64,000 nucleotides of DNA from an uncultured delta proteobacterium (lineage in GTDB: Bacteria > Desulfobacterota > Syntrophobacteria > BM002): assembly GCA_963712115.1 (NCBI GenBank), contig CAVQGX010000027.1:64001-128000 (forward strand), written 5' to 3'. Positions within the stretch are counted from its first letter, which is position 1. The number at the start of each line of letters is the position of its first letter. Shown in pieces: positions 1-64,000 of this stretch. Under the pieces are notes generated by a model. It was given only the letters and a program-made list of their open reading frames with translations, did not search any database and was not told where the DNA came from. Both the position numbers and the translations under genes were made by a program.

Positions 1-209
1 GCCAGAGCGTCATAGCCCGTCATAACGAGATAGCTCAAAAAAGTGAGAGCCAGGGCGGCGAAAAATCTTTCTCCCGGTAGGTTCTCGAGGCTCTGGATGA
101 TGTCGTGAAAACGGTACGCTTTGAGCTGATGATGCAGCACCCAGAGGGCCCCGGCAAAAAGCAGCAACCCTAACAGGGGGCCAATCCTGTGCAAGAGTCT
201 TGACCTCAT
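1..209 (-). CDS. mprF: MprF-like lysyl-phosphatidylglycerol flippase/synthase, N-terminal part (runs off the window start)
   Basis: Not in ORF track. Manual translation from ATG at 209: MRSRLLHRIGPLLGLLLFAGALWVLHHQLKAYRFHDII...ALTFLSYLVMTGYDAL, resembling the MprF flippase N-terminus (SY..xTGYDAL). Starts 34 bp after the mgtA stop. Confidence 0.75.
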   Translation of the reverse strand, partial: MRSRLLHRIGPLLGLLLFAGALWVLHHQLKAYRFHDIIQSLENLPGERFFAALALTFLSYLVMTGYDAL

Positions 210-243
210 TGACGGGCTATCTGAAGCAGGCACAACTTCCATG

Positions 244-2766
<2,523 letters not shown>

Positions 2767-2807
2767 ACCGGCTTCCTCCTCGATAACTGCTCACCGAAGG
2801 CCTGAAA

Positions 2808-3398
2808 CTACGAGTTTCCCGATGACTTTGAAAGAGCGCTCTTGCTTTTCCTGCCTCGGTAGAGGTGCACGATCCAGACTAATAAACCAATTATTGAGAT
2901 TGCAAAAAGTGCTTCAACTTCGTAGCGTTTGACGTCTCCAATGACCACCTCCAAAGCAGAGCCGAATAAGTAGCCTCCAGTACCGACAACCACCGCCCAG
3001 ACCAACGCTCCAATGGCGTTAAGGAGGATGAATCGGCGCACTGGAACTGAGCTCATGCCAATGACGAAGGGAGACACTGTGCGCAATCCATATAAAAAAC
3101 GAAAAATCAAAATAAAGGGCGTCCGGAAGCGTTCAAGCAGCCTGTTGGCCTTGTCAGCCCGGGCTTTCCATGTGGGCCGCCTGGCCAGAACCGCCTGACT
3201 ATGCTTCCGGCCCAGAAAGAAAAAGAACTGGTCGCCGCAGAGGCTACCGAAAAAAGCTGCGACGATCACCCAAGGCAATGCCAGATATCCCCGGTGGGCT
3301 GCAAAGCCGCCCAAGACAAGAATGGTCTCGCCCTCGAGGCAGGTCCCGATCAGCACCGCCACATAACCATAGGTGTCAACAATAGATTCCAGTGTCAT
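2808..3398 (-). CDS. DedA family membrane protein
   Basis: GYVAVLIGTCLEGE, GDQFFFFLGR and RFLYGLR DedA motifs. Start moved to ATG at 3398 (MTLESIV). Confidence 0.85.
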   Translation of the reverse strand: MTLESIVDTYGYVAVLIGTCLEGETILVLGGFAAHRGYLALPWVIVAAFFGSLCGDQFFFFLGRKHSQAVLARRPTWKARADKANRLLERFRTPFILIFRFLYGLRTVSPFVIGMSSVPVRRFILLNAIGALVWAVVVGTGGYLFGSALEVVIGDVKRYEVEALFAISIIGLLVWIVHLYRGRKSKSALSKSSGNS

Positions 3399-3603
3399 TA
3401 TAAGTAACGCTCCTCTTACTTGAGGTGTCCCTGTTGATCTCGACAGGGCTCCGAATCTCCCGTGGATCAATTATGCCGAGGCAGAACTTTTTTCTATTAG
3501 TTGCTTCAATTTGTTCAGCATGGCGGGATTCTCCTAAAAAAGAGATTGTGCTGGCAAAATCAATTATCTTCTTTTTTCAGGTATGTTTTTACTGACTATA
3601 TTT

Positions 3604-3765
3604 TTAGATAATGCGATCCACCTTGTAAAGAATGGCTACTATTAAGATTGCCCCCCCGAGCATCCAGGTTGGACCAAAGTGCCAGAGGACGAATGGAACA
3701 GCAAGGTAATAGGCTCTCATGCCCAGGGTGTAATGAGTGGTCCCGCGGTTAAGAACTTTGGTGAC
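3604..3765 (-). pseudogene. 5'-truncated remnant of a DUF599-like membrane protein gene
   Basis: Manual translation VTKVLNRGTTHYTLGMRAYYLAVPFVLWHFGPTWMLGGAILIVAILYKVDRII* resembles the DUF599 C-terminus. An in-frame stop lies about 20 codons upstream and no N-terminal half is recognisable. Confidence 0.55.
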
Positions 3766-4229
3766 GGTAGGTAGATTGCACCCACTCCAGTCGCAGGTGG
3801 TTGGTGAGGCCGATGGAGGTTGTCATGGGTGCTTTGCGTAGTTGGTGAATAAGATGAATGTGATATATAAGCAGAATAAGAAATGCTGTTGAGGTAACGA
3901 ATATTTCGATCACTGGCAGGGATATCATGAGCTGCTATTCTCGCTAATTGATATTTTTCTCCTCTACCTCTTGTCTGGTCTGGGAGATTATTTCCTTGAT
4001 GTGGAGTTTAGCTAAGGATCTGACAGCGACGAGCCGAGTTTCCAAGCATACTAACACAGAATGGCTCATGATATGAAGATCCTAAATTTTCAGAGACCAG
4101 GGAATGGTAACAACTAGGCCGCGGGCTTTTTTGATGATATAGGGCCTTATACTGGAAAGCCGGGAGCAAGGGGAAAAAGCTCACATTTTATGTGGCTTTG
4201 GCTTCGCAATTTTGGAAAAGGGAGCGACT

Positions 4230-4937
4230 ATGGAAAAAGATACAGAAAAAACGGTTAACTGTCAGGTGTGTAAGCAAGCGAAAATCATGGACGAGGTTCT
4301 TTATGCTGAACTGGTTCGCCCCTCAGTGGTTGAGACCATTCGAAAAAAATTCCCTGACTGGTCTGACTCTGGCTATATTTGCCTCAATGACCTAAATCAC
4401 TTCAGGGCAGAGTATGTTGAAGACGTCCTTGTGGCGGATAAAGGGGAGCTGTCTCTGCTCGAGTCTGAGGTGGTGAGAAGCATGACGGAGCACGAGTTAC
4501 TTTCCCGGGACATAAACACCGATTTCAGAGAACAACTGACCCTCGGCCAGCGCATGGCAGACAGGGTGGCCGAGTTCGGTGGAAGCTGGAATTTCATCCT
4601 CTGCTTCGCTGCCGTTATGCTCTTTTGGATAGTTACGAACTCCATTGCCCTTATCTGGCGTCCATTCGATCCCTACCCCTTTATTCTTCTCAACCTGGTA
4701 CTCTCGTGCCTGGCGGCCATGCAGGCGCCCGTCATTATGATGAGTCAGAACCGACAGGAGGCCAAAGATCGCTTGCGCGCCGAACATGAGTATCGGGTAA
4801 ATCTCAAAGCCGAACTAGAAATCCGCCATCTGAACGAGAAGATTGACCACCTAATTATCCACCAGTGGGAGAGGCTCCTGGAGATTCAGCAGATTCAGAT
4901 GGAACTCATGGAAGAACTGGTGCCCAAAAATAGATGA
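4230..4937 (+). CDS. DUF1003 domain membrane protein
   Basis: ADRVAEFGGSW, FDPYPFILLNLVLSCLAAMQAPVIMMSQNRQ; N-terminal CxxC...C segment. Confidence 0.85.
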   Translation: MEKDTEKTVNCQVCKQAKIMDEVLYAELVRPSVVETIRKKFPDWSDSGYICLNDLNHFRAEYVEDVLVADKGELSLLESEVVRSMTEHELLSRDINTDFREQLTLGQRMADRVAEFGGSWNFILCFAAVMLFWIVTNSIALIWRPFDPYPFILLNLVLSCLAAMQAPVIMMSQNRQEAKDRLRAEHEYRVNLKAELEIRHLNEKIDHLIIHQWERLLEIQQIQMELMEELVPKNR

Positions 4938-5058
4938 AGAAGCTGATGCGAAACTATGGTGGCAGGGAGATTAAAGAAAACCGCATCCCCCGGAGGGCTC
5001 ACCGCAATATCGGGGAACAAAGCCCTTATGATACTGATTAGTTATCAAGGAGGAGAGC

Positions 5059-6033
5059 ATGGTAAACAATGACGGGCTGATAGCAGCCTACATTCTTGAT
5101 GGAAACGGAGGCGGAAAGAGAGTTGGGTGGAAGGAGATCCAGGAGTGGACGCCTACAGCCGGATTACTCTGGGTCCACCTTAACTTCGAAGCCCCTGAGG
5201 CGCAACGGTGGATCAAGGAGGAAAGTCAACTGGAGGATGTTGTAGGCGATGCCTTGTTAGCGGAGGAAAGTCGTCCCCGCATCACAACCTTTGATGATGG
5301 CGTACTGGTCGCTTTGAGAGGGGTAAACCTCAATCCTGGAGCAGACCCGGAGGATATGGTATCGCTGCGCATGTGGGCGGAGAAAAACCGGATCATTACG
5401 ACCCGTAGACGAAAGCTGATGTCAGTGGCAGATCTGTGCACTGCCATAGAAAAAGGTAAGGGACCCAGAACGTCCGGCGAATTGCTGGAGGATGTGGCAG
5501 ATCGCCTCATGGTTCGCATGGGTGGTGTGATTAATGAGCTTGAAGACAAGGCGGCGGAGCTGGAAGAAGCAGTGCTGACGGAGGAGAGCCACGAACTGCG
5601 CCCCAAGCTCGCCGCGATCCGGCGAGACGCAATTAACCTCCGGAGGTATATGGCACCGCAGCGGGAGGCCATAGCACGATTGCAGGGTGAAAAGATTTCC
5701 TGGCTTGCCGAAGAAGACAGGGTGCGTCTTCGAGAAACATATGACCGGTTAACCCGCTACATAGAAGATCTGGATGCAGCGCGGGAGCGTGCTGCTGTTA
5801 CCCAAGAAGAGCTCATTAGCCGTTTATCAGAACAAATGGATAATCGTATGTATGTTCTGTCCATAGTCGCTGCTATTTTTCTACCACTTGGCTTTCTGAC
5901 CGGTCTCCTTGGTATTAATGTGGGGGGCGTTCCGGGTACTGAGTATAAAGCCGCATTCGCCATCTTTTGCATGTTGCTAGTGGCACTAGTCGTTATCGAA
6001 CTGATTATCTTTAAAAAAAAGAAATGGATGTAA
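5059..6033 (+). CDS. zntB: CorA-family zinc transporter ZntB
   Basis: LRGVNLNPGADPEDMVSLR, C-terminal FLPLGFLTGLLGINVGG (GIN signature), AGGAGG RBS. Confidence 0.85.
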   Translation: MVNNDGLIAAYILDGNGGGKRVGWKEIQEWTPTAGLLWVHLNFEAPEAQRWIKEESQLEDVVGDALLAEESRPRITTFDDGVLVALRGVNLNPGADPEDMVSLRMWAEKNRIITTRRRKLMSVADLCTAIEKGKGPRTSGELLEDVADRLMVRMGGVINELEDKAAELEEAVLTEESHELRPKLAAIRRDAINLRRYMAPQREAIARLQGEKISWLAEEDRVRLRETYDRLTRYIEDLDAARERAAVTQEELISRLSEQMDNRMYVLSIVAAIFLPLGFLTGLLGINVGGVPGTEYKAAFAIFCMLLVALVVIELIIFKKKKWM

Positions 6034-6419
6034 CATCACTTTGGACACCTGTTATTAAGGTCTAATAAGTCTGGGGATAAATCACTACACCCAGCGCTTT
6101 TTTCTGATCAAAACCAGAAGATGATGTGTGTTAAATTGTTCGGATAATTTTTAAATTTTCTGCTATTGACCGGATTAGCTGGGCATTAGCCTGTGCCATT
6201 CCGGCGAGCGAACGCCGAGCGTTTTTCAAGATAGTAAAGTATGGGAACAGTTATCCTTAGTGCGTCATTGAGGTGCAAGCCCTGGTTCTGGGGGATGCTG
6301 GACAAATACTCGGGCCCATGAGTATACTGCAGTTGAGAAAAGTAAAATCCACCTGAAGAGGTTGTCGGACAACACCGCTGAGGGGACTTTGTGGTTTTTT
6401 TACTACAGGGAGGTTTGGC

Positions 6420-7019
6420 ATGAGAAAATTTGTTGTTTTTTTTCTCTCCTTCGTGCTGGCTGGCTTTTTTTCCTTTGCCAGCGCTGAGTCGAAAGAGTCG
6501 GCAAAACCATTCGGTTTCACCATTGACAAGACCTCATATGAGGAAGCCCTGGGGATCGTTCAAGCACGCAAGTGGAGATATCAGGAGTACGAGAAAAAGC
6601 AGTTCAAGGAAATCGACAAAAAAGATCCATTACGGGGCAAGAACACCTTCCTCAAGGTTTTGCCGGGAGATTTGGAAGGGGTAAGAAGCATTTTTGTCTT
6701 TTTTGACAACAAGTCCACCCTGGAAGCCATCATGGTCGTCATAGACCCGAAAATGTTTGACGGTGTCCTGCGAGTGCTCGATAGTAAATACAGCCAGGTG
6801 GAAAGAAATTTGTCCGGAGAAAAACTCGATGAGCCCTACCCATATGTCTTGTGGGAAAAGGGAACTGACTATATCGAATTACAGAAGGTGAGTGCTCATC
6901 GAGTCAGGGTGCTGTACGTTAACAAGGCGGTCTATGCCAATTACAGGGATTTTTTGAATACGAGCTACGAACGCTACGTGGGAAAGCTGGAAAAAAAGGA
7001 TTGGATGAACGAACTTTGA
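6420..7019 (+). CDS. Hypothetical exported protein
   Basis: 199-aa ORF with GGAGG RBS and a signal-peptide-like N-terminus ending ASA. Confidence 0.7.
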   Translation: MRKFVVFFLSFVLAGFFSFASAESKESAKPFGFTIDKTSYEEALGIVQARKWRYQEYEKKQFKEIDKKDPLRGKNTFLKVLPGDLEGVRSIFVFFDNKSTLEAIMVVIDPKMFDGVLRVLDSKYSQVERNLSGEKLDEPYPYVLWEKGTDYIELQKVSAHRVRVLYVNKAVYANYRDFLNTSYERYVGKLEKKDWMNEL

Positions 7020-7029
7020 TCCGGTGAGG

Positions 7030-7140
7030 TGCGAGGAATCTCGACGCTGGTAATATCAACGGTTAACGAGATTCTTCGTCGTCCCGCCAAAGCCGGGACT
7101 CCTCAGAATGACGGTTTGGGGGCTTTTTCAATACCCTGCT
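7030..7140. repeat. REP/MITE-like palindrome (GAATCT...AGATTCTTCG...CTCAGAATGAC family)
   Basis: Shares gaatctcgac / gagattcttcg / ctcagaatgac blocks with 18242-18378; internal hairpin gtcccgccaaagccgggac. Confidence 0.6.
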
Positions 7141-7254
7141 GGAGCGCCAAGGTATATTCTTCTTTCAACCTTCAAATAAATCTTGCCGAAATATTTTGCC
7201 TTGGCTTTGCCAACCTCGTGTATACTTTCCATTCAATTACTACCCTTTATCAGA

Positions 7255-7400
7255 ACTATTGAGCGCGATCAGTCCCGCCACGGCGGGACGCTCAGCCATC
7301 AGCAAAATACATGTAAATACAACATATCAAGCTGACCGCTGATTGCTGAATGCTGACAGCTCCATCCGAGAATCTCGGATTCCCGGATGGACACTAATTA
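7255..7400. repeat. Short-period palindromic element (TCAGC.. / ..GCTGA heptamers)
   Basis: ctcagccatcagc ... gctgaccgctgattgctgaatgctga inverted arms, plus hairpins gtcccgccacggcgggac and tccatccg...cggatgga. Confidence 0.55.
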
Positions 7401-7499
7401 CTGAAATCTAACTGAGACAGCGGCCAAAGGCGCGACTGTTTATTTGTCCAGCGGGGCATTATCTTCGGATGACAAGATCAAAGTTTAGGAGCCAATAAA

Positions 7500-10082
7500 A
7501 TGATTCAAAAAAAGTCGCTATTTTCCTGGATTCTTCAGCGGTACCGCGGACTTCAGCTCCTCTTGCTCGGCCTCATTGCGGTGACCGTTTTTTTCCGCGT
7601 TGTTCCCCTGGAGCTGCAGAAGCGGATAATCAACAGGGCCATCAGTCTAAAGAAGATGGATCTGCTTTTCATCTACTGTAGTTTCTATCTGGTGGCGGTA
7701 ATACTTGCCGGCTCTTTGAAGTACCTTATCAACGTACTGCAGGGGTATATAGGACAGAAGATTCTCTACGAGATAAGGACCGAACTCTACCAGCACGTTC
7801 TCCGCTTACCGCTGCCTTTTTTCCGCCGCACTCCGCCAGGGATGGTTATCAGTTCTCTCACCTCGGAGCTGGCTGGGGTGGGCGATTTCCTGGGCGGCGC
7901 CCTGGCTGTGCCGGTAATAAATGTCCTCACCCTGTGCACCTTTGCCGGTTACCTGCTCTATCTCAATCCACTGCTTGCACTTCTGAGCTTCGGTATTTAC
8001 CCCATTGAGATCGCCATCATCCCCATGCTTCAGAAGCGCTATAACCGGATCAACTTTGAGCGTATCGACGTTAATCGCTCCCTGAGCAACACTATTGGTG
8101 AAGCAATTGCTGGAGTACATGAAGTCCAGGCACACGGCGGCTATCCCATCGAAGGGAAGAAATTTGGAACTTTTGCTGCCAAACTGGTTGATCTTCGTAA
8201 ACGGATGTACGTCCTCAACTACGGCATCAAGTTCACCAACAACTTCTTCCAGAATCTGGGCCCTTTTCTCCTCTTTCTCCTGGGGGGATATCTTACCATG
8301 GTTGGGCGCTTCGATCTGGGCGCCCTGGTCGCCTTCCTCTCGGCTAACGAAAAGCTCTACGATCCCTGGAGGGAAATTATGGATTACTACCAGGACCTTC
8401 AGGACAGCCGGGTTAGATATCGGAGGGTGATGGACTATTTTGACGCTGAACCAGAATTTCCCCTGGCGCCAACAGATCGTCAGCCCTATGAATTGGCAGG
8501 AGGAATCGAGGTAGAAGACTTGAGTTACATTGCTGAGGGACGGGCACAGTTGTTGGACCAGATTTCCCTGAGCCTCGAGCCTGGCAAACAGCTGGCCCTG
8601 GTTGGATTTTCGGGCAGCGGCAAGAGCACCCTGGCGCTGGTTTTGGGGCAGCTTTATTCATACGACAAGGGGCATGTTTTGCTGGACAATAGAGAACTGA
8701 AAACCCTTACCAAAATAGACGTAAGTCGAAACATCGGTTTCGTCTCGCAGCAGTCTTTCATATTCGACGGCACCATTCGGGAAAATTTACTTTATGCCTG
8801 CCAGGCCCTGATTACAGTTGAGGGTCCGGGTGAGAGGAAATCACTCCCGGACCGCCAGCGAATTCTTCAACTGGTGCGAGAGGTGGGACTGGGAGATGAT
8901 ATTTTACGCTTCGGCCTCAACACGGTAGTGCCAGAAAGTCGCCGTCAGGATCTGGTACCTCAATTGCTCAGACTCCGACAGATCTTCCACGGCCAGTGGG
9001 GGGGCGAGGTGGCTGAGCTGGTTGAATTCTTTGACGTCACCCAATTTCTCCAGCACCGAACTCTATATGGGAACATAGTGTTCGGTGATCCCGACCGCGA
9101 AGAGTATGAACTCAACAATCTGCCGAAAAATCCAACCTTTATAAGACTCCTGCGAGATACGGGTCTTTATCAGCCCCTTCTCGATCTGGGCAAAAGTTTG
9201 TTGGAGCGCACGGTGAGATTGTCCAAGGAGGTTGGCCAGGATTTTTCCCTTTTGGAAAACATTCCAATAGGTGCGGATCAGTTCGAGCAGTACAGGGAAC
9301 TGATGCGTCATATCTACGGAGCTCAACTGAATCAGTTGACCGGGAAAGATAACGAACTATTGCTTCGCCTGGCTTTGCAGTTTATCCCAGCCGAACATAA
9401 AATTGTGCAGTTACCCTTTTCCCTTGAAGAAAAGATCTTGACGACTCGGCACAAGTTCATCCGGGAGATTGGAGGGAAGAACTTACTCGAATGTCAATTC
9501 GGTGCAGAGGCAGATTTTCCGGATGAAATCAAAGGCAAAAGAGAAATAACCGACTTTTCGGTCTACTGCCCGACGCAATACCTCTACAGTAAGACCCTTC
9601 TTGATAATATCCTTTTCGGCCGAGTCAGAAAGGATCAGCCCCAGGCCTTGGAAAAGGTGCAGGAGCTGGTGGTGCAGCTATTGAATAACGAAAATCTTCT
9701 TGATGAGGTGCTTGATATGGGTCTGGACTTCCAGGTGGGAAGCAAGGGAGATCGACTCTCCGGTGGGCAGAAACAGAAGGTAGCCCTGATACGGGCTTTG
9801 CTCAAGGAACCACGAATCCTGATTCTAGACGAAGCCACGGCCAGTCTGGACAATGCCTCACAGGCACGCATTCAACGATTACTGGAGACGGATCTGAGAG
9901 GAAAGTGCACGGTGGTGGCAGTAGTTCACCGGCTTGACACGGTAACGGCCTATGACCAGATTGCAGTTTTGAAGGGCGGTCAGTTGGTGGAGAGGGGTAC
10001 GTACGAGCAACTCATGGCAGCAGAAGGTGTTTTCTATAATCTCAAACAAGGAATTGCGGGGTTGTCGAATGCGACGACGTGA
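7500..10082 (+). CDS. ABC transporter, fused permease/ATP-binding protein with a large insertion inside the NBD
   Basis: N-terminal TM domain; Walker A GFSGSGKST (aa ~369), signature LSGGQ (aa ~753), Walker B ILILDEATASLD, H-loop VHRL. Confidence 0.85.
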   Translation: MIQKKSLFSWILQRYRGLQLLLLGLIAVTVFFRVVPLELQKRIINRAISLKKMDLLFIYCSFYLVAVILAGSLKYLINVLQGYIGQKILYEIRTELYQHVLRLPLPFFRRTPPGMVISSLTSELAGVGDFLGGALAVPVINVLTLCTFAGYLLYLNPLLALLSFGIYPIEIAIIPMLQKRYNRINFERIDVNRSLSNTIGEAIAGVHEVQAHGGYPIEGKKFGTFAAKLVDLRKRMYVLNYGIKFTNNFFQNLGPFLLFLLGGYLTMVGRFDLGALVAFLSANEKLYDPWREIMDYYQDLQDSRVRYRRVMDYFDAEPEFPLAPTDRQPYELAGGIEVEDLSYIAEGRAQLLDQISLSLEPGKQLALVGFSGSGKSTLALVLGQLYSYDKGHVLLDNRELKTLTKIDVSRNIGFVSQQSFIFDGTIRENLLYACQALITVEGPGERKSLPDRQRILQLVREVGLGDDILRFGLNTVVPESRRQDLVPQLLRLRQIFHGQWGGEVAELVEFFDVTQFLQHRTLYGNIVFGDPDREEYELNNLPKNPTFIRLLRDTGLYQPLLDLGKSLLERTVRLSKEVGQDFSLLENIPIGADQFEQYRELMRHIYGAQLNQLTGKDNELLLRLALQFIPAEHKIVQLPFSLEEKILTTRHKFIREIGGKNLLECQFGAEADFPDEIKGKREITDFSVYCPTQYLYSKTLLDNILFGRVRKDQPQALEKVQELVVQLLNNENLLDEVLDMGLDFQVGSKGDRLSGGQKQKVALIRALLKEPRILILDEATASLDNASQARIQRLLETDLRGKCTVVAVVHRLDTVTAYDQIAVLKGGQLVERGTYEQLMAAEGVFYNLKQGIAGLSNATT

Positions 10083-10341
10083 AGCAATGTGAGAAGAATA
10101 ATCAGGAGTTTCCCCAAAAATCAGCGTATGATTCTTCTAACCTGTTTTTAACAGCCACTTTACATTGGCATGCAAATGTGATTACCTTTGCTGATGTCTC
10201 TTCAGTCGTTCCAGGGCTCACGGTCTGGTCACTTCTAGCCCAGCTGTGCCCGGGGGAAGGCACCCCCTCCCTGTCCCCGCCTTCGCAAAGCTTCGGCGGG
10301 CCAGGGGCTCCCCCAGTCACAGCCGGGGAAGTGAAACAGAC

Positions 10342-10566
10342 CTTCCGCAGTCACTCAGAAGAAACATCATCAAAGGCCAAAAGGGAAGGCTGCGAAACAA
10401 CGAGCATCTGAGCAACCTGTCTTTACGCATCTAAGTCTCGAAAGGGCCTGCATGAAGATGTGGTGCTTCCTCTACTTGGACACTGCCAATAAATGGCGCG
10501 AATATGATGGTTGTGGAGTAGCCTTCCCGTGGCCTGTGTCACAAAAATATTTTTGGGGAAACTCCT
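10342..10566. repeat. ~225-bp dispersed repeat, copy 1
   Basis: Colinear near-identity with 38247-38470, e.g. gctgcgaaacaacgagcatctgagcaacctgtcttt and ctgccaataaatggcgcgaatatgat. Confidence 0.85.
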
Positions 10567-10588
10567 CGGAAAGAATACTGAGTTTGAG

Positions 10589-11758
10589 CTAGATCACCCC
10601 GCCAAGGTGATCAGTGCCTGCCGGTTGAAGGAGTTTGAAGAGGGTCGGGCCGAGAAGGCAGGTGAGAAGAGCAAGAAGGACGATTGAATCCTTCATGGCT
10701 GGCGAGATCAACCCTTCCCGCAGACCTATTTCCGCAGCGGCCATGATGAGACTCAGACGCGCAGAGAGGAGAATCCCCGCCGTCATAGCTGCCCTCAAAG
10801 AGATGCGCTGCAGGGTGAATATCAGGCTGGGAACCAGTTTGACCAGTATGGCCAGGGCGAGAAGCTTGAGGGTGAAATGAAGCTGTCCTGGGCGCAGCAC
10901 GTTGGTCAAGTCGAACTCCGCCCCGACGTTAATAAAAAAAATTGGGATGAGAAAACCGAAGCCCAGGGCCGATAGTTTACTCTCCAACTGCCCCTTCTCG
11001 CGGAATACGAAGGAGAGCACGCAACCACCCAGAAAGGCACCCAAAACGGGTTCGAGATGGACTAGCTCGGATACGGCCACAAAGAGAAAGAGAAGGGCCA
11101 GGGAAAGCCTGACCCCGAGTTCTTGTGCATCCTGTGAACCGAGGAAACGGGCCGCTCTCTCCGGGTTCCACCATGCCCAGAGTCGCCCTGCCCACAGTAT
11201 GATGCCGAAGCCGATGAAGAGGGGAAGGGGTGAGATGAAATGCCAGCCTAGCCCGTAGTCGCGCCAGAGGATAAAAAAGGTGATGCCAAAGAGGGTAAGA
11301 AAGTCGGCTAACGAGGCTGCTATTAGGATACTTTGCCCGAAAGGGGATTTCTGTATGCCCACCTCTTTTATGGTCGGCATTACCAGTCCCAATGAAGTGG
11401 TGGTAAGCACCAGGGCCATGAACATTCCGCTCCCGAGGTAGACGGTGAAGAGGAATGACAGGCCCAGGGTGGCTCCGAAAATAAGCAACTGGAAAGAGAG
11501 TTGGCCCCGGCTTTGTTTCAGCAGCATGCCAAAGTCAATCTCCATGCCTGCATGAAACATGAGAAGAAGAAAACCAAGGTGGGCGAGAAACTGGATCCAC
11601 TCGCCGCTGAACTGCACGTGGAGGAAACTTTTTCCTAGAATTACGCCGAAAAGAATCTCCATTACTGGAGCCGGGAGTCGTAACGGCCGGCTAAGGCTGG
11701 GCAGAATGGCTGCGGCCAGGGAAACGAGCAGAAGAGATTCAGCTTGATTGAGGACCAT
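10589..11758 (-). CDS. Cation:proton antiporter (CPA2 / Na_H_Exchanger), membrane domain only
   Basis: LGFLLLMFHAGMEID, TTSLGLVMP, LGAFLGG, FLIPIFFINVG; highly hydrophobic. Start moved to ATG at 11758. Confidence 0.85.
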   Translation of the reverse strand: MVLNQAESLLLVSLAAAILPSLSRPLRLPAPVMEILFGVILGKSFLHVQFSGEWIQFLAHLGFLLLMFHAGMEIDFGMLLKQSRGQLSFQLLIFGATLGLSFLFTVYLGSGMFMALVLTTTSLGLVMPTIKEVGIQKSPFGQSILIAASLADFLTLFGITFFILWRDYGLGWHFISPLPLFIGFGIILWAGRLWAWWNPERAARFLGSQDAQELGVRLSLALLFLFVAVSELVHLEPVLGAFLGGCVLSFVFREKGQLESKLSALGFGFLIPIFFINVGAEFDLTNVLRPGQLHFTLKLLALAILVKLVPSLIFTLQRISLRAAMTAGILLSARLSLIMAAAEIGLREGLISPAMKDSIVLLALLTCLLGPTLFKLLQPAGTDHLGGVI

Positions 11759-11789
11759 AACTGTTTGCCGATGAAGGAGGAGGTTATTC

Positions 11790-12002
11790 AAGGACCCGAC
11801 TTTGGGCTGCCCTCAGAGGCGGCTTCTATGGAACCTATCAAATTCCAAATCACAAATCTCAAACAAATACCAAGTTCCAATATCAAATGACCAAAACAAG
11901 GTTTGGAATTTTGAATTTTGGTCATTGTTATTTGTTTGAGATTTGTGATTTGGAATTTGTATTTATCTAGTATCCCAAAACAGCCAGGGCCAGGATTCTT
12001 TA
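11790..12002. repeat. MITE-like element with internal heptamer palindrome (AAATCAC/AAATTCC family)
   Basis: aaattccaaatcacaaatctcaaacaaat...atttgtttgagatttgtgatttggaattt arms; ends gggccaggattcttta like the copies at 39.4 and 51.6 kb. Confidence 0.8.
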
Positions 12003-12003
12003 C

Positions 12004-13413
12004 CTACTTCGCTATTATAAGAACAGAACAAGAAACATCTTGGGCCATGTGTTCTCCCACGTGGGGCGAGAACAGCCCCTTTCCCCTGGTTGCGCTACCC
12101 ATGACCATGAGATTGAAATCTTTTGCCAGGGCAACAACCTCTTTCACGGGGTTACCCTTTTTGATGATTACCTCGAAGTCGTATTTATGAATGTGGGCCA
12201 GTTCTCGAACCCGCTTTGAGACGGACTCGGTCCATTCCTCTTCCTCTACACCCCTGATAAACTCAGGCTCTTCTACCACGGCCACGGCAACCTCAGCCCC
12301 AAACTGGCGAGCCAGATCAACCGCCACTCCCAAGGCGAGTTCGGCCTTGTTGGTTGCGTTGAAAGGCACCAGAATCCGCTCATAGGGATGGCTTTGCCGG
12401 GCCACGAGTAGCGGGCAGGATATGGAATGAGCCAGGGATATGAGGGTGGGTTTGGCCAGGGACACTAAGAAGGAAGCCTCAAAAGGATGGAGCACCATTA
12501 GTCCGTAATTTTCTTGACTGCCTATCTCCTCCAGGTAGTCCTCAACCTTGCCCTCTGCAGCTACCACCTTGATGTCAATAGTCTGTGTCCAAGTTCCGAG
12601 AGTTTCCTGGATGTTAGTTTCTTCTTTTGAAGACAAAATGGTCAGGGACTTTACCTTGGTATTCTGGGCAAGATGCATGGTCTCTTTAATAAGCTCTTCA
12701 CGATTGCTCCCTGGAAGAAGGGCTAAAAGGAGATCTGGGCCGTAACCGAGGGGAAAGTGGGGTATGCCGCACTCCAAATGGGTGCAAAGTGTTTTGAAGG
12801 AGTCAGGCTGTCCCACTATCACCAAGCGATCACCCACCTCGATAAAAGTATCGGAATCGGGGAAAAACATTTTATTTTCTCGCAAGATGGCCACCAACCT
12901 CCAGTCTTCATCCATTAGAGATGCGGCCCTCTTGCCAACCAACTGAAAGTGGTCTGCTACATCCATTTCCATAATCTCGGCCTGTCCCAGGCTGAGGGAC
13001 ATCAAGTTGATCCGCGGGTCTTGCAGGTAATGGTGTATGGACTTGGCCAACAGGGTACTGCCAAGAACGGGGCGGGCTCCAATTTTTAGGAATCTCTCCT
13101 TATTTTCCTCCTCGTTTACCAGGGCTAGAAGGTGGCTGACCCCCTGAGAGCCGGCATAATCGCAGATTGCCAGGTTGACCTTGTCATTCTCAGTAAGGGC
13201 GAGGACATAATCAAAGTCGGCCACCCCGGCATCGTCGAGGGTAACCGGACTCGAGCCATCTGCTGCGATTACCTTTTGCACGTTTTGAAACTTGGAAATA
13301 AGGTCCTGGAGCTTTTCCTCGGATTTGTCAATCAAGGTTACGTGCCATCTCTCCCCAAGCCTAGCAAGCAAGTGTCTTGCAACCTTGCCAGCTCCGCAGA
13401 TGAGCACTTTCAT
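12004..13413 (-). CDS. TrkA-type RCK_N/RCK_C protein fused to universal-stress-protein (USP) domain(s)
   Basis: MKVLICGAGKV Rossmann start, ALTENDKVN, RCK_C VAILRENKMFFPDSDTFIEVGDRL, USP RILVPFN...GNPVKEVV...LMVMG...CSVLII. Confidence 0.8.
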   Translation of the reverse strand: MKVLICGAGKVARHLLARLGERWHVTLIDKSEEKLQDLISKFQNVQKVIAADGSSPVTLDDAGVADFDYVLALTENDKVNLAICDYAGSQGVSHLLALVNEEENKERFLKIGARPVLGSTLLAKSIHHYLQDPRINLMSLSLGQAEIMEMDVADHFQLVGKRAASLMDEDWRLVAILRENKMFFPDSDTFIEVGDRLVIVGQPDSFKTLCTHLECGIPHFPLGYGPDLLLALLPGSNREELIKETMHLAQNTKVKSLTILSSKEETNIQETLGTWTQTIDIKVVAAEGKVEDYLEEIGSQENYGLMVLHPFEASFLVSLAKPTLISLAHSISCPLLVARQSHPYERILVPFNATNKAELALGVAVDLARQFGAEVAVAVVEEPEFIRGVEEEEWTESVSKRVRELAHIHKYDFEVIIKKGNPVKEVVALAKDFNLMVMGSATRGKGLFSPHVGEHMAQDVSCSVLIIAK

Positions 13414-13789
13414 CCAACACTCTCCATGATTAATAGCCCTATGAAATGTTTCTAGTCGTTACTAGCGAACCCCCCCATCCTGAGGAATAGAGGGGACCAG
13501 ATTGCCCCATACTAGACTATGGGCCTGAACAGATCAAGTTAACATCTCTGCATAACTGCTCCATGGTAAAAGATGTTCGTGCTCAGGTGAAAAAGGGCGG
13601 TGTCTCCATTACTGGGCTAAGAGTCGTACATTGATGTATGTTCCAATCAGAAAAATGTGGTAGTATTCCTTGGGTCGGAAATCAGAAACAATATAAAAGA
13701 TTTCGACGAGTATTTCTCTCTTCATGGAAGATGCGCAACTTCATAATGGATTTTGGCTAGTCTTTGCATCTCTAGTTTGGAGGTAAGGT

Positions 13790-14194
13790 ATGAAAATCGA
13801 TGAATTCATGACGACAAGAATTGCCACAATTGATGCTGATCGTTCAGTATACGATGCCATAGAAAAGATGGTTGACAGAAGGATTAGATCATTACTTGTT
13901 AAGTTTACAGGAACAAATAGCGACGACGGTGTTATAACAGCACGAGACGTGGTGTTCAAAGTTCTAGCAAAGGGGATAAACCCAACTGATATTAAGGTAT
14001 CATCTATAGCAGCCAGGCCAATAGTATGTGTAGATCGCGAGGTTACCTTGGCTGAAGCTGCAGCCATAATGGAAAAATCACACATTGCCAGGCTTTTTGT
14101 CTGCGAAGGTGAAAAAATTATTGGCGTGGCATCCTTATTAGATGTAATGACCGCTTCGCTGATCATGAGAGCAAGAGGGGAAAATGTTCCTTAA
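13790..14194 (+). CDS. Stand-alone CBS-pair protein
   Basis: Two CBS repeats (GVITARDV; GVASLLDV); overlaps the next gene start. Confidence 0.85.
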   Translation: MKIDEFMTTRIATIDADRSVYDAIEKMVDRRIRSLLVKFTGTNSDDGVITARDVVFKVLAKGINPTDIKVSSIAARPIVCVDREVTLAEAAAIMEKSHIARLFVCEGEKIIGVASLLDVMTASLIMRARGENVP

Positions 14195-14816
14195 AAAGAT
14201 ATTTGACTACGGCAAAAAGGAAGAACGGGTAATAGAGAATATCAAGAAACACCTTGAGCTTCTGTGCAACGCCTGTGATTCGTTTCATAGGGCTATGGAA
14301 GAGAACGACAACAACCTTGTCCGCGAAGTTGTCGATTCCGAGCGCGAAGGTGATTCTATCAGGCGAGATATCATCGCCAATATTTACGCGGGTGCTTTTC
14401 TACCATACCTCCGTCCCGATCTGTGTAGATTTGCTGAAATAGTCGACAGGATTTTCGATTCCCTGCAGGAGACCGCCCTCAATTACCTTGAGGTAAGACT
14501 CCCCGAGAACATAAGAGACGAGTGTGTGAGGGTAGCCTTTTTGAATGCCAGGATGTGTGAGATGCTCTTGATCAGCTTCGAGGCAATACTGAATGGAGAG
14601 GATCTTCGGGAAAAGGCTCTGGCAATTAGGATTTATGAGAAAAAAATAGACGATATTGAGTTCAGTATCGTCAAAGACCTGCGGCAAATACCAGTAGATG
14701 ATTTTTGGCAAGGCAGATTATTGGCCGATTTTGTTTCAGGCCTTACCAGCATAAGTGACACCATGGAAGATGCAGGTGATCACCTGCAAATTATCAATGT
14801 GAGCATGAAATCTTAA
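14184..14816 (+). CDS. DUF47 / PhoU-like phosphate transport regulator
   Basis: EREGDSIRRDI...GAFLP...RPDL, EKKIDDIE, ISDTMEDAGD; adjacent to a PiT gene. Confidence 0.85.
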   Translation: MFLKKIFDYGKKEERVIENIKKHLELLCNACDSFHRAMEENDNNLVREVVDSEREGDSIRRDIIANIYAGAFLPYLRPDLCRFAEIVDRIFDSLQETALNYLEVRLPENIRDECVRVAFLNARMCEMLLISFEAILNGEDLREKALAIRIYEKKIDDIEFSIVKDLRQIPVDDFWQGRLLADFVSGLTSISDTMEDAGDHLQIINVSMKS

Positions 14817-14846
14817 CCGGGATATTTCATCAAATACCCGGGTTAA
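14813..14846. repeat. Collapsed MITE consisting only of terminal inverted repeats
   Basis: ttaaccgggatatttcatcaaatacccgggttaa matches both ends of the 24717/49034 element and overlaps the DUF47 TAA stop. Confidence 0.6.
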
Positions 14847-14939
14847 ATGGGTGACCGCACAACAAGGATTGGTTGTCCCTTTTAATCTAGAGAGTAGCTC
14901 TCCTTTGAGTGAAAATGGTCGACGCGAACGGTAGAGGTA

Positions 14940-15863
14940 ATGTGGAAGATTCTCAGCGGTGTTGTTCTGGGTTGGAGTCTTGGAGCGAATGACTCAGCGA
15001 ATGTCTTCGGGACAGGGGTTACTACCGGCACGGTAAAATACCGCACTGCTATTCTGCTGACGGCCGCATTTGTTCTGCTCGGTTCTTTGATAGAGGGGCC
15101 GAAATGCATTAAGACTCTCGGAGAAATTTCCCGCCTTCAGCCCCTCGATGCTTTTTCCTGCGCCCTGGCAACTGCCATCACCATGGGGTTTCTCACCTTC
15201 CTCGCCCTTCCTGCCTCGACCTCACAAGCAATTGTCGGTGCTATTGTCGGAGCAGGGATTCTTTCAGGTACAGCGGAATTTTCCAAGTTGTACAAGATCG
15301 TCTCATGCTGGGTCCTTACCCCCATAGGCGGAATCATAATCGCTTTCTCTCTCCACAAAGTGCTTGGCTATCTGCTGGACAAAACGGTTACCAGCATGAG
15401 GCAGCGAAATTTAATCTACACTGTTGGAATCCTGGTCGCAGGAAGCTATGGCGCCTACACATTAGGGGGCAATAACGTGGCGAACGTCACGGGAGTCTAT
15501 GTTGGAGCGGGGATTTTGTCTGCCGGCATGGCCTCCCTAATTGGTGGTCTCAGCATTGCCAGTGGTGTACTTACCTACAGCAAGAAGGTGATGATGACCG
15601 TTGGCAAGGGTATCGCCCCCTTGGATCCTTTTTCCGGTGTTATTGCCGTAATCGCCGAGGCACTGACCCTTCATATCTTTACTCAGATCGGTGTGCCGGT
15701 ATCCTCCTCGCAGGCAATAGTGGGGGCCGTAGTCGGGGTGGGACTCGTGGGAGATGTGCGAACGGTGAGTAAGAAGATGCTTGCCAGAATAGCTGTGGGA
15801 TGGCTTCTGACCCCGATCTCCGCAGGAGTCCTGACCTATTTGCTTTTGTTGTTGGTCGGCTAG
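14940..15863 (+). CDS. Inorganic phosphate transporter (PiT family)
   Basis: GANDSAN and GGNNVAN signatures; PASTSQA and PVSSSQA motifs. Confidence 0.9.
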   Translation: MWKILSGVVLGWSLGANDSANVFGTGVTTGTVKYRTAILLTAAFVLLGSLIEGPKCIKTLGEISRLQPLDAFSCALATAITMGFLTFLALPASTSQAIVGAIVGAGILSGTAEFSKLYKIVSCWVLTPIGGIIIAFSLHKVLGYLLDKTVTSMRQRNLIYTVGILVAGSYGAYTLGGNNVANVTGVYVGAGILSAGMASLIGGLSIASGVLTYSKKVMMTVGKGIAPLDPFSGVIAVIAEALTLHIFTQIGVPVSSSQAIVGAVVGVGLVGDVRTVSKKMLARIAVGWLLTPISAGVLTYLLLLLVG

Positions 15864-15876
15864 CCAGGAGTGGGCC

Positions 15877-16545
15877 ATGTTCTTTAATCCCTTCACCGCA
15901 CTCATTTTTTTCCTTTTCCTTAGTGTATTTTTCGTTCTCTTCTTCTTCGTCCAGATCGGAGCCCTTACCCTGGCGTTCAGCAAGATAGGAATTAGCCCGC
16001 AATATATGCTCACCCTATTCTTCCTCACCCTGGTTGGCAGCGCGATCAATATCCCCATCAAAAGGTTTGAAGAAGATGAGCTTTGTGATGAGAGGGTTAT
16101 TCCATTCTATGGCATGCGTTACCGGCTCCCCGCACCTAAACAACCATGCACCACGACTCTGGCGGTAAACGTTGGGGGAGCGGTGATCCCGGTCTTCATA
16201 TCCCTCTACATTTTGCTCAAGTGCCAGGTACCCTTTCGAGCCCTCCTGGCAACTGGCTTTATGAGTGTGGTGGTTTTCAAATTGGCAAGGCCCATCAGGG
16301 GGGTGGGTATAGGTGTGCCAGTTTTGGTTCCACCTCTTTTGGCTGCCCTGATTGCTCTCATACTCTCGCCGGCAAAGGCTCCGCCTGTGGCCTACATTTC
16401 GGGGACCCTGGGGACGCTCATCGGCGCGGACCTGATGAACTTGAAAAAGATCACCGGACTGGGAGCGCCCGTGGCCTCAATTGGCGGAGCCGGGACCTTT
16501 GATGGCATTTTTCTCACCGGCATTATTGCCGTGCTTTTAACTTGA
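15877..16545 (+). CDS. DUF1614 membrane protein
   Basis: GSAINIP, AVNVGGAVIP, GTLGTLIGADL, SIGGAGTFDGIFLTG. Confidence 0.85.
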   Translation: MFFNPFTALIFFLFLSVFFVLFFFVQIGALTLAFSKIGISPQYMLTLFFLTLVGSAINIPIKRFEEDELCDERVIPFYGMRYRLPAPKQPCTTTLAVNVGGAVIPVFISLYILLKCQVPFRALLATGFMSVVVFKLARPIRGVGIGVPVLVPPLLAALIALILSPAKAPPVAYISGTLGTLIGADLMNLKKITGLGAPVASIGGAGTFDGIFLTGIIAVLLT

Positions 16546-16619
16546 AGGGAACCATCAGGGAGAGGAAAGAAAATGATTGTCAGGGTCAGAAACAATTGGG
16601 GCGGCTGATCTTGCGCGGG

Positions 16620-18068
16620 TTATGCCTTTGGCCTCACCTTGATGATCACCTCAATGTCGGGCCATTGCTTGCCTTTAGGTCTCACGTTCGGTGGCGCTAT
16701 AACCTTGCGCAACATTTTTTCGTTCTTTTTTATGCTTTCCAAATATATTGGTTCGGTAACGATGGTTATTTTTTGACTCGCATCACTTGGTGGAGAAAGG
16801 ACCCGCAACTGTTTGGGATCTAGTTCCACCGAGACTAATTCCAGACCTTGAGGGAGGGTACCCACTAACTGTGGTTGGATTTCCACCTCAAATTCGGCAA
16901 TCTCCTCCAGTGACAGTGCTATACTGGAAGGGTTTGCATTCACGAGTTTTACCCCCCGGGGAAGGGCGATAGTTTCTTGAGAAACAACAAAGACTTGTCC
17001 CCCGGCCTTGGCCTGGGACAAATCAATCTTGACGCCCAAATTTGCTGGGGTGATTTTATCGAGATCCGACTTGGGACCGGCTAATTGCAGTTTGACCTCC
17101 GTGGGATTGTCCCCTCTAAGAGCGAGGTTCTCCGGCGCGGCAATGTATTCCACCGGCACTGTAAAGGCCTTCTCTCGAATTTCCATCTTGCTGATAATTA
17201 CAGTGGAGTAGAAAACAAGAGCCAGGACAAGACTTATTGCCATCTCTGGGATGAGATTCCGCTGCTTTCTGTAGTCATTGAGCTCAATTCCAGAGGAGGC
17301 AGCAGTTTGCCAATGTGACCATATCTGCTCGGTTAGTTCGGCCTGGTCATTGATTATTTTTACAAGGCCATTAAAAAAAGTCTTTACCGTGCCCCTCTCT
17401 TCTGAAACCGCAATTACCAGGGCATCTGTTACCTCGGAAAGACCCATGGCAGCGTGATGGCGGGTTCCGAACTCCTCAGACAGTCGGCCCGTTTTTGATA
17501 TGGGTAACCGCACACTGAAATATGCAAGTTTGCCGTTCCTAAATACCAGAGCACCGTCGTGGCCGGGTGAGTTAGGGTCAAAGATACTGAGAATAAGAGG
17601 AAGGGTTGGTTCAGCATAGAGATCGAAGCCTCCGGACAACCATCTCTTAACCGGTTCCTTTCCGGGAAGGACAATTATTGCCCCCCGCCTCTTTTTGGCC
17701 AGGACAAAGGCGGCATCGCCGAAGAGCGCAGCCAGAGCTGGGCCAGTTTTGTCCAACTTCTTGCCTCCGAGGGAGGCGGCTCGTTCAAAGATCTTTCTGA
17801 GCTCGGGCTGAAAGATGACAATTAGAGCAATGGCTGCAACCTGGCTGAGGTTGGAGTAAATCCAGTTTATTCCTTTGAGATCGAGAACGTTGGCGGCGAC
17901 GAAAATAACCATGGCGAGGAATATGCCGGTAACGATTTTCCAGGTCCCCAGCCTAAGGAGGGTGCGGTATAAGAAAAACAGGGCCGCAGAAATTAGGAGG
18001 ACATCCAGAATCACCCTCCAGTCAAGGAGTGCCCTGAACAATCTGAGCAATGAAATTAGGGTGTCCAA
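16620..18068 (-). CDS. Diadenylate cyclase (CdaA/DacA type) fused to YbbR-like domains
   Basis: 3 TM helices, IVIFQPELR, HDGA and GTRHHAA (RHR variant), VSEERG, further TM, then YbbR-like beta repeats. Confidence 0.85.
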   Translation of the reverse strand: MDTLISLLRLFRALLDWRVILDVLLISAALFFLYRTLLRLGTWKIVTGIFLAMVIFVAANVLDLKGINWIYSNLSQVAAIALIVIFQPELRKIFERAASLGGKKLDKTGPALAALFGDAAFVLAKKRRGAIIVLPGKEPVKRWLSGGFDLYAEPTLPLILSIFDPNSPGHDGALVFRNGKLAYFSVRLPISKTGRLSEEFGTRHHAAMGLSEVTDALVIAVSEERGTVKTFFNGLVKIINDQAELTEQIWSHWQTAASSGIELNDYRKQRNLIPEMAISLVLALVFYSTVIISKMEIREKAFTVPVEYIAAPENLALRGDNPTEVKLQLAGPKSDLDKITPANLGVKIDLSQAKAGGQVFVVSQETIALPRGVKLVNANPSSIALSLEEIAEFEVEIQPQLVGTLPQGLELVSVELDPKQLRVLSPPSDASQKITIVTEPIYLESIKKNEKMLRKVIAPPNVRPKGKQWPDIEVIIKVRPKA

Positions 18069-18241
18069 TGGTGAATTTCTCCCTAAAGAGCTGTTCCGAA
18101 GAAATTAGTGAGGAGGAAATTTAACCTCCTGCGAAGATATTCATAGGAATAGTGGCGGCAATTTTGATCTTTCTCCTCAAAAATGTCAACAGTTTCCGTC
18201 AACATACCTCGGTTGAAGTCTACTTCCAGAAATCCCCCTAA

Positions 18242-18378
18242 AGAGGCTGTCCGATAACCTCAAAATTCCGAGGCGTCAGCCGAAGAATCTCGACATGGGT
18301 AAGTGCCTGAATCCATGAGATTCTTCGCTTCGCTCAGAATGACACAACGCGCACAAGAGAGGTTGTCGGACACCCCTT
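18242..18378. mobile_element. MITE with GAGGCTGTCCGATAACCTC / GAGGTTGTCGGACA terminal inverted repeats and an internal REP-like palindrome
   Basis: TIRs at both ends; internal gaagaatctc...gagattcttcgcttcgctcagaatgac. A lone right TIR (gaggttgtcggaca) also occurs at ~6358-6371. Confidence 0.7.
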
Positions 18379-18389
18379 TTGGGCGGATT

Positions 18390-19577
18390 TTACTTACTTA
18401 GCGGTTTTTGCTCCTTTTGTCTGAACTCAAGAACAAATTCAGTAGGTTCGATTCTCACCACATCTATTCTCTCACCTGGCAAGACAGCTTGTTTCGGTGA
18501 GATACGGTAAGTCTTGCGGCCCAGTTTGGCTGAAGAAAGATCGAGTTCCAGCAGAACGTTCCTGGAGTTCAAGGTACCGGCGTCCTTTCTCAGGCCTCTC
18601 GCCGTGATCTTAACACTAGGTTTTACGGGTTCGACGATTTCCATGTGCTCGGGCAGGTTCTTGAACTCCACCGGCACCTTAATGGTGACTTCAAAGTCCT
18701 GCTGTCCTGCCAACATCAGCCAGATCAGACTGACAATGGCCAGGGTTCCCAACTTCAAAGGCCACCGAGGTACCAGGAGCAAACGGATAGTCGCCCACCA
18801 GCCCTTACCTTCAGGGGTGGGAAGGGTGATGGCTCCATGGACAGTTTGAGAGAGCCTCTGTTGATTTTCCATAGTTACCAGCTCTGCACCACGGGCCAGG
18901 GAAACTTCCCTACGTTCCTCGGAAACCACCACCACCATGGCATCACATCTCTGGGAGAGGCCGAGAGCCGCCCTGTGCCTGGTGCCCCAGTGTTTTGGCA
19001 GGTCCTCATCGGAGCTGAGGGGCAGATAACAGGCAGCCGCTACAACTTTTCCCTCCCGTATTAGCACGGCCCCGTCGTGCAGGGGAGACTCTTTCTGAAA
19101 GATGGTCAACAGCAACTCAGGAGTTGGATCTCCCTCTAAACCGGTGCCGGCTGTTATAAACTCGTCCACCTTATCGAGTCGCTCAATGATTGCCAGGACA
19201 CCAATTTTTCTCTCCGCGAGGGAGAAAATTGCTTGGGTGAAATCCTCTATCCATTCCGCCGGTTTAGAATGTCTGCGCAAGCCAATTTTCCGGAGAGGAT
19301 CTACCCTCTCCAAGACCTGACGTATTTCGGCCTGAAAGAGGATAATTAGTAAGATAATCAAAACCTGCCAGAGGATCTCAAACATCCAGGTGGTGAGGAA
19401 GAGGCCCCAAGCTCTGGCCGCGGTGTAGATGATCGCCAGGGCTAACAGACCAGCCAGGGCCTTAAAGGCCTTTGTTCCGCGAAACCATACGTAAAGGTAG
19501 TAAGCAACGATGGTGAGAAAAAGGATGTCCAGTACGTCCTGGAATCTTATGTTGGCTATCATGCGCAGGGTATCCAT
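18390..19577 (-). CDS. Diadenylate cyclase (CdaA/DacA type) fused to a YbbR-like domain
   Basis: 3 TM helices, ILFQAEIR, SPLHDGA, GTRHRAALGLS, VSEER, TM and a YbbR-like C-terminus. Confidence 0.9.
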   Translation of the reverse strand: MDTLRMIANIRFQDVLDILFLTIVAYYLYVWFRGTKAFKALAGLLALAIIYTAARAWGLFLTTWMFEILWQVLIILLIILFQAEIRQVLERVDPLRKIGLRRHSKPAEWIEDFTQAIFSLAERKIGVLAIIERLDKVDEFITAGTGLEGDPTPELLLTIFQKESPLHDGAVLIREGKVVAAACYLPLSSDEDLPKHWGTRHRAALGLSQRCDAMVVVVSEERREVSLARGAELVTMENQQRLSQTVHGAITLPTPEGKGWWATIRLLLVPRWPLKLGTLAIVSLIWLMLAGQQDFEVTIKVPVEFKNLPEHMEIVEPVKPSVKITARGLRKDAGTLNSRNVLLELDLSSAKLGRKTYRISPKQAVLPGERIDVVRIEPTEFVLEFRQKEQKPLSK

Positions 19578-19592
19578 TTGACTCCTGTGGTT

Positions 19593-22277
19593 TCAAAAAT
19601 CAACAGATTTCAGATCAATGGTCAACTCCAATTCACCTGGATCATCAGATCTAGACACTTTGAAGCCAAGTTTGCGAGCCAGTGCCTGCATACCAGTGTT
19701 TTCATGCAAAACAATGCCCCAGACGGTTTCGATACCACGCTCTTTGGCGATGGCAAGGCATCTTTCCAGGAGCCTGGCTCCCACTCCTTTACCCTGCCAA
19801 GGATCTCCCACCAGAATGGCAAACTCAGCTCTTTTTCCATCAGGATCTGAGATCACCCGAGCGGTTGCCAACATCCGCTCTTTGTCGCCATTGGTTTTTT
19901 CCAGGGCTACCATATCTATCTCGCGGTCGTAGTCTACCTGGGTGAATCGCACTAACATGGAATGGGGCAGGGCCTTGAGGGTACCGAAAAACCGGTAATA
20001 GATGCTGGTTGGAGAGAGGGTGTCAAAAAGTTTCACCAGAAGAGGTGCGTCTTCTGGTTTGATTGGGCGGATAAATACGGCAAGGCCAGCCGAAGTGACT
20101 TCGTTAGACTCATATTGTTCCGGGTATGGACTGATAACTAGATGGAGGGGAGAGGATATGTATGTGGTCTCCAGTAGTATCCTCGCATCTACCACCTGAG
20201 GCTTGCCGTCAGTCACTATCACAGGATTCATATCCAGCTCTACTATTTCAGGGAAGTCCACAACTAGCTGGGCAAGGCGGAGGATCGTCTCTTGCAAAAG
20301 CTCCATATTAGCTGGAGGTCGGTTGCGGTAGCCTTTAAGGAGTCTATAGACCCGGGTTTTTTCCATGAGTCTTCTGGCCAAAAGAAGGTTGAGAGGTGGA
20401 AGGCCAATCTCTCTATCCTGGAGGACTTCTGTGTAAATTCCACCCATGCCGAAGAGGATCACCGGTCCGAAACTTGGGTCCTTTTTTGCCCCAAGGAGAA
20501 GTTCGTAATCCCCCCTGAGGATCATCGTTTGCAGGGTAACACCCTGGATCACAGCCTCTGGATCATACTCCCGAGCTCCTGTGACGATCTTTTTAAAAGC
20601 GTCAAAAACTTCGGCCTCAGAGCGGAGATTCAGCAAAATGCCATTGGCTTCTGTTTTGTGGAGGATGTCCGGTGAAAGGATTTTCATCACCAGGGGATAT
20701 CCCATTTCCTTCGCCTTTTCCACGGCTTCGTCAGCGGAGTTGGCAACTTCTGTGCGGTTTACCGGGAGGCCGTAGGCCCTGAGCAATTGTTTGGACTCAA
20801 ACTCTGTTAACACCTTTTTTTGCTGGCGAGATGCTTCGTCAATGATAGAACCGGCTAGCTGACGATCGAACTGAAGCGTGCGGGGGAGTTTCGGTGGAAT
20901 CTCTTGAAGGATCTCAAGGTTGCGGGAATATTCATGCATGTACATGAATGCCCGGATAGCCTGTTCGGGAGTACCATAGGTGGGAATTTCCGCCTGGTTC
21001 AAAATCTCCCTTCCTTTTTCCACATCTGCACCTCCCATCCAGGAAGCAAAGAGGGGGTACCGCCTGCTCTTAGAGATCCGGGCAAGCCCATTGGCCACAG
21101 CCGTGGGATCAGTCATAGCTTGTGGGGTAAGCACTGCCAGTACTCCGTCTAATTCATCTGCACCAATGCAGATCTTGACTACCTCAGTATACCTGTCAGG
21201 AGACGCATCTCCCAGAATGTCTATGGGGTTTGCATGGCTCCACGGAGCCGGTAAGAGAGCGTCCAGCTTCTCAACGGTATCGGCTTGCAGCGCTGCCGGC
21301 TCCAGACCATAGTGAGAAAGGGCATCAGCCGCCATGACTCCCGGTCCCCCGGCATTGGTCACAACCGCCAAACGAGACCCTGTGGGCCGGGGTTGTTTGG
21401 CCATCAGTTCGGCGCAGTCGAATAGCTCACCAATGGTGTTGACCCGGACAATGCCGGCCCTTTTAAAAGCAGCATCATAAACTGCATCCTCTCCAGCCAT
21501 TGCACCCGTGTGGGACGCTGCCGCCCTCCTACCAGCAGGGCTTCTCCCTGATTTTAGAACCACAATTGGTTTCAAGCGTGAGGCGGCGCGGGCTGCACTC
21601 ATGAATTTTCTGAAATTGGACAGGCTTTCCACATAGAGCAGGATGCTACTTACTTCTTGATCGATTCCCAGGTAATCGATCAAATCTCCAAAGTCCACAT
21701 CCATCATGGAGCCAATGCTGACGAAGTAGCTGAAGCCGATATTTTCCTTGGTAGAGAGATCCAGAATTGCCGAGCAGATGGCGCCGCTTTGAGAAATAAA
21801 GGCAAGTTTGCCCTTTTGGGGCATACGGGAAGCGAAGCTGGCATTAAGATTCCTCTGAGGGCAGATGATCCCGAGACAGTTGGGCCCAATTATTCTGAGA
21901 CCTCCTTTCCAGGCTTCCCACTCTATCTTTTTCTCTATGTCCATGCCTTGAGGTCCAACTTCTTTACCGCCAGCAGAGATAATGATTGCCCCTCCAACAT
22001 TTTTGGTAACACATTCTTTGACGATATCAGGAACCGTAGCAATGGGAGTGGCAATGATAGCAAGGTCGACTGCGGTGTCGGTATCCACAATAGAGGGGTA
22101 AGCTTTGAGAGCGTGGATGCTGCGATAGCGAGGGTTTACGGGATACACTTTCCCCTGGAAACCACCCTGGGTAAGATTTTCCACCAGCACACTGCCAATG
22201 CTGCCCTCCTTTTCACTGGCACCAATGACCGCTATGGATTCAGGTTTGAAGATTTTGTCAAGATTGTAAACACCCAT
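19593..22277 (-). CDS. Acetate-CoA ligase (ADP-forming)-like / GNAT fusion (Pat/PatZ-type protein acetyltransferase family)
   Basis: IAVIGAS, GPNCLG, ISQSGA, ASHTG phospho-His motif retained, ATP-grasp HKTE, C-terminal GNAT WQGKGVG. Confidence 0.9.
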   Translation of the reverse strand: MGVYNLDKIFKPESIAVIGASEKEGSIGSVLVENLTQGGFQGKVYPVNPRYRSIHALKAYPSIVDTDTAVDLAIIATPIATVPDIVKECVTKNVGGAIIISAGGKEVGPQGMDIEKKIEWEAWKGGLRIIGPNCLGIICPQRNLNASFASRMPQKGKLAFISQSGAICSAILDLSTKENIGFSYFVSIGSMMDVDFGDLIDYLGIDQEVSSILLYVESLSNFRKFMSAARAASRLKPIVVLKSGRSPAGRRAAASHTGAMAGEDAVYDAAFKRAGIVRVNTIGELFDCAELMAKQPRPTGSRLAVVTNAGGPGVMAADALSHYGLEPAALQADTVEKLDALLPAPWSHANPIDILGDASPDRYTEVVKICIGADELDGVLAVLTPQAMTDPTAVANGLARISKSRRYPLFASWMGGADVEKGREILNQAEIPTYGTPEQAIRAFMYMHEYSRNLEILQEIPPKLPRTLQFDRQLAGSIIDEASRQQKKVLTEFESKQLLRAYGLPVNRTEVANSADEAVEKAKEMGYPLVMKILSPDILHKTEANGILLNLRSEAEVFDAFKKIVTGAREYDPEAVIQGVTLQTMILRGDYELLLGAKKDPSFGPVILFGMGGIYTEVLQDREIGLPPLNLLLARRLMEKTRVYRLLKGYRNRPPANMELLQETILRLAQLVVDFPEIVELDMNPVIVTDGKPQVVDARILLETTYISSPLHLVISPYPEQYESNEVTSAGLAVFIRPIKPEDAPLLVKLFDTLSPTSIYYRFFGTLKALPHSMLVRFTQVDYDREIDMVALEKTNGDKERMLATARVISDPDGKRAEFAILVGDPWQGKGVGARLLERCLAIAKERGIETVWGIVLHENTGMQALARKLGFKVSRSDDPGELELTIDLKSVDF

Positions 22278-22439
22278 ATGTCCCCCAGGTGCGATAGAGG
22301 TTGCTCGGATCCCGGTGAAATTTTTCCAAGCTAAGAGAATTTGATGTTAAAATAACTTTCTATGACACAGTTTGAGTTTTCAGGCAAACTTCGAGCACGA
22401 ACTTCAAGATTAAAAAGCAATCTAATTAGATTTAACCAT

Positions 22440-22693
22440 AGAAAATCTGGTCCTCTGAGCCAGGTCAAGTTCTAGTGGCTTTGTCGGTAGACATGTCCAG
22501 CGGTTTTGGAGTACTGGAGTTTTGGAGTATTGGAGTGTTGGAAAAAGCTAAAAACCCCAAAGATGCAACTTTAGAGAATTTTTGCATTACTTCATTACTC
22601 CACCACTCCATTACTCCAGCATACCGCAGCATGAGGGAAAGCCCATGGCAACTGCCTCTGGGGGTGACTAGGTCCTTCGGGCCCGTATTCTTT
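22440..22693. repeat. MITE-like element with internal octamer palindrome (GGAGTATT/TTACTCCA)
   Basis: ggagtactggagttttggagtattggagtgttgg ... ttactccaccactccattactcca; flanks shared with the 39364 and 51561 copies. Confidence 0.75.
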
Positions 22694-22728
22694 CCTTTCA
22701 TAGAGCTCAGAAACCACGGAGTAGTGTT

Positions 22729-23427
22729 ATGAGAAACTGCATTGGTTTCAGTATTGTTTGTTTGACCTGTTTCCTGCTGGTTGCAGCAACAAAATCAGAC
22801 AGATATGTCAAGGACAATGTGTTTTATTCCTCCTCTCCAAAGCTGGAGGCTAAGGTTGATCCCAAGTTTAAGTATCTGGGAAGATTAGATTATACAATGG
22901 AACAACAATCCCCAGATCGCTTACAGTTGGTTGCTTATGAGACAAAATCCTATGTTTTCGTGGATGGTATTGAGAATAAGTTAAAAAGAGCCGTTTATGT
23001 ACAGTTACGTAGAGAGCAAAATAAGTATGTGGGCAATCTCCTTGGAGATGCAAGGGCAAATTTAAGGTCTGGAATATGCAGTCTAGGTGAAAAGGAATAT
23101 CAATGTTTCACTCGGGTGATTTTTCTTTCTGGGGATGAGCCTATAGCCAAGTTCATTTCCGAGCAAGGATATGTTCTTCCCACCTGTATATTAGCCAGAA
23201 CTTATGCGAGAGCTGACTCAGAGGAAAACACCTATCTCGTGGTTATAACTTATTTTGAGAACTTCTCTGATTCTGGCCTTAGCTGCGAAAGTTGGCAGAG
23301 CGAAGAACAACCGACAGAGGAGCATAAGCAATATCTTGAGGGATTCGATCGCAATTGTAAAGCTTCCTTCACCATCATCAAAAAAGGTTCTGAGAAGCCG
23401 GGAATCAGAAGGCTCCTCGGAAGGTGA
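22729..23427 (+). CDS. Hypothetical exported protein
   Basis: 232-aa ORF, hydrophobic N-terminus, GGAG RBS. Confidence 0.7.
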   Translation: MRNCIGFSIVCLTCFLLVAATKSDRYVKDNVFYSSSPKLEAKVDPKFKYLGRLDYTMEQQSPDRLQLVAYETKSYVFVDGIENKLKRAVYVQLRREQNKYVGNLLGDARANLRSGICSLGEKEYQCFTRVIFLSGDEPIAKFISEQGYVLPTCILARTYARADSEENTYLVVITYFENFSDSGLSCESWQSEEQPTEEHKQYLEGFDRNCKASFTIIKKGSEKPGIRRLLGR

Positions 23428-23453
23428 AAATAGCATTGCAGTGGCAGCATAGA

Positions 23454-24452
23454 TTATCGGCTGCCGCCACCTTTTTTGAACTGGCGGATTACAAAGCGGC
23501 CTAAATCGCTAGGGTCATCTTTCCTGAGGTGCTTCTGAAGATCGGTCAGGGGAATCTCCGCCCGGGCTCTGGACCGGCGGCCACCAGCACTGCCGAGTCG
23601 ACCGAAGGCACTGTTTGCCCAATTCCCAGCATCCTTGCGGAAACCATCGTTACGGATGACCACCACCAGAGTTTTCCGGTAGACACCGGAGACTACAACC
23701 CAGGCAATCTCATGCAGCCTCATGAAAAAATCGGCAACCAGCACGAGATTGTCCGGAGACTCGACTTGACCAAGGTGGCTGAAGATTTTCCCCTTGATGA
23801 TCTCTTTGCTTTCGAGAGCACGGCGGAAATATTTGAGATCCTCCGTCCCCATGTCGGCCATCTCAATCTTTCGCAAAAGATTCATGTTGGAGTGAGGGAA
23901 AAGATAACGGAAAGCCTTGATATCCTCTTCTGTTACACCTGACTCAAAATTGCCGGTGTCAACCCTTATGGCAAAAAGAAGGGCAGTAGCCAGGCTTTTG
24001 GAGGGGCGTAATTTGGCTGCCCGGAGATACTCGCTCATGATGGTGGCCGTGGCGCCATATTGTGGACGAATGTCTACAAAAGAGGCCTGCAATTGTTGTG
24101 ATACAGGATGGTGGTCGATGACCACATCATATTTGAGCGCAGCAAATGACTCGCTGTGATTGGGCTGACCGTCCACCAGGACAGTCTTGGTGAAGTCAGA
24201 AACTCGTAGACTTTGGGGTTTTACTAGGGGCATTTTCAAAAGTCTAATCATTGTAAGGTTGTCGAAACGCTTGATTTCGTTGAAATGGGTAATAGTCACC
24301 GCCTTGACCTTACGCCAGAGAAGACGCTTGAGAGCCATGGCCGAGGCCAAGGAGTCAGGGTCAGCACATATGGTTATCAGAACCTTGTCTTTGGAGTTGA
24401 AAACCTTTAAGAGTTCTCGCAGACGATCCTGCCGGGATCTGGTGGGAGACAT
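23454..24452 (-). CDS. DHH family phosphoesterase
   Basis: DPDSLAS, VDGQ, IDHH and DTG motifs; DHHA1 GGGH motif appears as AGGRR. Confidence 0.88.
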   Translation of the reverse strand: MSPTRSRQDRLRELLKVFNSKDKVLITICADPDSLASAMALKRLLWRKVKAVTITHFNEIKRFDNLTMIRLLKMPLVKPQSLRVSDFTKTVLVDGQPNHSESFAALKYDVVIDHHPVSQQLQASFVDIRPQYGATATIMSEYLRAAKLRPSKSLATALLFAIRVDTGNFESGVTEEDIKAFRYLFPHSNMNLLRKIEMADMGTEDLKYFRRALESKEIIKGKIFSHLGQVESPDNLVLVADFFMRLHEIAWVVVSGVYRKTLVVVIRNDGFRKDAGNWANSAFGRLGSAGGRRSRARAEIPLTDLQKHLRKDDPSDLGRFVIRQFKKGGGSR

Positions 24453-24486
24453 TATCTTACCTCGCTAACCACAATAAAGGATAGCA

Positions 24487-24700
24487 GCTGTTGCACAAGT
24501 GGTCAAATTCCCCCTGATCACCATCAAGGCATCATCTGCCGTTCGACAGGCTCACGGCCCTGAGCAAAGTCGAAGGGCGGCGTTGCCTTCGATCGCTCCT
24601 CCCCCCGCCTGCGCGGGGGCATGCTTGCGGCGTATTGCCCCATACGCCTCAGTCGTCGCTCCTCGGCGCCTTGCATCTAATACCTTGGGCAGTTTCCCCA
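24487..24700. repeat. GC-rich REP-like nested hairpin element
   Basis: ttcgacaggctcacggccctgagcaaagtcgaa, cccccgcctgcgcggggg and ggcgtat...atacgcc hairpins; abuts the next MITE. Confidence 0.55.
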
Positions 24701-24716
24701 GAAATATTGTTGTGAT

Positions 24717-25042
24717 CAAGCCCGGATGTTTCATGAATCACCTGCTACGACCGCGGATTCGACCGTCCTTCCAGGTGTCCTCGGGTGTCGGCCCCTGCGA
24801 CGTACCATTCAGGTACGCCTCGGCTTCGATTTCGGATCTCGGATTTCGGATCTCGGATTTTTGACTACAATTGATGATATCGAACTTAACAGTGCAGATA
24901 CCGCCATTTGTTTCCTGCTTCTCACGAGCTTTTCAGCAAATTTTTAATCCGCATTCCGCAATCCGCATTCCGCAATCGTCGACCAGGTGGCACGGTCGTC
25001 TTCGCGGTCTCGCGACAGCAATTCATGAAAGATCCAGGCTAG
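24717..25042. mobile_element. MITE, CTAG-ended family, copy 1
   Basis: TIRs agcccggatgtttcatgaat / attcatgaaagatccaggctag; colinear with 49034-49316; internal TTTCGGA/TCCGCAA heptamer arms; no transposase ORF. Confidence 0.8.
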
Positions 25043-25163
25043 GCCACGGGGAAGCTACTCCACAACGCGAAATTGAATCCCGCTAAAGCAGGATTCGAAA
25101 TGTAAGGAAGATATCTCATCTTATTGTAGTTCGCTCGCAGTCCCCAGTCCCGCATGGCGGAAA

Positions 25164-26060
25164 TCAATAAACCTTCCTTGATCCGTGCCGATTTCCAAGG
25201 ACCTCCACAGTGTTGTTGACCACCACGAAAGCCCCCGGGTCGATGGCAAATATAACATCCTTTAGCTTGGGGAGTTCTGTGAGGGTGGTGATGGTAAAGA
25301 GCACATCTCTTTCTTTCCCGGTGTAAGCCCCCTTTCCCTTTAGGAAAGTAACGCCACGATTTACCTTGTTGAAAATTTCTTTGGCCATCTCACCTGTTTT
25401 TTCCGAGATAACCATGGTGGACAACCGCTGGTTGAATCCAGTGAGGACGGCATCAAGTACCCGGCTGCTGGTGAACACATAGATAAGGGTGTAGAGGGCT
25501 ATTTCCAGTCCAAAAAAATAAGCACCGACCATTAGCACCATAGAGTTAAAAACAAAACTAACCGATCCAGGACGGAAGCCGAATTTCTGGTTTGCATGTA
25601 TTGCCAGAATGTCAATGCCACCTGTTGAGCCGATGGAGCGCAGAATGATTCCAACTCCTGCTCCGCAGATGATGCCGGCAAATAGGGCGGCGAGGATAGG
25701 GTCCTCGATGGCGGCAGCGGGTGGCGTGATAAAAGCGGCGGCCAAGGAAAAAAAGCCCATTCCATAAAGGGTATAGAGGAGAAATCTGCGACTAATGGAG
25801 AAAAATCCCAGGAGCATCAGAGGTATGTTCAGTAAAAAATAGGCAAGCCCTACGTTCAGCTTGGGAAAAAGATAGTGAAATATGAGAGCAATACCTGTAA
25901 CTCCCGCACTCAGCAATTTACTGGGAATCAAAACGGAGTTCATCCCTATGACGAAAATTAGACTTCCGGCAGAGATAAGACAAAGGTTGTAAAGAACTGT
26001 TTTCCAGGACTTGGCGATTAAGTCGAGGTGAAGGTCCTTGGCCTGAAGTTTTATCTCCAT
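25164..26060 (-). CDS. YitT family membrane protein with C-terminal DUF2179 (PII-like) domain
   Basis: AGVTGIA, NIPL, GSTGGIDILA, RGVTFLKGKGAYTG, IDPGAFVVV. Start moved to ATG at 26060 after an AGGAG RBS. Confidence 0.88.
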   Translation of the reverse strand: MEIKLQAKDLHLDLIAKSWKTVLYNLCLISAGSLIFVIGMNSVLIPSKLLSAGVTGIALIFHYLFPKLNVGLAYFLLNIPLMLLGFFSISRRFLLYTLYGMGFFSLAAAFITPPAAAIEDPILAALFAGIICGAGVGIILRSIGSTGGIDILAIHANQKFGFRPGSVSFVFNSMVLMVGAYFFGLEIALYTLIYVFTSSRVLDAVLTGFNQRLSTMVISEKTGEMAKEIFNKVNRGVTFLKGKGAYTGKERDVLFTITTLTELPKLKDVIFAIDPGAFVVVNNTVEVLGNRHGSRKVY

Positions 26061-26173
26061 GGGAGTTCTCCTTGTGTCTGCAGATATTCGGGCTAGCTCC
26101 TGCCATTTGATCTTAGATTCTTTCCCCAGTTTCGGCAAACCATCTTTCAACAAACAAAAAGCTGGCACTCAAA

Positions 26174-26188
26174 GCAGAACTCATGCCA
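26174..26188 (-). promoter_or_regulatory. sigma54 -24/-12 promoter for yitT
   Basis: Minus strand TGGCAT-GAGTT-CTGC with correct GG/GC spacing. Confidence 0.65.
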
Positions 26189-26241
26189 AAAATATAATAT
26201 ATTGAATTCAATGGTAATTTGTCCACTGAATATATAAGTGC

Positions 26242-26486
26242 CAGAACTGTCAGTTCCGATAATCGAAAGAAGGAAGGGTGGGCAATTTAGATGAAGACAG
26301 GGATAATCATCTAAATATCTGAAATGAAATGAAAATAAAAAAAAGAGAATTTCGAGTTCTCATATTTATTTTAACGGAACCCCAAATTCCTCTTTCTAGA
26401 TTATTGTTTGATTACAAATGTTTATGCCCCTCGAGATGTTCTCCTTTGGCTACGATCAGGCCAAATAATCGGAAGCTATGGTTCTG
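26242..26486. promoter_or_regulatory. Cluster of four GAA-N7-TTC palindromic operator/UAS sites shared by divergent yitT and DUF2914 promoters
   Basis: CAGAA-N7-TTCCG 26242, GAGAA-N7-TTCTC 26345, CGGAA-N7-TTCCT 26375, CGGAA-N7-TTCTG 26470. Confidence 0.7.
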
Positions 26487-26538
26487 ATTGCATTCTTTCC
26501 TTTAAATTTTATTAAGTAATATTAAACATTTAATTAGT

Positions 26539-26554
26539 TGGTACGTGGATTGCT
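26539..26554 (+). promoter_or_regulatory. sigma54 -24/-12 promoter for the DUF2914 gene
   Basis: TGGTAC-GTGGA-TTGCT preceded by an AT-rich tract. Confidence 0.75.
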
Positions 26555-26631
26555 GTTGCAAGATCTAATTGGAACAATCCAGGCCGTGGGATGAATACGG
26601 CTACAACCTTAACTAAGAAAGGGAAAGTCAG

Positions 26632-27102
26632 ATGAAAAAGCAAGTTTTAGTTTTTGCCATGGTAGCCGCTGTGCTTATGCTCCTGAGTGGGCAGGTCGCG
26701 GCGCAGACTCAGGCGTCCGCCCCAGCCCAGGAGACTACCCAAGCCCAGGAGGCTACGACAGTTCAGGAACCCTCTAATCTGCAAGTGGAAGTCGCTACTG
26801 TTTCCAAAGATGTAATCGATCGGGCTCCAGTGGAAGCGGGGAGCAGTTTTCCTGCCTCAGTAGGTAAGCTTTTCTGCTTCACCAAAATCACCGGCGCTTT
26901 GAACCCCACTCACGTTACCCACGTGTGGTTTTTTGACGGTACCGAGCGAGCCAGGGTAGAACTTGAGGTCAATTCTGCCAGTTGGCGCACCTACAGCTCA
27001 AAAAATATCGAGAATCACGAGGCGGGCGCCTGGCGTGTCGAGGTAGTTGATTCCGCGGGTAATGTGTTGCAGACCTTGAATTTCGAAGTAACACCCTCAT
27101 AA
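26632..27102 (+). CDS. Exported DUF2914 domain protein
   Basis: Signal peptide, Q/T/A-rich linker, LFCFTKI...HVW...WRTYSSK...GAWRVEV. Confidence 0.8.
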   Translation: MKKQVLVFAMVAAVLMLLSGQVAAQTQASAPAQETTQAQEATTVQEPSNLQVEVATVSKDVIDRAPVEAGSSFPASVGKLFCFTKITGALNPTHVTHVWFFDGTERARVELEVNSASWRTYSSKNIENHEAGAWRVEVVDSAGNVLQTLNFEVTPS

Positions 27103-27196
27103 GCACTGGCCTGCAAAACGTAAAAGAGCTAAGGAGCCGCTCAGGCTAATAAAATAACCGCAGCGTTGAGTCCCTTGGCGAATAATTAGAGGAAAG

Positions 27197-27346
27197 CAGA
27201 ACAAACAATTCCTATGGTCTTAGAATCGGATGCGTGAGTTCTGCTTTCCAAAATTATGTGATAATTTAATTAGTTATTCGGCCTAAAATTTCTTCTTTTG
27301 CACCGGATTCCACTTTTTCTCGCCAAAATCGGAACTTATAGTTCTG
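27197..27346. promoter_or_regulatory. Three GAA-N7-TTC operator/UAS sites upstream of the kamA operon
   Basis: CAGAA-N7-TTCCT 27197, CGGAT-N7-TTCTG 27227, CGGAA-N7-TTCTG 27330. Confidence 0.7.
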
Positions 27347-27399
27347 GCACGTCTGCACTGATCAAAAACAAACATAAAAATATTAATAGGTTATGCAAA

Positions 27400-27414
27400 T
27401 GGCACGTTGTTTGC
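27400..27414 (+). promoter_or_regulatory. sigma54 -24/-12 promoter for the kamA operon
   Basis: TGGCAC-GTTGT-TTGC, consensus match. Confidence 0.85.
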
Positions 27415-27530
27415 CATGGTTGAAAGTCGGCCCCACTAATAGTTTGTGGGTTGAATGGAGCGTTATTTCCTAAAATCCGGCACGATTGATTTTCATTGTG
27501 GCCGTGCCCAGTAAAAGGAGGCGAGGAGAG

Positions 27531-28868
27531 ATGAAAACGGTAATTCCTTGTCCAGAAGAAATTGAACCTTTGGGTTGCCTGCCCAGGTCTGGGCAGGTGG
27601 AGGAGAATTCCTCAAAGGACCAAATATTTGTTGAGTACAGGAAATCCAGGTCCGGCAAGAAGACCTATGGTATTTCAAGATTTCCTGCAAGTTTACGTTC
27701 TTCAACTTTCCGCAGACGTTTCTTTTCTGAAGCGACCAGCGCTGAGTGGAACCATTGGCGCTGGCAGCTGGCTAACCGAATCAGCAATCTTTCCCAACTG
27801 GAGCGCATCATTCGGCTCAGCGACGATGAGCGCCATGGTATTGGCCGCAATGGTAATTCACTTCCTCTGGCCATAACCCCTTACTATGCGAGCCTCCTGG
27901 ACGAAGAAAATCCGTTGCAACCCCTGCGGCGTACCGTGGTGCCGGTAAAAGGGGAGCACCTGCACTCCCAGGGCGAAGCGGAAGATCCCCTGGAAGAAGA
28001 TCATGATAGCCCTGTGCCAGGGATAGTCCACCGCTATCCTGACAGGGTCCTTTTTCTGGTTACGGACTTCTGTTCCACTTACTGCCGTTATTGCACTCGT
28101 TCTCGCATGGTTGGTCACAATAGAGCCTTTAGGCCGGAGCATTGGCAACAGGGCATCGACTACATCAAAGCTACGCCGGCAGTCAGGGATGTGCTGCTAT
28201 CCGGTGGCGACCCGTTGACCCTGCCGGACGAGAAACTTGAATGGCTCCTGTCCCGGCTAAGGAGGATTCCCCATGTGGAACTGTTGCGCATTGGCAGCAA
28301 AGTGCCTGTGGTTTTGCCACAGCGGATTACAGCATCCCTCACCAGGATGCTAAAGCGCTACCACCCACTCTGGATGAGTATTCATTTCACCCACCCAGAT
28401 GAACTTACTCCTGAGTCAAGTCAGGCCTGCGAACGACTGGCGGATGCCGGCATTCCTTTGGGCAGTCAGACTGTGTTGCTGGCCGGAATCAATGATGATG
28501 TGGAAACCATGAAACGATTAGTTCACGGGCTACTGAAGATTCGGGTGAAGCCCTACTACCTCTATCAGTGCGATCCTATTTTGGGATCGGCTCATTTCCG
28601 CACACCTGTTGGCAAGGGCCTTGAGATCATTCAGGGTTTGCGAGGTCACACTAGCGGTTATGCGGTGCCCACTTATGCCATCGACGCCCCGGGAGGCGGT
28701 GGCAAGATTCCCTTGCTTCCCGATTACCTTGTCGGCCGTGAGGGTGATTACCTTGTTCTAAAAAATTATGAGGGCCGGACATTTTACTATCCTGACCCCC
28801 CTCCACCCCAAAGCCACTCCGCCGGCACTCCTTTGAGGCCAGAAGCTGGGGAGAGGAGAAGTTGCTGA
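27531..28868 (+). CDS. kamA: KamA-family radical SAM/PLP aminomutase (lysine 2,3-aminomutase-like)
   Basis: CSTYCRYC, HRYPDR, SGGDPL, YLYQCD, DAPGGGGK (PLP lysine). Start moved to ATG at 27531 after AGGAG. Confidence 0.9.
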   Translation: MKTVIPCPEEIEPLGCLPRSGQVEENSSKDQIFVEYRKSRSGKKTYGISRFPASLRSSTFRRRFFSEATSAEWNHWRWQLANRISNLSQLERIIRLSDDERHGIGRNGNSLPLAITPYYASLLDEENPLQPLRRTVVPVKGEHLHSQGEAEDPLEEDHDSPVPGIVHRYPDRVLFLVTDFCSTYCRYCTRSRMVGHNRAFRPEHWQQGIDYIKATPAVRDVLLSGGDPLTLPDEKLEWLLSRLRRIPHVELLRIGSKVPVVLPQRITASLTRMLKRYHPLWMSIHFTHPDELTPESSQACERLADAGIPLGSQTVLLAGINDDVETMKRLVHGLLKIRVKPYYLYQCDPILGSAHFRTPVGKGLEIIQGLRGHTSGYAVPTYAIDAPGGGGKIPLLPDYLVGREGDYLVLKNYEGRTFYYPDPPPPQSHSAGTPLRPEAGERRSC

Positions 28869-29932
28869 TGAAAATAGGCATTACCTATGACCTCCGAAAA
28901 GATTACCTGGTAGCGGGCTTCGGTGAGGAAGAGACCGCCGAGTTTGACTCGGAGGAAACCATTGCTGCCATTGACCGGGCTTTGCAAGATCTAGGGTACC
29001 GCACAGATCGCATAGGGAACATCAAGAGTCTCACCCGACGACTTGTTGCCGGGGATAGTTGGGATCTGGTTTTCAATATTGCCGAAGGTCTAAGGGGATT
29101 CGGCCGTGAAGCGCAAGTCCCGGCCCTGCTCGAAGCCCACGAAATACCGTATACATTTTCCGATCCCCTGGTACTGTCCCTCACTCTGCACAAAGGGATG
29201 GCCAAGCGCGTTGTCCGAGATTTAACCGTTCCCACGCCTGATTTCTTCCTGGTGGAGAACGAATCTGACCTACAGTTTATCGATCTTCCTTTTCCACTCT
29301 TTGCAAAACCAGTAGCCGAAGGTACCGGCAAGGGAGTCGATTCCGCCTCGAAAATTACCAATCGGAGAGATCTGCTATCCGTGTGCAGTCTCCTGCTGTC
29401 AAGGTACAAACAGCCTGTACTGGTTGAGACCTTTTTGCCAGGACGGGAAGTTACTGTGGGTATCCTGGGAACGGGAAAAGATGCAGCGGTCATTGGTGCT
29501 ATGGAAGTTGTTCTCCTAGAGAATGCTGAATCTGAAGTCTACTCGTACCGGAACAAGGAGAAGTGTGAGGAATTGGTGGAGTATCGTCCGGTCGATGGTG
29601 CTTTGCTAACAGAGGCGAGCAAGGTGGCCCTGCTTGCCTGGAGAGGCCTCGGCTGCCGGGATGCGGGCCGCCTCGATCTGCGTCAAGCTAAGGACGGCAC
29701 TCTCATGTTCATGGAGGTCAATCCCCTGGCCGGACTCCATCCCACCCATTCGGACCTATGCATCATCGCATCTCAGGTGGGAATTTCTTACAACGACTTG
29801 ATCCAGGCGATTGTTTCTTCGGCTTCGGCTCGCCACGGATTGAGGAGGAGAAGCTTTGAGGAGAAAAAAGGTCGGTATAGTTCACAACCAACCAGCCTCC
29901 CAAGGGCACGAAAATTGGGAAGCATCCATTGA
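28868..29932 (+). CDS. D-Ala-D-Ala-ligase-like ATP-grasp enzyme 1
   Basis: FNIAEG, GREAQVPALLE, KPVAEGTGKG, ETFLPGRE, GRLDLR, EVNPLAG; TGATG coupling to kamA. Confidence 0.85.
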   Translation: MKIGITYDLRKDYLVAGFGEEETAEFDSEETIAAIDRALQDLGYRTDRIGNIKSLTRRLVAGDSWDLVFNIAEGLRGFGREAQVPALLEAHEIPYTFSDPLVLSLTLHKGMAKRVVRDLTVPTPDFFLVENESDLQFIDLPFPLFAKPVAEGTGKGVDSASKITNRRDLLSVCSLLLSRYKQPVLVETFLPGREVTVGILGTGKDAAVIGAMEVVLLENAESEVYSYRNKEKCEELVEYRPVDGALLTEASKVALLAWRGLGCRDAGRLDLRQAKDGTLMFMEVNPLAGLHPTHSDLCIIASQVGISYNDLIQAIVSSASARHGLRRRSFEEKKGRYSSQPTSLPRARKLGSIH

Positions 29933-30869
29933 CGTTATTGCCCAGGTGGAAGCCATTGAGAAGGCGCTCGAGGCTTTGGACCACTCGTCGGTGAGGATTC
30001 CCTTTACCCGTGATCTCCATGGCTTCACTCAGAGATTCAAGGAGCAAGTGGTGGACATCGTCTTCAATCTCTGTGAAACTGTTGATGAAGATCCCCACCT
30101 CGTCTGGCATGCAGCAGCCGTCTTTGAGCTCCTGAACGTGCCCTTCACCGGTTCTAATTCCGCAGCCCTGGTGCTTACCACCGACAAGCTTATTGGCAAA
30201 CGACTGCTGAAGGGCAGGCAAATCAGGACGCCCAATTATATAGCCTACAATGGCTCGCGGGAATTCAATACTGCCCTACTCAAATTTCCGGTGATCGTCA
30301 AACCGAGGTTTGAGGACGCAAGTATTGGTATTGATCAGGACTCGATCTTCGAAAATGACCAGGAACTTCGAGAAGGACTGAAACAGTTTTTGGACCGATT
30401 CGGCCCGCTATTGATAGAAGAATACATTCCGGGCAGGGAATTCAACCTAACTCTTTTGGGGTATCCGACGGCAAGTGTACTCCCCATAGGGGAGATCGAT
30501 TTTTCCGCTTTTCCCGAAGATCTTTACCCCATTGTCGGTTACCGGGCCAAATGGGATAAGGCTTCTTTCGAATACCACCATAGTCCCAGAAGGTTTCCAC
30601 AAGATCTAGCCCGGTCGTTGTCAAAAAAAATGGAGAGGGTGGCCCTCGAGTGTTTCCACCTCTTTATGGTGAGAGATTACGGACGAGTTGATCTGAGGGT
30701 TGATGACCAGGGCAAGATATATGTTCTCGAGGTGAACGGGAATCCTTGTCTGAGCCCTGATGCCGGCTTTGCCGCCTCGGCCCGAGAGTCGGGACTGGAC
30801 TATGGGGATATGATAGGCATGATCGTTGATTTTGCCATTCAAAGGGAAGAGGGCAGCACCACCCAGTGA
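29856..30869 (+). CDS. D-Ala-D-Ala-ligase-like ATP-grasp enzyme 2
   Basis: FNLCE, PFTGS, KPRFEDASIGI, EEYIPGRE, YGRVDLR, EVNGNPCL; overlaps the preceding gene. Confidence 0.85.
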   Translation: MRRKKVGIVHNQPASQGHENWEASIDVIAQVEAIEKALEALDHSSVRIPFTRDLHGFTQRFKEQVVDIVFNLCETVDEDPHLVWHAAAVFELLNVPFTGSNSAALVLTTDKLIGKRLLKGRQIRTPNYIAYNGSREFNTALLKFPVIVKPRFEDASIGIDQDSIFENDQELREGLKQFLDRFGPLLIEEYIPGREFNLTLLGYPTASVLPIGEIDFSAFPEDLYPIVGYRAKWDKASFEYHHSPRRFPQDLARSLSKKMERVALECFHLFMVRDYGRVDLRVDDQGKIYVLEVNGNPCLSPDAGFAASARESGLDYGDMIGMIVDFAIQREEGSTTQ

Positions 30870-30908
30870 TGGTAAAGCCTGCGGCCTGTTAACGGGCGAA
30901 AGGGAAAA

Positions 30909-32693
30909 ATGTTTCGAATTCGTCGAATCTACGATGACACCTTGCCCGTGGATAAAGATGCCATTGTGCAGGTTCAGCAAATCTTGCTGGAGCAGTTTCC
31001 ATTATTGTGGAAGGAAAAAATCACCGAACTTACAGAGCAACTGCGGAACCCACTGAAATACCGGTTCAGGTCTATTCTTCTCGTTGCCGAAGGCGCACGG
31101 AATCGAGTCAAAGGCTTTGCTCTCCTTCAACACGCCCCAGACCTACAATTTTGCTATTTGGACTTCATGGCAGCAGGGCGGTGGCAGACGGGAGGTGGAG
31201 TCGGTGGCGGCCTCTATGAAAGGGTAAGGGAAGAAGCCTTCTCCATGAAGGCTGTTGGCCTTTTCTTCGAGTGTTTGCCCGATGACCAAACATTGTGTCG
31301 CGACCCGGAGATATTGAAACAAAATGTTGCCAGGCTCCGCTTCTATGAAAAATACGGAGCGCGGCCCATAGTGAACACGGCGTACGAGACACCACTCGGC
31401 CAGGACGATGACTGCCCACCCTATCTGGTCTGCGACAATCTCGGCAGAGACAAAACGTTGCGCCGCTACAAAATGAAAAGCATTGCGCAGGCCATACTCA
31501 GAAGAAAATACGGCGACTTGTGCCCTCCAAAATATATAAAGATGGTGGTAGAGTCCTTCAAAGACGACCCGGTCCGACTCAGAGGTCCCAGGTACGTAAA
31601 AGATGAACCTCCCATCGAGGTAAGGCCTGTCAGGTCCATTGAAAAGAGCATCGCCCTGGTTGTGAATGACAAGCACACCATTCACCACGTTCATAACCGA
31701 GGGTATGTGGAATCACCCGTGCGGATAAGGGCTATTCTAAGGGAAATTGAGCCAACTGGAATTTTTGAGAAGATAAAAGTTCGGCACTTTTCTGACAAAT
31801 ACATCAAAGCCGTTCATGACGGCCAGTTTGTGGAGTACCTGAAACGAGTGTGCAACCACCTTGAACCGGGAAAATCAGTATACCCTTATGTATTTCCCAT
31901 TCGAAATGTTGCTCGGCCCCCCAAGGTTTTACCGATCAGAGCGGGTTACTACTGCATCGACACCTTCACCCCACTGAACGAGAATGCTTACCTTGCGGCC
32001 AAAAGGTCAGTTGACTGCGCCTTGACCGCGGCCCAAAAGATCCTCGAAGGGTATCGCCTAGCCTATGCTTTGGTGCGCCCTCCCGGGCACCACGCCGAGC
32101 ACCGCGCCTTCGGTGGATTCTGCTACTTCAATTCTGCCGCGATTGCAGCTCAGTACTTGAGCTCTTACGGAAAAGTGGCAATGCTGGATCTGGATTACCA
32201 CCACGGAAATGGGGCCCAGAACATTTTCTACAAACGCGCAGATGTATTGACCATATCGATCCACGGCCATCCACGTTTTGCCTACCCCTATTTCAGCGGC
32301 TTTGAAGATGAAAAAGGAGAGTCCGCCGGGTTCGGATACAATATGAATGTCCCCTTGCCGGAAGAAGTGAGCGGGGAAGCATACAGGGAAGCCCTTAAGA
32401 AGGTGCTGAAGCGGATAGAGAAGTTCCAACCTCAATTTCTCGTGGTTCCCCTGGGTTATGATCCCGCCAAAGAGGATCCCACCGGTTCGTGGGGTTTGCG
32501 TGCCAGGGATTTCAGGCTTAATGGAGAAATGGTCGGCTCCCTGAGGTTACCCACGATTGTCGTTCAGGAGGGAGGCTACAGAGTTCGCTCCCTGGGGATC
32601 AATTCCCGTAATTTCTTTACCGGCTTGTGGTCAGGTTTCCATCTTCGTAGCCCTTCAACCGTAAGCTCACACCAGAGAAGTAAGCGCAAGTGA
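30909..32693 (+). CDS. GNAT-like N-terminal domain fused to a histone-deacetylase / acetylpolyamine-amidohydrolase domain
   Basis: N-terminal YLDFMAAGRWQTGGGVGGGLY...RLRFYEKYG (GNAT-like); C-terminal RPPGHHA, GGFCYFN, DLDYHHGNG, QEGGY. Confidence 0.88.
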   Translation: MFRIRRIYDDTLPVDKDAIVQVQQILLEQFPLLWKEKITELTEQLRNPLKYRFRSILLVAEGARNRVKGFALLQHAPDLQFCYLDFMAAGRWQTGGGVGGGLYERVREEAFSMKAVGLFFECLPDDQTLCRDPEILKQNVARLRFYEKYGARPIVNTAYETPLGQDDDCPPYLVCDNLGRDKTLRRYKMKSIAQAILRRKYGDLCPPKYIKMVVESFKDDPVRLRGPRYVKDEPPIEVRPVRSIEKSIALVVNDKHTIHHVHNRGYVESPVRIRAILREIEPTGIFEKIKVRHFSDKYIKAVHDGQFVEYLKRVCNHLEPGKSVYPYVFPIRNVARPPKVLPIRAGYYCIDTFTPLNENAYLAAKRSVDCALTAAQKILEGYRLAYALVRPPGHHAEHRAFGGFCYFNSAAIAAQYLSSYGKVAMLDLDYHHGNGAQNIFYKRADVLTISIHGHPRFAYPYFSGFEDEKGESAGFGYNMNVPLPEEVSGEAYREALKKVLKRIEKFQPQFLVVPLGYDPAKEDPTGSWGLRARDFRLNGEMVGSLRLPTIVVQEGGYRVRSLGINSRNFFTGLWSGFHLRSPSTVSSHQRSKRK

Positions 32694-33178
32694 ACTTCAA
32701 AGGAATCTCTTATCGAGACAAGCCAATCCCCTCCGATGTTGACAGTATCCTGAACATTGTCAAGTCTTCCGGATTTTTTTCTACGGAAGAAGTTGAAATG
32801 GCAGTGGAGTTGGTGCAAGAAAACCTTTCTAAAGGAGAGTCGAGCGGCTATTGTTTTTTATTGGTTGAATTCAATGAGCGAGTTGTTGGTTACAGTTGCT
32901 ATGGACCGATTCCGTGCACCAAAGAAAGTTACGACCTTTACTGGATTGCCGTCCTCCATGACTTTAGAAGCAGGGGAATTGGCCGGGACTTGTTGGAAAG
33001 GACCGAGAAGAAAATAGGGAAAATGGGGGGTAGACGAATCTACGTGGATACCTCTTCCCGTGATCAGTACGAACCAACACGCTCATTCTACCGGGCTAAC
33101 GGCTACGAGCAGGAAGGTGTTCTGAAGGATTTTTACTCTCCTGGGGATGATAAAATTATATACGTCAAACAATTATAG
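32690..33178 (+). CDS. GNAT N-acetyltransferase
   Basis: LYWIAV..DFRSRGIG, TRSFY; GTGA overlap with the upstream gene. Confidence 0.88.
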   Translation: MNFKGISYRDKPIPSDVDSILNIVKSSGFFSTEEVEMAVELVQENLSKGESSGYCFLLVEFNERVVGYSCYGPIPCTKESYDLYWIAVLHDFRSRGIGRDLLERTEKKIGKMGGRRIYVDTSSRDQYEPTRSFYRANGYEQEGVLKDFYSPGDDKIIYVKQL

Positions 33179-33271
33179 TGGGAAGGCAATGGTTTAAACC
33201 CCAGGAACTTCCCTAAAAAAACCGTTGCAGGCCAGAAAAATTCGATGGAATTCCCTGGCCGAGCTATTGTG

Positions 33272-33538
33272 CTACAGTTCAGAATCCACTTCATCTTCGA
33301 AAACCTCCCTGATAGTGAATTTGCTTTTATTAAGCTTATCTATTAACAACTCGTACATTCCAAAAAACTGCTCTAGGGTCTTTAAAAGGTTTGGCCCGAT
33401 TTTTTCAAAACAATTGGGACACCTCAACTCAAGGTTATCGTTAATTTTTTCAATGAATTCAGAAGTGTTAACCGTGAATGTTGAGCCGCATTCATGGCCG
33501 AGAATAAACCATCTAGTCCCCTCTTTCTCTGTTTTCAT
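33272..33538 (-). CDS. Small hypothetical protein, possible zinc ribbon
   Basis: 88 aa with HECG and CPNC; AAGGA RBS. Confidence 0.55.
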   Translation of the reverse strand: MKTEKEGTRWFILGHECGSTFTVNTSEFIEKINDNLELRCPNCFEKIGPNLLKTLEQFFGMYELLIDKLNKSKFTIREVFEDEVDSEL

Positions 33539-33586
33539 TTGGAATTTCCTTTAATCTCATAAGTTAGAGCCAAACACTCAGACATG

Positions 33587-33615
33587 GAAAAACGGGCTTT
33601 CTTAGCCCGTTTTTC
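33587..33615. terminator. Hairpin, terminator-like
   Basis: gaaaaacgggct-N5-agcccgtttttc perfect stem with A/T tails. Confidence 0.5.
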
Positions 33616-33880
33616 CCCGTCCCGATTCAGGGAAAAAATATTTTGGCCTGAGGTTGCAAAGGAACAAATATTATCTTATAAGCGATTCAAAGCAAGCGGA
33701 AAGATTAGAAGGGCATTATAAGTTCTCATGGTGTGCATTACGGAACCTGAATTGGTGTTTGTTTTGACTGAACAAATTTCCACCCTTGATTTTCACTTTT
33801 GCAATATAATTGCCGGTCGGACGAGTTAGTTTAACAGGGAAATCTCCAAGGGTAGACAAAATGGGTCCCGGGAGGGGCGA

Positions 33881-35290
33881 ATGAAATTTGTTCTGGTTGT
33901 TGCCAGGGAACAAGACATTGTCCAGACCATAATGGGGTGTTTTGGCTCTGACTGCAAGGTGAACCGGGCAGCGGACAGAGATGATGCTTTGGAGATGCTG
34001 GGAACGAGGCGCTATGATCTTATCTTTCTTGATCTGGAGATAGTTCAGGGCTCATTAGGGGACAAGGACTATGAAACCGCCTTGCAACAGTTCCGCAATT
34101 TGCAGCCTTCTGTCGAGATTGTTGTGATGTCGCCGCAAGCAATGGTCAGGGAGGCGGTAAAGGCGGTTAAGGCGGGTGCGAGCGACTATATTACTTATCC
34201 TATCGATCCTGAGGAGGTTAACCATGTAACGGAGACCATCAATGAGGCCATAATCCTCCAGTCTGAACTGGACTATTTGAGAGACCGGTTTTGGCAATCG
34301 GATTACATGGACTTGGTCAAGACCAAGAGTCCGGCGATGCAAGAAGTCTTCTCAAGTATCCGCTCTGTAGCTCCAACCAAAAGTACCGTTTTGCTCATCG
34401 GCGAAACGGGTACGGGCAAAGGTCTTATAGCAAGACTCATTCATCAGCACAGTAACCGCCGAGATGCTCAATTTATCAGTGTCCACTGTGGCGCCATTCC
34501 AGACACGCTGGTGGAAAGCGAGTTGTTCGGCCATGAAAAAGGTGCTTTCACCGGCGCAATTCGGAAAAAGCTGGGGAAGTTTGAAATTGCCAAAGGGGGG
34601 ACTATTTTTTTAGATGAAATTGGCACCATAACACCTTCCGCTCAGATAAAGCTCTTACAGGTTTTACAGGACGGAACTTTTCAAAGGGTTGGAGGAGAGG
34701 ATACTATACAAGCCAATGTCAGAGTGATCGCCGCCACAAACATGGATCTCGGAATGATGTGCGACGATGGCCAATTCAGAAAAGATCTTTACTACCGGTT
34801 AAATGTGTTTCCAGTGGAAATCCCGCCCCTGAGGGAGAGAAAAGAGGATATTCCACATATTGCTCAGTTAATCCTGCAAAGATTAGAGAAGTTCAATAAA
34901 AGACAGATCCGATCTATAAATAGCAGCGTGATGGAAGGCTTCATGAAGTACGCCTGGCCAGGAAATGTCCGAGAACTGGAAAACTTGTTAGAGCGTGCCT
35001 ATATTCTGGAAAACTCCTCAGTGCTTACAGTAGAAAGTTTTCCGGCTGAACTTCTTCCATCTCAAGACGTTTCGGCAGGGGTGGAGGTGGATTCTTCCCT
35101 TCCCTTGGCTGAGGTTAGAAATAGAGGGGTTGAGGATATTGAGCGGCGATACCTGCGAGAACTTCTCGCCAGCAAACGAGGAAGAATAAAGGAGTCGGCT
35201 GAGGTCGCCGGCATCAGTACCCGGCAGCTGCACAAGCTGCTCAACAAATACCAAATTAGAAAAGAGGAATTCAAGCAGCGAAATAGTTAA
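33881..35290 (+). CDS. sigma54-dependent activator (NtrC family: atypical receiver, AAA+, Fis-type HTH)
   Basis: GETGTGK, ESELFGHEKGAFTGA, FLDEIG, WPGNVREL, C-terminal HTH. Confidence 0.92.
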   Translation: MKFVLVVAREQDIVQTIMGCFGSDCKVNRAADRDDALEMLGTRRYDLIFLDLEIVQGSLGDKDYETALQQFRNLQPSVEIVVMSPQAMVREAVKAVKAGASDYITYPIDPEEVNHVTETINEAIILQSELDYLRDRFWQSDYMDLVKTKSPAMQEVFSSIRSVAPTKSTVLLIGETGTGKGLIARLIHQHSNRRDAQFISVHCGAIPDTLVESELFGHEKGAFTGAIRKKLGKFEIAKGGTIFLDEIGTITPSAQIKLLQVLQDGTFQRVGGEDTIQANVRVIAATNMDLGMMCDDGQFRKDLYYRLNVFPVEIPPLRERKEDIPHIAQLILQRLEKFNKRQIRSINSSVMEGFMKYAWPGNVRELENLLERAYILENSSVLTVESFPAELLPSQDVSAGVEVDSSLPLAEVRNRGVEDIERRYLRELLASKRGRIKESAEVAGISTRQLHKLLNKYQIRKEEFKQRNS

Positions 35291-35292
35291 AG

Positions 35293-35443
35293 CGGAAATG
35301 GTAGTTCCGACAAGGGAAAATTCGGTCCTGGCAGTTCTTCTTTAAGAATTAAATATATATTTCAAGGGATTGCGCGTAGGATTAAAAGCTAATTCATACC
35401 AGACCCATCCTCTCCCAGGCAGTGATCGGAAGCCGGAGTTCCG
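35293..35443. promoter_or_regulatory. Three GAA-N7-TTC operator/UAS sites
   Basis: CGGAA-N7-TTCCG 35293, CGGTC-N7-TTCTT 35323, gatCGGAA-N7-TTCCGatc 35427. Confidence 0.72.
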
Positions 35444-35497
35444 ATCGCCAGACTCACATCTCTCGTTAAATCCATAAATTACAATAGCTTATCTAAA

Positions 35498-35512
35498 TGG
35501 CACGTCTGTTGC
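35498..35512 (+). promoter_or_regulatory. sigma54 -24/-12 promoter for the small-protein genes
   Basis: TGGCAC-GTCTG-TTGC, consensus match. Confidence 0.85.
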
Positions 35513-35580
35513 CTACGCTTTGACTGGACCAAGGGATGAGCCGGGTACTCAAGTCTGGCTGCAATCGTTAGAGAGGACCA

Positions 35581-35838
35581 ATGGAAAATAAAGATGCAAG
35601 CAGTCTTAAGACTGTAAGAGGACTCGTCATTCCGGTGGACTGGGACGATAAGGGCAATGTCACTGCCACGGCCATTTCGACTCACCTGGAAGAAGAGTAC
35701 CTAGTAGACCAAGACGCTTGGGGTGAGGCGTTGCTGGCTTTCCTCCGCCAGAGGGTGAAAGTAAGCGGATCTGTAGTGCTAAAGAAAGATGGCAAAAAGG
35801 TCATTACAGTGAAGAAATATGAAGTGTTGGAAGAGTGA
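35581..35838 (+). CDS. Small beta-rich hypothetical protein (cytoplasmic paralogue)
   Basis: GAGGA RBS; aligns by eye with 35921-36247. Confidence 0.75.
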   Translation: MENKDASSLKTVRGLVIPVDWDDKGNVTATAISTHLEEEYLVDQDAWGEALLAFLRQRVKVSGSVVLKKDGKKVITVKKYEVLEE

Positions 35839-35920
35839 TCAATAAAGAAGTTTAATCTAAGAAGGTGCGGGAATTGTCCCGTTTTCTGTAGTGCGAACAA
35901 GAATTGAATAGGGAGGAAGA

Positions 35921-36247
35921 ATGATGTTGCTGCGAAAAAAAATTCTGCTGCCTGTCCTGAGTATTTTGGCGATTGTCGCCCTGATGGGCGCCGTACAGCT
36001 GTTTGCGGCCGCAGAAGAAGTAGAGATTGCTGGAACCGTCTTTGCCGCTGAGTGGGACGCCAACGACAATGTCACGGCTGTTGTCATTGCAACCGAGGAG
36101 GGGGAAGAAATCGCTGTATCCACCTCGGGCAAGGGCATTGAACTCCTGAAGCTCGAAGAGAGAAATGTAAAAGCGACCGGTTCGATTGTCACGGATGAGG
36201 AAGGTCGGAAAACGATCACCATAACTAAATACATCGTCCAGGAATAG
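35921..36247 (+). CDS. Small beta-rich hypothetical protein (exported paralogue)
   Basis: GGAGG RBS, signal peptide, WD..NVTA..I.T..EE..V...G..LL....VK..GS.V....G.K.IT..KY shared with the upstream gene. Confidence 0.8.
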   Translation: MMLLRKKILLPVLSILAIVALMGAVQLFAAAEEVEIAGTVFAAEWDANDNVTAVVIATEEGEEIAVSTSGKGIELLKLEERNVKATGSIVTDEEGRKTITITKYIVQE

Positions 36248-36372
36248 AGCCGGAAAGCTCTTCGTCAGTTTAGAGAAGGGGAGCCCGTGTCAGCGGTCTT
36301 TTAGAAATGTGAGGGGGGGAGGCCCCCTCACTTGCTTAGTCCAGAGCCGGGAAGCTTCCCTAGGAGTTCACC

Positions 36373-36591
36373 ATGCAAGAGAAAAGATTAATCTGCACTC
36401 AGTGCGGCAACCCGTTTATCTTTACCATTCCCGAACAGCAACGTCTCAACTCCCTCGGGTTTGATGCCCCGAAGCGGTGTGGGGAATGTCGGAAAAAGAA
36501 GATTAAAGACGGCCCGTCACGGCATGAGACAAAAATGAAGTACAAACGCCAGAAATCTAAAAACCACTCGGAGGACGTTTTCGACCATTAG
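36373..36591 (+). CDS. Zinc-ribbon protein (CxxC-x..-PKRCxxC type)
   Basis: LICTQCGNPFIFT..EQ.......GF.APKRCGECR; AGGAG RBS. Confidence 0.8.
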   Translation: MQEKRLICTQCGNPFIFTIPEQQRLNSLGFDAPKRCGECRKKKIKDGPSRHETKMKYKRQKSKNHSEDVFDH

Positions 36592-36692
36592 TCATAGTTG
36601 GTAGAAGTTCAGAGCTGACAGGTGGTGCGTATTTGCCCTCCTTTTATCGGAAAAGCAATCCTTCAACCTTAATCGAGATTAGAGGTTTTTGT

Positions 36693-36721
36693 TTGACATC
36701 TCTTTGTCATTTTGCTAGCTC
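36693..36721 (+). promoter_or_regulatory. Putative sigma70 promoter for mgtE
   Basis: TTGACA, 17 bp spacer, TG-n-TAGCTC. Confidence 0.4.
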
Positions 36722-36856
36722 ATTTAAGGACACAACAAAGGGGTGCGGCACTCTGGAATATGGAATCAAATTTATCTAAAGACCCGCACAGTAGCAAAAG
36801 GGACAAAGGAGGCAGCAGTTTGAATTGCCTCGCTACCTGCGGACAGGGCAAAGGCA

Positions 36857-38218
36857 ATGACCGAGAGAGGATACCAATTGCTTCAGGACACGGTAGAGAG
36901 GCTGTTGCGCCGAAATGCCACTTACCACCTGACCAATATCCTCAAAAAGACCCACCCTGCTGATATAGCCTACCTTTTCAAACTTCTGGACGACCGTTCA
37001 GCCCACACCGTTTTCAAGCTCTTACCCGATGTGGACACCGCCGCTGATGTCTTGTCGGAGATACACCCGTCTTTCCGGAGCAAATTCATTCAAACTCTGT
37101 CCACCGACCGTCTGGTGGAGATCCTTTCTGCCATGGCGGATGACGATGCAGCAGACCTACTCGCCGGTCTCCCAGATGAGGTACGTGAGAAAATCCTTGG
37201 GCTCATGTCGCACAAAGACACAGAAGAGCTCTCTGAGCTATTGAGATACCCGGAGGATTCGGCCGGCCGCATTATGACCACTGATTTTCTAGCCCTGCCA
37301 GAGAACATGAGCGCCCAAGAGGCGGTGCAAGAAGTGCGCAAGGCGTCGGCAACCGAGATGGTCTTCTACCTCTACGTGGTTGATGAGCAACGGCGTCTTT
37401 CAGGCGTGCTCTCTTTGCGCCAGCTGGTAACTGCCACTGATGAGACCAAGCTTTCCCGTATAATGACATCAGAGGTGGTCAAAGTGCATGTCACTACTGA
37501 CCAGGAGGAAGCAGCGCGAAAGGTTTCACGTTACAACCTCCTGGCGGTACCTGTTGTAGGTGACAACGATATTCTTGTTGGGATTATAACTGTAGATGAC
37601 GTTATCGATGTTTTGCGCGAGGAAGCCACCGAGGACATTTTGAAAATGGCCGGCACCTCAGAGGAAGAGATCAGTTCTTTCTCAGTGTGGCGCAGTGTAA
37701 GGGTACGCCTGCCCTGGCTTTTCGCAGCCTGGATCGGAGGCGTTGCTGCTATCAAGATAATAGAGGGCTTTGAAGGCCAGTTCAGCGAACAGATCACCTT
37801 GTTCGCCTCCCTGGCGGCTTTCATTCCGGTTATCATGGGAATGGGGGGCAACATAGGTACCCAAAGCCTATCAATCACCGTCCGTGGGCTGGCTACTGGA
37901 AGGATTGATCCCAAATTGCTGTGGAGGGTAGTTTTTAAAGAGATCAGGGTGGGGCTGCTCCTTGGGATTGCTTATGGCTTCCTACTTGCTCTCGTGGGCT
38001 GGTTTTTGAACAAGAGCCTAATCTTGGGTGTGGCGGTGGGTGTGGCCATGTGTGGTAATATGACCCTGGCGGCGGTGGTCGGCACTTTCTTACCCCTAAT
38101 AGCCACAAAGCTTCGCATAGATCCGGCGGTGGCCTCGGGTCCCTTCGTGACTACCAGTATAGACGTCCTCGGCGTCACCCTCTTTTTCCTCACCGCTGCC
38201 CTGCTCATCCTCAACTGA
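36857..38218 (+). CDS. mgtE: Magnesium transporter MgtE
   Basis: MgtE_N (HPADIA), YPEDSAGRIMT, CBS pair, RLPWL, MGGNIGTQ, DPAVASGPFVTTSID. Confidence 0.95.
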   Translation: MTERGYQLLQDTVERLLRRNATYHLTNILKKTHPADIAYLFKLLDDRSAHTVFKLLPDVDTAADVLSEIHPSFRSKFIQTLSTDRLVEILSAMADDDAADLLAGLPDEVREKILGLMSHKDTEELSELLRYPEDSAGRIMTTDFLALPENMSAQEAVQEVRKASATEMVFYLYVVDEQRRLSGVLSLRQLVTATDETKLSRIMTSEVVKVHVTTDQEEAARKVSRYNLLAVPVVGDNDILVGIITVDDVIDVLREEATEDILKMAGTSEEEISSFSVWRSVRVRLPWLFAAWIGGVAAIKIIEGFEGQFSEQITLFASLAAFIPVIMGMGGNIGTQSLSITVRGLATGRIDPKLLWRVVFKEIRVGLLLGIAYGFLLALVGWFLNKSLILGVAVGVAMCGNMTLAAVVGTFLPLIATKLRIDPAVASGPFVTTSIDVLGVTLFFLTAALLILN

Positions 38219-38246
38219 GTTGCCCGGCACTGCTTGGCGTGTGACC

Positions 38247-38470
38247 TTTCGCAGTCACTCAGAAGAGACATCAGCATAGGCCAAAAGGGAATGCTGCGAA
38301 ACAACGAGCATCTGAGCAACCTGTCTTTGCCAATCTCAGCCTTGAGAGGGCCTGCATGAAGATGTGGTGCTTCCTCAACAGGAACTCTGCCAATAAATGG
38401 CGCGAATATGATCGTTGTGGAGTAGCTTTCCTGTGGCCTATGTCAGAAAAATATTCTTGGGGAAACTCCT
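38247..38470. repeat. ~225-bp dispersed repeat, copy 2
   Basis: Direct-orientation copy of 10342-10566. Confidence 0.85.
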
Positions 38471-38490
38471 GAAAAAAGGTAGAAAAATTT

Positions 38491-38700
38491 ATGAAGCTCC
38501 TTTGTCCTAACAATTGTCCACCTGCTATAGACAGTAATATTGGATTTCGCTTGGTAGGTGTACCAGTCAATTTGAGAGATGATTTAACCATAGATATTGA
38601 AGGAATACATAGTTCCATAATTAATATCCTTAAGGGGCTAATACCGGGTGCCAAATTATTATGTGGCAGGTGCAACGAAAAAGCAGTGATGGAAAAGTAA
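38491..38700 (+). CDS. Small hypothetical protein with CPxxC...CxxC
   Basis: 69-aa ORF, CPNNC and CGRC; AT-rich. Confidence 0.45.
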   Translation: MKLLCPNNCPPAIDSNIGFRLVGVPVNLRDDLTIDIEGIHSSIINILKGLIPGAKLLCGRCNEKAVMEK

Positions 38701-38944
38701 TATTATCTCACCAAATTTTCTATCTTCCCGGCCAATATCAAAGGTGAGCTTTTGCCTCGACTGCGGTTGTGGTTGCGCTGGACATTGGTCCTGAAGTGTA
38801 CTAAAAAAATTTTTTGGCTCGGAAAGAGTGAGGGGTTGTTTCTGAGTTAAGGAGAGAGGGCAGTCACGGGAAGCCCCATAGCGTTCCGAAGGATTACTAA
38901 AGATTGAACAGATGAAACTCTTGGGGGCAAAAGGTGAGATTAGG

Positions 38945-39307
38945 ATGAAGAGGCTAGTTTTTGTTATACTACTGGTATTCTTCTTTTCAGCAAATGCATA
39001 TGGCAATAATTGCGCGAGATTAACCAACCGTGAATTCTATGTTGAGTCGTTGTCTAACTCTTGCCAGGTTGTCTGGGGTGCCGAAATACTCAACATTTGT
39101 GATAGACCCATTGAGCTGGAATTAGAAGGCGCCTTGGTTAATAAGAAAGGCTACGTACTGCACAAGGACAGGTCGCGGAAGATTTTTCTGGAACCTGGAG
39201 AAACCGCAAAGGTACATCGAAGATTTGCCACTAGTTGTCGCTTATTACTCGAGGTCAAAGCGCTTAACTATTCCACCATCGTCGTAAAACATAGCAAAGG
39301 CAGATAG
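38945..39307 (+). CDS. Hypothetical exported protein
   Basis: MKRLVFVILLVFFFSANAYG signal peptide, Ig-like LEPGET motif, four Cys. Confidence 0.65.
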   Translation: MKRLVFVILLVFFFSANAYGNNCARLTNREFYVESLSNSCQVVWGAEILNICDRPIELELEGALVNKKGYVLHKDRSRKIFLEPGETAKVHRRFATSCRLLLEVKALNYSTIVVKHSKGR

Positions 39308-39363
39308 GTAAGAGTTAGTGAGTTATATTATTCATTCGAATCAAGGCAGCCTGATCCTTTTGG

Positions 39364-39676
39364 CCAGGTAGGAGTTCAATGGTTTGCCAGTAAAGGAGAC
39401 GAGCGGTTTTGGAGTACCATAGGAATAGAAATTCCAAATCACAAATCACAGATATCAAACAAATCACAATGACCAAAATTCGAAATTCCAAACCTGTTTT
39501 GTGTTTTGGTCATTGAATATTGGAATTTGAGATTTATTTGTAATTTGGTGCTTGGAGTTTGGGATTTCACTTTTTCACCACTCCATTACTCCAGCAGACG
39601 TGCGTATAAAGGAAAGACCCTAAAAGCCCCCCTGGGGGGCAGCTCAAAGCCAGTTTTTTTGGGCCAGGACTCTTTA
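39364..39676. mobile_element. MITE-like element with a heptamer palindrome nested inside octamer arms
   Basis: Colinear with 51561-51854; ends gggccaggactcttta. Confidence 0.8.
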
Positions 39677-39709
39677 TTAATCTAAACTAATCACTTGAAG
39701 GAGGAAGCT

Positions 39710-40120
39710 ATGTTAAGAAAATCCACTTACAAACTGCGCGTTACCAGAAGAGAGGCCCTTTGCGTTCATGACGAGCCAGACCATACTTTGATGCTGGTGG
39801 AAATGGAGGGAGAGCCCATAGATTATACACCAGGAGTGGCCGGAGAATTCCTCTCCCGCCGCAGTGTCAATTTCCATGACCGTACCAAGGGATCAGGGTC
39901 GATGCAGGGCTATGCCATGACCCACTTCCAATACGGCTCGGTGTACAGCCGCTTCGAAGGCCAAAGGGATGGGAAGAGCAAAACCACTAAGGGCACCTGG
40001 AAAACCTACAGGGGAACAGGCAAACTGGCCACCATCACAGGGGAGGGTACCTTCACCGTAAGTAGCGGACAAGCTCCAGGTGAATTCATCCTAGCGATGG
40101 AGGGTGAGTACGAACTTTAG
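39710..40120 (+). CDS. Hypothetical beta-barrel-like protein
   Basis: AGGAGG RBS; GTW...GTGKL..ITGEG pattern; followed by hairpin ggagcacg...cgtgctcc. Confidence 0.75.
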   Translation: MLRKSTYKLRVTRREALCVHDEPDHTLMLVEMEGEPIDYTPGVAGEFLSRRSVNFHDRTKGSGSMQGYAMTHFQYGSVYSRFEGQRDGKSKTTKGTWKTYRGTGKLATITGEGTFTVSSGQAPGEFILAMEGEYEL

Positions 40121-40210
40121 CCGCGTCTGTTTCTGAAGAGGAAAGGAGCACGACGAAGGTTTTCGCCGTGCTCCGGCCGCGGATTAGTTTGGGCTCTGTT
40201 AGGTAACGGA

Positions 40211-41278
40211 ATGAAAAAATATCATATTTCAATCCTCATCTCCTTGGTCTTACTCGGCATGGTAAAGCCCGAGGCATCGGCCAAGTCTGCTTGTAGTGAA
40301 TCAGTGCCGGAGATCTTCAAGAAGGTTTCTCCCTCGGTGGTATTCATCTCGGCGGTTTCCTTCGACCCTTTCAAGACCAAAGACCGTTTGGCCACCTCTG
40401 TGGGCTCAGGTTTTATTATCAGGAAGGAAGGAGTCATTCTTACGAACTCTCACCTTGTCTTCGGCCATCAAACCATTGATGTAATTCTGGACAACGGCTT
40501 TACCACCCGGGCTGAACTTGTTGGGGTGGATCCATTTCTCGATTTGGCCGTGCTTCGGATCTCAGTGCCGGTGAAAAGCCTTCCTGTGGTGATCTTGGGT
40601 GACTCTGACAAGGTTCAAACCGGGGAGGACGTTTTGGCCTTCGGTAATCCCTTCGGCCTAGAGCAGACTCTGACAAAAGGAATAATATCCGGGGTTAACC
40701 GGACTCTCCCGGCCTCCCCTATGAGCCCGGAGCTGCCACTCATTCAAACCGACGCAGCATTTAGTCCCGGCAACTCCGGCGGGCCACTGGTGAACGGTTG
40801 TGGAGAGGTCATCGGCATCAATACGGCGATGTTTGGTCAGGGTGAAAACATCAATTTTGCTGTGCCCATAAACACGGCCAAGAAAGTTCTCCCCCAACTG
40901 CTTGCCAAGGGGAGGGTCATTCGTCCCTGGCTCGGAGTCGGCGGCAAGTTCATCCAGAAAGAGCTTGGACAGATCATCAATCTGCCCCTGGTGGATGGGT
41001 TCATGGTGGAGACGGTTGAACCGGAGAGTCCTGCTGAGCAGGCGGGCCTGAATGAGGGGGATTTGCCCGTCACCCTTGCCGGCACGGAGTATCTCTTCGG
41101 TGGAGATATCATAGTTGCGATTAACGGTCGTGCTTTCACCGGCCGAGATGAGTTGGCCGACTTGGTGAGTTCACTCAGGGTGGGCGACAAAGTGCGTTTG
41201 ACCCTTTACTATGGGGGAGAGACAAGGGAGGTGGAAATGCAGCTCACAGAGCGACCGCTTCTGTTGGGTGACTTTTGA
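40211..41278 (+). CDS. HtrA/DegS-type serine protease with PDZ domain
   Basis: Signal peptide, GSGFII, TNSH, DLAVL, GNSGG catalytic triad, PWLGV PDZ. Confidence 0.92.
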   Translation: MKKYHISILISLVLLGMVKPEASAKSACSESVPEIFKKVSPSVVFISAVSFDPFKTKDRLATSVGSGFIIRKEGVILTNSHLVFGHQTIDVILDNGFTTRAELVGVDPFLDLAVLRISVPVKSLPVVILGDSDKVQTGEDVLAFGNPFGLEQTLTKGIISGVNRTLPASPMSPELPLIQTDAAFSPGNSGGPLVNGCGEVIGINTAMFGQGENINFAVPINTAKKVLPQLLAKGRVIRPWLGVGGKFIQKELGQIINLPLVDGFMVETVEPESPAEQAGLNEGDLPVTLAGTEYLFGGDIIVAINGRAFTGRDELADLVSSLRVGDKVRLTLYYGGETREVEMQLTERPLLLGDF

Positions 41279-41328
41279 ATATGGACCAAACGAAATAATC
41301 TGAGCGGTCCTAGAGATGGAGGTGATGC

Positions 41329-41976
41329 ATGGTACCCATTAGTGGGCTAGTAAAGAGAAAGGCCATTTACACTTTTTTAATGGTGATCCTTCTGGCGAGC
41401 GTGGTCACCTGCGCCCAGCACAAAACTTATTGGCTCCATCTCCGCCCGCATCCAGAGGGGGAGCAAGGGCCGACGACGAAACTCACCATTGGCGTTTTGC
41501 CCTTCGAGGACGGTCGGGTTTCCACCCAAAAGTTGGGAGCGCGAGTCCTCCGTAACGGTAGAGAGGAGCCTATCCGTCTCGAATCATCCTCTGCCGCTGA
41601 AGATTTAACTCACATACTGCGCCGCTCCCTCAAGGCGAGGAATATTCCCGTGGTTACAATTTCAACTTGGGATCCAGCTCCGCAAAATCTCAAGGATCTG
41701 CCGCCAGAGGTGGACATCGCCATAGCAGGAAGGATAGAGGCCCTGGAAGTAGAGGCGCAGTCGTCTACCTTTAAAACCACACTTCGATACAGGGTGAAGC
41801 TCTCGGCCAAGTTGGGGCTCAAGGCTCAGGGGAAAGTGGTGACAAAAAACATTGAGGTTCGTCCTGAGGAGACCGTAATGCGCTTTGAGCGCCAGAAGGT
41901 GGAAGAAACCCTCAATGAGGCGGTGGCCTCGGCTCTCAATCGGTTGGTTGAAGCGGCTTTGGCATCCTCGAGTTGA
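41329..41976 (+). CDS. Putative lipoprotein (YajG-like)
   Basis: Hydrophobic leader ending VVTC; IGVLPFEDGR motif. Confidence 0.6.
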   Translation: MVPISGLVKRKAIYTFLMVILLASVVTCAQHKTYWLHLRPHPEGEQGPTTKLTIGVLPFEDGRVSTQKLGARVLRNGREEPIRLESSSAAEDLTHILRRSLKARNIPVVTISTWDPAPQNLKDLPPEVDIAIAGRIEALEVEAQSSTFKTTLRYRVKLSAKLGLKAQGKVVTKNIEVRPEETVMRFERQKVEETLNEAVASALNRLVEAALASSS

Positions 41977-42076
41977 GGACTTGCGTCAACTCGAACCACT
42001 GAGTTAAGATCAACCGAGGGGTTAATCATAGGTGTGCAGTTAAGGGGTTAGAGGATTTTGTCTTTTTCAGTGAATT

Positions 42077-43435
42077 ATGGAAGATCTCGCTTACATATTC
42101 TCCAGGGTCGAAGAAAAAAAGCGTGACTATTCCCAATATGATTTCTCCAATCACCAAGACAACGCGCTAAAAACCTTTTTCGATTTGGCCCAGGAGTTCG
42201 AGTCCCTGGAAGACCTCTGCCTCGTATGCGTAGCCGTACCTAAGAGCCACTTTGGGCTCGATACGAATCTTTACTTGATGGATAACAAAAGAGAAGTGCT
42301 GGTCTTGGTTTGCACCAGCAAAAAAGGATACCAGGGTTCGTCCGACAAATTGCCACCGACTGGCATCAAGCTGCGAAATGAGGCATTCGTCGAGAATAAC
42401 TCCTTGTTCACCCCCATATTCGGCAAGACGGCGACACAGGATGTGGGAGCCAGCACAAAAAAGCAAGAACTTCTCGGCATGCTGCAAGTCACTCCTGGAG
42501 GCGGTCTCAGCGAAAGCGAAAAATTCTATTTCCAGAAATTTGCCAACCGCATTGGCTATTCTATTTACAACAGGATTTTACAACAAAGAAATGTTGAACA
42601 TTTGAAATTCATCGAATCACTTGTTGCTGATATCGAACACAATGTTATTGTGCCCAATATGGCCTTTCGCCTCTTTCTCAGACGCCTTGAGGCCAAGATC
42701 CGCAAGAACCGTGAGATTGAAAGCGTGCTTCAGGAGAAATGCTCTGAGCTTGCTAACAATGGCACGGTCGACCATATCTGGCAGCAAGGGGTAATGGCAG
42801 AACTCCAGGAGGTAAACCGTGGGCTAGAGGATGAGTACTCTAACATTGAAAGACACAACCGCAACATCAGTCTTTTCGTGGAAAGCCTGTTTCGCCGGAG
42901 CCACTTTAAAGAAGGCCGCTTTATTCCCCAGAAGCGCCTCTGTAAGTTCAAAGAGGAGATCATTGACCCGCAGCTGGAGAGATTTAAGGAGAGTTTCCAC
43001 TCAAGGGGCATAGCCATTGATGAACACCTGGGGGGAGTGCCTTATGAGTCCCTGGTGGCGGTGGCAGATGTAGGGCTTATCTCGCAAGTTTATGCCAATC
43101 TGTTTTCAAATGCTTTGAAATACACGCGCACCGTACATGATGGGGAGGGAAACCCGAGAACATTTATGGCCTTTGGGCAAGAATTCCTGAAGGACTACTT
43201 CGGTTCAGGCCAGGATGGGATAAAATTCAACGTATTCAGCACAGGACCGCACATCCCACCAGATGAGCGCGAGCGCATTTTCGAAGAGGGATATAGAGGG
43301 GCTGACGCTGGTGGTGTGCCAGGTACCGGTCACGGACTGAGTTTTGTCAAGAGGGCGGTGGAGATGCACGATGGAATAGTAGGCTATGAGCCTACTCCCC
43401 TGGGCAACAACTTCTACTTCATCTTAGCTAAATAA
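42077..43435 (+). CDS. Sensor histidine kinase (cytoplasmic, GAF-like N-terminus)
   Basis: N box NLFSNALKY, STGPHIP, F box IFEEGYR, G2 box GTGHGL; putative H box DIEHN. Confidence 0.8.
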   Translation: MEDLAYIFSRVEEKKRDYSQYDFSNHQDNALKTFFDLAQEFESLEDLCLVCVAVPKSHFGLDTNLYLMDNKREVLVLVCTSKKGYQGSSDKLPPTGIKLRNEAFVENNSLFTPIFGKTATQDVGASTKKQELLGMLQVTPGGGLSESEKFYFQKFANRIGYSIYNRILQQRNVEHLKFIESLVADIEHNVIVPNMAFRLFLRRLEAKIRKNREIESVLQEKCSELANNGTVDHIWQQGVMAELQEVNRGLEDEYSNIERHNRNISLFVESLFRRSHFKEGRFIPQKRLCKFKEEIIDPQLERFKESFHSRGIAIDEHLGGVPYESLVAVADVGLISQVYANLFSNALKYTRTVHDGEGNPRTFMAFGQEFLKDYFGSGQDGIKFNVFSTGPHIPPDERERIFEEGYRGADAGGVPGTGHGLSFVKRAVEMHDGIVGYEPTPLGNNFYFILAK

Positions 43436-43510
43436 CTTGCTCGAAATCACAGAGCGCAAAGAGCATAGCGTAGAGAGAAAATATTTTTCGCTCTGCGCTC
43501 ATGCGTTTGA

Positions 43511-43912
43511 TCACTCCGCCTTCACCTCAATTCTCTTGGGCTTTGCCTTTTCCGCTTTGGGCAGTACCAACCTGAGGACGCCATCTTTCATGGAAGCGCT
43601 GATTTTGCTCTGATCGATGCGGTCGGAAAGGGTGAAATGGCGGTGGAATCTTCCAGTATAATACTCCCGGAGCAGATATCTTTCTTTCTCAGACCCCTGG
43701 GCCTCAACCTCTCCCGATATCTTCAACTCGTTATTCTTTAGGTCGATGGTTACGCCATCACTGGCAACCCCAGGCATGTCTGCGAGTAGGGTAATCTCTT
43801 TCTCTGATTCAAAAATATCCACTGTCGGGGTAAAAACTAAACCCGGCCTGGTGTGTTCGGCTTCGGTTTGTAGTTCTTGTTTTTCTCTAACCTGTAGCTC
43901 CTTGTCTGCCAT
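43511..43912 (-). CDS. Hsp20 / alpha-crystallin small heat-shock protein
   Basis: PTVDIFE, ADMPGV, ASMKDGVLRLVLPK. Confidence 0.92.
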   Translation of the reverse strand: MADKELQVREKQELQTEAEHTRPGLVFTPTVDIFESEKEITLLADMPGVASDGVTIDLKNNELKISGEVEAQGSEKERYLLREYYTGRFHRHFTLSDRIDQSKISASMKDGVLRLVLPKAEKAKPKRIEVKAE

Positions 43913-43949
43913 GGTAATCACCTCCTCTGCTATCCTGATCAAGGTTGGC

Positions 43950-44414
43950 TTATTCGGACCTCACCGAGATCTGACGGGGTTTCGCCTCCTCAGCTTTGGG
44001 TAAGGTCACAGTAAGCACTCCATTTTTGCATATTGCCGTGACTCTGTCGGAATCCACCCGAGTGGGCAGGGAGATAATCCGTCTGAAATTCCCTGCGTCT
44101 CGCTCCTTGCGATGATAGGATACTTTCTCTCCCTCTGCAGGAATCTTCCTCTCGCCTTTGAGGATGAGGTTGTTTTCCTTAGTGGTGATCTCAATGTTTT
44201 CGGGGTCCACTCCGGGCAATTCTGCCCGAACATAAAGGTTGTGGTCATCCTCAGACATATTGAGTGCTGGGAAAACGCCAGCAGCAGGTGCGATTCCCCT
44301 CCCTTCAGTAAAAGCACTAGAAATTCTGTCCATCTCCCTTCTGAGACGATCCATCTCACTGAAGGGATCACGATGCCAGCCGAAAAGTCCAGGTTTCCAT
44401 CTGATTACTGCCAT
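43950..44414 (-). CDS. Hsp20 / alpha-crystallin small heat-shock protein
   Basis: FPALNM.ED, RAELPGV, KNGVLTVTLPK. Confidence 0.92.
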   Translation of the reverse strand: MAVIRWKPGLFGWHRDPFSEMDRLRREMDRISSAFTEGRGIAPAAGVFPALNMSEDDHNLYVRAELPGVDPENIEITTKENNLILKGERKIPAEGEKVSYHRKERDAGNFRRIISLPTRVDSDRVTAICKNGVLTVTLPKAEEAKPRQISVRSE

Positions 44415-44796
44415 GGTTTATCCCTCCTTTCGCAACCCTCTGTTGAGTGAATTTGTTTTTGTGCCTTTTACTCGCCGCAAAGACCAATAATAGTTTGATG
44501 TGAGCAAAAATTAAGCAGCCTAATTAGTCTTGTCAAGTGGTTCGAAATATCTTTTTACCGGGACCTACCCGATGATAAATGGGAAGAAAACTTAAGATGT
44601 TTAAACTCATGGTAGAAGATAATCTACATCGATCTTCAAGAGGAAATATGGGAGCAAAAACTGCCAATTGAAAGGTAAGTAGAAATCCAAACTCCGGGAC
44701 TTGACGGACTCGAGCGATGAGTCTATTTTTTTCGATGAGATCAAACATTTTATCTGCACTTAGATCTTGTCAAGTAAGCTATAATCCCCATCTTCT

Positions 44797-44885
44797 AAAC
44801 CGCAGAATATCGAACAAAGAATGTCGAATGTCGAAGTGATCAGTTCATCATTCTGCGGTTTCTTGTTCTGCTGTTCGATATTCTC
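44797..44885. repeat. Heptamer-period palindrome (AATGTCG family)
   Basis: aaccgcagaatatcgaacaaagaatgtcgaatgtcgaa ... ttctgcggtt...gttcgatattct. Confidence 0.65.
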
Positions 44886-45050
44886 TTGTCTTAATGAATT
44901 ACAATCATCTCTCCATTAAGGATCGGCAGGAGATTGCTCAAAGCCAAATGATATCAGGCCTGGAGCAATTCTTTTTAACCAGAGGGAATACAAAGAACAC
45001 AAGGTGATGTGTATAATATTTAAAATAGTTCACTCTTCAGGCAAAAGGAG

Positions 45051-46301
45051 ATGAGAGGTATGGCGAAACCAGAAATAACCCTCTACGGCGCCCACTGGTG
45101 CCCAGATTGCCGTCAGAGCAAACAGTTTCTCGGGGAACACCAAATTCCCTACAACTGGGTAGATATCGAAGAAGACAAAGAAGGGGAAGAGTTTGTGATC
45201 AAGACAAACGAGGGCAAACGAATAATTCCCACCATCGTTTTCCCTGACGGCTCCTTCCTAGTGGAACCCAGCAATGCAGAATTGGCAGCCAAATTGGGAT
45301 TGAAGACCGCTGCCAGCCGCAGTCATTACGATCTCATTGTCCTTGGGGGAGGTCCTGCCGGTCTAACCGCTGCTGTTTACACGGCTCGAGAGTTCATCGA
45401 TACCCTGGTGATAGAACGGGCTGCCTTTGGGGGACAGGCTGCGGGTACAGAAAAACTGGACAATATGCCCGGATTTCCGGACGGAGTGGCTGGCATCGAA
45501 TTCTCCCAACGGTTGCGCCAACAAGCAGAACGCTTCGGGGTGGAGCTACTTCAAGCACAGGAAGTGAATCGCCTTCACAGGAATAAAAACTACCACTGCG
45601 TGCAAACCGGAGACGGTTCGGAGTATAGCGCCCGGGCCCTACTCATTACCACCGGAAGCCGCTACCGAAGATTGAATGTGCCCGGTGAGAGCGAATTCAT
45701 AGGTGCTGGTGTCCATTTTTGTGCCACCTGCGATGGTCCTTTTTATAAGGGAAAGAGAGTTGCAGTAGTTGGTGGTGGTAACAGCGCCACCGAGGAAAGC
45801 CTTTTGCTAACTAAGTTTGCCGAAAGAGTGACCATGCTGGTGCGAGGCGGGCAGTTCAAGGCCACTCAGATCATTCAGGAGAGTGTTTTAAGCCACCCCA
45901 AAATTGATGTGCTCTGGCATACAGATGTAAAGGAATTCCTGGGTGAGAGCTCCAAGCTGAAGATGCTAAGAATAGTGAACAATCAAAATGGCGTAGAGGA
46001 AGATCTGCCTATGGATGGAGCCTTCATTTTTATTGGTCTTGAGCCGAACACGCGTTTTCTCGCTGGAAGTGGTGTGCTCTTGGATCAATGGGGTTTCATC
46101 GTAACAGGCCATGACCTGGTTCACAGTGGCAAGCGACCGGCGGGGTACGAAAATCGTGATCCTCATCTACTGGAGAGCAGTGTGCCGGGTATCTTCGCTG
46201 CTGGCGATGCAAGGGACAAGAGCACCAAACAGGTGGCCAGTGCTGCCGGTGAGGGGGCCAGTGCAGCCCTGATGATCCGCGAGTATCTGAAAACTGTTTG
46301 A
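45051..46301 (+). CDS. trxB: Glutaredoxin-like domain fused to thioredoxin reductase
   Basis: WCPDC N-terminal domain; GGGPAG, CATCDG, GGGNSA, FAAGD. Confidence 0.88.
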   Translation: MRGMAKPEITLYGAHWCPDCRQSKQFLGEHQIPYNWVDIEEDKEGEEFVIKTNEGKRIIPTIVFPDGSFLVEPSNAELAAKLGLKTAASRSHYDLIVLGGGPAGLTAAVYTAREFIDTLVIERAAFGGQAAGTEKLDNMPGFPDGVAGIEFSQRLRQQAERFGVELLQAQEVNRLHRNKNYHCVQTGDGSEYSARALLITTGSRYRRLNVPGESEFIGAGVHFCATCDGPFYKGKRVAVVGGGNSATEESLLLTKFAERVTMLVRGGQFKATQIIQESVLSHPKIDVLWHTDVKEFLGESSKLKMLRIVNNQNGVEEDLPMDGAFIFIGLEPNTRFLAGSGVLLDQWGFIVTGHDLVHSGKRPAGYENRDPHLLESSVPGIFAAGDARDKSTKQVASAAGEGASAALMIREYLKTV

Positions 46302-46332
46302 GAATGGGGATCAGCCGCTAAACTAATGTTGA

Positions 46333-46503
46333 TTAACCGCAGAGATCGCTGAGTGCGCAGAGAAGCAGACTTCTGCAAAGAGGATTCATCTTCGAAGGTA
46401 TCGAAGATGCATTAAGTCGAGATTAATCCGGTTTTCACCAGGTGCGTATAATTTTGGGATGTCTTCTACTCATTTTCTGCGTGCTCTGCGCTCTCTGCGG
46501 TGA
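46333..46503. repeat. Nonamer-period palindrome (CGCAGAG family)
   Basis: accgcagagatcgctgagtgcgcagaga ... tctgcgtgctctgcgctctctgcggt. Confidence 0.65.
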
Positions 46504-46534
46504 GCAATAGGGCTCATATACAGAGGGAATTGCC

Positions 46535-46714
46535 ATGTCTATAGCGAAGAGAGAACAGTTACTAAAGGAAATTGAGGAATTGAAGGCGAAGCTTCGTGAT
46601 CGAGAGGCTGCTCTGCCGGCTCATTCTGTCCGACCGCACCAGGTTCAAGAGATCGAAGAACTCGAGGAAGAAATTGCCGGGCTTGAAAAGATGCTGGGTG
46701 AGATTACATCGTGA
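46535..46714 (+). CDS. Small coiled-coil protein (59 aa), absent from ORF track
   Basis: MSIAKREQLLKEIEELKAKLRDREAALPAHSVRPHQVQEIEELEEEIAGLEKMLGEITS*; GAGGG RBS; helix-PAHSVRPH-helix layout. Confidence 0.7.
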   Translation: MSIAKREQLLKEIEELKAKLRDREAALPAHSVRPHQVQEIEELEEEIAGLEKMLGEITS

Positions 46715-48887
46715 CTTCGAGGCCTTCTTCCTGCAGCAGAGGGATAATATCATAGGCGGGGAGGGGTGGGCTAAACAGGTATCCCTGAATGATGTCGCAT
46801 CCCCGCTCGCGCAGAAATTCCAGTTGCGCTTCAGTCTCCACTCCCACTGCCACTACTTTCAGATTCAGGCTGTGCGCCATGGCAATGGTGGCGGCAACAA
46901 GGGCGGCATTATCGGCATTCTCGGGAATATTTTTTATGAAAGAACGATCTATCTTCAAGACGTCCAGAGGGACGTTTCTAAGATGGTGTAGGGATGAATA
47001 CCCAGTGCCAAAGTCATCAGCGGCTATGCGGACACCTAGATCTTTTAAATCGTGCAAAGCTTTAACCGCATTTTCTTCTTGAATTAAAGAGATTTCCGGT
47101 AGTTCTATCTCCAAAAAAGATGGGTCCGCACCGGTTTCCTCTAAAACCTCAGAGATCATATCTACCAGTTTTTCCTCTTTAAACAGGAGACTGGACAGAT
47201 TCACCGACATGCGCATTTCTGTCAAACCAGCCTCTCTCCAGGCCAGGTTTTGCTGGCAGGCTGTCTGGAGTACCCACTTGCTTACAGATTCAATGAGACC
47301 ACTTTCTTCAGCCAGTGGTATGATGTCTGCTGGAGGCACCACCCCTAAATTTGCATGCTGCCAGCGTATAAGAGCCTCAGTACCGACAATCGACCTTGTG
47401 TCAATGGAAAGTTGCGGTTGATAGTAAAGAATCAGTTCCTTAGCCTCCAAGGCCTTGTAGAGGTCCGCTTTGAGCGTAACCCTCTCAGGGGTGCCGCCCT
47501 GGATTGAGTCTGCATAAAACTGGTAATTGTTTCTACCCAAGTTCTTCGCATGATACATTGCTTTGTCAGCATTTTTTATCAAAGCTTCACCGTCTTGCCC
47601 GTCTGCAGGGAAGAGGCTGATGCCAATACTGGTGGTAATAAATATTTTGTGTGAATCTAAAACAAAAGCATCGGAAAGCGTATAAAGAATACGTCTTGCC
47701 ACCTTAGCCGCATCTTGCGCTTTCTTGATATTAGTAAGTAGCAAGACAAACTCGTCTCCACCGAAGCGCGCTATATTGGTGTTGCATATATCTTCGACAT
47801 TGCGGGCCAGAATGTCGCTCTTCCGTATTATCCTTATTAAGCGCTCTCCCACAGCGTGTAACAGCATGTCACCCAAGTGATGGCCAAGTGTATCGTTAAC
47901 CCGCTTAAAATGGTCGAGATCCAAAAATAATGTTGCAAGGAGAGTATTATTGCGTTTGGCATAAGCCAGGGTTTGATTCATGTGTTCATTAAACATCAAC
48001 CGGTTAGGCAAACCGGTCAGGCAATCATAAAAGGCCAGAAAGCGCATTTCTTCTTCTGCGCGCTTACGGGCCGTAATATCATTAATAAAATGAAGGGTTG
48101 CGGATTTGCCGTCCCAGTCAATGAGGACACCTTTTGCCTCCACCCACCTGAAATGCCCATCTTTTGAAAGGAGGCGAAAAGAAAGTGCCGGGCAGGCTCT
48201 CCTGCCCAAGAGGGTTCTGTCTTGGTACTCGCGAAACTCGTCTCTGTCTTCTGAGTGGAGAAATTCCACAAAGGGGGTGGACCTTAGCTTATTCTCGGGA
48301 TAATCAAAGAGCTCAGAAGCCCTCGGATTATAGAATGTGAGAATTTCATCCTGAATGACTAGAATGGCCTCGTTGGCATTTTCAACAAGCAGGCGGTATT
48401 TTCCTTCCGACTGCATCAAGTTGTCATAAAGCTTCTTTGATTCAAGAACAGAATTGATCCTCGCCTTCAATTCCGGCATGTAGTAGGGTTTTGAGACGTA
48501 AGATATTGCACCTGCTTCGAAACTCTTTACTATGTCCTCTTTTTCCTCGACCACAGTCCCCACTATGATGGGAATATGACGGGTGCTATTATCCTTTTTC
48601 AGTATTTTTATGGCCTCGATGCCATTCATCTTTGGCATCTTCAGATCCATGACAATGACGTCGGGTTTCAGGCTGCGACTCTTGCTAACCGCCTGGTCAC
48701 CGTTAGTAACACAGATTACTTTGAACCCGTCTTGTTCGAGCTGAGTGCAGACTAAATCTCTAATCTCATTGTCGTCCTCAGCGATCAAGACAACATTGGA
48801 TTTCTCCACAGGATCACAACCCTTGCTTATGGGTCCATCTTCTGGGTAGGCTTTCATCTCAGTTAGGATAAGCACATCCTGTGCCAA
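46704..48887 (-). CDS. REC-PAS-GGDEF-EAL c-di-GMP metabolism protein
   Basis: Receiver (AEDD, MDLKMP, SKP), PAS, RFGGDEF, EAL, DDFGTGYSS, QGYLFS. Confidence 0.92.
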   Translation of the reverse strand: MAQDVLILTEMKAYPEDGPISKGCDPVEKSNVVLIAEDDNEIRDLVCTQLEQDGFKVICVTNGDQAVSKSRSLKPDVIVMDLKMPKMNGIEAIKILKKDNSTRHIPIIVGTVVEEKEDIVKSFEAGAISYVSKPYYMPELKARINSVLESKKLYDNLMQSEGKYRLLVENANEAILVIQDEILTFYNPRASELFDYPENKLRSTPFVEFLHSEDRDEFREYQDRTLLGRRACPALSFRLLSKDGHFRWVEAKGVLIDWDGKSATLHFINDITARKRAEEEMRFLAFYDCLTGLPNRLMFNEHMNQTLAYAKRNNTLLATLFLDLDHFKRVNDTLGHHLGDMLLHAVGERLIRIIRKSDILARNVEDICNTNIARFGGDEFVLLLTNIKKAQDAAKVARRILYTLSDAFVLDSHKIFITTSIGISLFPADGQDGEALIKNADKAMYHAKNLGRNNYQFYADSIQGGTPERVTLKADLYKALEAKELILYYQPQLSIDTRSIVGTEALIRWQHANLGVVPPADIIPLAEESGLIESVSKWVLQTACQQNLAWREAGLTEMRMSVNLSSLLFKEEKLVDMISEVLEETGADPSFLEIELPEISLIQEENAVKALHDLKDLGVRIAADDFGTGYSSLHHLRNVPLDVLKIDRSFIKNIPENADNAALVAATIAMAHSLNLKVVAVGVETEAQLEFLRERGCDIIQGYLFSPPLPAYDIIPLLQEEGLEVTM

Positions 48888-49033
48888 GTTTGCTGGATAG
48901 GCTGGCAGATTAAGTCAAACTAAGAAGGTTTGTGGAGGGGTTTAGTCGAACCATAAATCCACAATCCGAAATCTACAATCCGAAATCGGAGGGGAATGTT
49001 CTATAATTAACAAATAACTGCTGTTTATTTACT

Positions 49034-49316
49034 CCAGCCCGGATATTTTATGAATTCACGCCCTGGCGTGACTGCGACCACGGATATGGCCGTCCTTCCT
49101 GGCGTCCTCGGATGTCGGTACCTGCGACGTACCGTTCAGAGGTACGTCTCGGCTTCGATTTTGGATTTCGGATTTTACCATTTGCTATCTGGTTCTCACG
49201 AGCTTTTGAGCAAATTTTCATTCCGCATTCCGCAATCCGCGTTCCGCAATCGTCGACCAGGTGGCCCGCCCATCTTCGTGATCTCGCGACAGTGATTCAT
49301 GAAATATCCGGGCTAG
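49034..49316. mobile_element. MITE, CTAG-ended family, copy 2
   Basis: TIRs agcccggatattttatgaat / attcatgaaatatccgggctag; terminal CTA is the TAG stop of the DnaJ-domain gene. Confidence 0.8.
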
Positions 49317-50128
49317 CCTAGATTAACGGTGAGGTAGAGGTCGCCGACACCATTGCCCCTTCTTTTTCCTTTTCCCTTTAGGCGCAATCGGGTCCCAGAT
49401 CGAGTTCCAGGCGGTATTCTTACCTTCAACTTTTCCTGTCCTTGTCCCCGGTCGACGGCGATTGTTACCCAGGTGCCGCGCTCGGCCTCTGCAGTAGGAA
49501 TGGCAAGATTATAGGTGAGATCTTGAGGTCCGAGGGTAAGGTTTTGTCTACCTGATGGCAGTGCTTTCTGACTTCCTAGGAGGAAGTTAGCAACTTTCTT
49601 TCCCAACCGTTTCAAAAACCCAAAAGGCTGAATTTCCGGGGTCTCAGACCGCTCAACCTTTTGGCGCTGTTGAGGTCTTCCTATTTTCATTCGGCGAAAG
49701 CCAGATGGACCCCAAACGAAAACGCCACCAAAAAACACTCCGCGGCCGCCAAAAAAGGTCTGATCAAAAAAGTTTTGGTCGAAGCGGAAGCCGGCTTTTT
49801 CGAACTCCCTGAAAAGATCCTGGAAAACGTGGCTGAATCTCGGATCCTTGAAAAGGTCCTGAAAAATCTCCTCCTGAGAATAGCGGAAGCCTCCGCCAGC
49901 CACCCGCTCCTTGACCCCGGTTCTTAGCCACCGGTCATACTCAGAGCGCTTGGCAGGGTCTATGAGAACCCCATAGGCTTCAGCAATTTCCTTGAAGTGT
50001 TCCTCTGCTTTTGGATCGCCGGGGTTGCGATCCGGGTGGTACTTGAGGGCCAATTTTCGATATGACTTGCGAATTTGCTCCTCGGAAGCATCCCGGTCCA
50101 CTTCAAGTAGTTCGTAGTAATCCTTCAT
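49313..50128 (-). CDS. DnaJ-domain protein (CbpA-like, no zinc finger)
   Basis: DYYELL...[10 protein letters not shown] domain, G/F-rich region, LRLKGKG...GDLY C-terminal domain. Confidence 0.88.
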
Positions 50129-50138
50129 GGTTTTCTAC

Positions 50139-50300
50139 TAGCATAGCGCATAGCGTCATTTATCATTGCTCATTGCGCATTTATCATTTTTCATTGCAGT
50201 AAACTTTCAGCTAAATAGTGCTGTATTCAAATGTACAATGAGAAATGAGAGATGACAAATGGGAAATGTGAAATGGAGCAGAGCGCTTTGCGTTCTGCGA
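50139..50300. repeat. Heptamer-period palindrome (TCATTGC/AAATGAG family)
   Basis: tcatttatcattgctcattgcgcatttatcatttttcattg ... caaatgtacaatgagaaatgagagatgacaaatg, nested in agcatagcgcatagcg...cgctttgcgttctgcg. Confidence 0.65.
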
Positions 50301-50309
50301 AAATCCAGC

Positions 50310-50720
50310 TCATTCCCCATCAACCCACTGGGGAAGCTGCTCAGTTACCAGCCACTCAATGGTGTCCCTCGTCTGTCTGAAGGCCTCCAGACTCTCTGAA
50401 AAGGGATCCATTACGTGCCAATGAATCACCTTGCCCTTGAAAGAAGGAGGCATGAGCCTTTCCAAAGGATACTCTAAGAGATCCAGGATCAGATCAAAAC
50501 TATCGAGTTCTACCTCAGCCAATCCTTTGGAATAGAGACCATGGGTGGAAACCCCTATTTCCTCAAGAACGCCTGTGGTTTCCTCAGGTACATAGCCCAA
50601 AGCACTCAGTCCGGCGGAAGCCACCTCTAGGGCGTCATTCCAGTGGTGCCTGGCCAAGGCTTCGCCCATAATGCTTCGGCAGGCGTTACCATAACAGACA
50701 AAAAGTACGCTCTTTCTCAT
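50310..50720 (-). CDS. Low-molecular-weight phosphatase / ArsC family protein
   Basis: VLFVCYGNACRS P-loop, ASAG, DP acid loop. Confidence 0.85.
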   Translation of the reverse strand: MRKSVLFVCYGNACRSIMGEALARHHWNDALEVASAGLSALGYVPEETTGVLEEIGVSTHGLYSKGLAEVELDSFDLILDLLEYPLERLMPPSFKGKVIHWHVMDPFSESLEAFRQTRDTIEWLVTEQLPQWVDGE

Positions 50721-50838
50721 ACCGCTCTCCGAAGGAAGACTGGCAGGATAATCCACTCCAGGATGAGCGTGGCAAAAACAAACTGCCTCGCAATGGAAAC
50801 ATAAACACTATTTAACCTTTGGCAAGGGTTTGGTGCTG

Positions 50839-51531
50839 TTACACCGCCTTGCTCAGACGGGAGAAGAACCGGTTGACCTTCTCTTCAGCACTCTTGCGCT
50901 CCGAGGGAGAGCGAAAGTTGGAGGACAGACTCATGAAGATTTTATCCAAGGGGGCGAGAGAATGAAAGAATTCATGCACCAACTTTGAAGCGGGTGGTAT
51001 TAAAAGTGTGGCAGGATCAACAGAGTTTTCCTCAAGCAGCCGAAAGAAGCTATGAATCAAGTCTGCGTCGCTGATTACCAATCCAAAAAGAAACCAGTCA
51101 TTCACTGTGGAGAGGATGATTTCTTTTTGGACTGTGCTTAGCTCCCGGTAAGAGCGGCAGAAGAAGCCCTGGCATGCCATAGCTCCATGAAAAGAGAGAC
51201 CACGCCAGTCTGTACCACCATTTCCGCGGGCAAGGGGGTGGAGCATGCAGCCGACCAGGGTTTCTTCTTCATTCAAAAAGCCGACGAACTCACAAGAATA
51301 GAACTCAGGATCCAGAAGCTGGGATTTTTCTTTTTCTCTGTTGCTCTCGGAGAAATAGAGGATAGCTTCCACCGTCCTCCTGGTACTGGTGAACTCCTCA
51401 GTTCTGGCTCTTAGTTTACGGGCCAGTCCAGCTCTGCTCGTGTCGTGGCTATTATATAGTCCACAACACCAGGCACATGACTTTTGCTTGTCTGGTTGGC
51501 AAAGATGAGGGATAAAGGACTGGGTGCTCAA
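50839..51531 (-). CDS. Cys-rich hypothetical protein
   Basis: CQPD..KSCAWCCGLYN, CEFVGFL, GCMLHP, CQGFFC; TTG start after GGAGG. Confidence 0.7.
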   Translation of the reverse strand: MSTQSFIPHLCQPDKQKSCAWCCGLYNSHDTSRAGLARKLRARTEEFTSTRRTVEAILYFSESNREKEKSQLLDPEFYSCEFVGFLNEEETLVGCMLHPLARGNGGTDWRGLSFHGAMACQGFFCRSYRELSTVQKEIILSTVNDWFLFGLVISDADLIHSFFRLLEENSVDPATLLIPPASKLVHEFFHSLAPLDKIFMSLSSNFRSPSERKSAEEKVNRFFSRLSKAV

Positions 51532-51560
51532 AGCTTTCCTCCAGATCAAACTGCTAGCAC

Positions 51561-51854
51561 AGGTCAAGTTTCAATGACTTGGTCGGTAAAGATGACAAAC
51601 GGCTTTGGAGTCCCAGAGCATCAGAAATCCCAAATCACAAATTGCAAATATCAAACAAATCACAATGACCGAAATTCGAAATTCCAAACCTGTTTTGTGT
51701 TTTGGTAATTGAATATTGGGATTTGGTGCTTGGAGCTTGGGATTTCACTATTCCACCACTCCATCACTCCAAAAGACTTCAGAATAAAGGAAAGATCCTC
51801 GAAGCCCACAGTGGGGTCAACTCAAGGAGAAATCCTCTAGGCCTGGATTCTTTA
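51561..51854. mobile_element. MITE-like element with nested heptamer palindrome
   Basis: Colinear with 39364-39676; terminal TTA is the TAA stop of the adjacent minus-strand gene. Confidence 0.8.
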
Positions 51855-52235
51855 TTCTTCCTCTGGGGGAGGAAATAGTTTGCTGGCAATAATTATCCTC
51901 TCTTCGTTACCGTATTTGCGGTCAAACTCCTCCGGAGTGTCCTTCCAAAGAATGGTGTTGTAAACTCCAGCCTGATAGCGGTCTTCTAGAGTCTTGGAAT
52001 GATCGACAGTGCAGGAATCCGCACTCTCGATAATTCCAGGGTCACCAGTAATCTCACCGCTCTTATCGAAGCCGCGTAGCAAGACACAGCCACAATTAAG
52101 ATAGGTAAGGGCCATGCCGATAGCGGCAGGTTGTTTTTCGTACACCTCTCTGCTTAAGACCCTTATGGCCTCGCCGTGTAGTTCCTCAAGCTCGGCTCCA
52201 ACCTTTTCTCTTTCTTCGCTAGTCAGTTCTTTCAC
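51852..52235 (-). CDS. Hypothetical protein
   Basis: GTG start after AAGGAGG; LNCGC motif. The ORF-track ATG (52280) lies inside a MITE TIR remnant at 52261-52296. Confidence 0.7.
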   Translation of the reverse strand: MKELTSEEREKVGAELEELHGEAIRVLSREVYEKQPAAIGMALTYLNCGCVLLRGFDKSGEITGDPGIIESADSCTVDHSKTLEDRYQAGVYNTILWKDTPEEFDRKYGNEERIIIASKLFPPPEEE

Positions 52236-52456
52236 CTTTCCTGCCTCCTTTAGCGAGCTTGGTCCTAGCAAGTGATTCATGATATATCCGGGCTAAAGCT
52301 GAAAAGTCAACCCCACTTTCTTGCCATAGCATACGGAAGTTTAGGGAGTGGAGACAGACGGAGAATGGTTTTTTTACGATTGAGCACGCGCAAGGGCGGT
52401 TCGATAACAAAAAGGCGGAAGTCGGTTGTGGAGGAGGGCAGACCGATCCGGCGACA

Positions 52457-52849
52457 CTAGTCTTTAACGAGAAGTTTCACATTATGGATAAGTTCTTCCG
52501 GCTCGATGGGCTTTTCCATGAAAATATCCGCATGAATCCAGTCCAGATCCTCATCTAGCGATCGTCTATACCCCTTTTCTACCGGCGGCCTGGCAGATAC
52601 GATGAGTATGGGCACTCCGAAAGCGCCATCGTTCTTTTTGATTTCGGTTGCAAAGTTTAGCCCCTCATCCATAGTTTCCATCATGATGTCGAGGATGAGT
52701 AGATCAGGTCGATTGTTAACAAAGAGTTGGTAGCCTTTGCTTGTATCCAGGGCAGTAAAAACCTCATAGCCGTACTGGGAGAGAATGTGGCTCAAGGCAT
52801 CACAAATTTCCGGATCATCATCGATGATTATAATTCTCTTTGCACTCAT
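52457..52849 (-). CDS. Single-domain response regulator
   Basis: IIDDD, ILDIMM, SA, EKP. Confidence 0.9.
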   Translation of the reverse strand: MSAKRIIIIDDDPEICDALSHILSQYGYEVFTALDTSKGYQLFVNNRPDLLILDIMMETMDEGLNFATEIKKNDGAFGVPILIVSARPPVEKGYRRSLDEDLDWIHADIFMEKPIEPEELIHNVKLLVKD

Positions 52850-53270
52850 GGATGGATCCCTCCTTGCCCAAGTCCAGGGCCTACTAATGTTACCCTTCCA
52901 AAATTTTTCTCTGGGTTAACCCTTCTAAGGTTACGAAGATGGGCTAGACAGATGGGGGCAGTGTTGAGGCAGGAGATAATCCCCAAGGATAGAAAATCCA
53001 AAACAGCGCAGTACTCGCCACCTTAACACAAACAAGGTTCCCTCTGTCAAGCTAAAAAACCACGATCTTGATAGGGAATGGCAAGGTTAGGAAGAGACTG
53101 AGCCTACCACAAGCTCTCGATGCAAATCAAAAGGAGGCCGACTTCGCATCAAAGCATGAGATGTTTGGTTGGACAAGAATTGCTGCGTGTTGGGCTGAGG
53201 CTAACGGTTTATCAGTTGAGACATTTGTGAAAGAGGATTATAAATAGGTCCTCGTGAACCTAATCTGCAG

Positions 53271-54194
53271 ATGGAGAAGTTATCAATGAGCCGTCGGATG
53301 TGTTGCCTTAAGCAAAGCTGGATTTTTCTCTTGGTGTGGCTGTTATGGGTTATTAGTTACTCGACTCTGGCTGCTGCCGCTGCTCCTGAAGTACTCAGTG
53401 AAATCACGGTGGTTTATGAGAAAGGTCAGTGGCACGTCGTCCTTACCGGACCCCAATCTGTGTCCTACAGAGCCATTATGGTGGTAGATCCGCTACGACT
53501 GGTGGTGGATCTACCCAATACCTCAAATGAGATGCACCCGAAGCCATTTAACGTGGACAACGAAGTAATAGGTACAATCGAAACCGCAGAACTCATTCAT
53601 GAACCCCAACCTTTAACCCGGGTCGAAATTGGGTTGAACCAGAATGCGTCGTATGAAATCACTCACAAGGGAAAAGAGATTTGGGTTAGCTTTAATATGG
53701 CTGAGCCTTTGACTAAGGTTGTGCCTCCGCAAACTGAGCCAACTGTTAAATCGAAGGCTATGAAATACTACACAAAAAAAGAGGTTGCCACACCCGAGTC
53801 TCCTCCAAAAGAAACCATACTTCCTTCCAAACCCTTGGAGAAATCGTTTCTACCCTCCGCCTCCAAGGTCTTGAGTATTCACCAGTTAAAGATCGACGAA
53901 GAATTGAGGTATTATATTGTTGCCAACGGGAGCCTTGCTGATTACGTTTCCTTTCACCTGACCAATCCGCCTCGACTGGTGGTGGACCTCATAGGAGTCA
54001 AGTCTACAGAGATAGAAGGTGCTTTGAGCTTTAGAGGGCCATGGGTTAAGAAGGTACGTGTTGGTCGATACACCACTAAAGTACGGCTGGTCTTTGATCT
54101 AATCCCCGAGCAGGGACTTCCATACGACATCGTTCTAGGGAAAGACCGTTTGGTGGTCTCCTTCAGACCAGGCGTTAGCTTTCCACCCCGATAA
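53271..54194 (+). CDS. Exported protein with two AMIN-like domains
   Basis: DPLRLVVDLP and NPPRLVVDL...VRLVFDL repeats separated by a P/E/K linker. Confidence 0.8.
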   Translation: MEKLSMSRRMCCLKQSWIFLLVWLLWVISYSTLAAAAAPEVLSEITVVYEKGQWHVVLTGPQSVSYRAIMVVDPLRLVVDLPNTSNEMHPKPFNVDNEVIGTIETAELIHEPQPLTRVEIGLNQNASYEITHKGKEIWVSFNMAEPLTKVVPPQTEPTVKSKAMKYYTKKEVATPESPPKETILPSKPLEKSFLPSASKVLSIHQLKIDEELRYYIVANGSLADYVSFHLTNPPRLVVDLIGVKSTEIEGALSFRGPWVKKVRVGRYTTKVRLVFDLIPEQGLPYDIVLGKDRLVVSFRPGVSFPPR

Positions 54195-54331
54195 TCTGAT
54201 ATCGGTAATTTTCTGCTTTAAAGACTGCATATAGTGCCTGGTCCTCAAAAGCTAAAATGTAAATTAAAGTATGTGATAGTGAGTCAGCACATATAATCAA
54301 AGAAGCTGTTAGCCCCGTCCGACTGCAGCGG

Positions 54332-55079
54332 GTTGGGCGGCACTGGCTCTTGCCATCCCATAGCCGCTAACGACCCGGACACGCTGGCCTGTACAAACCT
54401 GCTTCATTCACTCCCAGCAGTCCCGCTTGGTACGAACGCTCATCCACCGGCGAGAGTCCGGCTATCATCCTCGCCGTCAGCACCGGCACGCGGCGTATCT
54501 CGTCCAATCGCTGCGCTATGCCTTCCAGTGGCTCATCAGAGCTCATCCAATTCTGCTTGTCAAACGCCTGCAGATTCAGTGGCACGGTGTAGCCTCGCAG
54601 GGTCTTCTCCCGCGCCACGTTGTAGTACTGCTCAAAGTACGACATGACCAACTCGCGTAACGTGCGATATACCGGCTCACGAAAACGCAAGCCGACAAAG
54701 TTGGACTTGGCCACCGCACCCCAATGCCCCTCCCGCTTGCACAAGGCCAGCAGATGGTCGTCATCCCGAGCACTGGGCACCAGGTCCACAATCAGTGGCG
54801 CATACCCCAGGCGGCGCAGCGCCGCAGCGGCAAACAACGCCCCATCGAAGCAGTGAGCCAGGCGCTCGCGCAGGACACGCAGGGGACACCGATAAATCGC
54901 TTCCGCACTGTAGGGCAGCTCATCCAGGAAAGCCTGGATGTCTCGCGGCGTGGTCAGCCGCGCCACAACCTGGCGTTCGGAATGGCTCAAGGCCTGCTCA
55001 AAAGCTTCAATCGCTGACATCGCGACTCCCAAATGGACCATCTCAAAGGCGACAGAGCGCTTGTCATGTGCCGCCCAAC
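54332..55079 (-). mobile_element. Solitary integron gene-cassette-like unit with truncated attC
   Basis: Minus strand begins GTTGGGCGGCAC (GTTRRRY) and, after the gene, carries its exact complement GTGCCGCCCAAC (RYYYAAC) followed by CCGCTGCAGTCGGACG. Confidence 0.6.
54367..55020 (-). CDS. Hypothetical protein, transglutaminase-like Cys/His motifs
   Basis: AHCFDGALFAAA, DDDHLLAL, WGAVAKSN; visibly more GC-rich than its flanks. Confidence 0.8.
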   Translation of the reverse strand: MSAIEAFEQALSHSERQVVARLTTPRDIQAFLDELPYSAEAIYRCPLRVLRERLAHCFDGALFAAAALRRLGYAPLIVDLVPSARDDDHLLALCKREGHWGAVAKSNFVGLRFREPVYRTLRELVMSYFEQYYNVAREKTLRGYTVPLNLQAFDKQNWMSSDEPLEGIAQRLDEIRRVPVLTARMIAGLSPVDERSYQAGLLGVNEAGLYRPACPGR

Positions 55080-55480
55080 CTTAAATTATACGGCGTATTA
55101 TCCGTTTTATAATGCAGAAAGTCTCATACGCATATCGTGAATTGTGAAAAACTAGAGGTACTTATTCGATAACATTCACTATATTGAAAACAAAAAATAC
55201 CGAAACCGACATCCGCTCTGATCACAACCCAAAATACGCAGACAGACTATACCAAGAGAAGAGCCATTGCAAAGCTAAAGATTACATCCCTTAATCCACA
55301 CTCGGCTGGGATTTAATCTGGCACAAGATGTTGAATCGTTTCAACGCTGTGGTAGTCTGGGCAACGCACTCCCACAAACAGGACACAATTTATCTTCTGG
55401 CTTAACTATTACGGTGAGCTTGCACATGGGGCATTTGATGGGGTGGTCTCTGGCTCGTTTAATGTCTTCAGCCAAGGGGG

Positions 55481-56080
55481 TTAGTCCTCTGAATCAATAC
55501 CACCTGAGGACCCGGCATTCTTCGGATCACGACACTCAGCGAGAAAATACTTCTTATTGCAGTCCCAACAGAAAAGATAGTCTTCATCAGCGGACCACGA
55601 CAAATGTTTGTGGCCTCGGGGACATTTTTTGGGTGGTTCTTGGGCAGGATTATTCGCGTCTTCTTCTTTGTCTTCCTCTCTCAGCTGTTCCTCTGTCAAG
55701 CTTTCCGGACCCTCATCTTCGTCCGAGGCCGCGGATTCCAAGTACACGGCAAAACCACGATCTAAAATAAAAGAGGAAATAGATTTCCGGTCTTCTTCAG
55801 AGATCTTAATGAACTCGACACCCATACCGCGCGGCATATCCTGTTCAGGAGGAACTTGGGTACTCGACCAGACCACCCTTGCTTTGACCGCTATTCGGCG
55901 ACCAGGAACACTGATGATCATATCGATGACTTCATGCAGCTCAAGGGGAGACAGACCGCGAATAAAGGCCCCGTCAGGACTGATGTTGTATGTAACCCGT
56001 TCAAGAGTTTCTTCTTCAGTCTTAATGGTTACAGGCAAACCGACCTTGGCTCTACGATGTTGACGTGTGTGTTCTTCCAT
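55481..56080 (-). CDS. PilZ domain protein with acidic linker and C-terminal zinc-ribbon-like motif
   Basis: RQHRR and NISPDG PilZ motifs, GMGVEF; CPRGH...CWDC. Confidence 0.82.
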   Translation of the reverse strand: MEEHTRQHRRAKVGLPVTIKTEEETLERVTYNISPDGAFIRGLSPLELHEVIDMIISVPGRRIAVKARVVWSSTQVPPEQDMPRGMGVEFIKISEEDRKSISSFILDRGFAVYLESAASDEDEGPESLTEEQLREEDKEEDANNPAQEPPKKCPRGHKHLSWSADEDYLFCWDCNKKYFLAECRDPKNAGSSGGIDSED

Positions 56081-56307
56081 AGATTCTTATTATAGAGTAT
56101 GGAGTAGTTTTCGGAAAGCTCATCCTCTCGTCAGTCTATGCCGTGTTATTTTCGGAGGGAAAAAAGCCCCCACTGATCGGGCACCGGATGACCAGCAGGG
56201 GCATATCCTAGAGCGGATAGGGCAAAGGTAGGGTGCCCCGCCCGTTGAGGAACTTACCATAAAGGGTGCTTGAGTTGAAATGAAAAAAACGGAGCCGAAG
56301 CTTCGCT

Positions 56308-56397
56308 TCAAAGGACCATCCCCACCAGAAATAACCACCAGGCAATTGCCAGGAAAATCATAACGGTCATATCTTTTGGAGTAGGCGAGGGTATCAT
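56308..56397 (-). CDS. Putative 29-aa single-TM small protein
   Basis: MIPSPTPKDMTVMIFLAIAWWLFLVGMVL*; AGGAGG RBS; hairpin plus T7 tract right after the stop. Confidence 0.45.
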   Translation of the reverse strand: MIPSPTPKDMTVMIFLAIAWWLFLVGMVL

Positions 56398-56753
56398 CAA
56401 ACCATCCTCCTATTACTCCCGTGTGGGTAACAAAGAACCAACATTGGACAAACTTATACAAATATTTGGAATTGTGTTGCTTTTTTGGGTAGATCTGAGC
56501 GATTCTGAAGATATGCTAGGCAAGAAACATGCCTAGCCCGGATATTTGTCTGCGGGGAAAAATTACCATTTTTACTCTGGTGTGTTTTCATCATTAGCTC
56601 CACAGCGCGACAAATGCAATTAAACCAACAACACAAAAGAGGCGAGTGGAAGTTGTCGGTAAATATGAGAGACTTTCCAGAAGAACTCCATGGCAAGGCC
56701 AAGATTCAAGCTGCAGAGGAAAGAATTACCTTGAATGGAGAGGGGTGAAAGAG

Positions 56754-56930
56754 ATGGAAAAGGACTACAAAGATCAAATGGCAGATCGGGCAGCGAAATT
56801 GATTGAGGACTTCGACAGGCTCCAGGAGGAATGCAGGGATTTACTGAAGATTTGCCGGGAGAACCCGGAGGAATATGCTGAACTCGTGAGAAACCTCGAG
56901 TGGTTATGTGGGGAGTGGAAAACGCTTTAA
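56754..56930 (+). CDS. Small helical hypothetical protein
   Basis: MEKDYKDQ...EWKTL, purine-rich RBS region. Confidence 0.45.
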   Translation: MEKDYKDQMADRAAKLIEDFDRLQEECRDLLKICRENPEEYAELVRNLEWLCGEWKTL

Positions 56931-57138
56931 AGCGGATCTCGGGCGTGCTATATACGCTAATCTTAGCAGCAGTGAGAACAGGGCTAAGGATTGACTAGTT
57001 CTTGAGTGGGCAGAGGTTAATTTTGAGGGCTCCATGGTTAAGCCAAAGGGAAAAACGGTTTACTTTTTATCTCTGATAGTGTAAATAGTCAAAGGCAAGG
57101 CAATAATCTGTAATTACTATGTTTTTGGGATAGATGAG

Positions 57139-58380
57139 GTGGCTAAGGAAGAAACAAGTATGCTAGCTTACGAGGAAAATCCGGGGAAAGTGGAACGGGC
57201 TGACCTGGTTGTCGGCTTATCCTCTCACAATAACGCAGGTAACATCGCCCTTCCAACGGAGCAAGCTGCCAGGGGTCTCATAGATCATTTTGGTGAGAAG
57301 AATTCCGTGATTATCAACTGTGATAACCACTCAGAGGACGGAACCAAAGAAGCATTTCTGCAGACCGTTAGTGAGATTCCTAAAATATACTTATCAACAC
57401 CTCCGGGAATGGTCGGACGAGGCTATAACCTGAGAAATCTCACTGCCAAGGCAGTTGAGCTACAAGCGCAAGCGGTGATAGTGGTGGACGCAGGGGTAGA
57501 GAGTATTACCCCCATGTGGGTCAAGAACCTGGGTGAGCCCATTTTCGCCGGCTTCGGTTTTGTAGCCCCATTGTACGTGAGGCACAAGTACGATGATGCG
57601 GTGGCAAACGGTATAGTCTATCCACTGACGCGAGCTCTCTATGGTCGCCGGGTTCGGCAGCCCATCGGTGGCGATTTTGCCTTTGCTGCAGAGATAGCTG
57701 AGACTTATCTCAACCATCCGAGTTGGAATGATAGAGTGGCCCAATTCGGTGTTGATATCTGGATGACCACCCTGGCCATTTGCCAAGGTATCCCAATCTG
57801 TCAGGCTTTTGTAGGTAAACCGAGAGTTTTCCAGCATAACGCAAATGGTGTTTCCTCTGACCCGACTTTCTCACAAGTGGTGGGCACTGTGCTTGATCTC
57901 ATGATCCATTTTCAGGATATCTGGGAAAGAGTGAAATGGAGCAAGCCCACAGCAATATACGGTTTTGGCATGGGTGAGGTGGAAACGCCCGCACCAATTG
58001 AAATCTCGCAGGATGAGCTTCACCAAGCTTTTGTTGAGGGCTTTACCCAGTATAAAGATTTATGGGAAACCTTTTTGCCAAACAACATTAATAACAAGCT
58101 GGGCGAAATCAAGGAGCTTCCTCAGGCGCATTTTAGCTTTCCTTCGGAAATCTGGGCTCGCCTACTTTACAGTTGCTCGGTCGCCTACAAGAATGAGGTG
58201 GTGGAACGGGAGGCTTTGCTGAAATCACTGCTGCCTCTCTTTGTCGGGAAGACGCTATCATTGATCAAAAAAACGGAAAGAATGTCCATCCAGCAAGCAG
58301 AGGAATACATTGAAAACGAATGTATGATATTCGAGGAGGCCAAGCCTTATTTGCTCAGCCAGTGGCTAAACGCTCAATAA
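57139..58380 (+). CDS. Glucosylglycerate/mannosylglycerate-synthase-like GT-A glycosyltransferase
   Basis: DNHSEDGT, SITPMW, PLYVRHKYD, YPLTRALYG..VRQPIGGDF, FGVDIWMTT. Confidence 0.8.
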   Translation: MAKEETSMLAYEENPGKVERADLVVGLSSHNNAGNIALPTEQAARGLIDHFGEKNSVIINCDNHSEDGTKEAFLQTVSEIPKIYLSTPPGMVGRGYNLRNLTAKAVELQAQAVIVVDAGVESITPMWVKNLGEPIFAGFGFVAPLYVRHKYDDAVANGIVYPLTRALYGRRVRQPIGGDFAFAAEIAETYLNHPSWNDRVAQFGVDIWMTTLAICQGIPICQAFVGKPRVFQHNANGVSSDPTFSQVVGTVLDLMIHFQDIWERVKWSKPTAIYGFGMGEVETPAPIEISQDELHQAFVEGFTQYKDLWETFLPNNINNKLGEIKELPQAHFSFPSEIWARLLYSCSVAYKNEVVEREALLKSLLPLFVGKTLSLIKKTERMSIQQAEEYIENECMIFEEAKPYLLSQWLNAQ

Positions 58381-58433
58381 GTCGATTGACTGCTCGATTC
58401 AGGAACCGCTCAAGCAGTTTGGAGGATTCAGTT

Positions 58434-58799
58434 ATGGCCAAGATATTAGTTGTTGACGATGAAGAGCACATCAGGTTGCTCTACTCCGAGGAGCTTAAAG
58501 AAGAGGGGTACGAAGTTATAACGGCAGAAGGGGGGCATCAATTACTGGAACGGATTGAACAGGAAAAGCCTGATCTGGTTGTTCTAGATATAAAGATGGT
58601 AGACTACAACGGTTTGGATTTATTACAGGATATCCGTAACAAGTTCTACGACTTGCCAGTTATACTCTCCACTGCTTACGACACCTTTAAAGAGGACATG
58701 AAATCCATTGCCGCGGATTTCTATGTGGTGAAATCTTTCGATCTTACTGAACTAAAAAAGAAGATTCAAATGGCTCTAGAGGCGAGCGGTGCCTCCTAG
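58434..58799 (+). CDS. Single-domain response regulator
   Basis: ILVVDDE, VLDIKM, STAY, VVKS; ATG after GGAGG. Confidence 0.9.
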   Translation: MAKILVVDDEEHIRLLYSEELKEEGYEVITAEGGHQLLERIEQEKPDLVVLDIKMVDYNGLDLLQDIRNKFYDLPVILSTAYDTFKEDMKSIAADFYVVKSFDLTELKKKIQMALEASGAS

Positions 58800-58827
58800 A
58801 GAACCATGGTTGCCTTTATTCCTTTCT

Positions 58828-59313
58828 TCATTCACTTAGGACAATTCCGGCAATTATTTCAGCACAATATTCAGCAAATTCTTCATCATTTTTTACAAGA
58901 AAATCTTCACCGTTCTTGATCTCTACTTTAGCTAAGAGATTTTGTTCGGGCCCATAAATGTTAATATCGACACTTACGTATTGTTCCCATCGGCATACAG
59001 AGTCGATGCGAATGTAACCAGAACTAGAATTTGGCTTTCTTACTATATGAATTTGGTGTTTATTAACAAGATTACCAGCTATGGCGTCGAGTAATTGAAC
59101 ATCACACCTCAATAGTACAGACTTTCTCGATTTTATCTCACCTACTTCTTCACTATCCAAGGCCTTTTCGAATGTTTCCATTTCACCAGTCAAACAAAGA
59201 TACCAGTTTTCAATCGTCTTTATCTTATTATGCTCGCGAGTAGAAATCTCGTGACTGGAACAACTGAGAACGAGTAAAGTAAAAAGTAGTCCAGTTAGAC
59301 TGAAGTATTTCAT
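58828..59313 (-). CDS. Hypothetical lipoprotein
   Basis: Lipobox LVLSC after a hydrophobic leader. Confidence 0.7.
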   Translation of the reverse strand: MKYFSLTGLLFTLLVLSCSSHEISTREHNKIKTIENWYLCLTGEMETFEKALDSEEVGEIKSRKSVLLRCDVQLLDAIAGNLVNKHQIHIVRKPNSSSGYIRIDSVCRWEQYVSVDINIYGPEQNLLAKVEIKNGEDFLVKNDEEFAEYCAEIIAGIVLSE

Positions 59314-59523
59314 CTCAAGAGTCCCATAAGCCTCACATTGTCAAAGAGTTTTCCATAAACTATAAGATGAGCAAAGATCGCTCAACTCGCTTTGCTCGCA
59401 TGGCGTATCTAAGAAGACGGGATCAGGATTCAGTGATCGGAGGTCAACTCTAATGATCTCTAAATCCGAAATCCGCAATCCACAATCCGAAATATTCTAG
59501 CTCCATGCTCCATGCCTTCCTAT

Positions 59524-60603
59524 CTAATGCATAGCCTGGGAAAATATATACATGCTCGCAATGGTGAATAAGATATTGGGCATCCAGGCGGCTAGCACGG
59601 GTTGCAGGTTGCCGGTGTAACCAATAGACAGCATGAACTGAAACATAAGAAAATATATGAAGGCCAGGGCAACGCTAGCGGCAACTCCCACTGCGATCCC
59701 GCCCTTTTTCCCTTGATAGAGAGCAACGCCAATTCCCAAAAACGCCATAATTAAGGAGGTGAAGGGGAAAGCGATTCTCCCGTGGAAGTCCACCCGATAA
59801 CGGGTAGAATCATAACCCTCACTTTCTATTTCGGCAACATAACTGGCAAGTTCGGCAAGAGTCATCTCTTCAGAGGCCTTTTCAAGGTGTTGGAAGTCCT
59901 GGGGGCGCTCCTTTAGATCAAACCGTCGCCTCTGAAAATGCTCTGCGGTGAAATTGCCATCATCTGTCCGGCGGATGAAAATACCGTCCGAGAATATCCA
60001 GGAATGTCCATCCCACTCTCCCCGCCTTGCGTCTAGCCTCTCGGTCAATCGAAAATTGCCATCGAGCATGTGTATGGTAACTCCCTCGAGTAGCCCACGT
60101 TTAGCGTGTAGGACACGAATATTGTAAATGACTTGCCCGCTCTTGTACCAGACTTTCTCCTGTGAAAAGCTAGTTGGTAATGGACGATTCATTACCTGAA
60201 CATTCCAGATGTAGTTTGCCCGGGTACTGGTTAGAGGAACCAAATATTCTGATAGAGCAAAGTCTAAAATGCTCGCCAGCAGGGCGAGAGTAACTATAGG
60301 TCCGACAACAAGAACAGGGCCGATTCCGCTGGCCTTCAAAACCATGAGCTCGTTGCTTCTAGCCATCAACCCCAGGGTAATAAGGGTACCCATCAAAACA
60401 CCCATGGGGATGCCTTGCTGAACGACGAGCGGGAGCTTCAACATAAAGAAATGCAATGCAAGGGATAGGGGGAGTTTAGCCTCCAGAAAATCATCTATGC
60501 GTTCAAAGAAGTCGATAACCAGGTATATGGCGATAAACGCTCCCAAACAAATTGCGATTATCTTGGCGAGTTCTAGGCTGATGTACCGGCTAATGACCCG
60601 CAT
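59524..60603 (-). CDS. lptG: LPS export ABC transporter permease LptG/LptF
   Basis: ISRYI...DFFERIDDF, SNELMVLKASG, beta-jellyroll region, RIAFP, LAAWMPN; start moved to ATG at 60603. Confidence 0.85.
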   Translation of the reverse strand: MRVISRYISLELAKIIAICLGAFIAIYLVIDFFERIDDFLEAKLPLSLALHFFMLKLPLVVQQGIPMGVLMGTLITLGLMARSNELMVLKASGIGPVLVVGPIVTLALLASILDFALSEYLVPLTSTRANYIWNVQVMNRPLPTSFSQEKVWYKSGQVIYNIRVLHAKRGLLEGVTIHMLDGNFRLTERLDARRGEWDGHSWIFSDGIFIRRTDDGNFTAEHFQRRRFDLKERPQDFQHLEKASEEMTLAELASYVAEIESEGYDSTRYRVDFHGRIAFPFTSLIMAFLGIGVALYQGKKGGIAVGVAASVALAFIYFLMFQFMLSIGYTGNLQPVLAAWMPNILFTIASMYIFSQAMH

Positions 60604-60623
60604 TTTCTCTATCCACCATAGAA

Positions 60624-60800
60624 ATAAATCCGAATTTCGAATCTCGAAATCCGAAACAATTGCAAAATCCAAATATCAAATGTCCAAAACTTTACGCATA
60701 CCTATGAGCAGTTCTTCGATGCTTTCTTCCTATACACTAATCAACCAATCTAGTCATCCTGTTTTGGATTTCGTGCTTCGTGCTTAGGATTTCTAATTTC
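60624..60800. repeat. Heptamer-period palindrome (AAATCCG family)
   Basis: taaatccgaatttcgaatctcgaaatccgaaacaa ... tttggatttcgtgcttcgtgcttaggattt; related half-elements at 48955-48990 and 59462-59493. Confidence 0.65.
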
Positions 60801-61014
60801 CACTGCGACCTAATATATGGCCCGATGGCAGACAGGCAGCGAGAAAGTGTCTCACGAACCTTCTGAATGTGCGAGCAGGTTGTGGGTTTGTAAATGGAGA
60901 TTTCTGGCTGCCAAAGGCGAAGTAAAATCGCTTGACAGTGTCGGAAAGCATGTGCTATTCGTAGGACGGTTTTATAACTAACTAAGATCTCAAATTAACT
61001 CGGAAATCGGAGCC

Positions 61015-62439
61015 ATGAGCCACAATTCAAACGATCGAGAGTCAAAGGACAAAGAAAAGCAAGAAACAACCGAAGAGGATCTTGATTTCCAGTTGGATGA
61101 CTTTGACGATGAGATCATCGACCTACTTGATCCTTTGGAGGGAGAAGGTGCGGAATCCGATGATTCGTCTGCCCATGACGAAATATTGGAAGAGGACAGG
61201 GATCTCTCCTTTGAAGATTTTGATGTGGAAATGGAACTAGGGGAGGATGAGACAAGCGAAGCAGCTGCAGCAAAAACAGACGAGGGAATAACAGAAGACG
61301 ACCTTGTCACCGACGAGGCTCTCGCCGAACTCTTTGCCTCCCACGAAAGCGAAGTTGCTAAGCTTTTAGAGGAGGCCACGGGTTCTCCTGTTGAAGATGA
61401 AGAAGCTCCTTCTGCTGAGCCGGTTCCTCTTTCAGAGGAAGAACTGCCCGAGGATCTTTTCGCTGATCTCGATATGGAGCCTGAGGTTGTGAGCGAGGAA
61501 GCGGATGCTCCTGAACCGGTTCCTGTCCCGGAGGAAGAACTGCCCGAGGATCTTTTCGCTGATCTCGATATGGAGCCTGAGGTTGTGAGCGAGGAAGCGG
61601 ATGCTCCTGAACCGGTTCCTGTCTCGGAGGAAGAACTGCCCGAGGATCTTTTCGCTGATCTAGAGATGGAGGCGGAGGTTGCGGGCGAGGAAGGGGATGC
61701 TTCTGAACCGGTTCCTGTCTCGGAGGAAGAACTGCCCGAGGATCTTTTCGCTGATCTAGAGATGGAGGCGGAGGTTGTGGGCGAGGAAGGGGATGCTTCT
61801 GAGCCGGTTCCTGTCTCGGAGGAAGAACTGCCCGAGGATCTTTTCGCTGATCTAGAGATGGAGCCTGAGGTTGTGAGCGAGGAAGGGGATGCTTTTGAGC
61901 CGGTTCCTGTCTCGGAGGAAGAACTGCCCGAGGATCTTTTCGCTGATCTAGATATGGAGCCTGAGGTTGTGAGCGAGGAAGCGGATGCTTCTGAGCCGGT
62001 TCCTGTCTCGGAGGAAGAACTGCCCGAGGATCTTTTCGCTGATCTAGATATGGAGCCTGAGGTTGTGAGCGAGGAAGCGGATGCTCCTGAGTTGGTTCCT
62101 GCTGCTGAAGAAGAAGTTTCAGACGAAGTCGTTACCGATTTTGCAGGGGAAATAGACAGTGTTATCGACGAGACAGTTGTGGCGGCATCGGCACTGGCCC
62201 TGGGGGAAGAGCCCGAGGACGAGGTTACCGGCTTCGAAGCGGAGCCAGAAGAGGTAAGCCAGATGGATATTCCCGAAGAAATTGCCCCGGCTGCAGCAGA
62301 GGAGTTGGCAGCGCTGGTTAGTATTCAGGTTGAAGAAGTGGTGACCCGTCTGGTGGAAGAGAAATTGCCTTCAATTGTTGAACGCTTAGTTGCTCAGGAG
62401 ATCGAAAAGATCAAGAGTTCTCTGGAACCAGGGGAGTGA
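61015..62439 (+). CDS. Highly acidic, repeat-containing disordered protein with a PopZ/DUF2497-like C-terminal helix
   Basis: E/D/P-rich body; C-terminus VTRLVEEKLPSIVERLVAQEIEKIK; immediately upstream of valS. Confidence 0.75.
   Translation: MSHNSNDRESKDKEKQETTEEDLDFQLDDFDDEIIDLLDPLEGEGAESDDSSAHDEILEEDRDLSFEDFDVEMELGEDETSEAAAAKTDEGITEDDLVTDEALAELFASHESEVAKLLEEATGSPVEDEEAPSAEPVPLSEEELPEDLFADLDMEPEVVSEEADAPEPVPVPEEELPEDLFADLDMEPEVVSEEADAPEPVPVSEEELPEDLFADLEMEAEVAGEEGDASEPVPVSEEELPEDLFADLEMEAEVVGEEGDASEPVPVSEEELPEDLFADLEMEPEVVSEEGDAFEPVPVSEEELPEDLFADLDMEPEVVSEEADASEPVPVSEEELPEDLFADLDMEPEVVSEEADAPELVPAAEEEVSDEVVTDFAGEIDSVIDETVVAASALALGEEPEDEVTGFEAEPEEVSQMDIPEEIAPAAAEELAALVSIQVEEVVTRLVEEKLPSIVERLVAQEIEKIKSSLEPGE
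61417..62088 (+). repeat. Intragenic tandem repeat, 7 x 96 bp (32 aa)
   Basis: gaactgcccgaggatcttttcgctgatct recurs at 61441, 61537, 61633, 61729, 61825, 61921, 62017. Confidence 0.95.
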
Positions 62440-62468
62440 TTATATCCCGCGATTACTGGCGGGTTGCG

Positions 62469-62503
62469 AATGGGGGTTATTTGCATAATCCCCATTTTCT
62501 TTT
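62469..62503 (+). terminator. Rho-independent terminator
   Basis: aatgggggttat-ttgc-ataatccccatt stem followed by a T-rich tail. Confidence 0.6.
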
Positions 62504-62533
62504 GTCCCTTGCCCGTTGTCCGTGGTAAAAATA

Positions 62534-62616
62534 ATAATTCAGGGATTCAGGGATTATGGGATTGAAAAAAACGAAGCCTAATCTTTTAATTCCTTAATTC
62601 CCCAATTCCTCAATTT
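62534..62616. repeat. Octamer-period palindrome (GGGATTCA/AATTCCTT family)
   Basis: aattcagggattcagggattatgggattg ... taattccttaattccccaattcctcaatt. Confidence 0.6.
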
Positions 62617-62704
62617 CTTTACTGCGTACTTCGGATTATGATTGCCAGGAAAGATAAACTTCCCAGTGACTAAGGAAAACGGACATTCCAAAGGGAATAA
62701 GATT

Positions 62705-64000
62705 ATGAACAAAGGAATGCTACCCAAAGCATACGAGCCTGCAGAAGTGGAAGAAAAATGGTACCGCTTTTGGGAGGAACAGGGTCTGTTTCGGGCTGAG
62801 GAAACCAGTGGTGCCCCAGCCTATTCCATTGTGATCCCTCCACCCAATGTGACAGGTGATTTGCATATGGGTCATGCCCTCAATAACACACTCCAGGATA
62901 TTCTCTGCCGATACAGGCGGATGCATGGAGACAATGTCCTCTGGATGCCGGGAACCGACCACGCCGGCATCGCCACCCAAAATGTAGTGGAGCGCCAGCT
63001 GGCAGAAGAAGGTTTGGATAGGCACGAGTTGGGAAGAGAGAAGTTCATAGAAAGAGTATGGGAATGGCGTGAACTGTATGGAGGTAAAATAATCAACCAA
63101 CTCAAAAGGCTGGGAGCCAGCTGTGATTGGAGTAGAGAGCGTTTCACCATGGACGAAGGCCTTTCGAAAGCCGTGCGTTTGGTTTTCGTCTCCCTCTACA
63201 ATGAAGGTCTGATATATCGAGGCCAACGAATTATCAATTGGTGTCCTCGCTGCATAACCGCACTGGCCAACCTGGAAGTGGAGGCTGAAGAAAGGCCTGG
63301 CCAACTATACCATATCCGCTACCCCTCTCCGGATGGGGGTGCTGGTTTGGTAGTGGTTACCACCCGTCCAGAGACCATGCTAGGTGATACCGGCGTGGCA
63401 GTGCACCCGGAAGATGAACGCTACCGGGAGTTTGTTGGAAAGACAGTAATACTGCCCTTGCTGAACCGGGAGTTGCCCGTAGTTGCTGACGAATATGTTG
63501 AGATGAATTTCGGCTCCGGCACCCTTAAGGTAACTCCAGCCCATGACCCGCACGATTTCGAAATCGGTCAAAGACACGGACTACCACCGCTCAAGGTGAT
63601 GGATGATCAGGGTGTAATGAATGAGGAGGCCGGTCCCTATGTGGGCCTCGATCGCGATAACTGTCGTGAAAAGATAGTTGCGGACCTTAAAGAGCAGGGA
63701 TTTCTGCTAAAAATAGAGGACTATCAACATCGGGTGGGACACTGTTATCGCTGTAAGACAATCATCGAGCCGACCCTGTCTGAGCAATGGTTTGTATCGG
63801 TGAAGCAAATTGCCGAAGTTTCCATGGCAGCCGTGCGGGAAGGAAAAACCCGCATAATTCCTGAAATGTGGGAGAAGAACTACTTCGACTGGCTGGAGAA
63901 CATCGAAGACTGGTGCATATCAAGACAAATCTGGTGGGGACATCGTATTCCCGCCTGGTATTGTGAGGATTGCGACGAAGTCATTGTTGCCATGGAGGAG
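62705..64000 (+). CDS. valS: Valine--tRNA ligase, N-terminal part (runs off the window end)
   Basis: Not in ORF track (no stop). [12 protein letters not shown].., [57 protein letters not shown]. Confidence 0.97.

Follow-up and report, generated by a model that had tools for sequence, protein, structure and literature searches.

NtrC at glnAp2 is an activator composed of receiver, AAA+ and Fis-type HTH domains; its half-site is TGCACC, and it occupies tandem 17-bp dyads that lie ahead of a -24/-12 promoter at a spacing of about three helical turns; the dimers bound there oligomerise into the active ring. PspF lacks an N-terminal domain and is restrained by PspA. Activators of the FleQ/FlrA type carry receiver-like domains that are unphosphorylated, respond to c-di-GMP or FleN, and control flagellar and biofilm genes. 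Regarding metabolism, AblA and AblB constitute the N-epsilon-acetyl-beta-lysine pathway.

The window (the whole stretch analysed, 64,000 nucleotides from an uncultured delta proteobacterium) encodes a sigma-54 activator at 33881..35290 on the (+) strand and contains four sigma-54 promoters with a common upstream layout. Its domain order, the tandem 17-bp dyads and the -24/-12 promoter downstream are as in NtrC/glnAp2, whereas the half-site is CGGAA, a third dyad is added proximally, at a set distance of 69-71 bp from the TGG, each promoter has two IHF-consensus boxes, the receiver is without both the acidic pair and the Lys that is normally conserved, the neighbourhood has no NtrB-like kinase gene, and the genes have to do with stress and solutes instead of nitrogen. 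The psp system is resembled in that the activator gene adjoins the operon that is its main target, an IHF-like box separates the close-in UAS from the promoter, and a small regulon with a stress or envelope theme includes a single additional promoter at another place in the genome; unlike PspF/psp, the locus has a degenerate receiver and a predicted OB-fold protein as first target, not a PspA-type coiled coil. FleQ chains were among the PDB matches of the activator, which likewise has an N-terminal receiver-like fold without a full phosphorylation pocket, but flagellar or biofilm targets and a link to c-di-GMP or FleN were not seen here. Considered as a whole, the evidence supports with good confidence the reading of a variable stress-protection sigma-54 regulon that would be driven by the activator, organised by dyads and IHF-like boxes, and probably controlled by an input other than ordinary phosphotransfer. 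The regulon is well supported and of a fairly ordinary bacterial type.

Promoters and upstream sites

A strict scan of the window for TGGYAY-N5-YTGCH gave six matches, including the -24/-12 boxes at 26188(-), 26539, 27400 and 35498 that the first-pass annotation had listed, all four of which are present. Promoter 1 (26173..26188, (-) strand, TGGCATGAGTTCTGCT, -12 element CTGC) precedes yitT, promoter 2 (26539..26554, (+), TGGTACGTGGATTGCT) the DUF2914 gene, promoter 3 (27400..27415, (+), TGGCACGTTGTTTGCC) the kamA operon and promoter 4 (35498..35513, (+), TGGCACGTCTGTTGCC) small85. A fifth promoter of identical layout, C38:14046(-), was found on another contig independently of that list and drives a secreted paralogue of small85 and small108. 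The form TGGCAC-N5-TTGCW, with GG and GC 10 nt apart, holds at the four window sites and at C38:14046, with CTGC at -12 in the yitT site. Regarding rpoN, the genome contains two Sigma54_DBD matches above the cut-off (contigs C17 and C58).

Dyads were scored by the mismatches among the ten specified bases of CGGAA-N7-TTCCG. Three dyads belong to each promoter, one proximal and two forming a distal pair, and those of the window start at 26242 (1 mismatch), 26345 (4), 26375 (1), 26470 (1), 27197 (2), 27227 (2), 27330 (1), 35293 (0), 35323 (4) and 35427 (0). The proximal dyads of promoters 1 to 4 (26242..26258, CAGAACTGTCAGTTCCG on the + strand; 26470..26486, CGGAAGCTATGGTTCTG; 27330..27346, CGGAACTTATAGTTCTG; 35427..35443, CGGAAGCCGGAGTTCCG, exact) start 70, 69, 70 and 71 bp upstream of the TGG, which bears out the distances first proposed. 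The divergent promoters 1 and 2 share one distal pair at 26345..26391, as had been claimed, with a weak first site (26345-26361, GAGAA-N7-TTCTC) and a second at 26375-26391 (CGGAACCCCAAATTCCT); the same sharing is seen in the relatives G002 and G007. The pair of promoter 3 occupies 27197..27243 (27197-27213 and 27227-27243), and that of promoter 4 occupies 35293..35339 (35293-35309, exact, and 35323-35339, CGGTCCTGGCAGTTCTT, a conserved deviant), its first base lying 3 nt past the activator stop codon. The coordinates agree with the earlier description: the two sites of a pair are exactly 30 bp apart, and from the proximal dyad to the nearer of them the distance is 103, 95, 103 and 104 bp. Counted from the TGG, the distal sites start about 173 and 203 bp upstream, or 164 and 194 bp at the DUF2914 promoter. 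Two of the ten window dyads, the distal sites 26345 and 35323, are weak matches with four of ten mismatches each, and the deviant left half of 35323 (CGGTCC) recurs in the C38 copy and at orthologous small85 promoters. At C38:14046(-) the proximal dyad lies at 70 bp and an exact distal dyad is accompanied by a CGGTCC-type second distal site 30 bp nearer. The spacing of 95 bp at the DUF2914 promoter differs from that of 103 bp by about 0.8 helical turn, and a single rigid geometry fails to account for it.

The AT-rich, IHF-like tracts described between proximal site and promoter are real and sharper than first described. Boxes resembling WATCAANNNNTTR, which we take to be the IHF consensus, have two fixed positions, one ending exactly 6 nt before each TGG, the other in the interval from the distal pair to the proximal dyad. 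The promoter-near boxes (26195..26207, (-), ATTCAATATATTA; 26520..26532, (+), TATTAAACATTTA; 27381..27393, (+), TATTAATAGGTTA; 35479..35491, (+), TTACAATAGCTTA) have 1, 1, 1 and 2 mismatches at promoters 1 to 4, and 0 at C38. The second boxes have two mismatches at promoters 1 to 3 (26312..26324, (-), TTTCAGATATTTA; 26412..26424, (+), TTACAAATGTTTA; 27264..27276, (+), ATTTAATTAGTTA) and one at promoter 4 (35360..35372, (+), TTTCAAGGGATTG). An IHF box with at most one mismatch was found at 24 of 33 regulon promoters versus 1 of 223 other sigma-54-like matches in the window's genome (G000). The genome has nine matches to the HU/IHF family, among which HU and IHF are not distinguished. The box is unusually near the -24 element, and another protein could bind there.

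Across the whole genome the bare ten-base motif shows background frequency (5 exact copies, three of them in regulon promoters and two within long open frames, versus 4.5 expected; 159 copies with one mismatch), and specificity resides only in the composite architecture. This background frequency, together with some 5'-UTR sequence common to the small85 and C38 promoters, speaks for the view that the promoters look alike only because promoter cassettes were copied in the past, or by chance, with no present common regulation; that view is nevertheless extremely improbable. A dyad with at most one mismatch starting 69-71 bp upstream accompanied 5 of the 228 strict sigma-54-like matches in the genome, versus about 0.02 expected, and the composite pattern was found four times in G000 and in none of 12 genomes simulated by a third-order Markov model; the composite architecture is not chance. 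Pairwise identity among the five G000 promoters is 0.78-0.90 within boxes (half-sites, IHF boxes and -24/-12 elements) and near random, 0.33-0.41, in spacers and linkers, and since identity is high only in the boxes, the promoters are not recent duplicates. Half-sites are also kept, with varying spacers, in orthologues whose activators are 56-91% identical.

The activator and its distribution

The activator consists of a degenerate receiver, an AAA+ domain with GAFTGA and HTH_8 (Pfam: Sigma54_activat PF00158, E=4.3e-68; HTH_8, E=5.6e-5; Response_reg also matched). Walker A (GETGTGKG) and GAFTGA are visible in the alignments. In nine aligned orthologues the receiver acceptor D51 is invariant and aligned with the acceptor Asp of solved receivers, the acidic pair is missing (DD replaced by AR here and by SK, AK, SE or TN in orthologues), and Y or C stands in all nine where receivers conserve a Lys before Pro. 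No histidine kinase gene was detected among the 16 neighbouring proteins scanned (19.6-38.2 kb), nor any kinase gene near the activator in the scanned loci of relatives. Because the receiver is without acidic pair and Lys and no kinase is nearby, control of the activator is likely not through ordinary phosphotransfer; given the invariant Asp51, the receiver may yet be phosphorylated.

An activator orthologue was found in 14 of 31 related genomes, each of which has at least two composite matches; of the 17 genomes without it, 14 have none and three have one. A reversed-pattern control gave no match in the genus. Homologues of small85 were found in the 14 activator-bearing genomes, with one weak match in G015, among the 31 examined. 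Across 122 genomes of the class, multiple composite matches are confined to two genera (g1 and g2), the exception being one genome with two unrelated-looking matches. Seven orthologous loci, with activators 63-91% identical, together contain 26 promoters that have both proximal and distal dyads; three loci with activators about 47-48% identical have none. None of the 33 aligned proximal dyads has more than two mismatches (12 match exactly, 18 differ at one base and 3 at two), and the N7 spacers vary; at orthologous promoters it is the half-sites that are conserved, over activator identities of 56-91%. Regarding public contigs, 80 loci encoding activator relatives (871 kb) were scanned, and a dyad triplet directly past the activator stop, driving a small85 homologue, was present at two (60% and 56% identity); dyads were missing beside the other 78 activator paralogues.

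Since the three-site layout tracks the activator gene in related genomes, a small group of stress-protection genes particular to this lineage is likely turned on by the adjacent activator, and the co-regulation proposed in the first-pass annotation is strongly backed by the phyletic match and the public-contig scan. Binding of the dyads by a different regulator, another activator or a repressor, with the adjacent activator a mere neighbour, might be entertained in view of the 47 activator-family matches in the window's genome, but is very unlikely: the dyads begin 3 nt past the activator stop codon, in unrelated contigs they accompany orthologues with as little as 56% identity while missing beside 78 paralogues, dyad and activator have identical phyletic patterns across the 31 genomes, and the HTH residues are conserved across orthologues. 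Activator dimers are predicted to bind ATCGGAAC-N5-GTTCCGAT dyads and would thereby turn on the four window promoters and the fifth on C38. IHF-type bending would fold the DNA and bring three bound dimers together, which may form one AAA+ hexamer on the closed sigma-54 complex, and ATP hydrolysis would then open the promoter. For binding between the activator and small85 no support was obtained.

Target genes in the window and in relatives

The first gene behind promoter 1 encodes a yitT-family membrane protein (25164..26062, (-); Pfam YitT_membrane and DUF2179), with an ATG at 26062 and the ribosome-binding site AAGGAG. Promoter 2 precedes the gene of a DUF2914 protein with an N-terminal signal peptide (26632..27102, (+)). 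The kamA operon (27531..33178, (+); Pfam, NCBIfam) encodes an AblA-like lysine 2,3-aminomutase (kamA, 27531-28868), two Ddl-like ATP-grasp ligases (28862-29932 and 29856-30869), a 594-aa protein with a C-terminal Hist_deacetyl domain (30909-32693) and a GNAT acetyltransferase (32690-33178). As in the AblA/AblB system, the AblA model is the nearest to kamA, whose operon also includes a GNAT gene; however, the score of kamA against the AblA equivalog TIGR03820 (501.9 bits) is under the cut-off of 525.4, although no model scores higher, glutamate 2,3-aminomutase following with 437 bits. No AblB-type beta-lysine acetyltransferase was found, the GNAT protein matching only rimI-like and general GNAT models (NCBIfam), and the two ligases and the deacetylase-domain protein are additional to AblA/AblB.

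Behind promoter 4 lie small85 (35581..35838, (+)), a cytoplasmic protein of 85 aa that is the conserved first target adjoining the activator, and its signal-peptide paralogue small108 (35921..36247, (+)). Neither has a Pfam or NCBIfam match; the C38 paralogue alone matches Pfam DUF5818 (23.1 bits, under the cut-off of 27). The AlphaFold2 model of the small proteins (mean pLDDT 88.9) is a barrel of five strands with a helix placed between the third and the fourth, and its Foldseek matches are LysRS N-domains, PriB, SSB and RPA (TM 0.5-0.6); the small proteins are therefore predicted to be OB-folds. The output here would comprise the YitT membrane protein, secreted DUF2914, cytoplasmic and secreted small OB-fold proteins, and the AblA-like beta-amino-acid, ATP-grasp, deacetylase and GNAT operon, which may make a protective solute.

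The same enhancer in relatives drives groES-groEL-hsp20, Usp proteins, a hibernation-factor/cold-shock fusion (HPF/CSD), an HtrA-containing operon, DUF418, PALP-DUF1611 and GlgE; it is not present at the groESL, Usp and HtrA homologues of G000. In G002, G010 and G016 the divergent promoter that precedes yitT here is followed by PALP-DUF1611 instead. Only some relatives have the kamA operon, and no orthologue of the window's kamA turned up in any of the five other regulon-bearing genomes searched (best matches, paralogues 39-42% identical).

Pfam and translations bear out the localisations first assigned (YitT in the membrane, DUF2914 and the 108-aa paralogue with signal peptides), and with the enhancer common to all these genes they suit a single dedicated machine, in which the kamA operon would make a beta-lysine-derived product, YitT carry it through the membrane, and the secreted proteins, DUF2914 and the OB-folds, handle it outside. 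Linkage points the same way: on a distant contig (L025) the promoter past the activator drives small85, a kamA 70% identical to the window's and two ATP-grasp genes, and G005, G007, G016 and G017 have kamA-type promoters close to the activator. The failure to find a kamA orthologue in any of the five genomes searched, the exchange of yitT and the use of the enhancer for chaperonins, Usp, HPF/CSD and GlgE nevertheless make such a machine unlikely, and the earlier proposal of one system with membrane and periplasmic parts is not supported. As the target genes differ among relatives, a flexible stress regulon fits better than a fixed machine, and the best reading is that of a variable sigma-54 regulon, likely responsive to stress. 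The stress label is taken from family names in relatives, and the probable output is deduced from gene content.

GroES/GroEL, small heat-shock and Usp genes occur behind predicted sigma-54 promoters in Bacteroidota and Planctomycetota (PMC12316311). The same gene types stand behind predicted sigma-54 promoters in relatives within this genus, whereas the portion of that report considered here concerns other phyla and gives no activator, dyad motif or enhancer layout.

Between the kamA operon and the activator, a Cys-rich ORF of 88 aa (33272..33538, (-)) is conserved in relatives and is likely the real gene, rather than a 109-aa frame on the + strand; in G002 it has a regulon-type promoter that the window has lost by deletion. 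A treble-clef zinc protein (zf_Tbcl, 36373..36591, (+)) follows the small genes, in relatives too, and its gene is possibly co-transcribed with them.

Promoter layout in the window and its genome

Four of the six matches to the strict sigma-54 pattern TGGYAY-N5-YTGCH in the window were the -24/-12 boxes reported in the first-pass annotation: 26188 on the minus strand (TGGCATGAGTTCTGCT) and 26539 (TGGTACGTGGATTGCT), 27400 (TGGCACGTTGTTTGCC) and 35498 (TGGCACGTCTGTTGCC) on the plus strand. They precede yitT, the divergent DUF2914 gene, the kamA operon and small85 (the first of two small paralogous genes), respectively. The geometry described there was confirmed by scanning and from the coordinates: a proximal dyad (CGGAA-N7-TTCCG) starts 70, 69, 70 and 71 bp before the TGG, the two sites of a distal pair have an exact spacing of 30 bp, the nearer one is 103, 95, 103 and 104 bp farther out than the proximal dyad, and yitT and the DUF2914 gene have one distal pair in common. 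Such shared pairs also occur in relatives, e.g., between DUF418 and a Rho_N operon and between small85b and a tandem Usp gene. When up to two mismatches were allowed, the dyad was found at 48 window sites (2 exact, 8 with one and 38 with two mismatches), and the three intergenic regions in question hold both exact and four of the eight one-mismatch sites; the dyads at 26345 and 35323 match at just 6 of the 10 specified bases. Further sigma-54-like -24/-12 matches at 8953 (TGGTACCTCAATTGCT) and 47316 (TGGTATGATGTCTGCT), both without dyads, presumably are promoters of other activators or chance matches.

Regarding the whole genome (4.9 Mb), the first-pass annotation had named a background frequency of the motif as grounds against a regulon. 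The bare dyad is literally at background (5 exact copies versus 4.5 expected, and 159 with one mismatch; 7 and 280 for a control palindrome of the same composition), which is uninformative because the motif has only 10 bases, whereas the composite layout is highly non-random. A dyad with at most one mismatch starts 69-71 bp upstream of 5 of the 228 strict sigma-54-like matches, versus about 0.02 expected, and the composite pattern GAA-N7-TTCYR-N50-57-TGGYAY-N6-TGC occurs four times, versus none in each of 12 genomes simulated with a third-order Markov model. Three of the five exact dyads are in regulon promoters; the other two are inside open frames of 843 aa and 467 aa.

A fifth promoter, absent from the first-pass list, repeats the whole layout on another contig (C38:14046, minus strand). 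Its proximal dyad is 70 bp upstream, and its distal pair consists of an exact dyad and, 30 bp closer, a CGGTCCTGGGAGTTCCT site that is the counterpart of the deviant window site 35323. It precedes the gene for a secreted 95-aa protein paralogous to the small proteins. Pairwise identity among the five promoters was 0.90 in the half-sites, 0.88 at the -24/-12 positions and 0.78 in an IHF-type box, but the N7 spacer, linker and other unspecified positions reached no more than 0.33-0.41, which argues for constraint on the boxes rather than recent copying. A looser scan of the genome (any GG-N10-GC scoring at least 8, together with a dyad with at most two mismatches) yielded 33 matches with no peak at any distance, and only the five promoters named here had distal dyads as well. 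The match at C46:23795 (minus strand), with two-mismatch dyads at 64 and 173 bp, was rejected as chance because the GAA-N7-TTC core is kept in neither dyad.

Several minor features were also noted. The C38 enhancer is preceded by runs of degenerate heptamers (AATCCGC, AATCCCA, AATCTAC; about 5270-5400 of L001, a locus of contig C38), with similar runs in relatives (G004:C53, G007:C62), and CCGCAATCCGC-type words occur at window positions 24956 and 49230. Directly 3' of the promoter, the predicted small85 and C38 transcripts would have a TTGACTGGACCAA stretch in common (window 35517-35531 and the C38 5'-UTR); relatives retain it only in part. Sigma-70 and terminator scans stayed at shuffle level, and the window, L001 and a further locus, L015, gave no Rfam match at or above the gathering score.

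Co-occurrence of activator and enhancer

Orthologues of the activator encoded at 33881-35290 (63-91% identity, E at most 1e-169; next-best matches about 48% identical) were found in 14 of 31 genomes, i.e., 30 relatives and the window's own. The composite pattern occurs 2-7 times per genome in these 14; among the other 17, it is absent from 14 and occurs once in three. The single match in G015, 127 bp from a contig end, looks genuine, while those in G003 and G023 look like chance. Homologues of small85 are present in all 14 genomes with the orthologue, and in the other 17 there was one weak match (G015). A reversed-pattern control gave no matches in the genus. Across 122 genomes of the class, multiple matches were confined to two genera (g1 and g2), except for one genome with two unrelated-looking ones.

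The expected conservation of the motif at orthologous loci was borne out: in seven larger loci, 26 promoters have proximal and distal dyads (one further match, without distal dyads, was dropped as chance), and three loci with an activator of about 47-48% identity had none. Among 80 loci from public genome contigs (871 kb), the composite scan recovered the full layout only in L025 (activator 60% identical; MAG of an uncultured bacterium); six other matches lacked distal dyads. In L026 (56% identity; MAG labelled Calditrichaeota), inspection of the sequence revealed a dyad triplet immediately behind the stop codon; the scan had missed this locus because its -12 element is TTGA, not TTGC. A small85 homologue follows the promoter in both contigs. 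The co-regulation by the adjacent activator that the first-pass annotation had proposed gains strong support from this phyletic match and from the layout in L025 and L026; judged from comparative sequence data, the loci probably constitute a lineage-specific sigma-54 regulon under its control.

Alignment of 33 promoters on the TGG (five from the window's genome, 26 from relatives and two from public contigs) gave the extended proximal consensus tATCGGAAct...AGTTCCGAT. A 13-nt box, a match to the IHF consensus WATCAANNNNTTR, ends exactly 6 nt before the TGG. With at most one mismatch, it is present in 24 of the 33 regulon promoters versus 1 of 223 other sigma-54-like matches in the window's genome. 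The AT-rich tracts previously noted between proximal site and promoter contain this box at all four window promoters (1, 1, 1 and 2 mismatches; none at the C38 promoter). Most promoters have a second IHF-type box, which separates the distal pair from the proximal dyad at about 138-126 nt before the TGG.

Gene content of the probable regulon

In the window, the regulon comprises a YitT/DUF2179 membrane protein, a secreted DUF2914 protein, the kamA operon (AblA-like aminomutase, two Ddl-like ATP-grasp ligases, a 594-aa deacetylase-domain protein and a GNAT protein) and the small proteins of 85 and 108 aa, with a zf_Tbcl protein after them. The aminomutase scores 501.9 bits against TIGR03820, below the cut-off of 525.4. 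Behind the same enhancer in relatives are groES-groEL-hsp20(-PALP), Usp genes (single or in tandem), an 88-aa Cys-rich ORF that precedes an S30AE/cold-shock fusion, DUF418, a small Rho_N-like gene ahead of two unknown genes and HtrA, PALP with DUF1611, GlgE, and operons including DksA/TraR and zf_Tbcl proteins. The earlier view that the target genes form one system with membrane and periplasmic parts is less likely, given the species-to-species variation in cargo behind a constant enhancer. Based on the gene content in relatives, a role of the regulon in stress is somewhat favoured.

The set is reduced in the window's genome, where the groESL, Usp and HtrA homologues lack the enhancer. The conserved gene between GNAT and the activator is the 88-aa Cys-rich ORF at 33272-33538 on the minus strand, rather than a 109-aa frame on the plus strand. 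The G002 copy is preceded by a regulon-type promoter and followed by the fusion of S30AE (hibernation factor) and cold-shock domains; in G007 and the window's genome, deletion has removed the proximal dyad, IHF box and -24/-12 elements, and distal-pair relics near 33700-33760 are all that remains in the region upstream of the activator (33539-33880). Homologues of the p121-p141-HtrA operon of relatives follow mgtE at 38945-41275 in the window, without a DUF418 gene; the intervening spacer (38219-38911) contains no regulon promoter, and a 69-aa Cys-rich ORF was seen at 38491-38700.

The kamA operon is an accessory member: kamA-type promoters occur in G005, G007, G016 and G017, and no orthologue of the window kamA was found in G002, G008, G009, G010 or G018. 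In L025 (1962-5248), small85, kamA (70% identical to that of the window) and two Ddl-like ATP-grasp genes form one operon behind the activator. In G017 (L021 = G017:C48), the proteins of the kamA operon (1795-5784) are 86-97% identical to those of the window, with a neighbouring activator (8443-9849) of only 65% identity, and only the last ~60 codons of the deacetylase gene are left; the identity gap and the reduced gene suggest that the operon was transferred or recombined within the genus.

The small85 protein is predicted with high confidence to adopt an OB-fold (mean pLDDT 88.9), and Foldseek matched the model to LysRS N-domains, PriB, SSB and RPA at TM 0.5-0.6. Its clusters in a protein atlas consist of hypothetical proteins, most frequent in Thermodesulfobacteriota. 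An acidic pair (EE or DD) forms the C-terminus of most small85 proteins. That small85 acts as a carrier protein is speculation.

Activator, proposed mechanism and significance

The activator consists of Response_reg, Sigma54_activat (E=4e-68), AAA lid and HTH_8 domains, with GAFTGA and Walker A visible in the alignments. Aligned to solved receivers and eight orthologues, its receiver keeps Asp51, with the acidic pair replaced (AR in the window; SK, AK, SE or TN in orthologues) and Tyr or Cys in place of the conserved Lys before Pro. No kinase was found among the 16 neighbouring proteins scanned. The prediction of a complex of the receiver (residues 1-135) with small85 scored 0.00 against a mark of 0.32, which speaks neither for nor against binding. 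The genome has nine HU/IHF-family, 47 activator-family and two rpoN matches; the latter (Sigma54_DBD) are separate, at C17:13955-14431 and C58:2538-3014, and may be true paralogues or reflect bin contamination (estimated at 6%).

Activator dimers would bind the three dyads of each promoter, and IHF-type bends at two fixed places would gather them as one hexamer on the closed complex; the input to the activator would not come via ordinary phosphotransfer. A more far-reaching combination is a long shot: that the three dyads, with the two fixed bends, act as a template for exactly one hexamer from three DNA-bound dimers, usable by divergent promoters; that the activator works independently of phosphorylation and is a sensor of proteotoxic or osmotic stress, either directly or via a partner; and that the ancient core cargo (small OB-fold protein, AblA-like aminomutase and two ATP-grasp ligases, linked even in the distant contig) synthesises a hitherto undescribed protectant derived from a beta-amino acid, the OB-fold protein serving as carrier or feedback element.

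The architecture is the textbook one of NtrC, PspF and NifA-type enhancers with IHF; the three-dyad, two-box grammar, the shared bidirectional enhancers and the degenerate receiver are to some degree unusual. Literature searches found no description of the activator, its dyad or the regulon. In PMC12316311, chaperone and Usp genes of other phyla are predicted to be controlled by sigma-54, and the present loci would be an additional case, in a lineage outside those phyla, of sigma-54 promoters ahead of chaperonin and universal-stress genes. The locus offers a clean, testable enhancer grammar (a dyad sequence at three fixed positions, two IHF-type boxes and sharing in both directions) for an activator family that, like most of its targets, has no assigned function. 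It points to a likely stress role for DUF2914, DUF418, the small OB-fold family and zf_Tbcl in sediment bacteria, which here have very many sigma-54 activators, and its fixed three-dimer layout would suit the study of AAA+ hexamer assembly from DNA-bound dimers.

When window 25000-37000 was divided into 30 bins, contigs from four metatranscriptome runs (three studies) covered 29, 15, 29 and 27 of them, at low depth; such contigs are blind to starts, strands and levels, and DNA is possible in these libraries. As a hint of habitat only, runs with at least half of the sampled words were labelled marine-sediment or estuary metagenomes.

Follow-up and report, generated by a model that had tools for sequence, protein, structure and literature searches.

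A conserved kamA-linked cassette of two Ddl-like ATP-grasp ligases and acetyltransferases, proposed to make an acetylated beta-lysine amide

The window that we analyzed (a stretch of 64,000 nt from an uncultured delta proteobacterium) contains an operon that encodes a lysine 2,3-aminomutase-type enzyme (KamA), two ATP-grasp ligases, a GNAT-like/HDAC fusion and a small GNAT; an NtrC-family activator and two small OB-fold proteins are encoded downstream. The genes and control elements are as follows.

27329-27347, + strand: imperfect palindrome TCGGAAC-N5-GTTCTGG, a candidate EBP site; the -24 box follows about 55 nt downstream
27400-27414, + strand: sigma-54 type promoter TGGCACGTTGTTTGC (-24 GG / -12 GC), 117 nt before the kamA ATG
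27531-28868, + strand: kamA; its ATG lies inside the ORF listed at 27486
28868-29932, + strand: ligase 1, a Ddl-like ATP-grasp ligase and the most conserved partner of kamA
29856-30869, + strand: ligase 2, a second, distinct Ddl-like ATP-grasp ligase with a TTG start
30909-32693, + strand: GNAT-like/HDAC fusion with two domains (GNAT-like, residues 1-255; Hist_deacetyl Pfam match, residues 267-570)
32690-33178, + strand: small GNAT acetyltransferase, 162 aa
33881-35290, + strand: NtrC-family sigma-54 activator (receiver, AAA+ and Fis-type HTH), 700 nt downstream of the operon
35426-35444, + strand: palindrome TCGGAAGCCGGAGTTCCGA, upstream of the second sigma-54 box
35498-35512, + strand: second perfect sigma-54 box TGGCACGTCTGTTGC, a 0-mismatch match
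35581-35838, + strand: small cytoplasmic OB-fold protein of 85 aa that belongs to no named family and repeatedly accompanies the cassette
35921-36247, + strand: OB-fold paralogue that aligns with the family and has a hydrophobic leader at its N-terminus

The ORF list and the junctions agree with an earlier, sequence-only reading of this DNA, which had described five co-directional genes with TGATG and GTGA overlaps; TGATG forms the kamA/ligase 1 junction, and GTGA joins the fusion to the small GNAT. Ligase 2 starts at the TTG at 29856, with GAGGAGGAG upstream, and its first 77 nt also form, in a different frame, the end of ligase 1; a gap of 39 nt separates ligase 2 from the fusion gene. The motifs quoted in that reading (HRYPDR, QCD, DAPGGGGK, EVNPLAG and EVNGNPCL) are all found in the translations. 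Its statement that mur, fts, efp, epmA and lysine-fermentation genes are absent nearby also stands: none of these families occurs among the 19 flanking ORFs that we scanned (4 + 15, most of the ORFs of at least 150 aa in the span 7.5-48.9 kb). The flanks do encode two c-di-AMP cyclases, a DHH protein, a CPA2 exchanger with TrkA, and MgtE; c-di-AMP genes are close to the cassette in just 3 of 80 loci (the best 80 of 519 related loci). Three studies have RNA libraries with contigs that cover the operon genes and run across two junctions (kamA/ligase 1 and ligase 1/ligase 2), although these are no proof of transcription because DNA may occur in such libraries. Near-identical DNA is present in marine-sediment and estuary runs.

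KamA aligns with the solved lysine 2,3-aminomutase 2A5H over residues 61-423 (485.9 bits) and contains Radical_SAM and C-terminal LAM_C domains (Pfam/NCBIfam). The alignment places the radical SAM CxxxCxxC motif at C125/C129/C132 (CSTYCRYC) and identifies equivalents of Arg134, Asp293, Asp330 and Lys337; the last is the PLP-binding residue, that is, the Lys of DAPGGGGK, and we take the first three to be the lysine-binding residues of 2A5H. Thus, the earlier proposal that KamA retains the lysine-binding Arg and two Asp residues is confirmed by this alignment. In the other two KamA paralogues of the genome, position 293 is occupied by Lys or Glu, and position 330 by Thr or a loop that is rebuilt (a gap region). 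KamA exceeds the cut-off of the KamA subfamily model TIGR00238 (368.7 vs 199.2) and falls just under that of TIGR03820, the NCBI model for AblA (501.9 vs 525.4). From these comparisons, the assignment of KamA as an AblA/LAM-type enzyme, and with it the lysine reading, holds, and the cassette likely turns lysine into beta-lysine.

Both ligases contain Dala_Dala_lig_C (85.4 bits for ligase 1, 83.1 bits for ligase 2); they share the PF07478 fold/family with the Ddl/Van ligases, and the best solved matches of both are Ddl and VanA. However, their best scores with the Ddl models (143.2 and 124.6 bits, respectively) are well under the cut-off of 243, and both fall below every NCBIfam Ddl/Van cut-off; the true Ddl of the same genome, encoded on another contig, scores 361.8 bits. 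The ATP-grasp catalytic residues Lys215, Arg255, Asp257, Glu270 and Asn272 are present in both, and therefore both are probably active ligases. The residue-based reading of their substrates uses an alignment to Ddl in which the Glu15 position is ambiguous by one: in ligase 1, Ser150 is replaced by Thr and Tyr216 by Glu, and Ser281, presumably the carboxylate-anchoring residue, is kept; in ligase 2, Ser150 is replaced by Ala and Tyr216 by Trp, and Ser281 is lost. Thr150/Glu216 and Ala150/Trp216 are conserved at a level of at least 95% within their own families. Ser150 and Tyr216 (E. coli DdlB numbering) mark the Ddls that make only D-Ala-D-Ala, according to a preprint (bioRxiv 10.1101/2020.05.09.085589). 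The sequence-only reading had said that both ligases deviate from the canonical Ddl motif E-x-N-T-x-P-G, and had named clustering with housekeeping Ddl as the result that would count against it; in our tree, ligase 1 and ligase 2 form two separate clades (support 100 and 97, respectively), and both are apart from the Ddl of the genome. The cassette ligases differ from Ddl/Van ligases also in their linkage, which is to kamA instead of mur/fts genes.

A housekeeping cell-wall Ddl function for the ligases was considered and is ruled out by the low Ddl scores, the absence of Ser150/Tyr216, the separate clades and the location of the true Ddl elsewhere.

The fusion protein matches Hist_deacetyl (PF00850) with 253.7 bits (cut-off 27.9), and the top three solved matches of its deacetylase domain are acetylpolyamine amidohydrolases (APAHs; 6phr at 246.4 bits, 9gkz and 3men), with HDAC6 thereafter; the score with 3q9b is 201.9 bits. 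By these scores, the HDAC domain is closest to the APAHs, which are small-molecule deacetylases. A tandem His, Asp-x-His and Asp metal ligands, and the Tyr of EGGY can be read in the sequence, and we take these to be the functional residues of the domain. The N-terminal domain lies just below the Pfam GNAT cut-off (19.1 vs 20.7 bits) and scores 0.96 against a GNAT cluster of the Atlas, with 207 shared features; no solved relative was found for it by sequence. The small GNAT matches PF00583 with 46 bits (cut-off 20.7) and 2R7H, a solved GNAT without an assigned function, with 137.3 bits; its score with the AblB model TIGR03827 is 16.4 bits (cut-off 205.1), and the whole genome (94.4% complete) contains no match to that model. 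Among 74 longer proteins that include the small GNAT, 33 are ligase 2-GNAT fusions, 37 have the order GNAT-deacetylase-GNAT and 4 are fragments; fusions of ligase 1 with the GNAT number 0. The types of ligase 2 and GNAT also co-vary (21 A/A and 34 B/B vs 5 mixed).

The linkage counts that follow refer to the best 80 of 519 related loci. In these, kamA is beside ligase 1 in 75/77, ligase 2 is present in 68/73, the small GNAT in 58/70, and the GNAT-deacetylase in 17/63, each time as a fusion. The 4 loci that lack any ligase 2 also lack the small GNAT, and no locus contains the small GNAT without ligase 2. In the nearest relative (locus L004, 93% identical), the GNAT-HDAC fusion is cleanly deleted; this gene is optional and accessory. 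Thus, the linkage proposed in the sequence-only reading is found, but an obligatory five-gene unit is not. The survey of genome neighborhoods that had been suggested likewise shows that the gene set recurs in the 80 loci examined, across many phyla of anaerobes: the carriers include Desulfobacterota, Planctomycetota, Ignavibacteria, KSB1, Calditrichota, Acidobacteriota, Bacteroidota, Verrucomicrobiota and others. The spread is patchy; 77 of the 401 genomes of the phylum contain the cassette, and the sole genome of the same genus does not. The titles of carrier MAGs name freshwater, fen, groundwater and reactor sources, which do not fit a purely salt-driven solute. As had been supposed, our literature search yielded no description of a pathway with this composition, nor was a description of the cassette product found in the searchable literature.

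The sequence TGGCACGTTGTTTGC is a 10/10 box; the whole window (64 kb) contains just one other match to TGGCAC-N5-TTGC without a mismatch. The genome encodes rpoN (474.5 bits; cut-off 277.35); with the -24/-12 box, rpoN and an EBP all present, the operon is predicted to be sigma-54-promoted. The earlier claim of one sigma-54 promoter ahead of the operon therefore stands for this locus, but not as a general trait of the cassette: boxes of at least 9/10 are found upstream of kamA in 8/73 loci (vs 0/73 on the control strand), that is, the sigma-54 promoter is lineage-specific. The activator scores 228.7 bits with Sigma54_activat and contains Response_reg and HTH_8; in 19 of the best 80 of 519 loci, a homologue lies no more than 7 kb away from the cassette. 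The words TCGGAACT and AGTTCCGA occur both at 27329-27347 and upstream of the second sigma-54 box, where a further half-site is located at 35303-35310, and palindromes that resemble TCGGAAC-N5-GTTCCGA occur upstream of kamA or the OB-fold gene in relatives (e.g., loci L005, L009, L015, L017 and L033). From its position and the shared palindromes, the NtrC-type activator likely regulates both sigma-54 promoters.

The OB-fold gene has its own sigma-54 promoter and adjoins the activator gene. Its homologues are found in 28 of the best 80 of 519 loci, usually as the first gene before kamA; in 25, the distance to kamA, which follows on the same strand, is no more than 600 nt. Boxes of at least 9/10 precede 12/31 copies of the gene in relatives (vs 2/31 on the control strand). 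The protein has no Pfam match; its AlphaFold model (pLDDT 88.4; order beta1-3/helix/beta4-5) matches solely generic OB folds (best Z 7.8). The paralogue, given its leader, is probably exported. The OB-fold gene and the NtrC-type activator, both missing from the sequence-only reading, belong to the cassette system, and the OB-fold companion is a new element identified here.

The closest known chemistry is that of AblA/AblB in methanogens, in which a lysine 2,3-aminomutase followed by a GNAT gives an acetylated, beta-lysine-derived solute called N-epsilon-acetyl-beta-lysine; predictions of the pathway also exist for Pelobacter carbinolicus and for one syntrophic propionate oxidiser. This pathway is reported to be salt-induced in methanogens (PMC3543383, PMC11201294; Pflueger et al. 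2003, as cited in PMC3543383). The cassette differs in that it interposes two ATP-grasp ligases, its GNAT is not AblB (and its KamA is just below the AblA cut-off), and it has an optional GNAT/deacetylase enzyme. The kamA (yodO) region of Bacillus subtilis, which encodes the acetyltransferase YodP and a deacetylase, resembles the cassette in grouping KamA with acetyl-adding and acetyl-removing enzymes; in contrast, it is not known to include ATP-grasp ligases, and its acetyltransferase and deacetylase are of other families. The B. subtilis KamA produces L-beta-lysine in vitro and is described as sporulation-specific with no known role (PMC6522883). The deacetylase domain resembles APAH and HDAC6/HDAC10-type deacetylases (see the scores with 6phr and 3q9b), but here it follows a GNAT-like domain in the same polypeptide (the 37 relatives add a C-terminal GNAT) and is located within a beta-lysine cassette. 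N-acetylglutaminylglutamine amide (NAGGN; Ngg/AsnO) is a dipeptide osmolyte made from alpha-amino acids by an ATP-grasp-type ligase and a GNAT, with no aminomutase known to take part; its pairing of ligase and GNAT parallels the 33 ligase 2-GNAT fusions, whereas its ligase is of another family and the cassette has an aminomutase.

We lean towards a pathway in which lysine is converted to beta-lysine and then, by the two ATP-grasp ligases, to a small acetylated amide, with a cytoplasmic nitrogen-rich solute as the most likely role. The sequence-only reading of a beta-lysine-containing, ligated and acetylated product is supported in that the ligases are not Ddl, the gene set is conserved, KamA has the lysine residues and the deacetylase is of the APAH type; for all steps beyond KamA, we rely on inference. 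KamA would convert L-lysine to (3S)-beta-lysine. Ligase 1, which is nearly always beside kamA, keeps Ser281 and has Glu for Tyr216, would likely use beta-lysine as one of its substrates to form the first amide, and ligase 2 (Ser281 lost, Trp216) would likely form the second. The small GNAT, often fused to ligase 2 elsewhere, would likely cap a free amine, and the optional GNAT/deacetylase enzyme may edit or recycle acetyl groups; this acetyl logic is puzzling because a GNAT and a deacetylase acting on one nitrogen make a futile cycle. The product would most likely serve in osmotic or stress protection, extending the known chemistry of N-epsilon-acetyl-beta-lysine. Points that weigh against this reading are the KamA score just under the AblA cut-off, the patchy spread, the freshwater, fen, groundwater and reactor sources of carrier MAGs, and the scarcity of c-di-AMP genes near the cassette. 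In this lineage, expression would be controlled by the adjacent NtrC-type activator, which seemingly also drives the genes for the two small OB-fold proteins.

The product could instead be a polyamine-like polycation (oligo-beta-lysine or a beta-lysine-polyamine amide) with its charge tuned by acetylation and deacetylation, as polyamine charge is tuned by SSAT/SpeG-type GNATs and APAH/HDAC10-type deacetylases; we consider this unlikely. It would account for the best solved relatives of the deacetylase (APAHs, then HDAC6), for the invariant acidic stretch EEETAEFD of ligase 1 together with its Glu216, and for the 4 loci in which kamA and ligase 1 occur alone, with no second gene to supply a substrate; given that minimal module, self-joining of beta-lysine is economical and echoes the two identical substrates of Ddl. 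However, there is no evidence for polymerisation, the charge of the OB-fold companion is inconsistent (median pI 8.0, range 4.05-10.3), and the deacetylase is present in so few loci (17/63). We give low credence to the fullest version, that is, a short beta-lysine oligoamide serving as a polyamine-like polycation in anaerobes of >10 phyla, with a GNAT/acetylpolyamine-amidohydrolase/GNAT charge switch to which Desulfobacterota add an OB-fold partner and a sigma-54 activator; if true, such a polycation would represent a class of metabolite not seen in bacteria before. An exported bioactive beta-lysine peptide (antibiotic or signal), with acetylation as self-protection (for which streptothricin is a precedent) or as a pro-form, seems quite improbable: the patchy, seemingly horizontally transferred spread, the optional acetylation/deacetylation genes and a small hydrophobic ORF inside the cassette in 3 Syntrophales loci are consistent with it, but no exporter, immunity or precursor gene recurs in the best 80 of 519 loci, and ligase 1, at 58-70% identity across phyla, is unusually conserved for a secondary-metabolite enzyme.

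That KamA mainly supplies beta-lysine for the lysylation of EF-P by EpmA, with the ligases and GNATs acting on other substrates, is suggested by two EpmA-like genes in the genome (308.5 and 308.2 bits; cut-off 286.9) and by the lack of a KamA-family gene above the EpmB cut-off (the operon kamA is best, 257.5 vs 369.3 bits). This is very unlikely, considering that kamA is tied to ligase 1 in 75/77 loci (here with the TGATG overlap), that the operon KamA is of the AblA/LAM type with a C-terminal LAM_C, and that neither efp nor epmA is among the flanking ORFs scanned; also, EpmA prefers the (R)-isomer from EpmB over the (S)-isomer from LAM. Proteins or wall precursors are the targets of some ATP-grasp enzymes, such as RimK, LysX and D-aspartate ligase, and the cassette ligases might likewise link beta-lysine, or some other residue, to a macromolecule, either a precursor of peptidoglycan or a protein (e.g., the OB-fold companion, whose gene accompanies the cassette in 28/80 loci). 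We regard this as highly improbable: no acidic residue is conserved at the C-terminus of the OB-fold family, which includes exported paralogues, the OB-fold gene is missing from the flanks in 52 of the best 80 of 519 loci, and genes for mur, fts or the envelope are absent from both the cassette and the flanking ORFs scanned. Clostridial lysine fermentation starts with KamA (PMC6522883), but a role in lysine degradation is extremely unlikely here; two ATP-consuming ligases are anabolic, and among the recurring neighbors and the flanks scanned we found no family of beta-lysine 5,6-aminomutases, dehydrogenases or cleavage enzymes.

The flanking genes, the RNA-library contigs and the near-identical marine-sediment and estuary DNA described above speak for the acetylated solute, which is also favored by its genomic context: the genome lacks AblB, and it contains one module with ATP-grasp, Glu-aminomutase-like and M20 genes and another with glutamine synthetase and KamA-like genes, that is, two further modules that combine an aminomutase with amide-forming enzymes.

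The five genes of the cassette lie on the + strand where the sequence-only reading had placed them, as the ORF listing confirms:

27531-28868, + strand: kamA, the aminomutase gene (Pfam Radical_SAM and LAM_C)
28868-29932, + strand: ligase 1 (Dala_Dala_lig_C, 85.4 bits)
29856-30869, + strand: ligase 2 (Dala_Dala_lig_C, 83.1 bits)
30909-32693, + strand: GNAT-deacetylase fusion (Hist_deacetyl, 253.7 bits, preceded by a 255-residue domain whose GNAT match is sub-threshold)
32690-33178, + strand: small GNAT (PF00583, 46 bits)

The TGATG overlap of kamA with ligase 1 and the GTGA overlap of the fusion gene with the small GNAT gene are both present in the sequence. Ligase 2 starts at a TTG codon that is preceded by GAGGAGGAG, and its first 77 nt (29856-29932) coincide, out of frame, with the 3' tail of ligase 1. 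The source of this overlap is a C-terminal tail of ~30 residues on ligase 1; comparable overlaps of ~60-75 nt are found in the relatives' loci L004, L005, L009, L011, L014, L017 and L038, and ligase 1 of most other loci stops at about residue 322, clear of ligase 2. Directly 5' of the operon, 26632-27102 encodes a DUF2914 protein that carries a leader peptide; only L005 and L025 have homologues in the vicinity of the cassette. An 88-aa ORF on the minus strand (33272-33538) has the look of a CxxC-type zinc ribbon with an acidic tail; it recurs only in L005, where it is frame-shifted, and probably forms no part of the system. An Rfam scan of 26000-36800 gave two chance-level matches and no riboswitch, and scans for sigma-70 promoters and terminators gave background levels.

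KamA aligns with the solved lysine 2,3-aminomutase of Clostridium subterminale (2A5H) at 485.9 bits. Counted along this alignment, it retains the cysteines of the CxxxCxxC motif, Arg134, Asp293 (in QCD), and Asp330 and Lys337 (in DAPGGGGK), so the earlier claim that the residues binding the basic side chain are kept holds; from the 2A5H literature, we take Arg134, Asp293 and Asp330 to bind lysine and Lys337 to bind PLP. The score on the AblA model TIGR03820 (501.9 bits) is under the cut-off of 525.4, and that on the KamA subfamily model (368.7 bits) is over the cut-off of 199.2. The window's genome encodes two more KamA paralogues, in which position 293 is Lys in one and Glu in the other:

G000:C16:22986-27068 (L085): KamA-family gene with Lys293, flanked by genes for an ATP-grasp_3 ligase and an M20 peptidase
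G000:C59:14135-18205 (L086): second KamA-family gene, adjoining a glutamine synthetase

The Lys293 paralogue has its top score on the glutamate 2,3-aminomutase model. Because neither paralogue has Asp at position 293, the cassette kamA encodes the only lysine-type enzyme of the genome; the other two genes belong to two further aminomutase and amide-forming modules, that is, ATP-grasp/Glu-aminomutase-like/M20 and glutamine synthetase/KamA-like. The genome also has two near-equal EpmA-like genes (on contigs C40, L087, and C39, L088; 308.5 and 308.2 bits), both with an N-terminal extension of ~100 residues, and two matches to rpoN; these duplicate copies may come from the 5.99% contamination of the assembly. 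None of its KamA-family genes reaches the EpmB cut-off.

Both ligases are usually annotated as D-alanine--D-alanine ligases. Neither is the cell-wall Ddl: the best Ddl model scores 143.2 bits with ligase 1 and 124.6 bits with ligase 2 against a cut-off of 243, and a canonical Ddl (361.8 bits) is encoded on another contig of the genome. We aligned this Ddl to E. coli DdlB (1IOV/2DLN numbering) and then both ligase families to it. Lys215, Arg255, Asp257, Glu270 and Asn272 are retained in both ligases; Ser150 is replaced by Thr in ligase 1 and Ala in ligase 2, Tyr216 by Glu and Trp, respectively, and His280-Ser281 is present in ligase 1 (HSD) and gone from ligase 2. A preprint (bioRxiv 10.1101/2020.05.09.085589) describes Ser150 and Tyr216 as conserved among Ddls whose only product is D-Ala-D-Ala, with changes at these positions altering the second substrate. 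In the region of Ddl Glu15, ligase 1 has an invariant acidic stretch, EEETAEFD, the alignment of which is ambiguous by one residue; in E. coli DdlB, the bound ligand is in contact with Glu15 and Arg255 (PMC5717164). In a FastTree phylogeny the two ligases form separate clades (ligase 1, 80 rows, support 100; ligase 2, 70 rows, support 97), and, as the sequence-only reading would have it, neither groups with the genome's own Ddl, which is the single Ddl and outgroup of a tree that carries a long-branch warning. In all likelihood, the D-alanine--D-alanine ligase annotation is mistaken and makes cell-wall genes look more numerous than they are.

When one genome was scanned for each species, 519 stretches proved to encode relatives of ligase 1, and we examined the best 80 by tblastn with the window's proteins, the denominators being the loci with room for the gene. 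In these best 80 of 519, kamA is immediately 5' of ligase 1 in 75/77 loci (71 by script, together with L006, L007, L013 and L030, in which kamA and ligase 1 overlap by 4-6 nt); the two remaining loci, L063 and L068, lack an adjoining kamA and have one elsewhere in the genome. Ligase 2 lies at most 1.5 kb 3' of ligase 1 in 68 of 73 loci, and another is found at 5.4 kb in L026. The small GNAT is present in 58/70 loci and the GNAT-deacetylase gene in 17/63 (18/80 overall), with both domains wherever it is found. The pattern in the same 80 is nested: four loci lack any ligase 2 and all of these lack the GNAT too, eight have ligase 2 and no GNAT, and none has the GNAT and no ligase 2. In the loci with kamA and ligase 1 only, the 3' genes are mutually unrelated (MarR/HlyD; MarC/CDF/DHH; PfkB; bestrophin/UbiA). 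The cassette is genuine and conserved, and it is mis-annotated.

The fusion gene is an optional member. We sought it elsewhere in five genomes (three of them single chromosomes) without a cassette-side copy and found none; their HDACs are distant (at most 39% identity, or 47% over a single 59-residue fragment), and the fusion's N-terminal domain has no match in any of them. In L004, the locus of the closest relative (93% DNA identity), the 1,656 bp that correspond to window positions 30851-32506 are cleanly deleted, which removes the fusion gene; at the joint (3700-3702), ligase 2 ends directly before the final ~60 codons of the deacetylase gene. Contigs from RNA libraries also diverge at 30889-30893, and these may be strain variants at the deletion junction. 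In the Verrucomicrobiota MAG locus L026 (8102-13233), three genes, for a C25/CHAT-like peptidase, a transglutaminase with a 7TM domain and an ATPgrasp_ST ligase, lie between ligase 1 and ligase 2.

Natural fusions were collected as proteins of more than 285 residues that contain the small GNAT (E 1e-10; n=74). By domain content, GNAT-deacetylase-GNAT accounts for 37, ligase 2-GNAT for 33 and truncated deacetylase-GNAT for four, with no ligase 1-GNAT among them. Ligase 2 and the GNAT vary together and fall into two cassette types (21 A/A, 34 B/B and five mixed), with the gene order ligase 2-GNAT-[fusion] in type A and ligase 2-[fusion]-GNAT in type B; the window's clade is mixed, with a type-A ligase 2, a type-B GNAT and the type-B order. 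The small GNAT matches 2R7H, deposited as a 'putative D-alanine N-acetyltransferase', at 137.3 bits; its identification as AblB was rejected (16.4 bits vs 205.1), and AblB was not found in the genome. The N-terminal domain of the fusion is GNAT-like; it scores 19.1 bits on the Pfam GNAT model, which is sub-threshold, and 0.96 to an Atlas GNAT cluster, and has no solved relative by sequence. The best solved relatives of the deacetylase domain are acetylpolyamine amidohydrolases (6phr, 246.4; 9gkz, 237.8; 3men, 223.8 bits), followed by HDAC6. Acetylpolyamine amidohydrolases act on acetylated aminoalkyl chains, and by analogy an acetylated beta-lysine side chain would fit such a domain.

The nesting of the genes, the coupling of kamA to ligase 1 and the natural fusions point to an order in which KamA would act before ligase 1, then ligase 2 and the GNAT, with acetyl editing last. 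At somewhat better than even confidence, we favor a small acetylated beta-lysine amide built in this order as the product, with service as a cytoplasmic solute its most likely use. We consider a polyamine-like polycation, of which the solved relatives of the deacetylase domain might also be reminiscent, to be less probable. The same applies to an exported peptide; clustering of the ORFs of at least 90 aa in the best 80 of 519 loci, a threshold that missed a shorter gene for an OB-fold protein, gave no recurrent transporter, peptidase or substrate-supplying gene. We also assign smaller probabilities to a role in modifying a macromolecule, to a supply role for EF-P and to a catabolic role. The mur, fts, efp, epmA and lysine-fermentation families that had been reported missing from the vicinity are indeed absent among the flanking ORFs scanned (4 in one scan and 15 in another, out of 7.5-48.9 kb, with short ORFs and a few more excepted).

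Among the papers listed by literature searches under various terms, none describes a kamA/two-ligase/GNAT/deacetylase gene set, in keeping with the earlier statement that no characterised pathway of this composition is known, and no precedent turned up in the blasticidin field (ATP-grasp enzymes, beta-arginine); to judge from parts of PMC3543383 and PMC11201294, AblA/AblB is the closest characterised system. The identity of the product would assign function to two large ATP-grasp families and to the GNAT family of 2R7H, a solved structure with no assigned function, and would account for the GNAT-deacetylase fusion.

The proposed sigma-54 promoter of the operon is borne out: the box TGGCACGTTGTTTGC (27400-27414) is one of only two perfect consensus matches in the window, and the genome encodes rpoN. 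The second match and its surroundings are as follows:

33881-35290: NtrC-type activator gene
35498: second perfect sigma-54 box, 5' of two small OB-fold protein genes (to 36247)
35581-35838: OB-fold protein gene (85 aa, cytoplasmic)
35921-36247: OB-fold paralogue gene (108 aa, hydrophobic leader)

By eye, the receiver domain of the activator starts VLVVAREQD; receivers usually have an acidic pair there, and with this sequence in its place the domain may be something other than a classical phospho-acceptor. The activator gene has no adjoining gene for a histidine kinase, the nearest HATPase_c protein being encoded at 42077-43435. Candidate palindromes of the type TCGGAAC-N5-GTTCCGA are located 55-70 nt 5' of both sigma-54 promoters, and similar candidates are found 5' of kamA or the OB gene in relatives. 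In the best 80 of 519, homologues of the OB-fold protein occur in 28/80 loci (31 gene copies), with a copy at most 600 nt 5' of kamA on the same strand in 25 loci; in relatives the OB gene is usually the first gene before kamA. A sigma-54 box (at least 9/10 positions) precedes 12 of the 31 OB gene copies vs 2/31 on the control strand. Directly 5' of kamA, such boxes are sparse (8/73 loci vs 0/73 on the control strand, best 80 of 519), so sigma-54 control is a trait of the lineage, not of the cassette.

The OB-fold protein belongs to no Pfam family. Its structure, predicted with confidence (pLDDT 88.4), has the strand order of an OB fold, and structure searches gave generic matches only (SSB/PriB, tRNA-synthetase anticodon domain, YgiW; best Z 7.8, best Foldseek E-value 7.7e-4). 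We rejected it as a carrier (no conserved acidic C-terminus) and as a polycation binder (charge inconsistent across the family).

The upstream flank (10589-26168) encodes two c-di-AMP cyclases, one fused to YbbR, a Pat-like ADP-forming acyl-CoA synthetase/GNAT protein, a DHH phosphoesterase, YitT, and a CPA2 exchanger with a TrkA-Usp protein; MgtE is encoded downstream (36857-38218). c-di-AMP controls potassium and osmolyte balance. The c-di-AMP and ion-transport context of the cassette is suggestive but weak, because a cyclase is near the cassette in only 3/80 loci (best 80 of 519).

The cassette genes are covered at 95-99% identity by contigs of sediment RNA libraries (four libraries, three studies), although as contigs they prove neither transcription nor its absence and do not map ends or a transcription start. 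One (1,955 nt, 27531-29485) bridges the kamA/ligase 1 junction and another (912 nt, 29689-30600) the ligase 1/ligase 2 junction; the bin 33514-33847, which is intergenic and lies between the GNAT stop and the activator gene, is uncovered in 4/4 RNA runs, and the bin that contains the promoter region (27168-27501) is uncovered in one run and thin in two. In the window's phylum, orthologues of ligase 1 (E at most 1e-80) are found in 77/401 sampled genomes and 56/254 genera; in about one-fifth of the genomes, two dedicated amide ligases are thus tied to a lysine 2,3-aminomutase. The sole genome of the same genus has no ligase 1 orthologue, and the cassette also occurs in many other phyla. From this spread and the RNA-library coverage, current metabolic maps probably lack a metabolite that is common in anoxic sediments, digesters and soils. 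The sequencing runs with at least half of the sampled words are marine-sediment, estuary, 'sediment' and unlabelled metagenomes.
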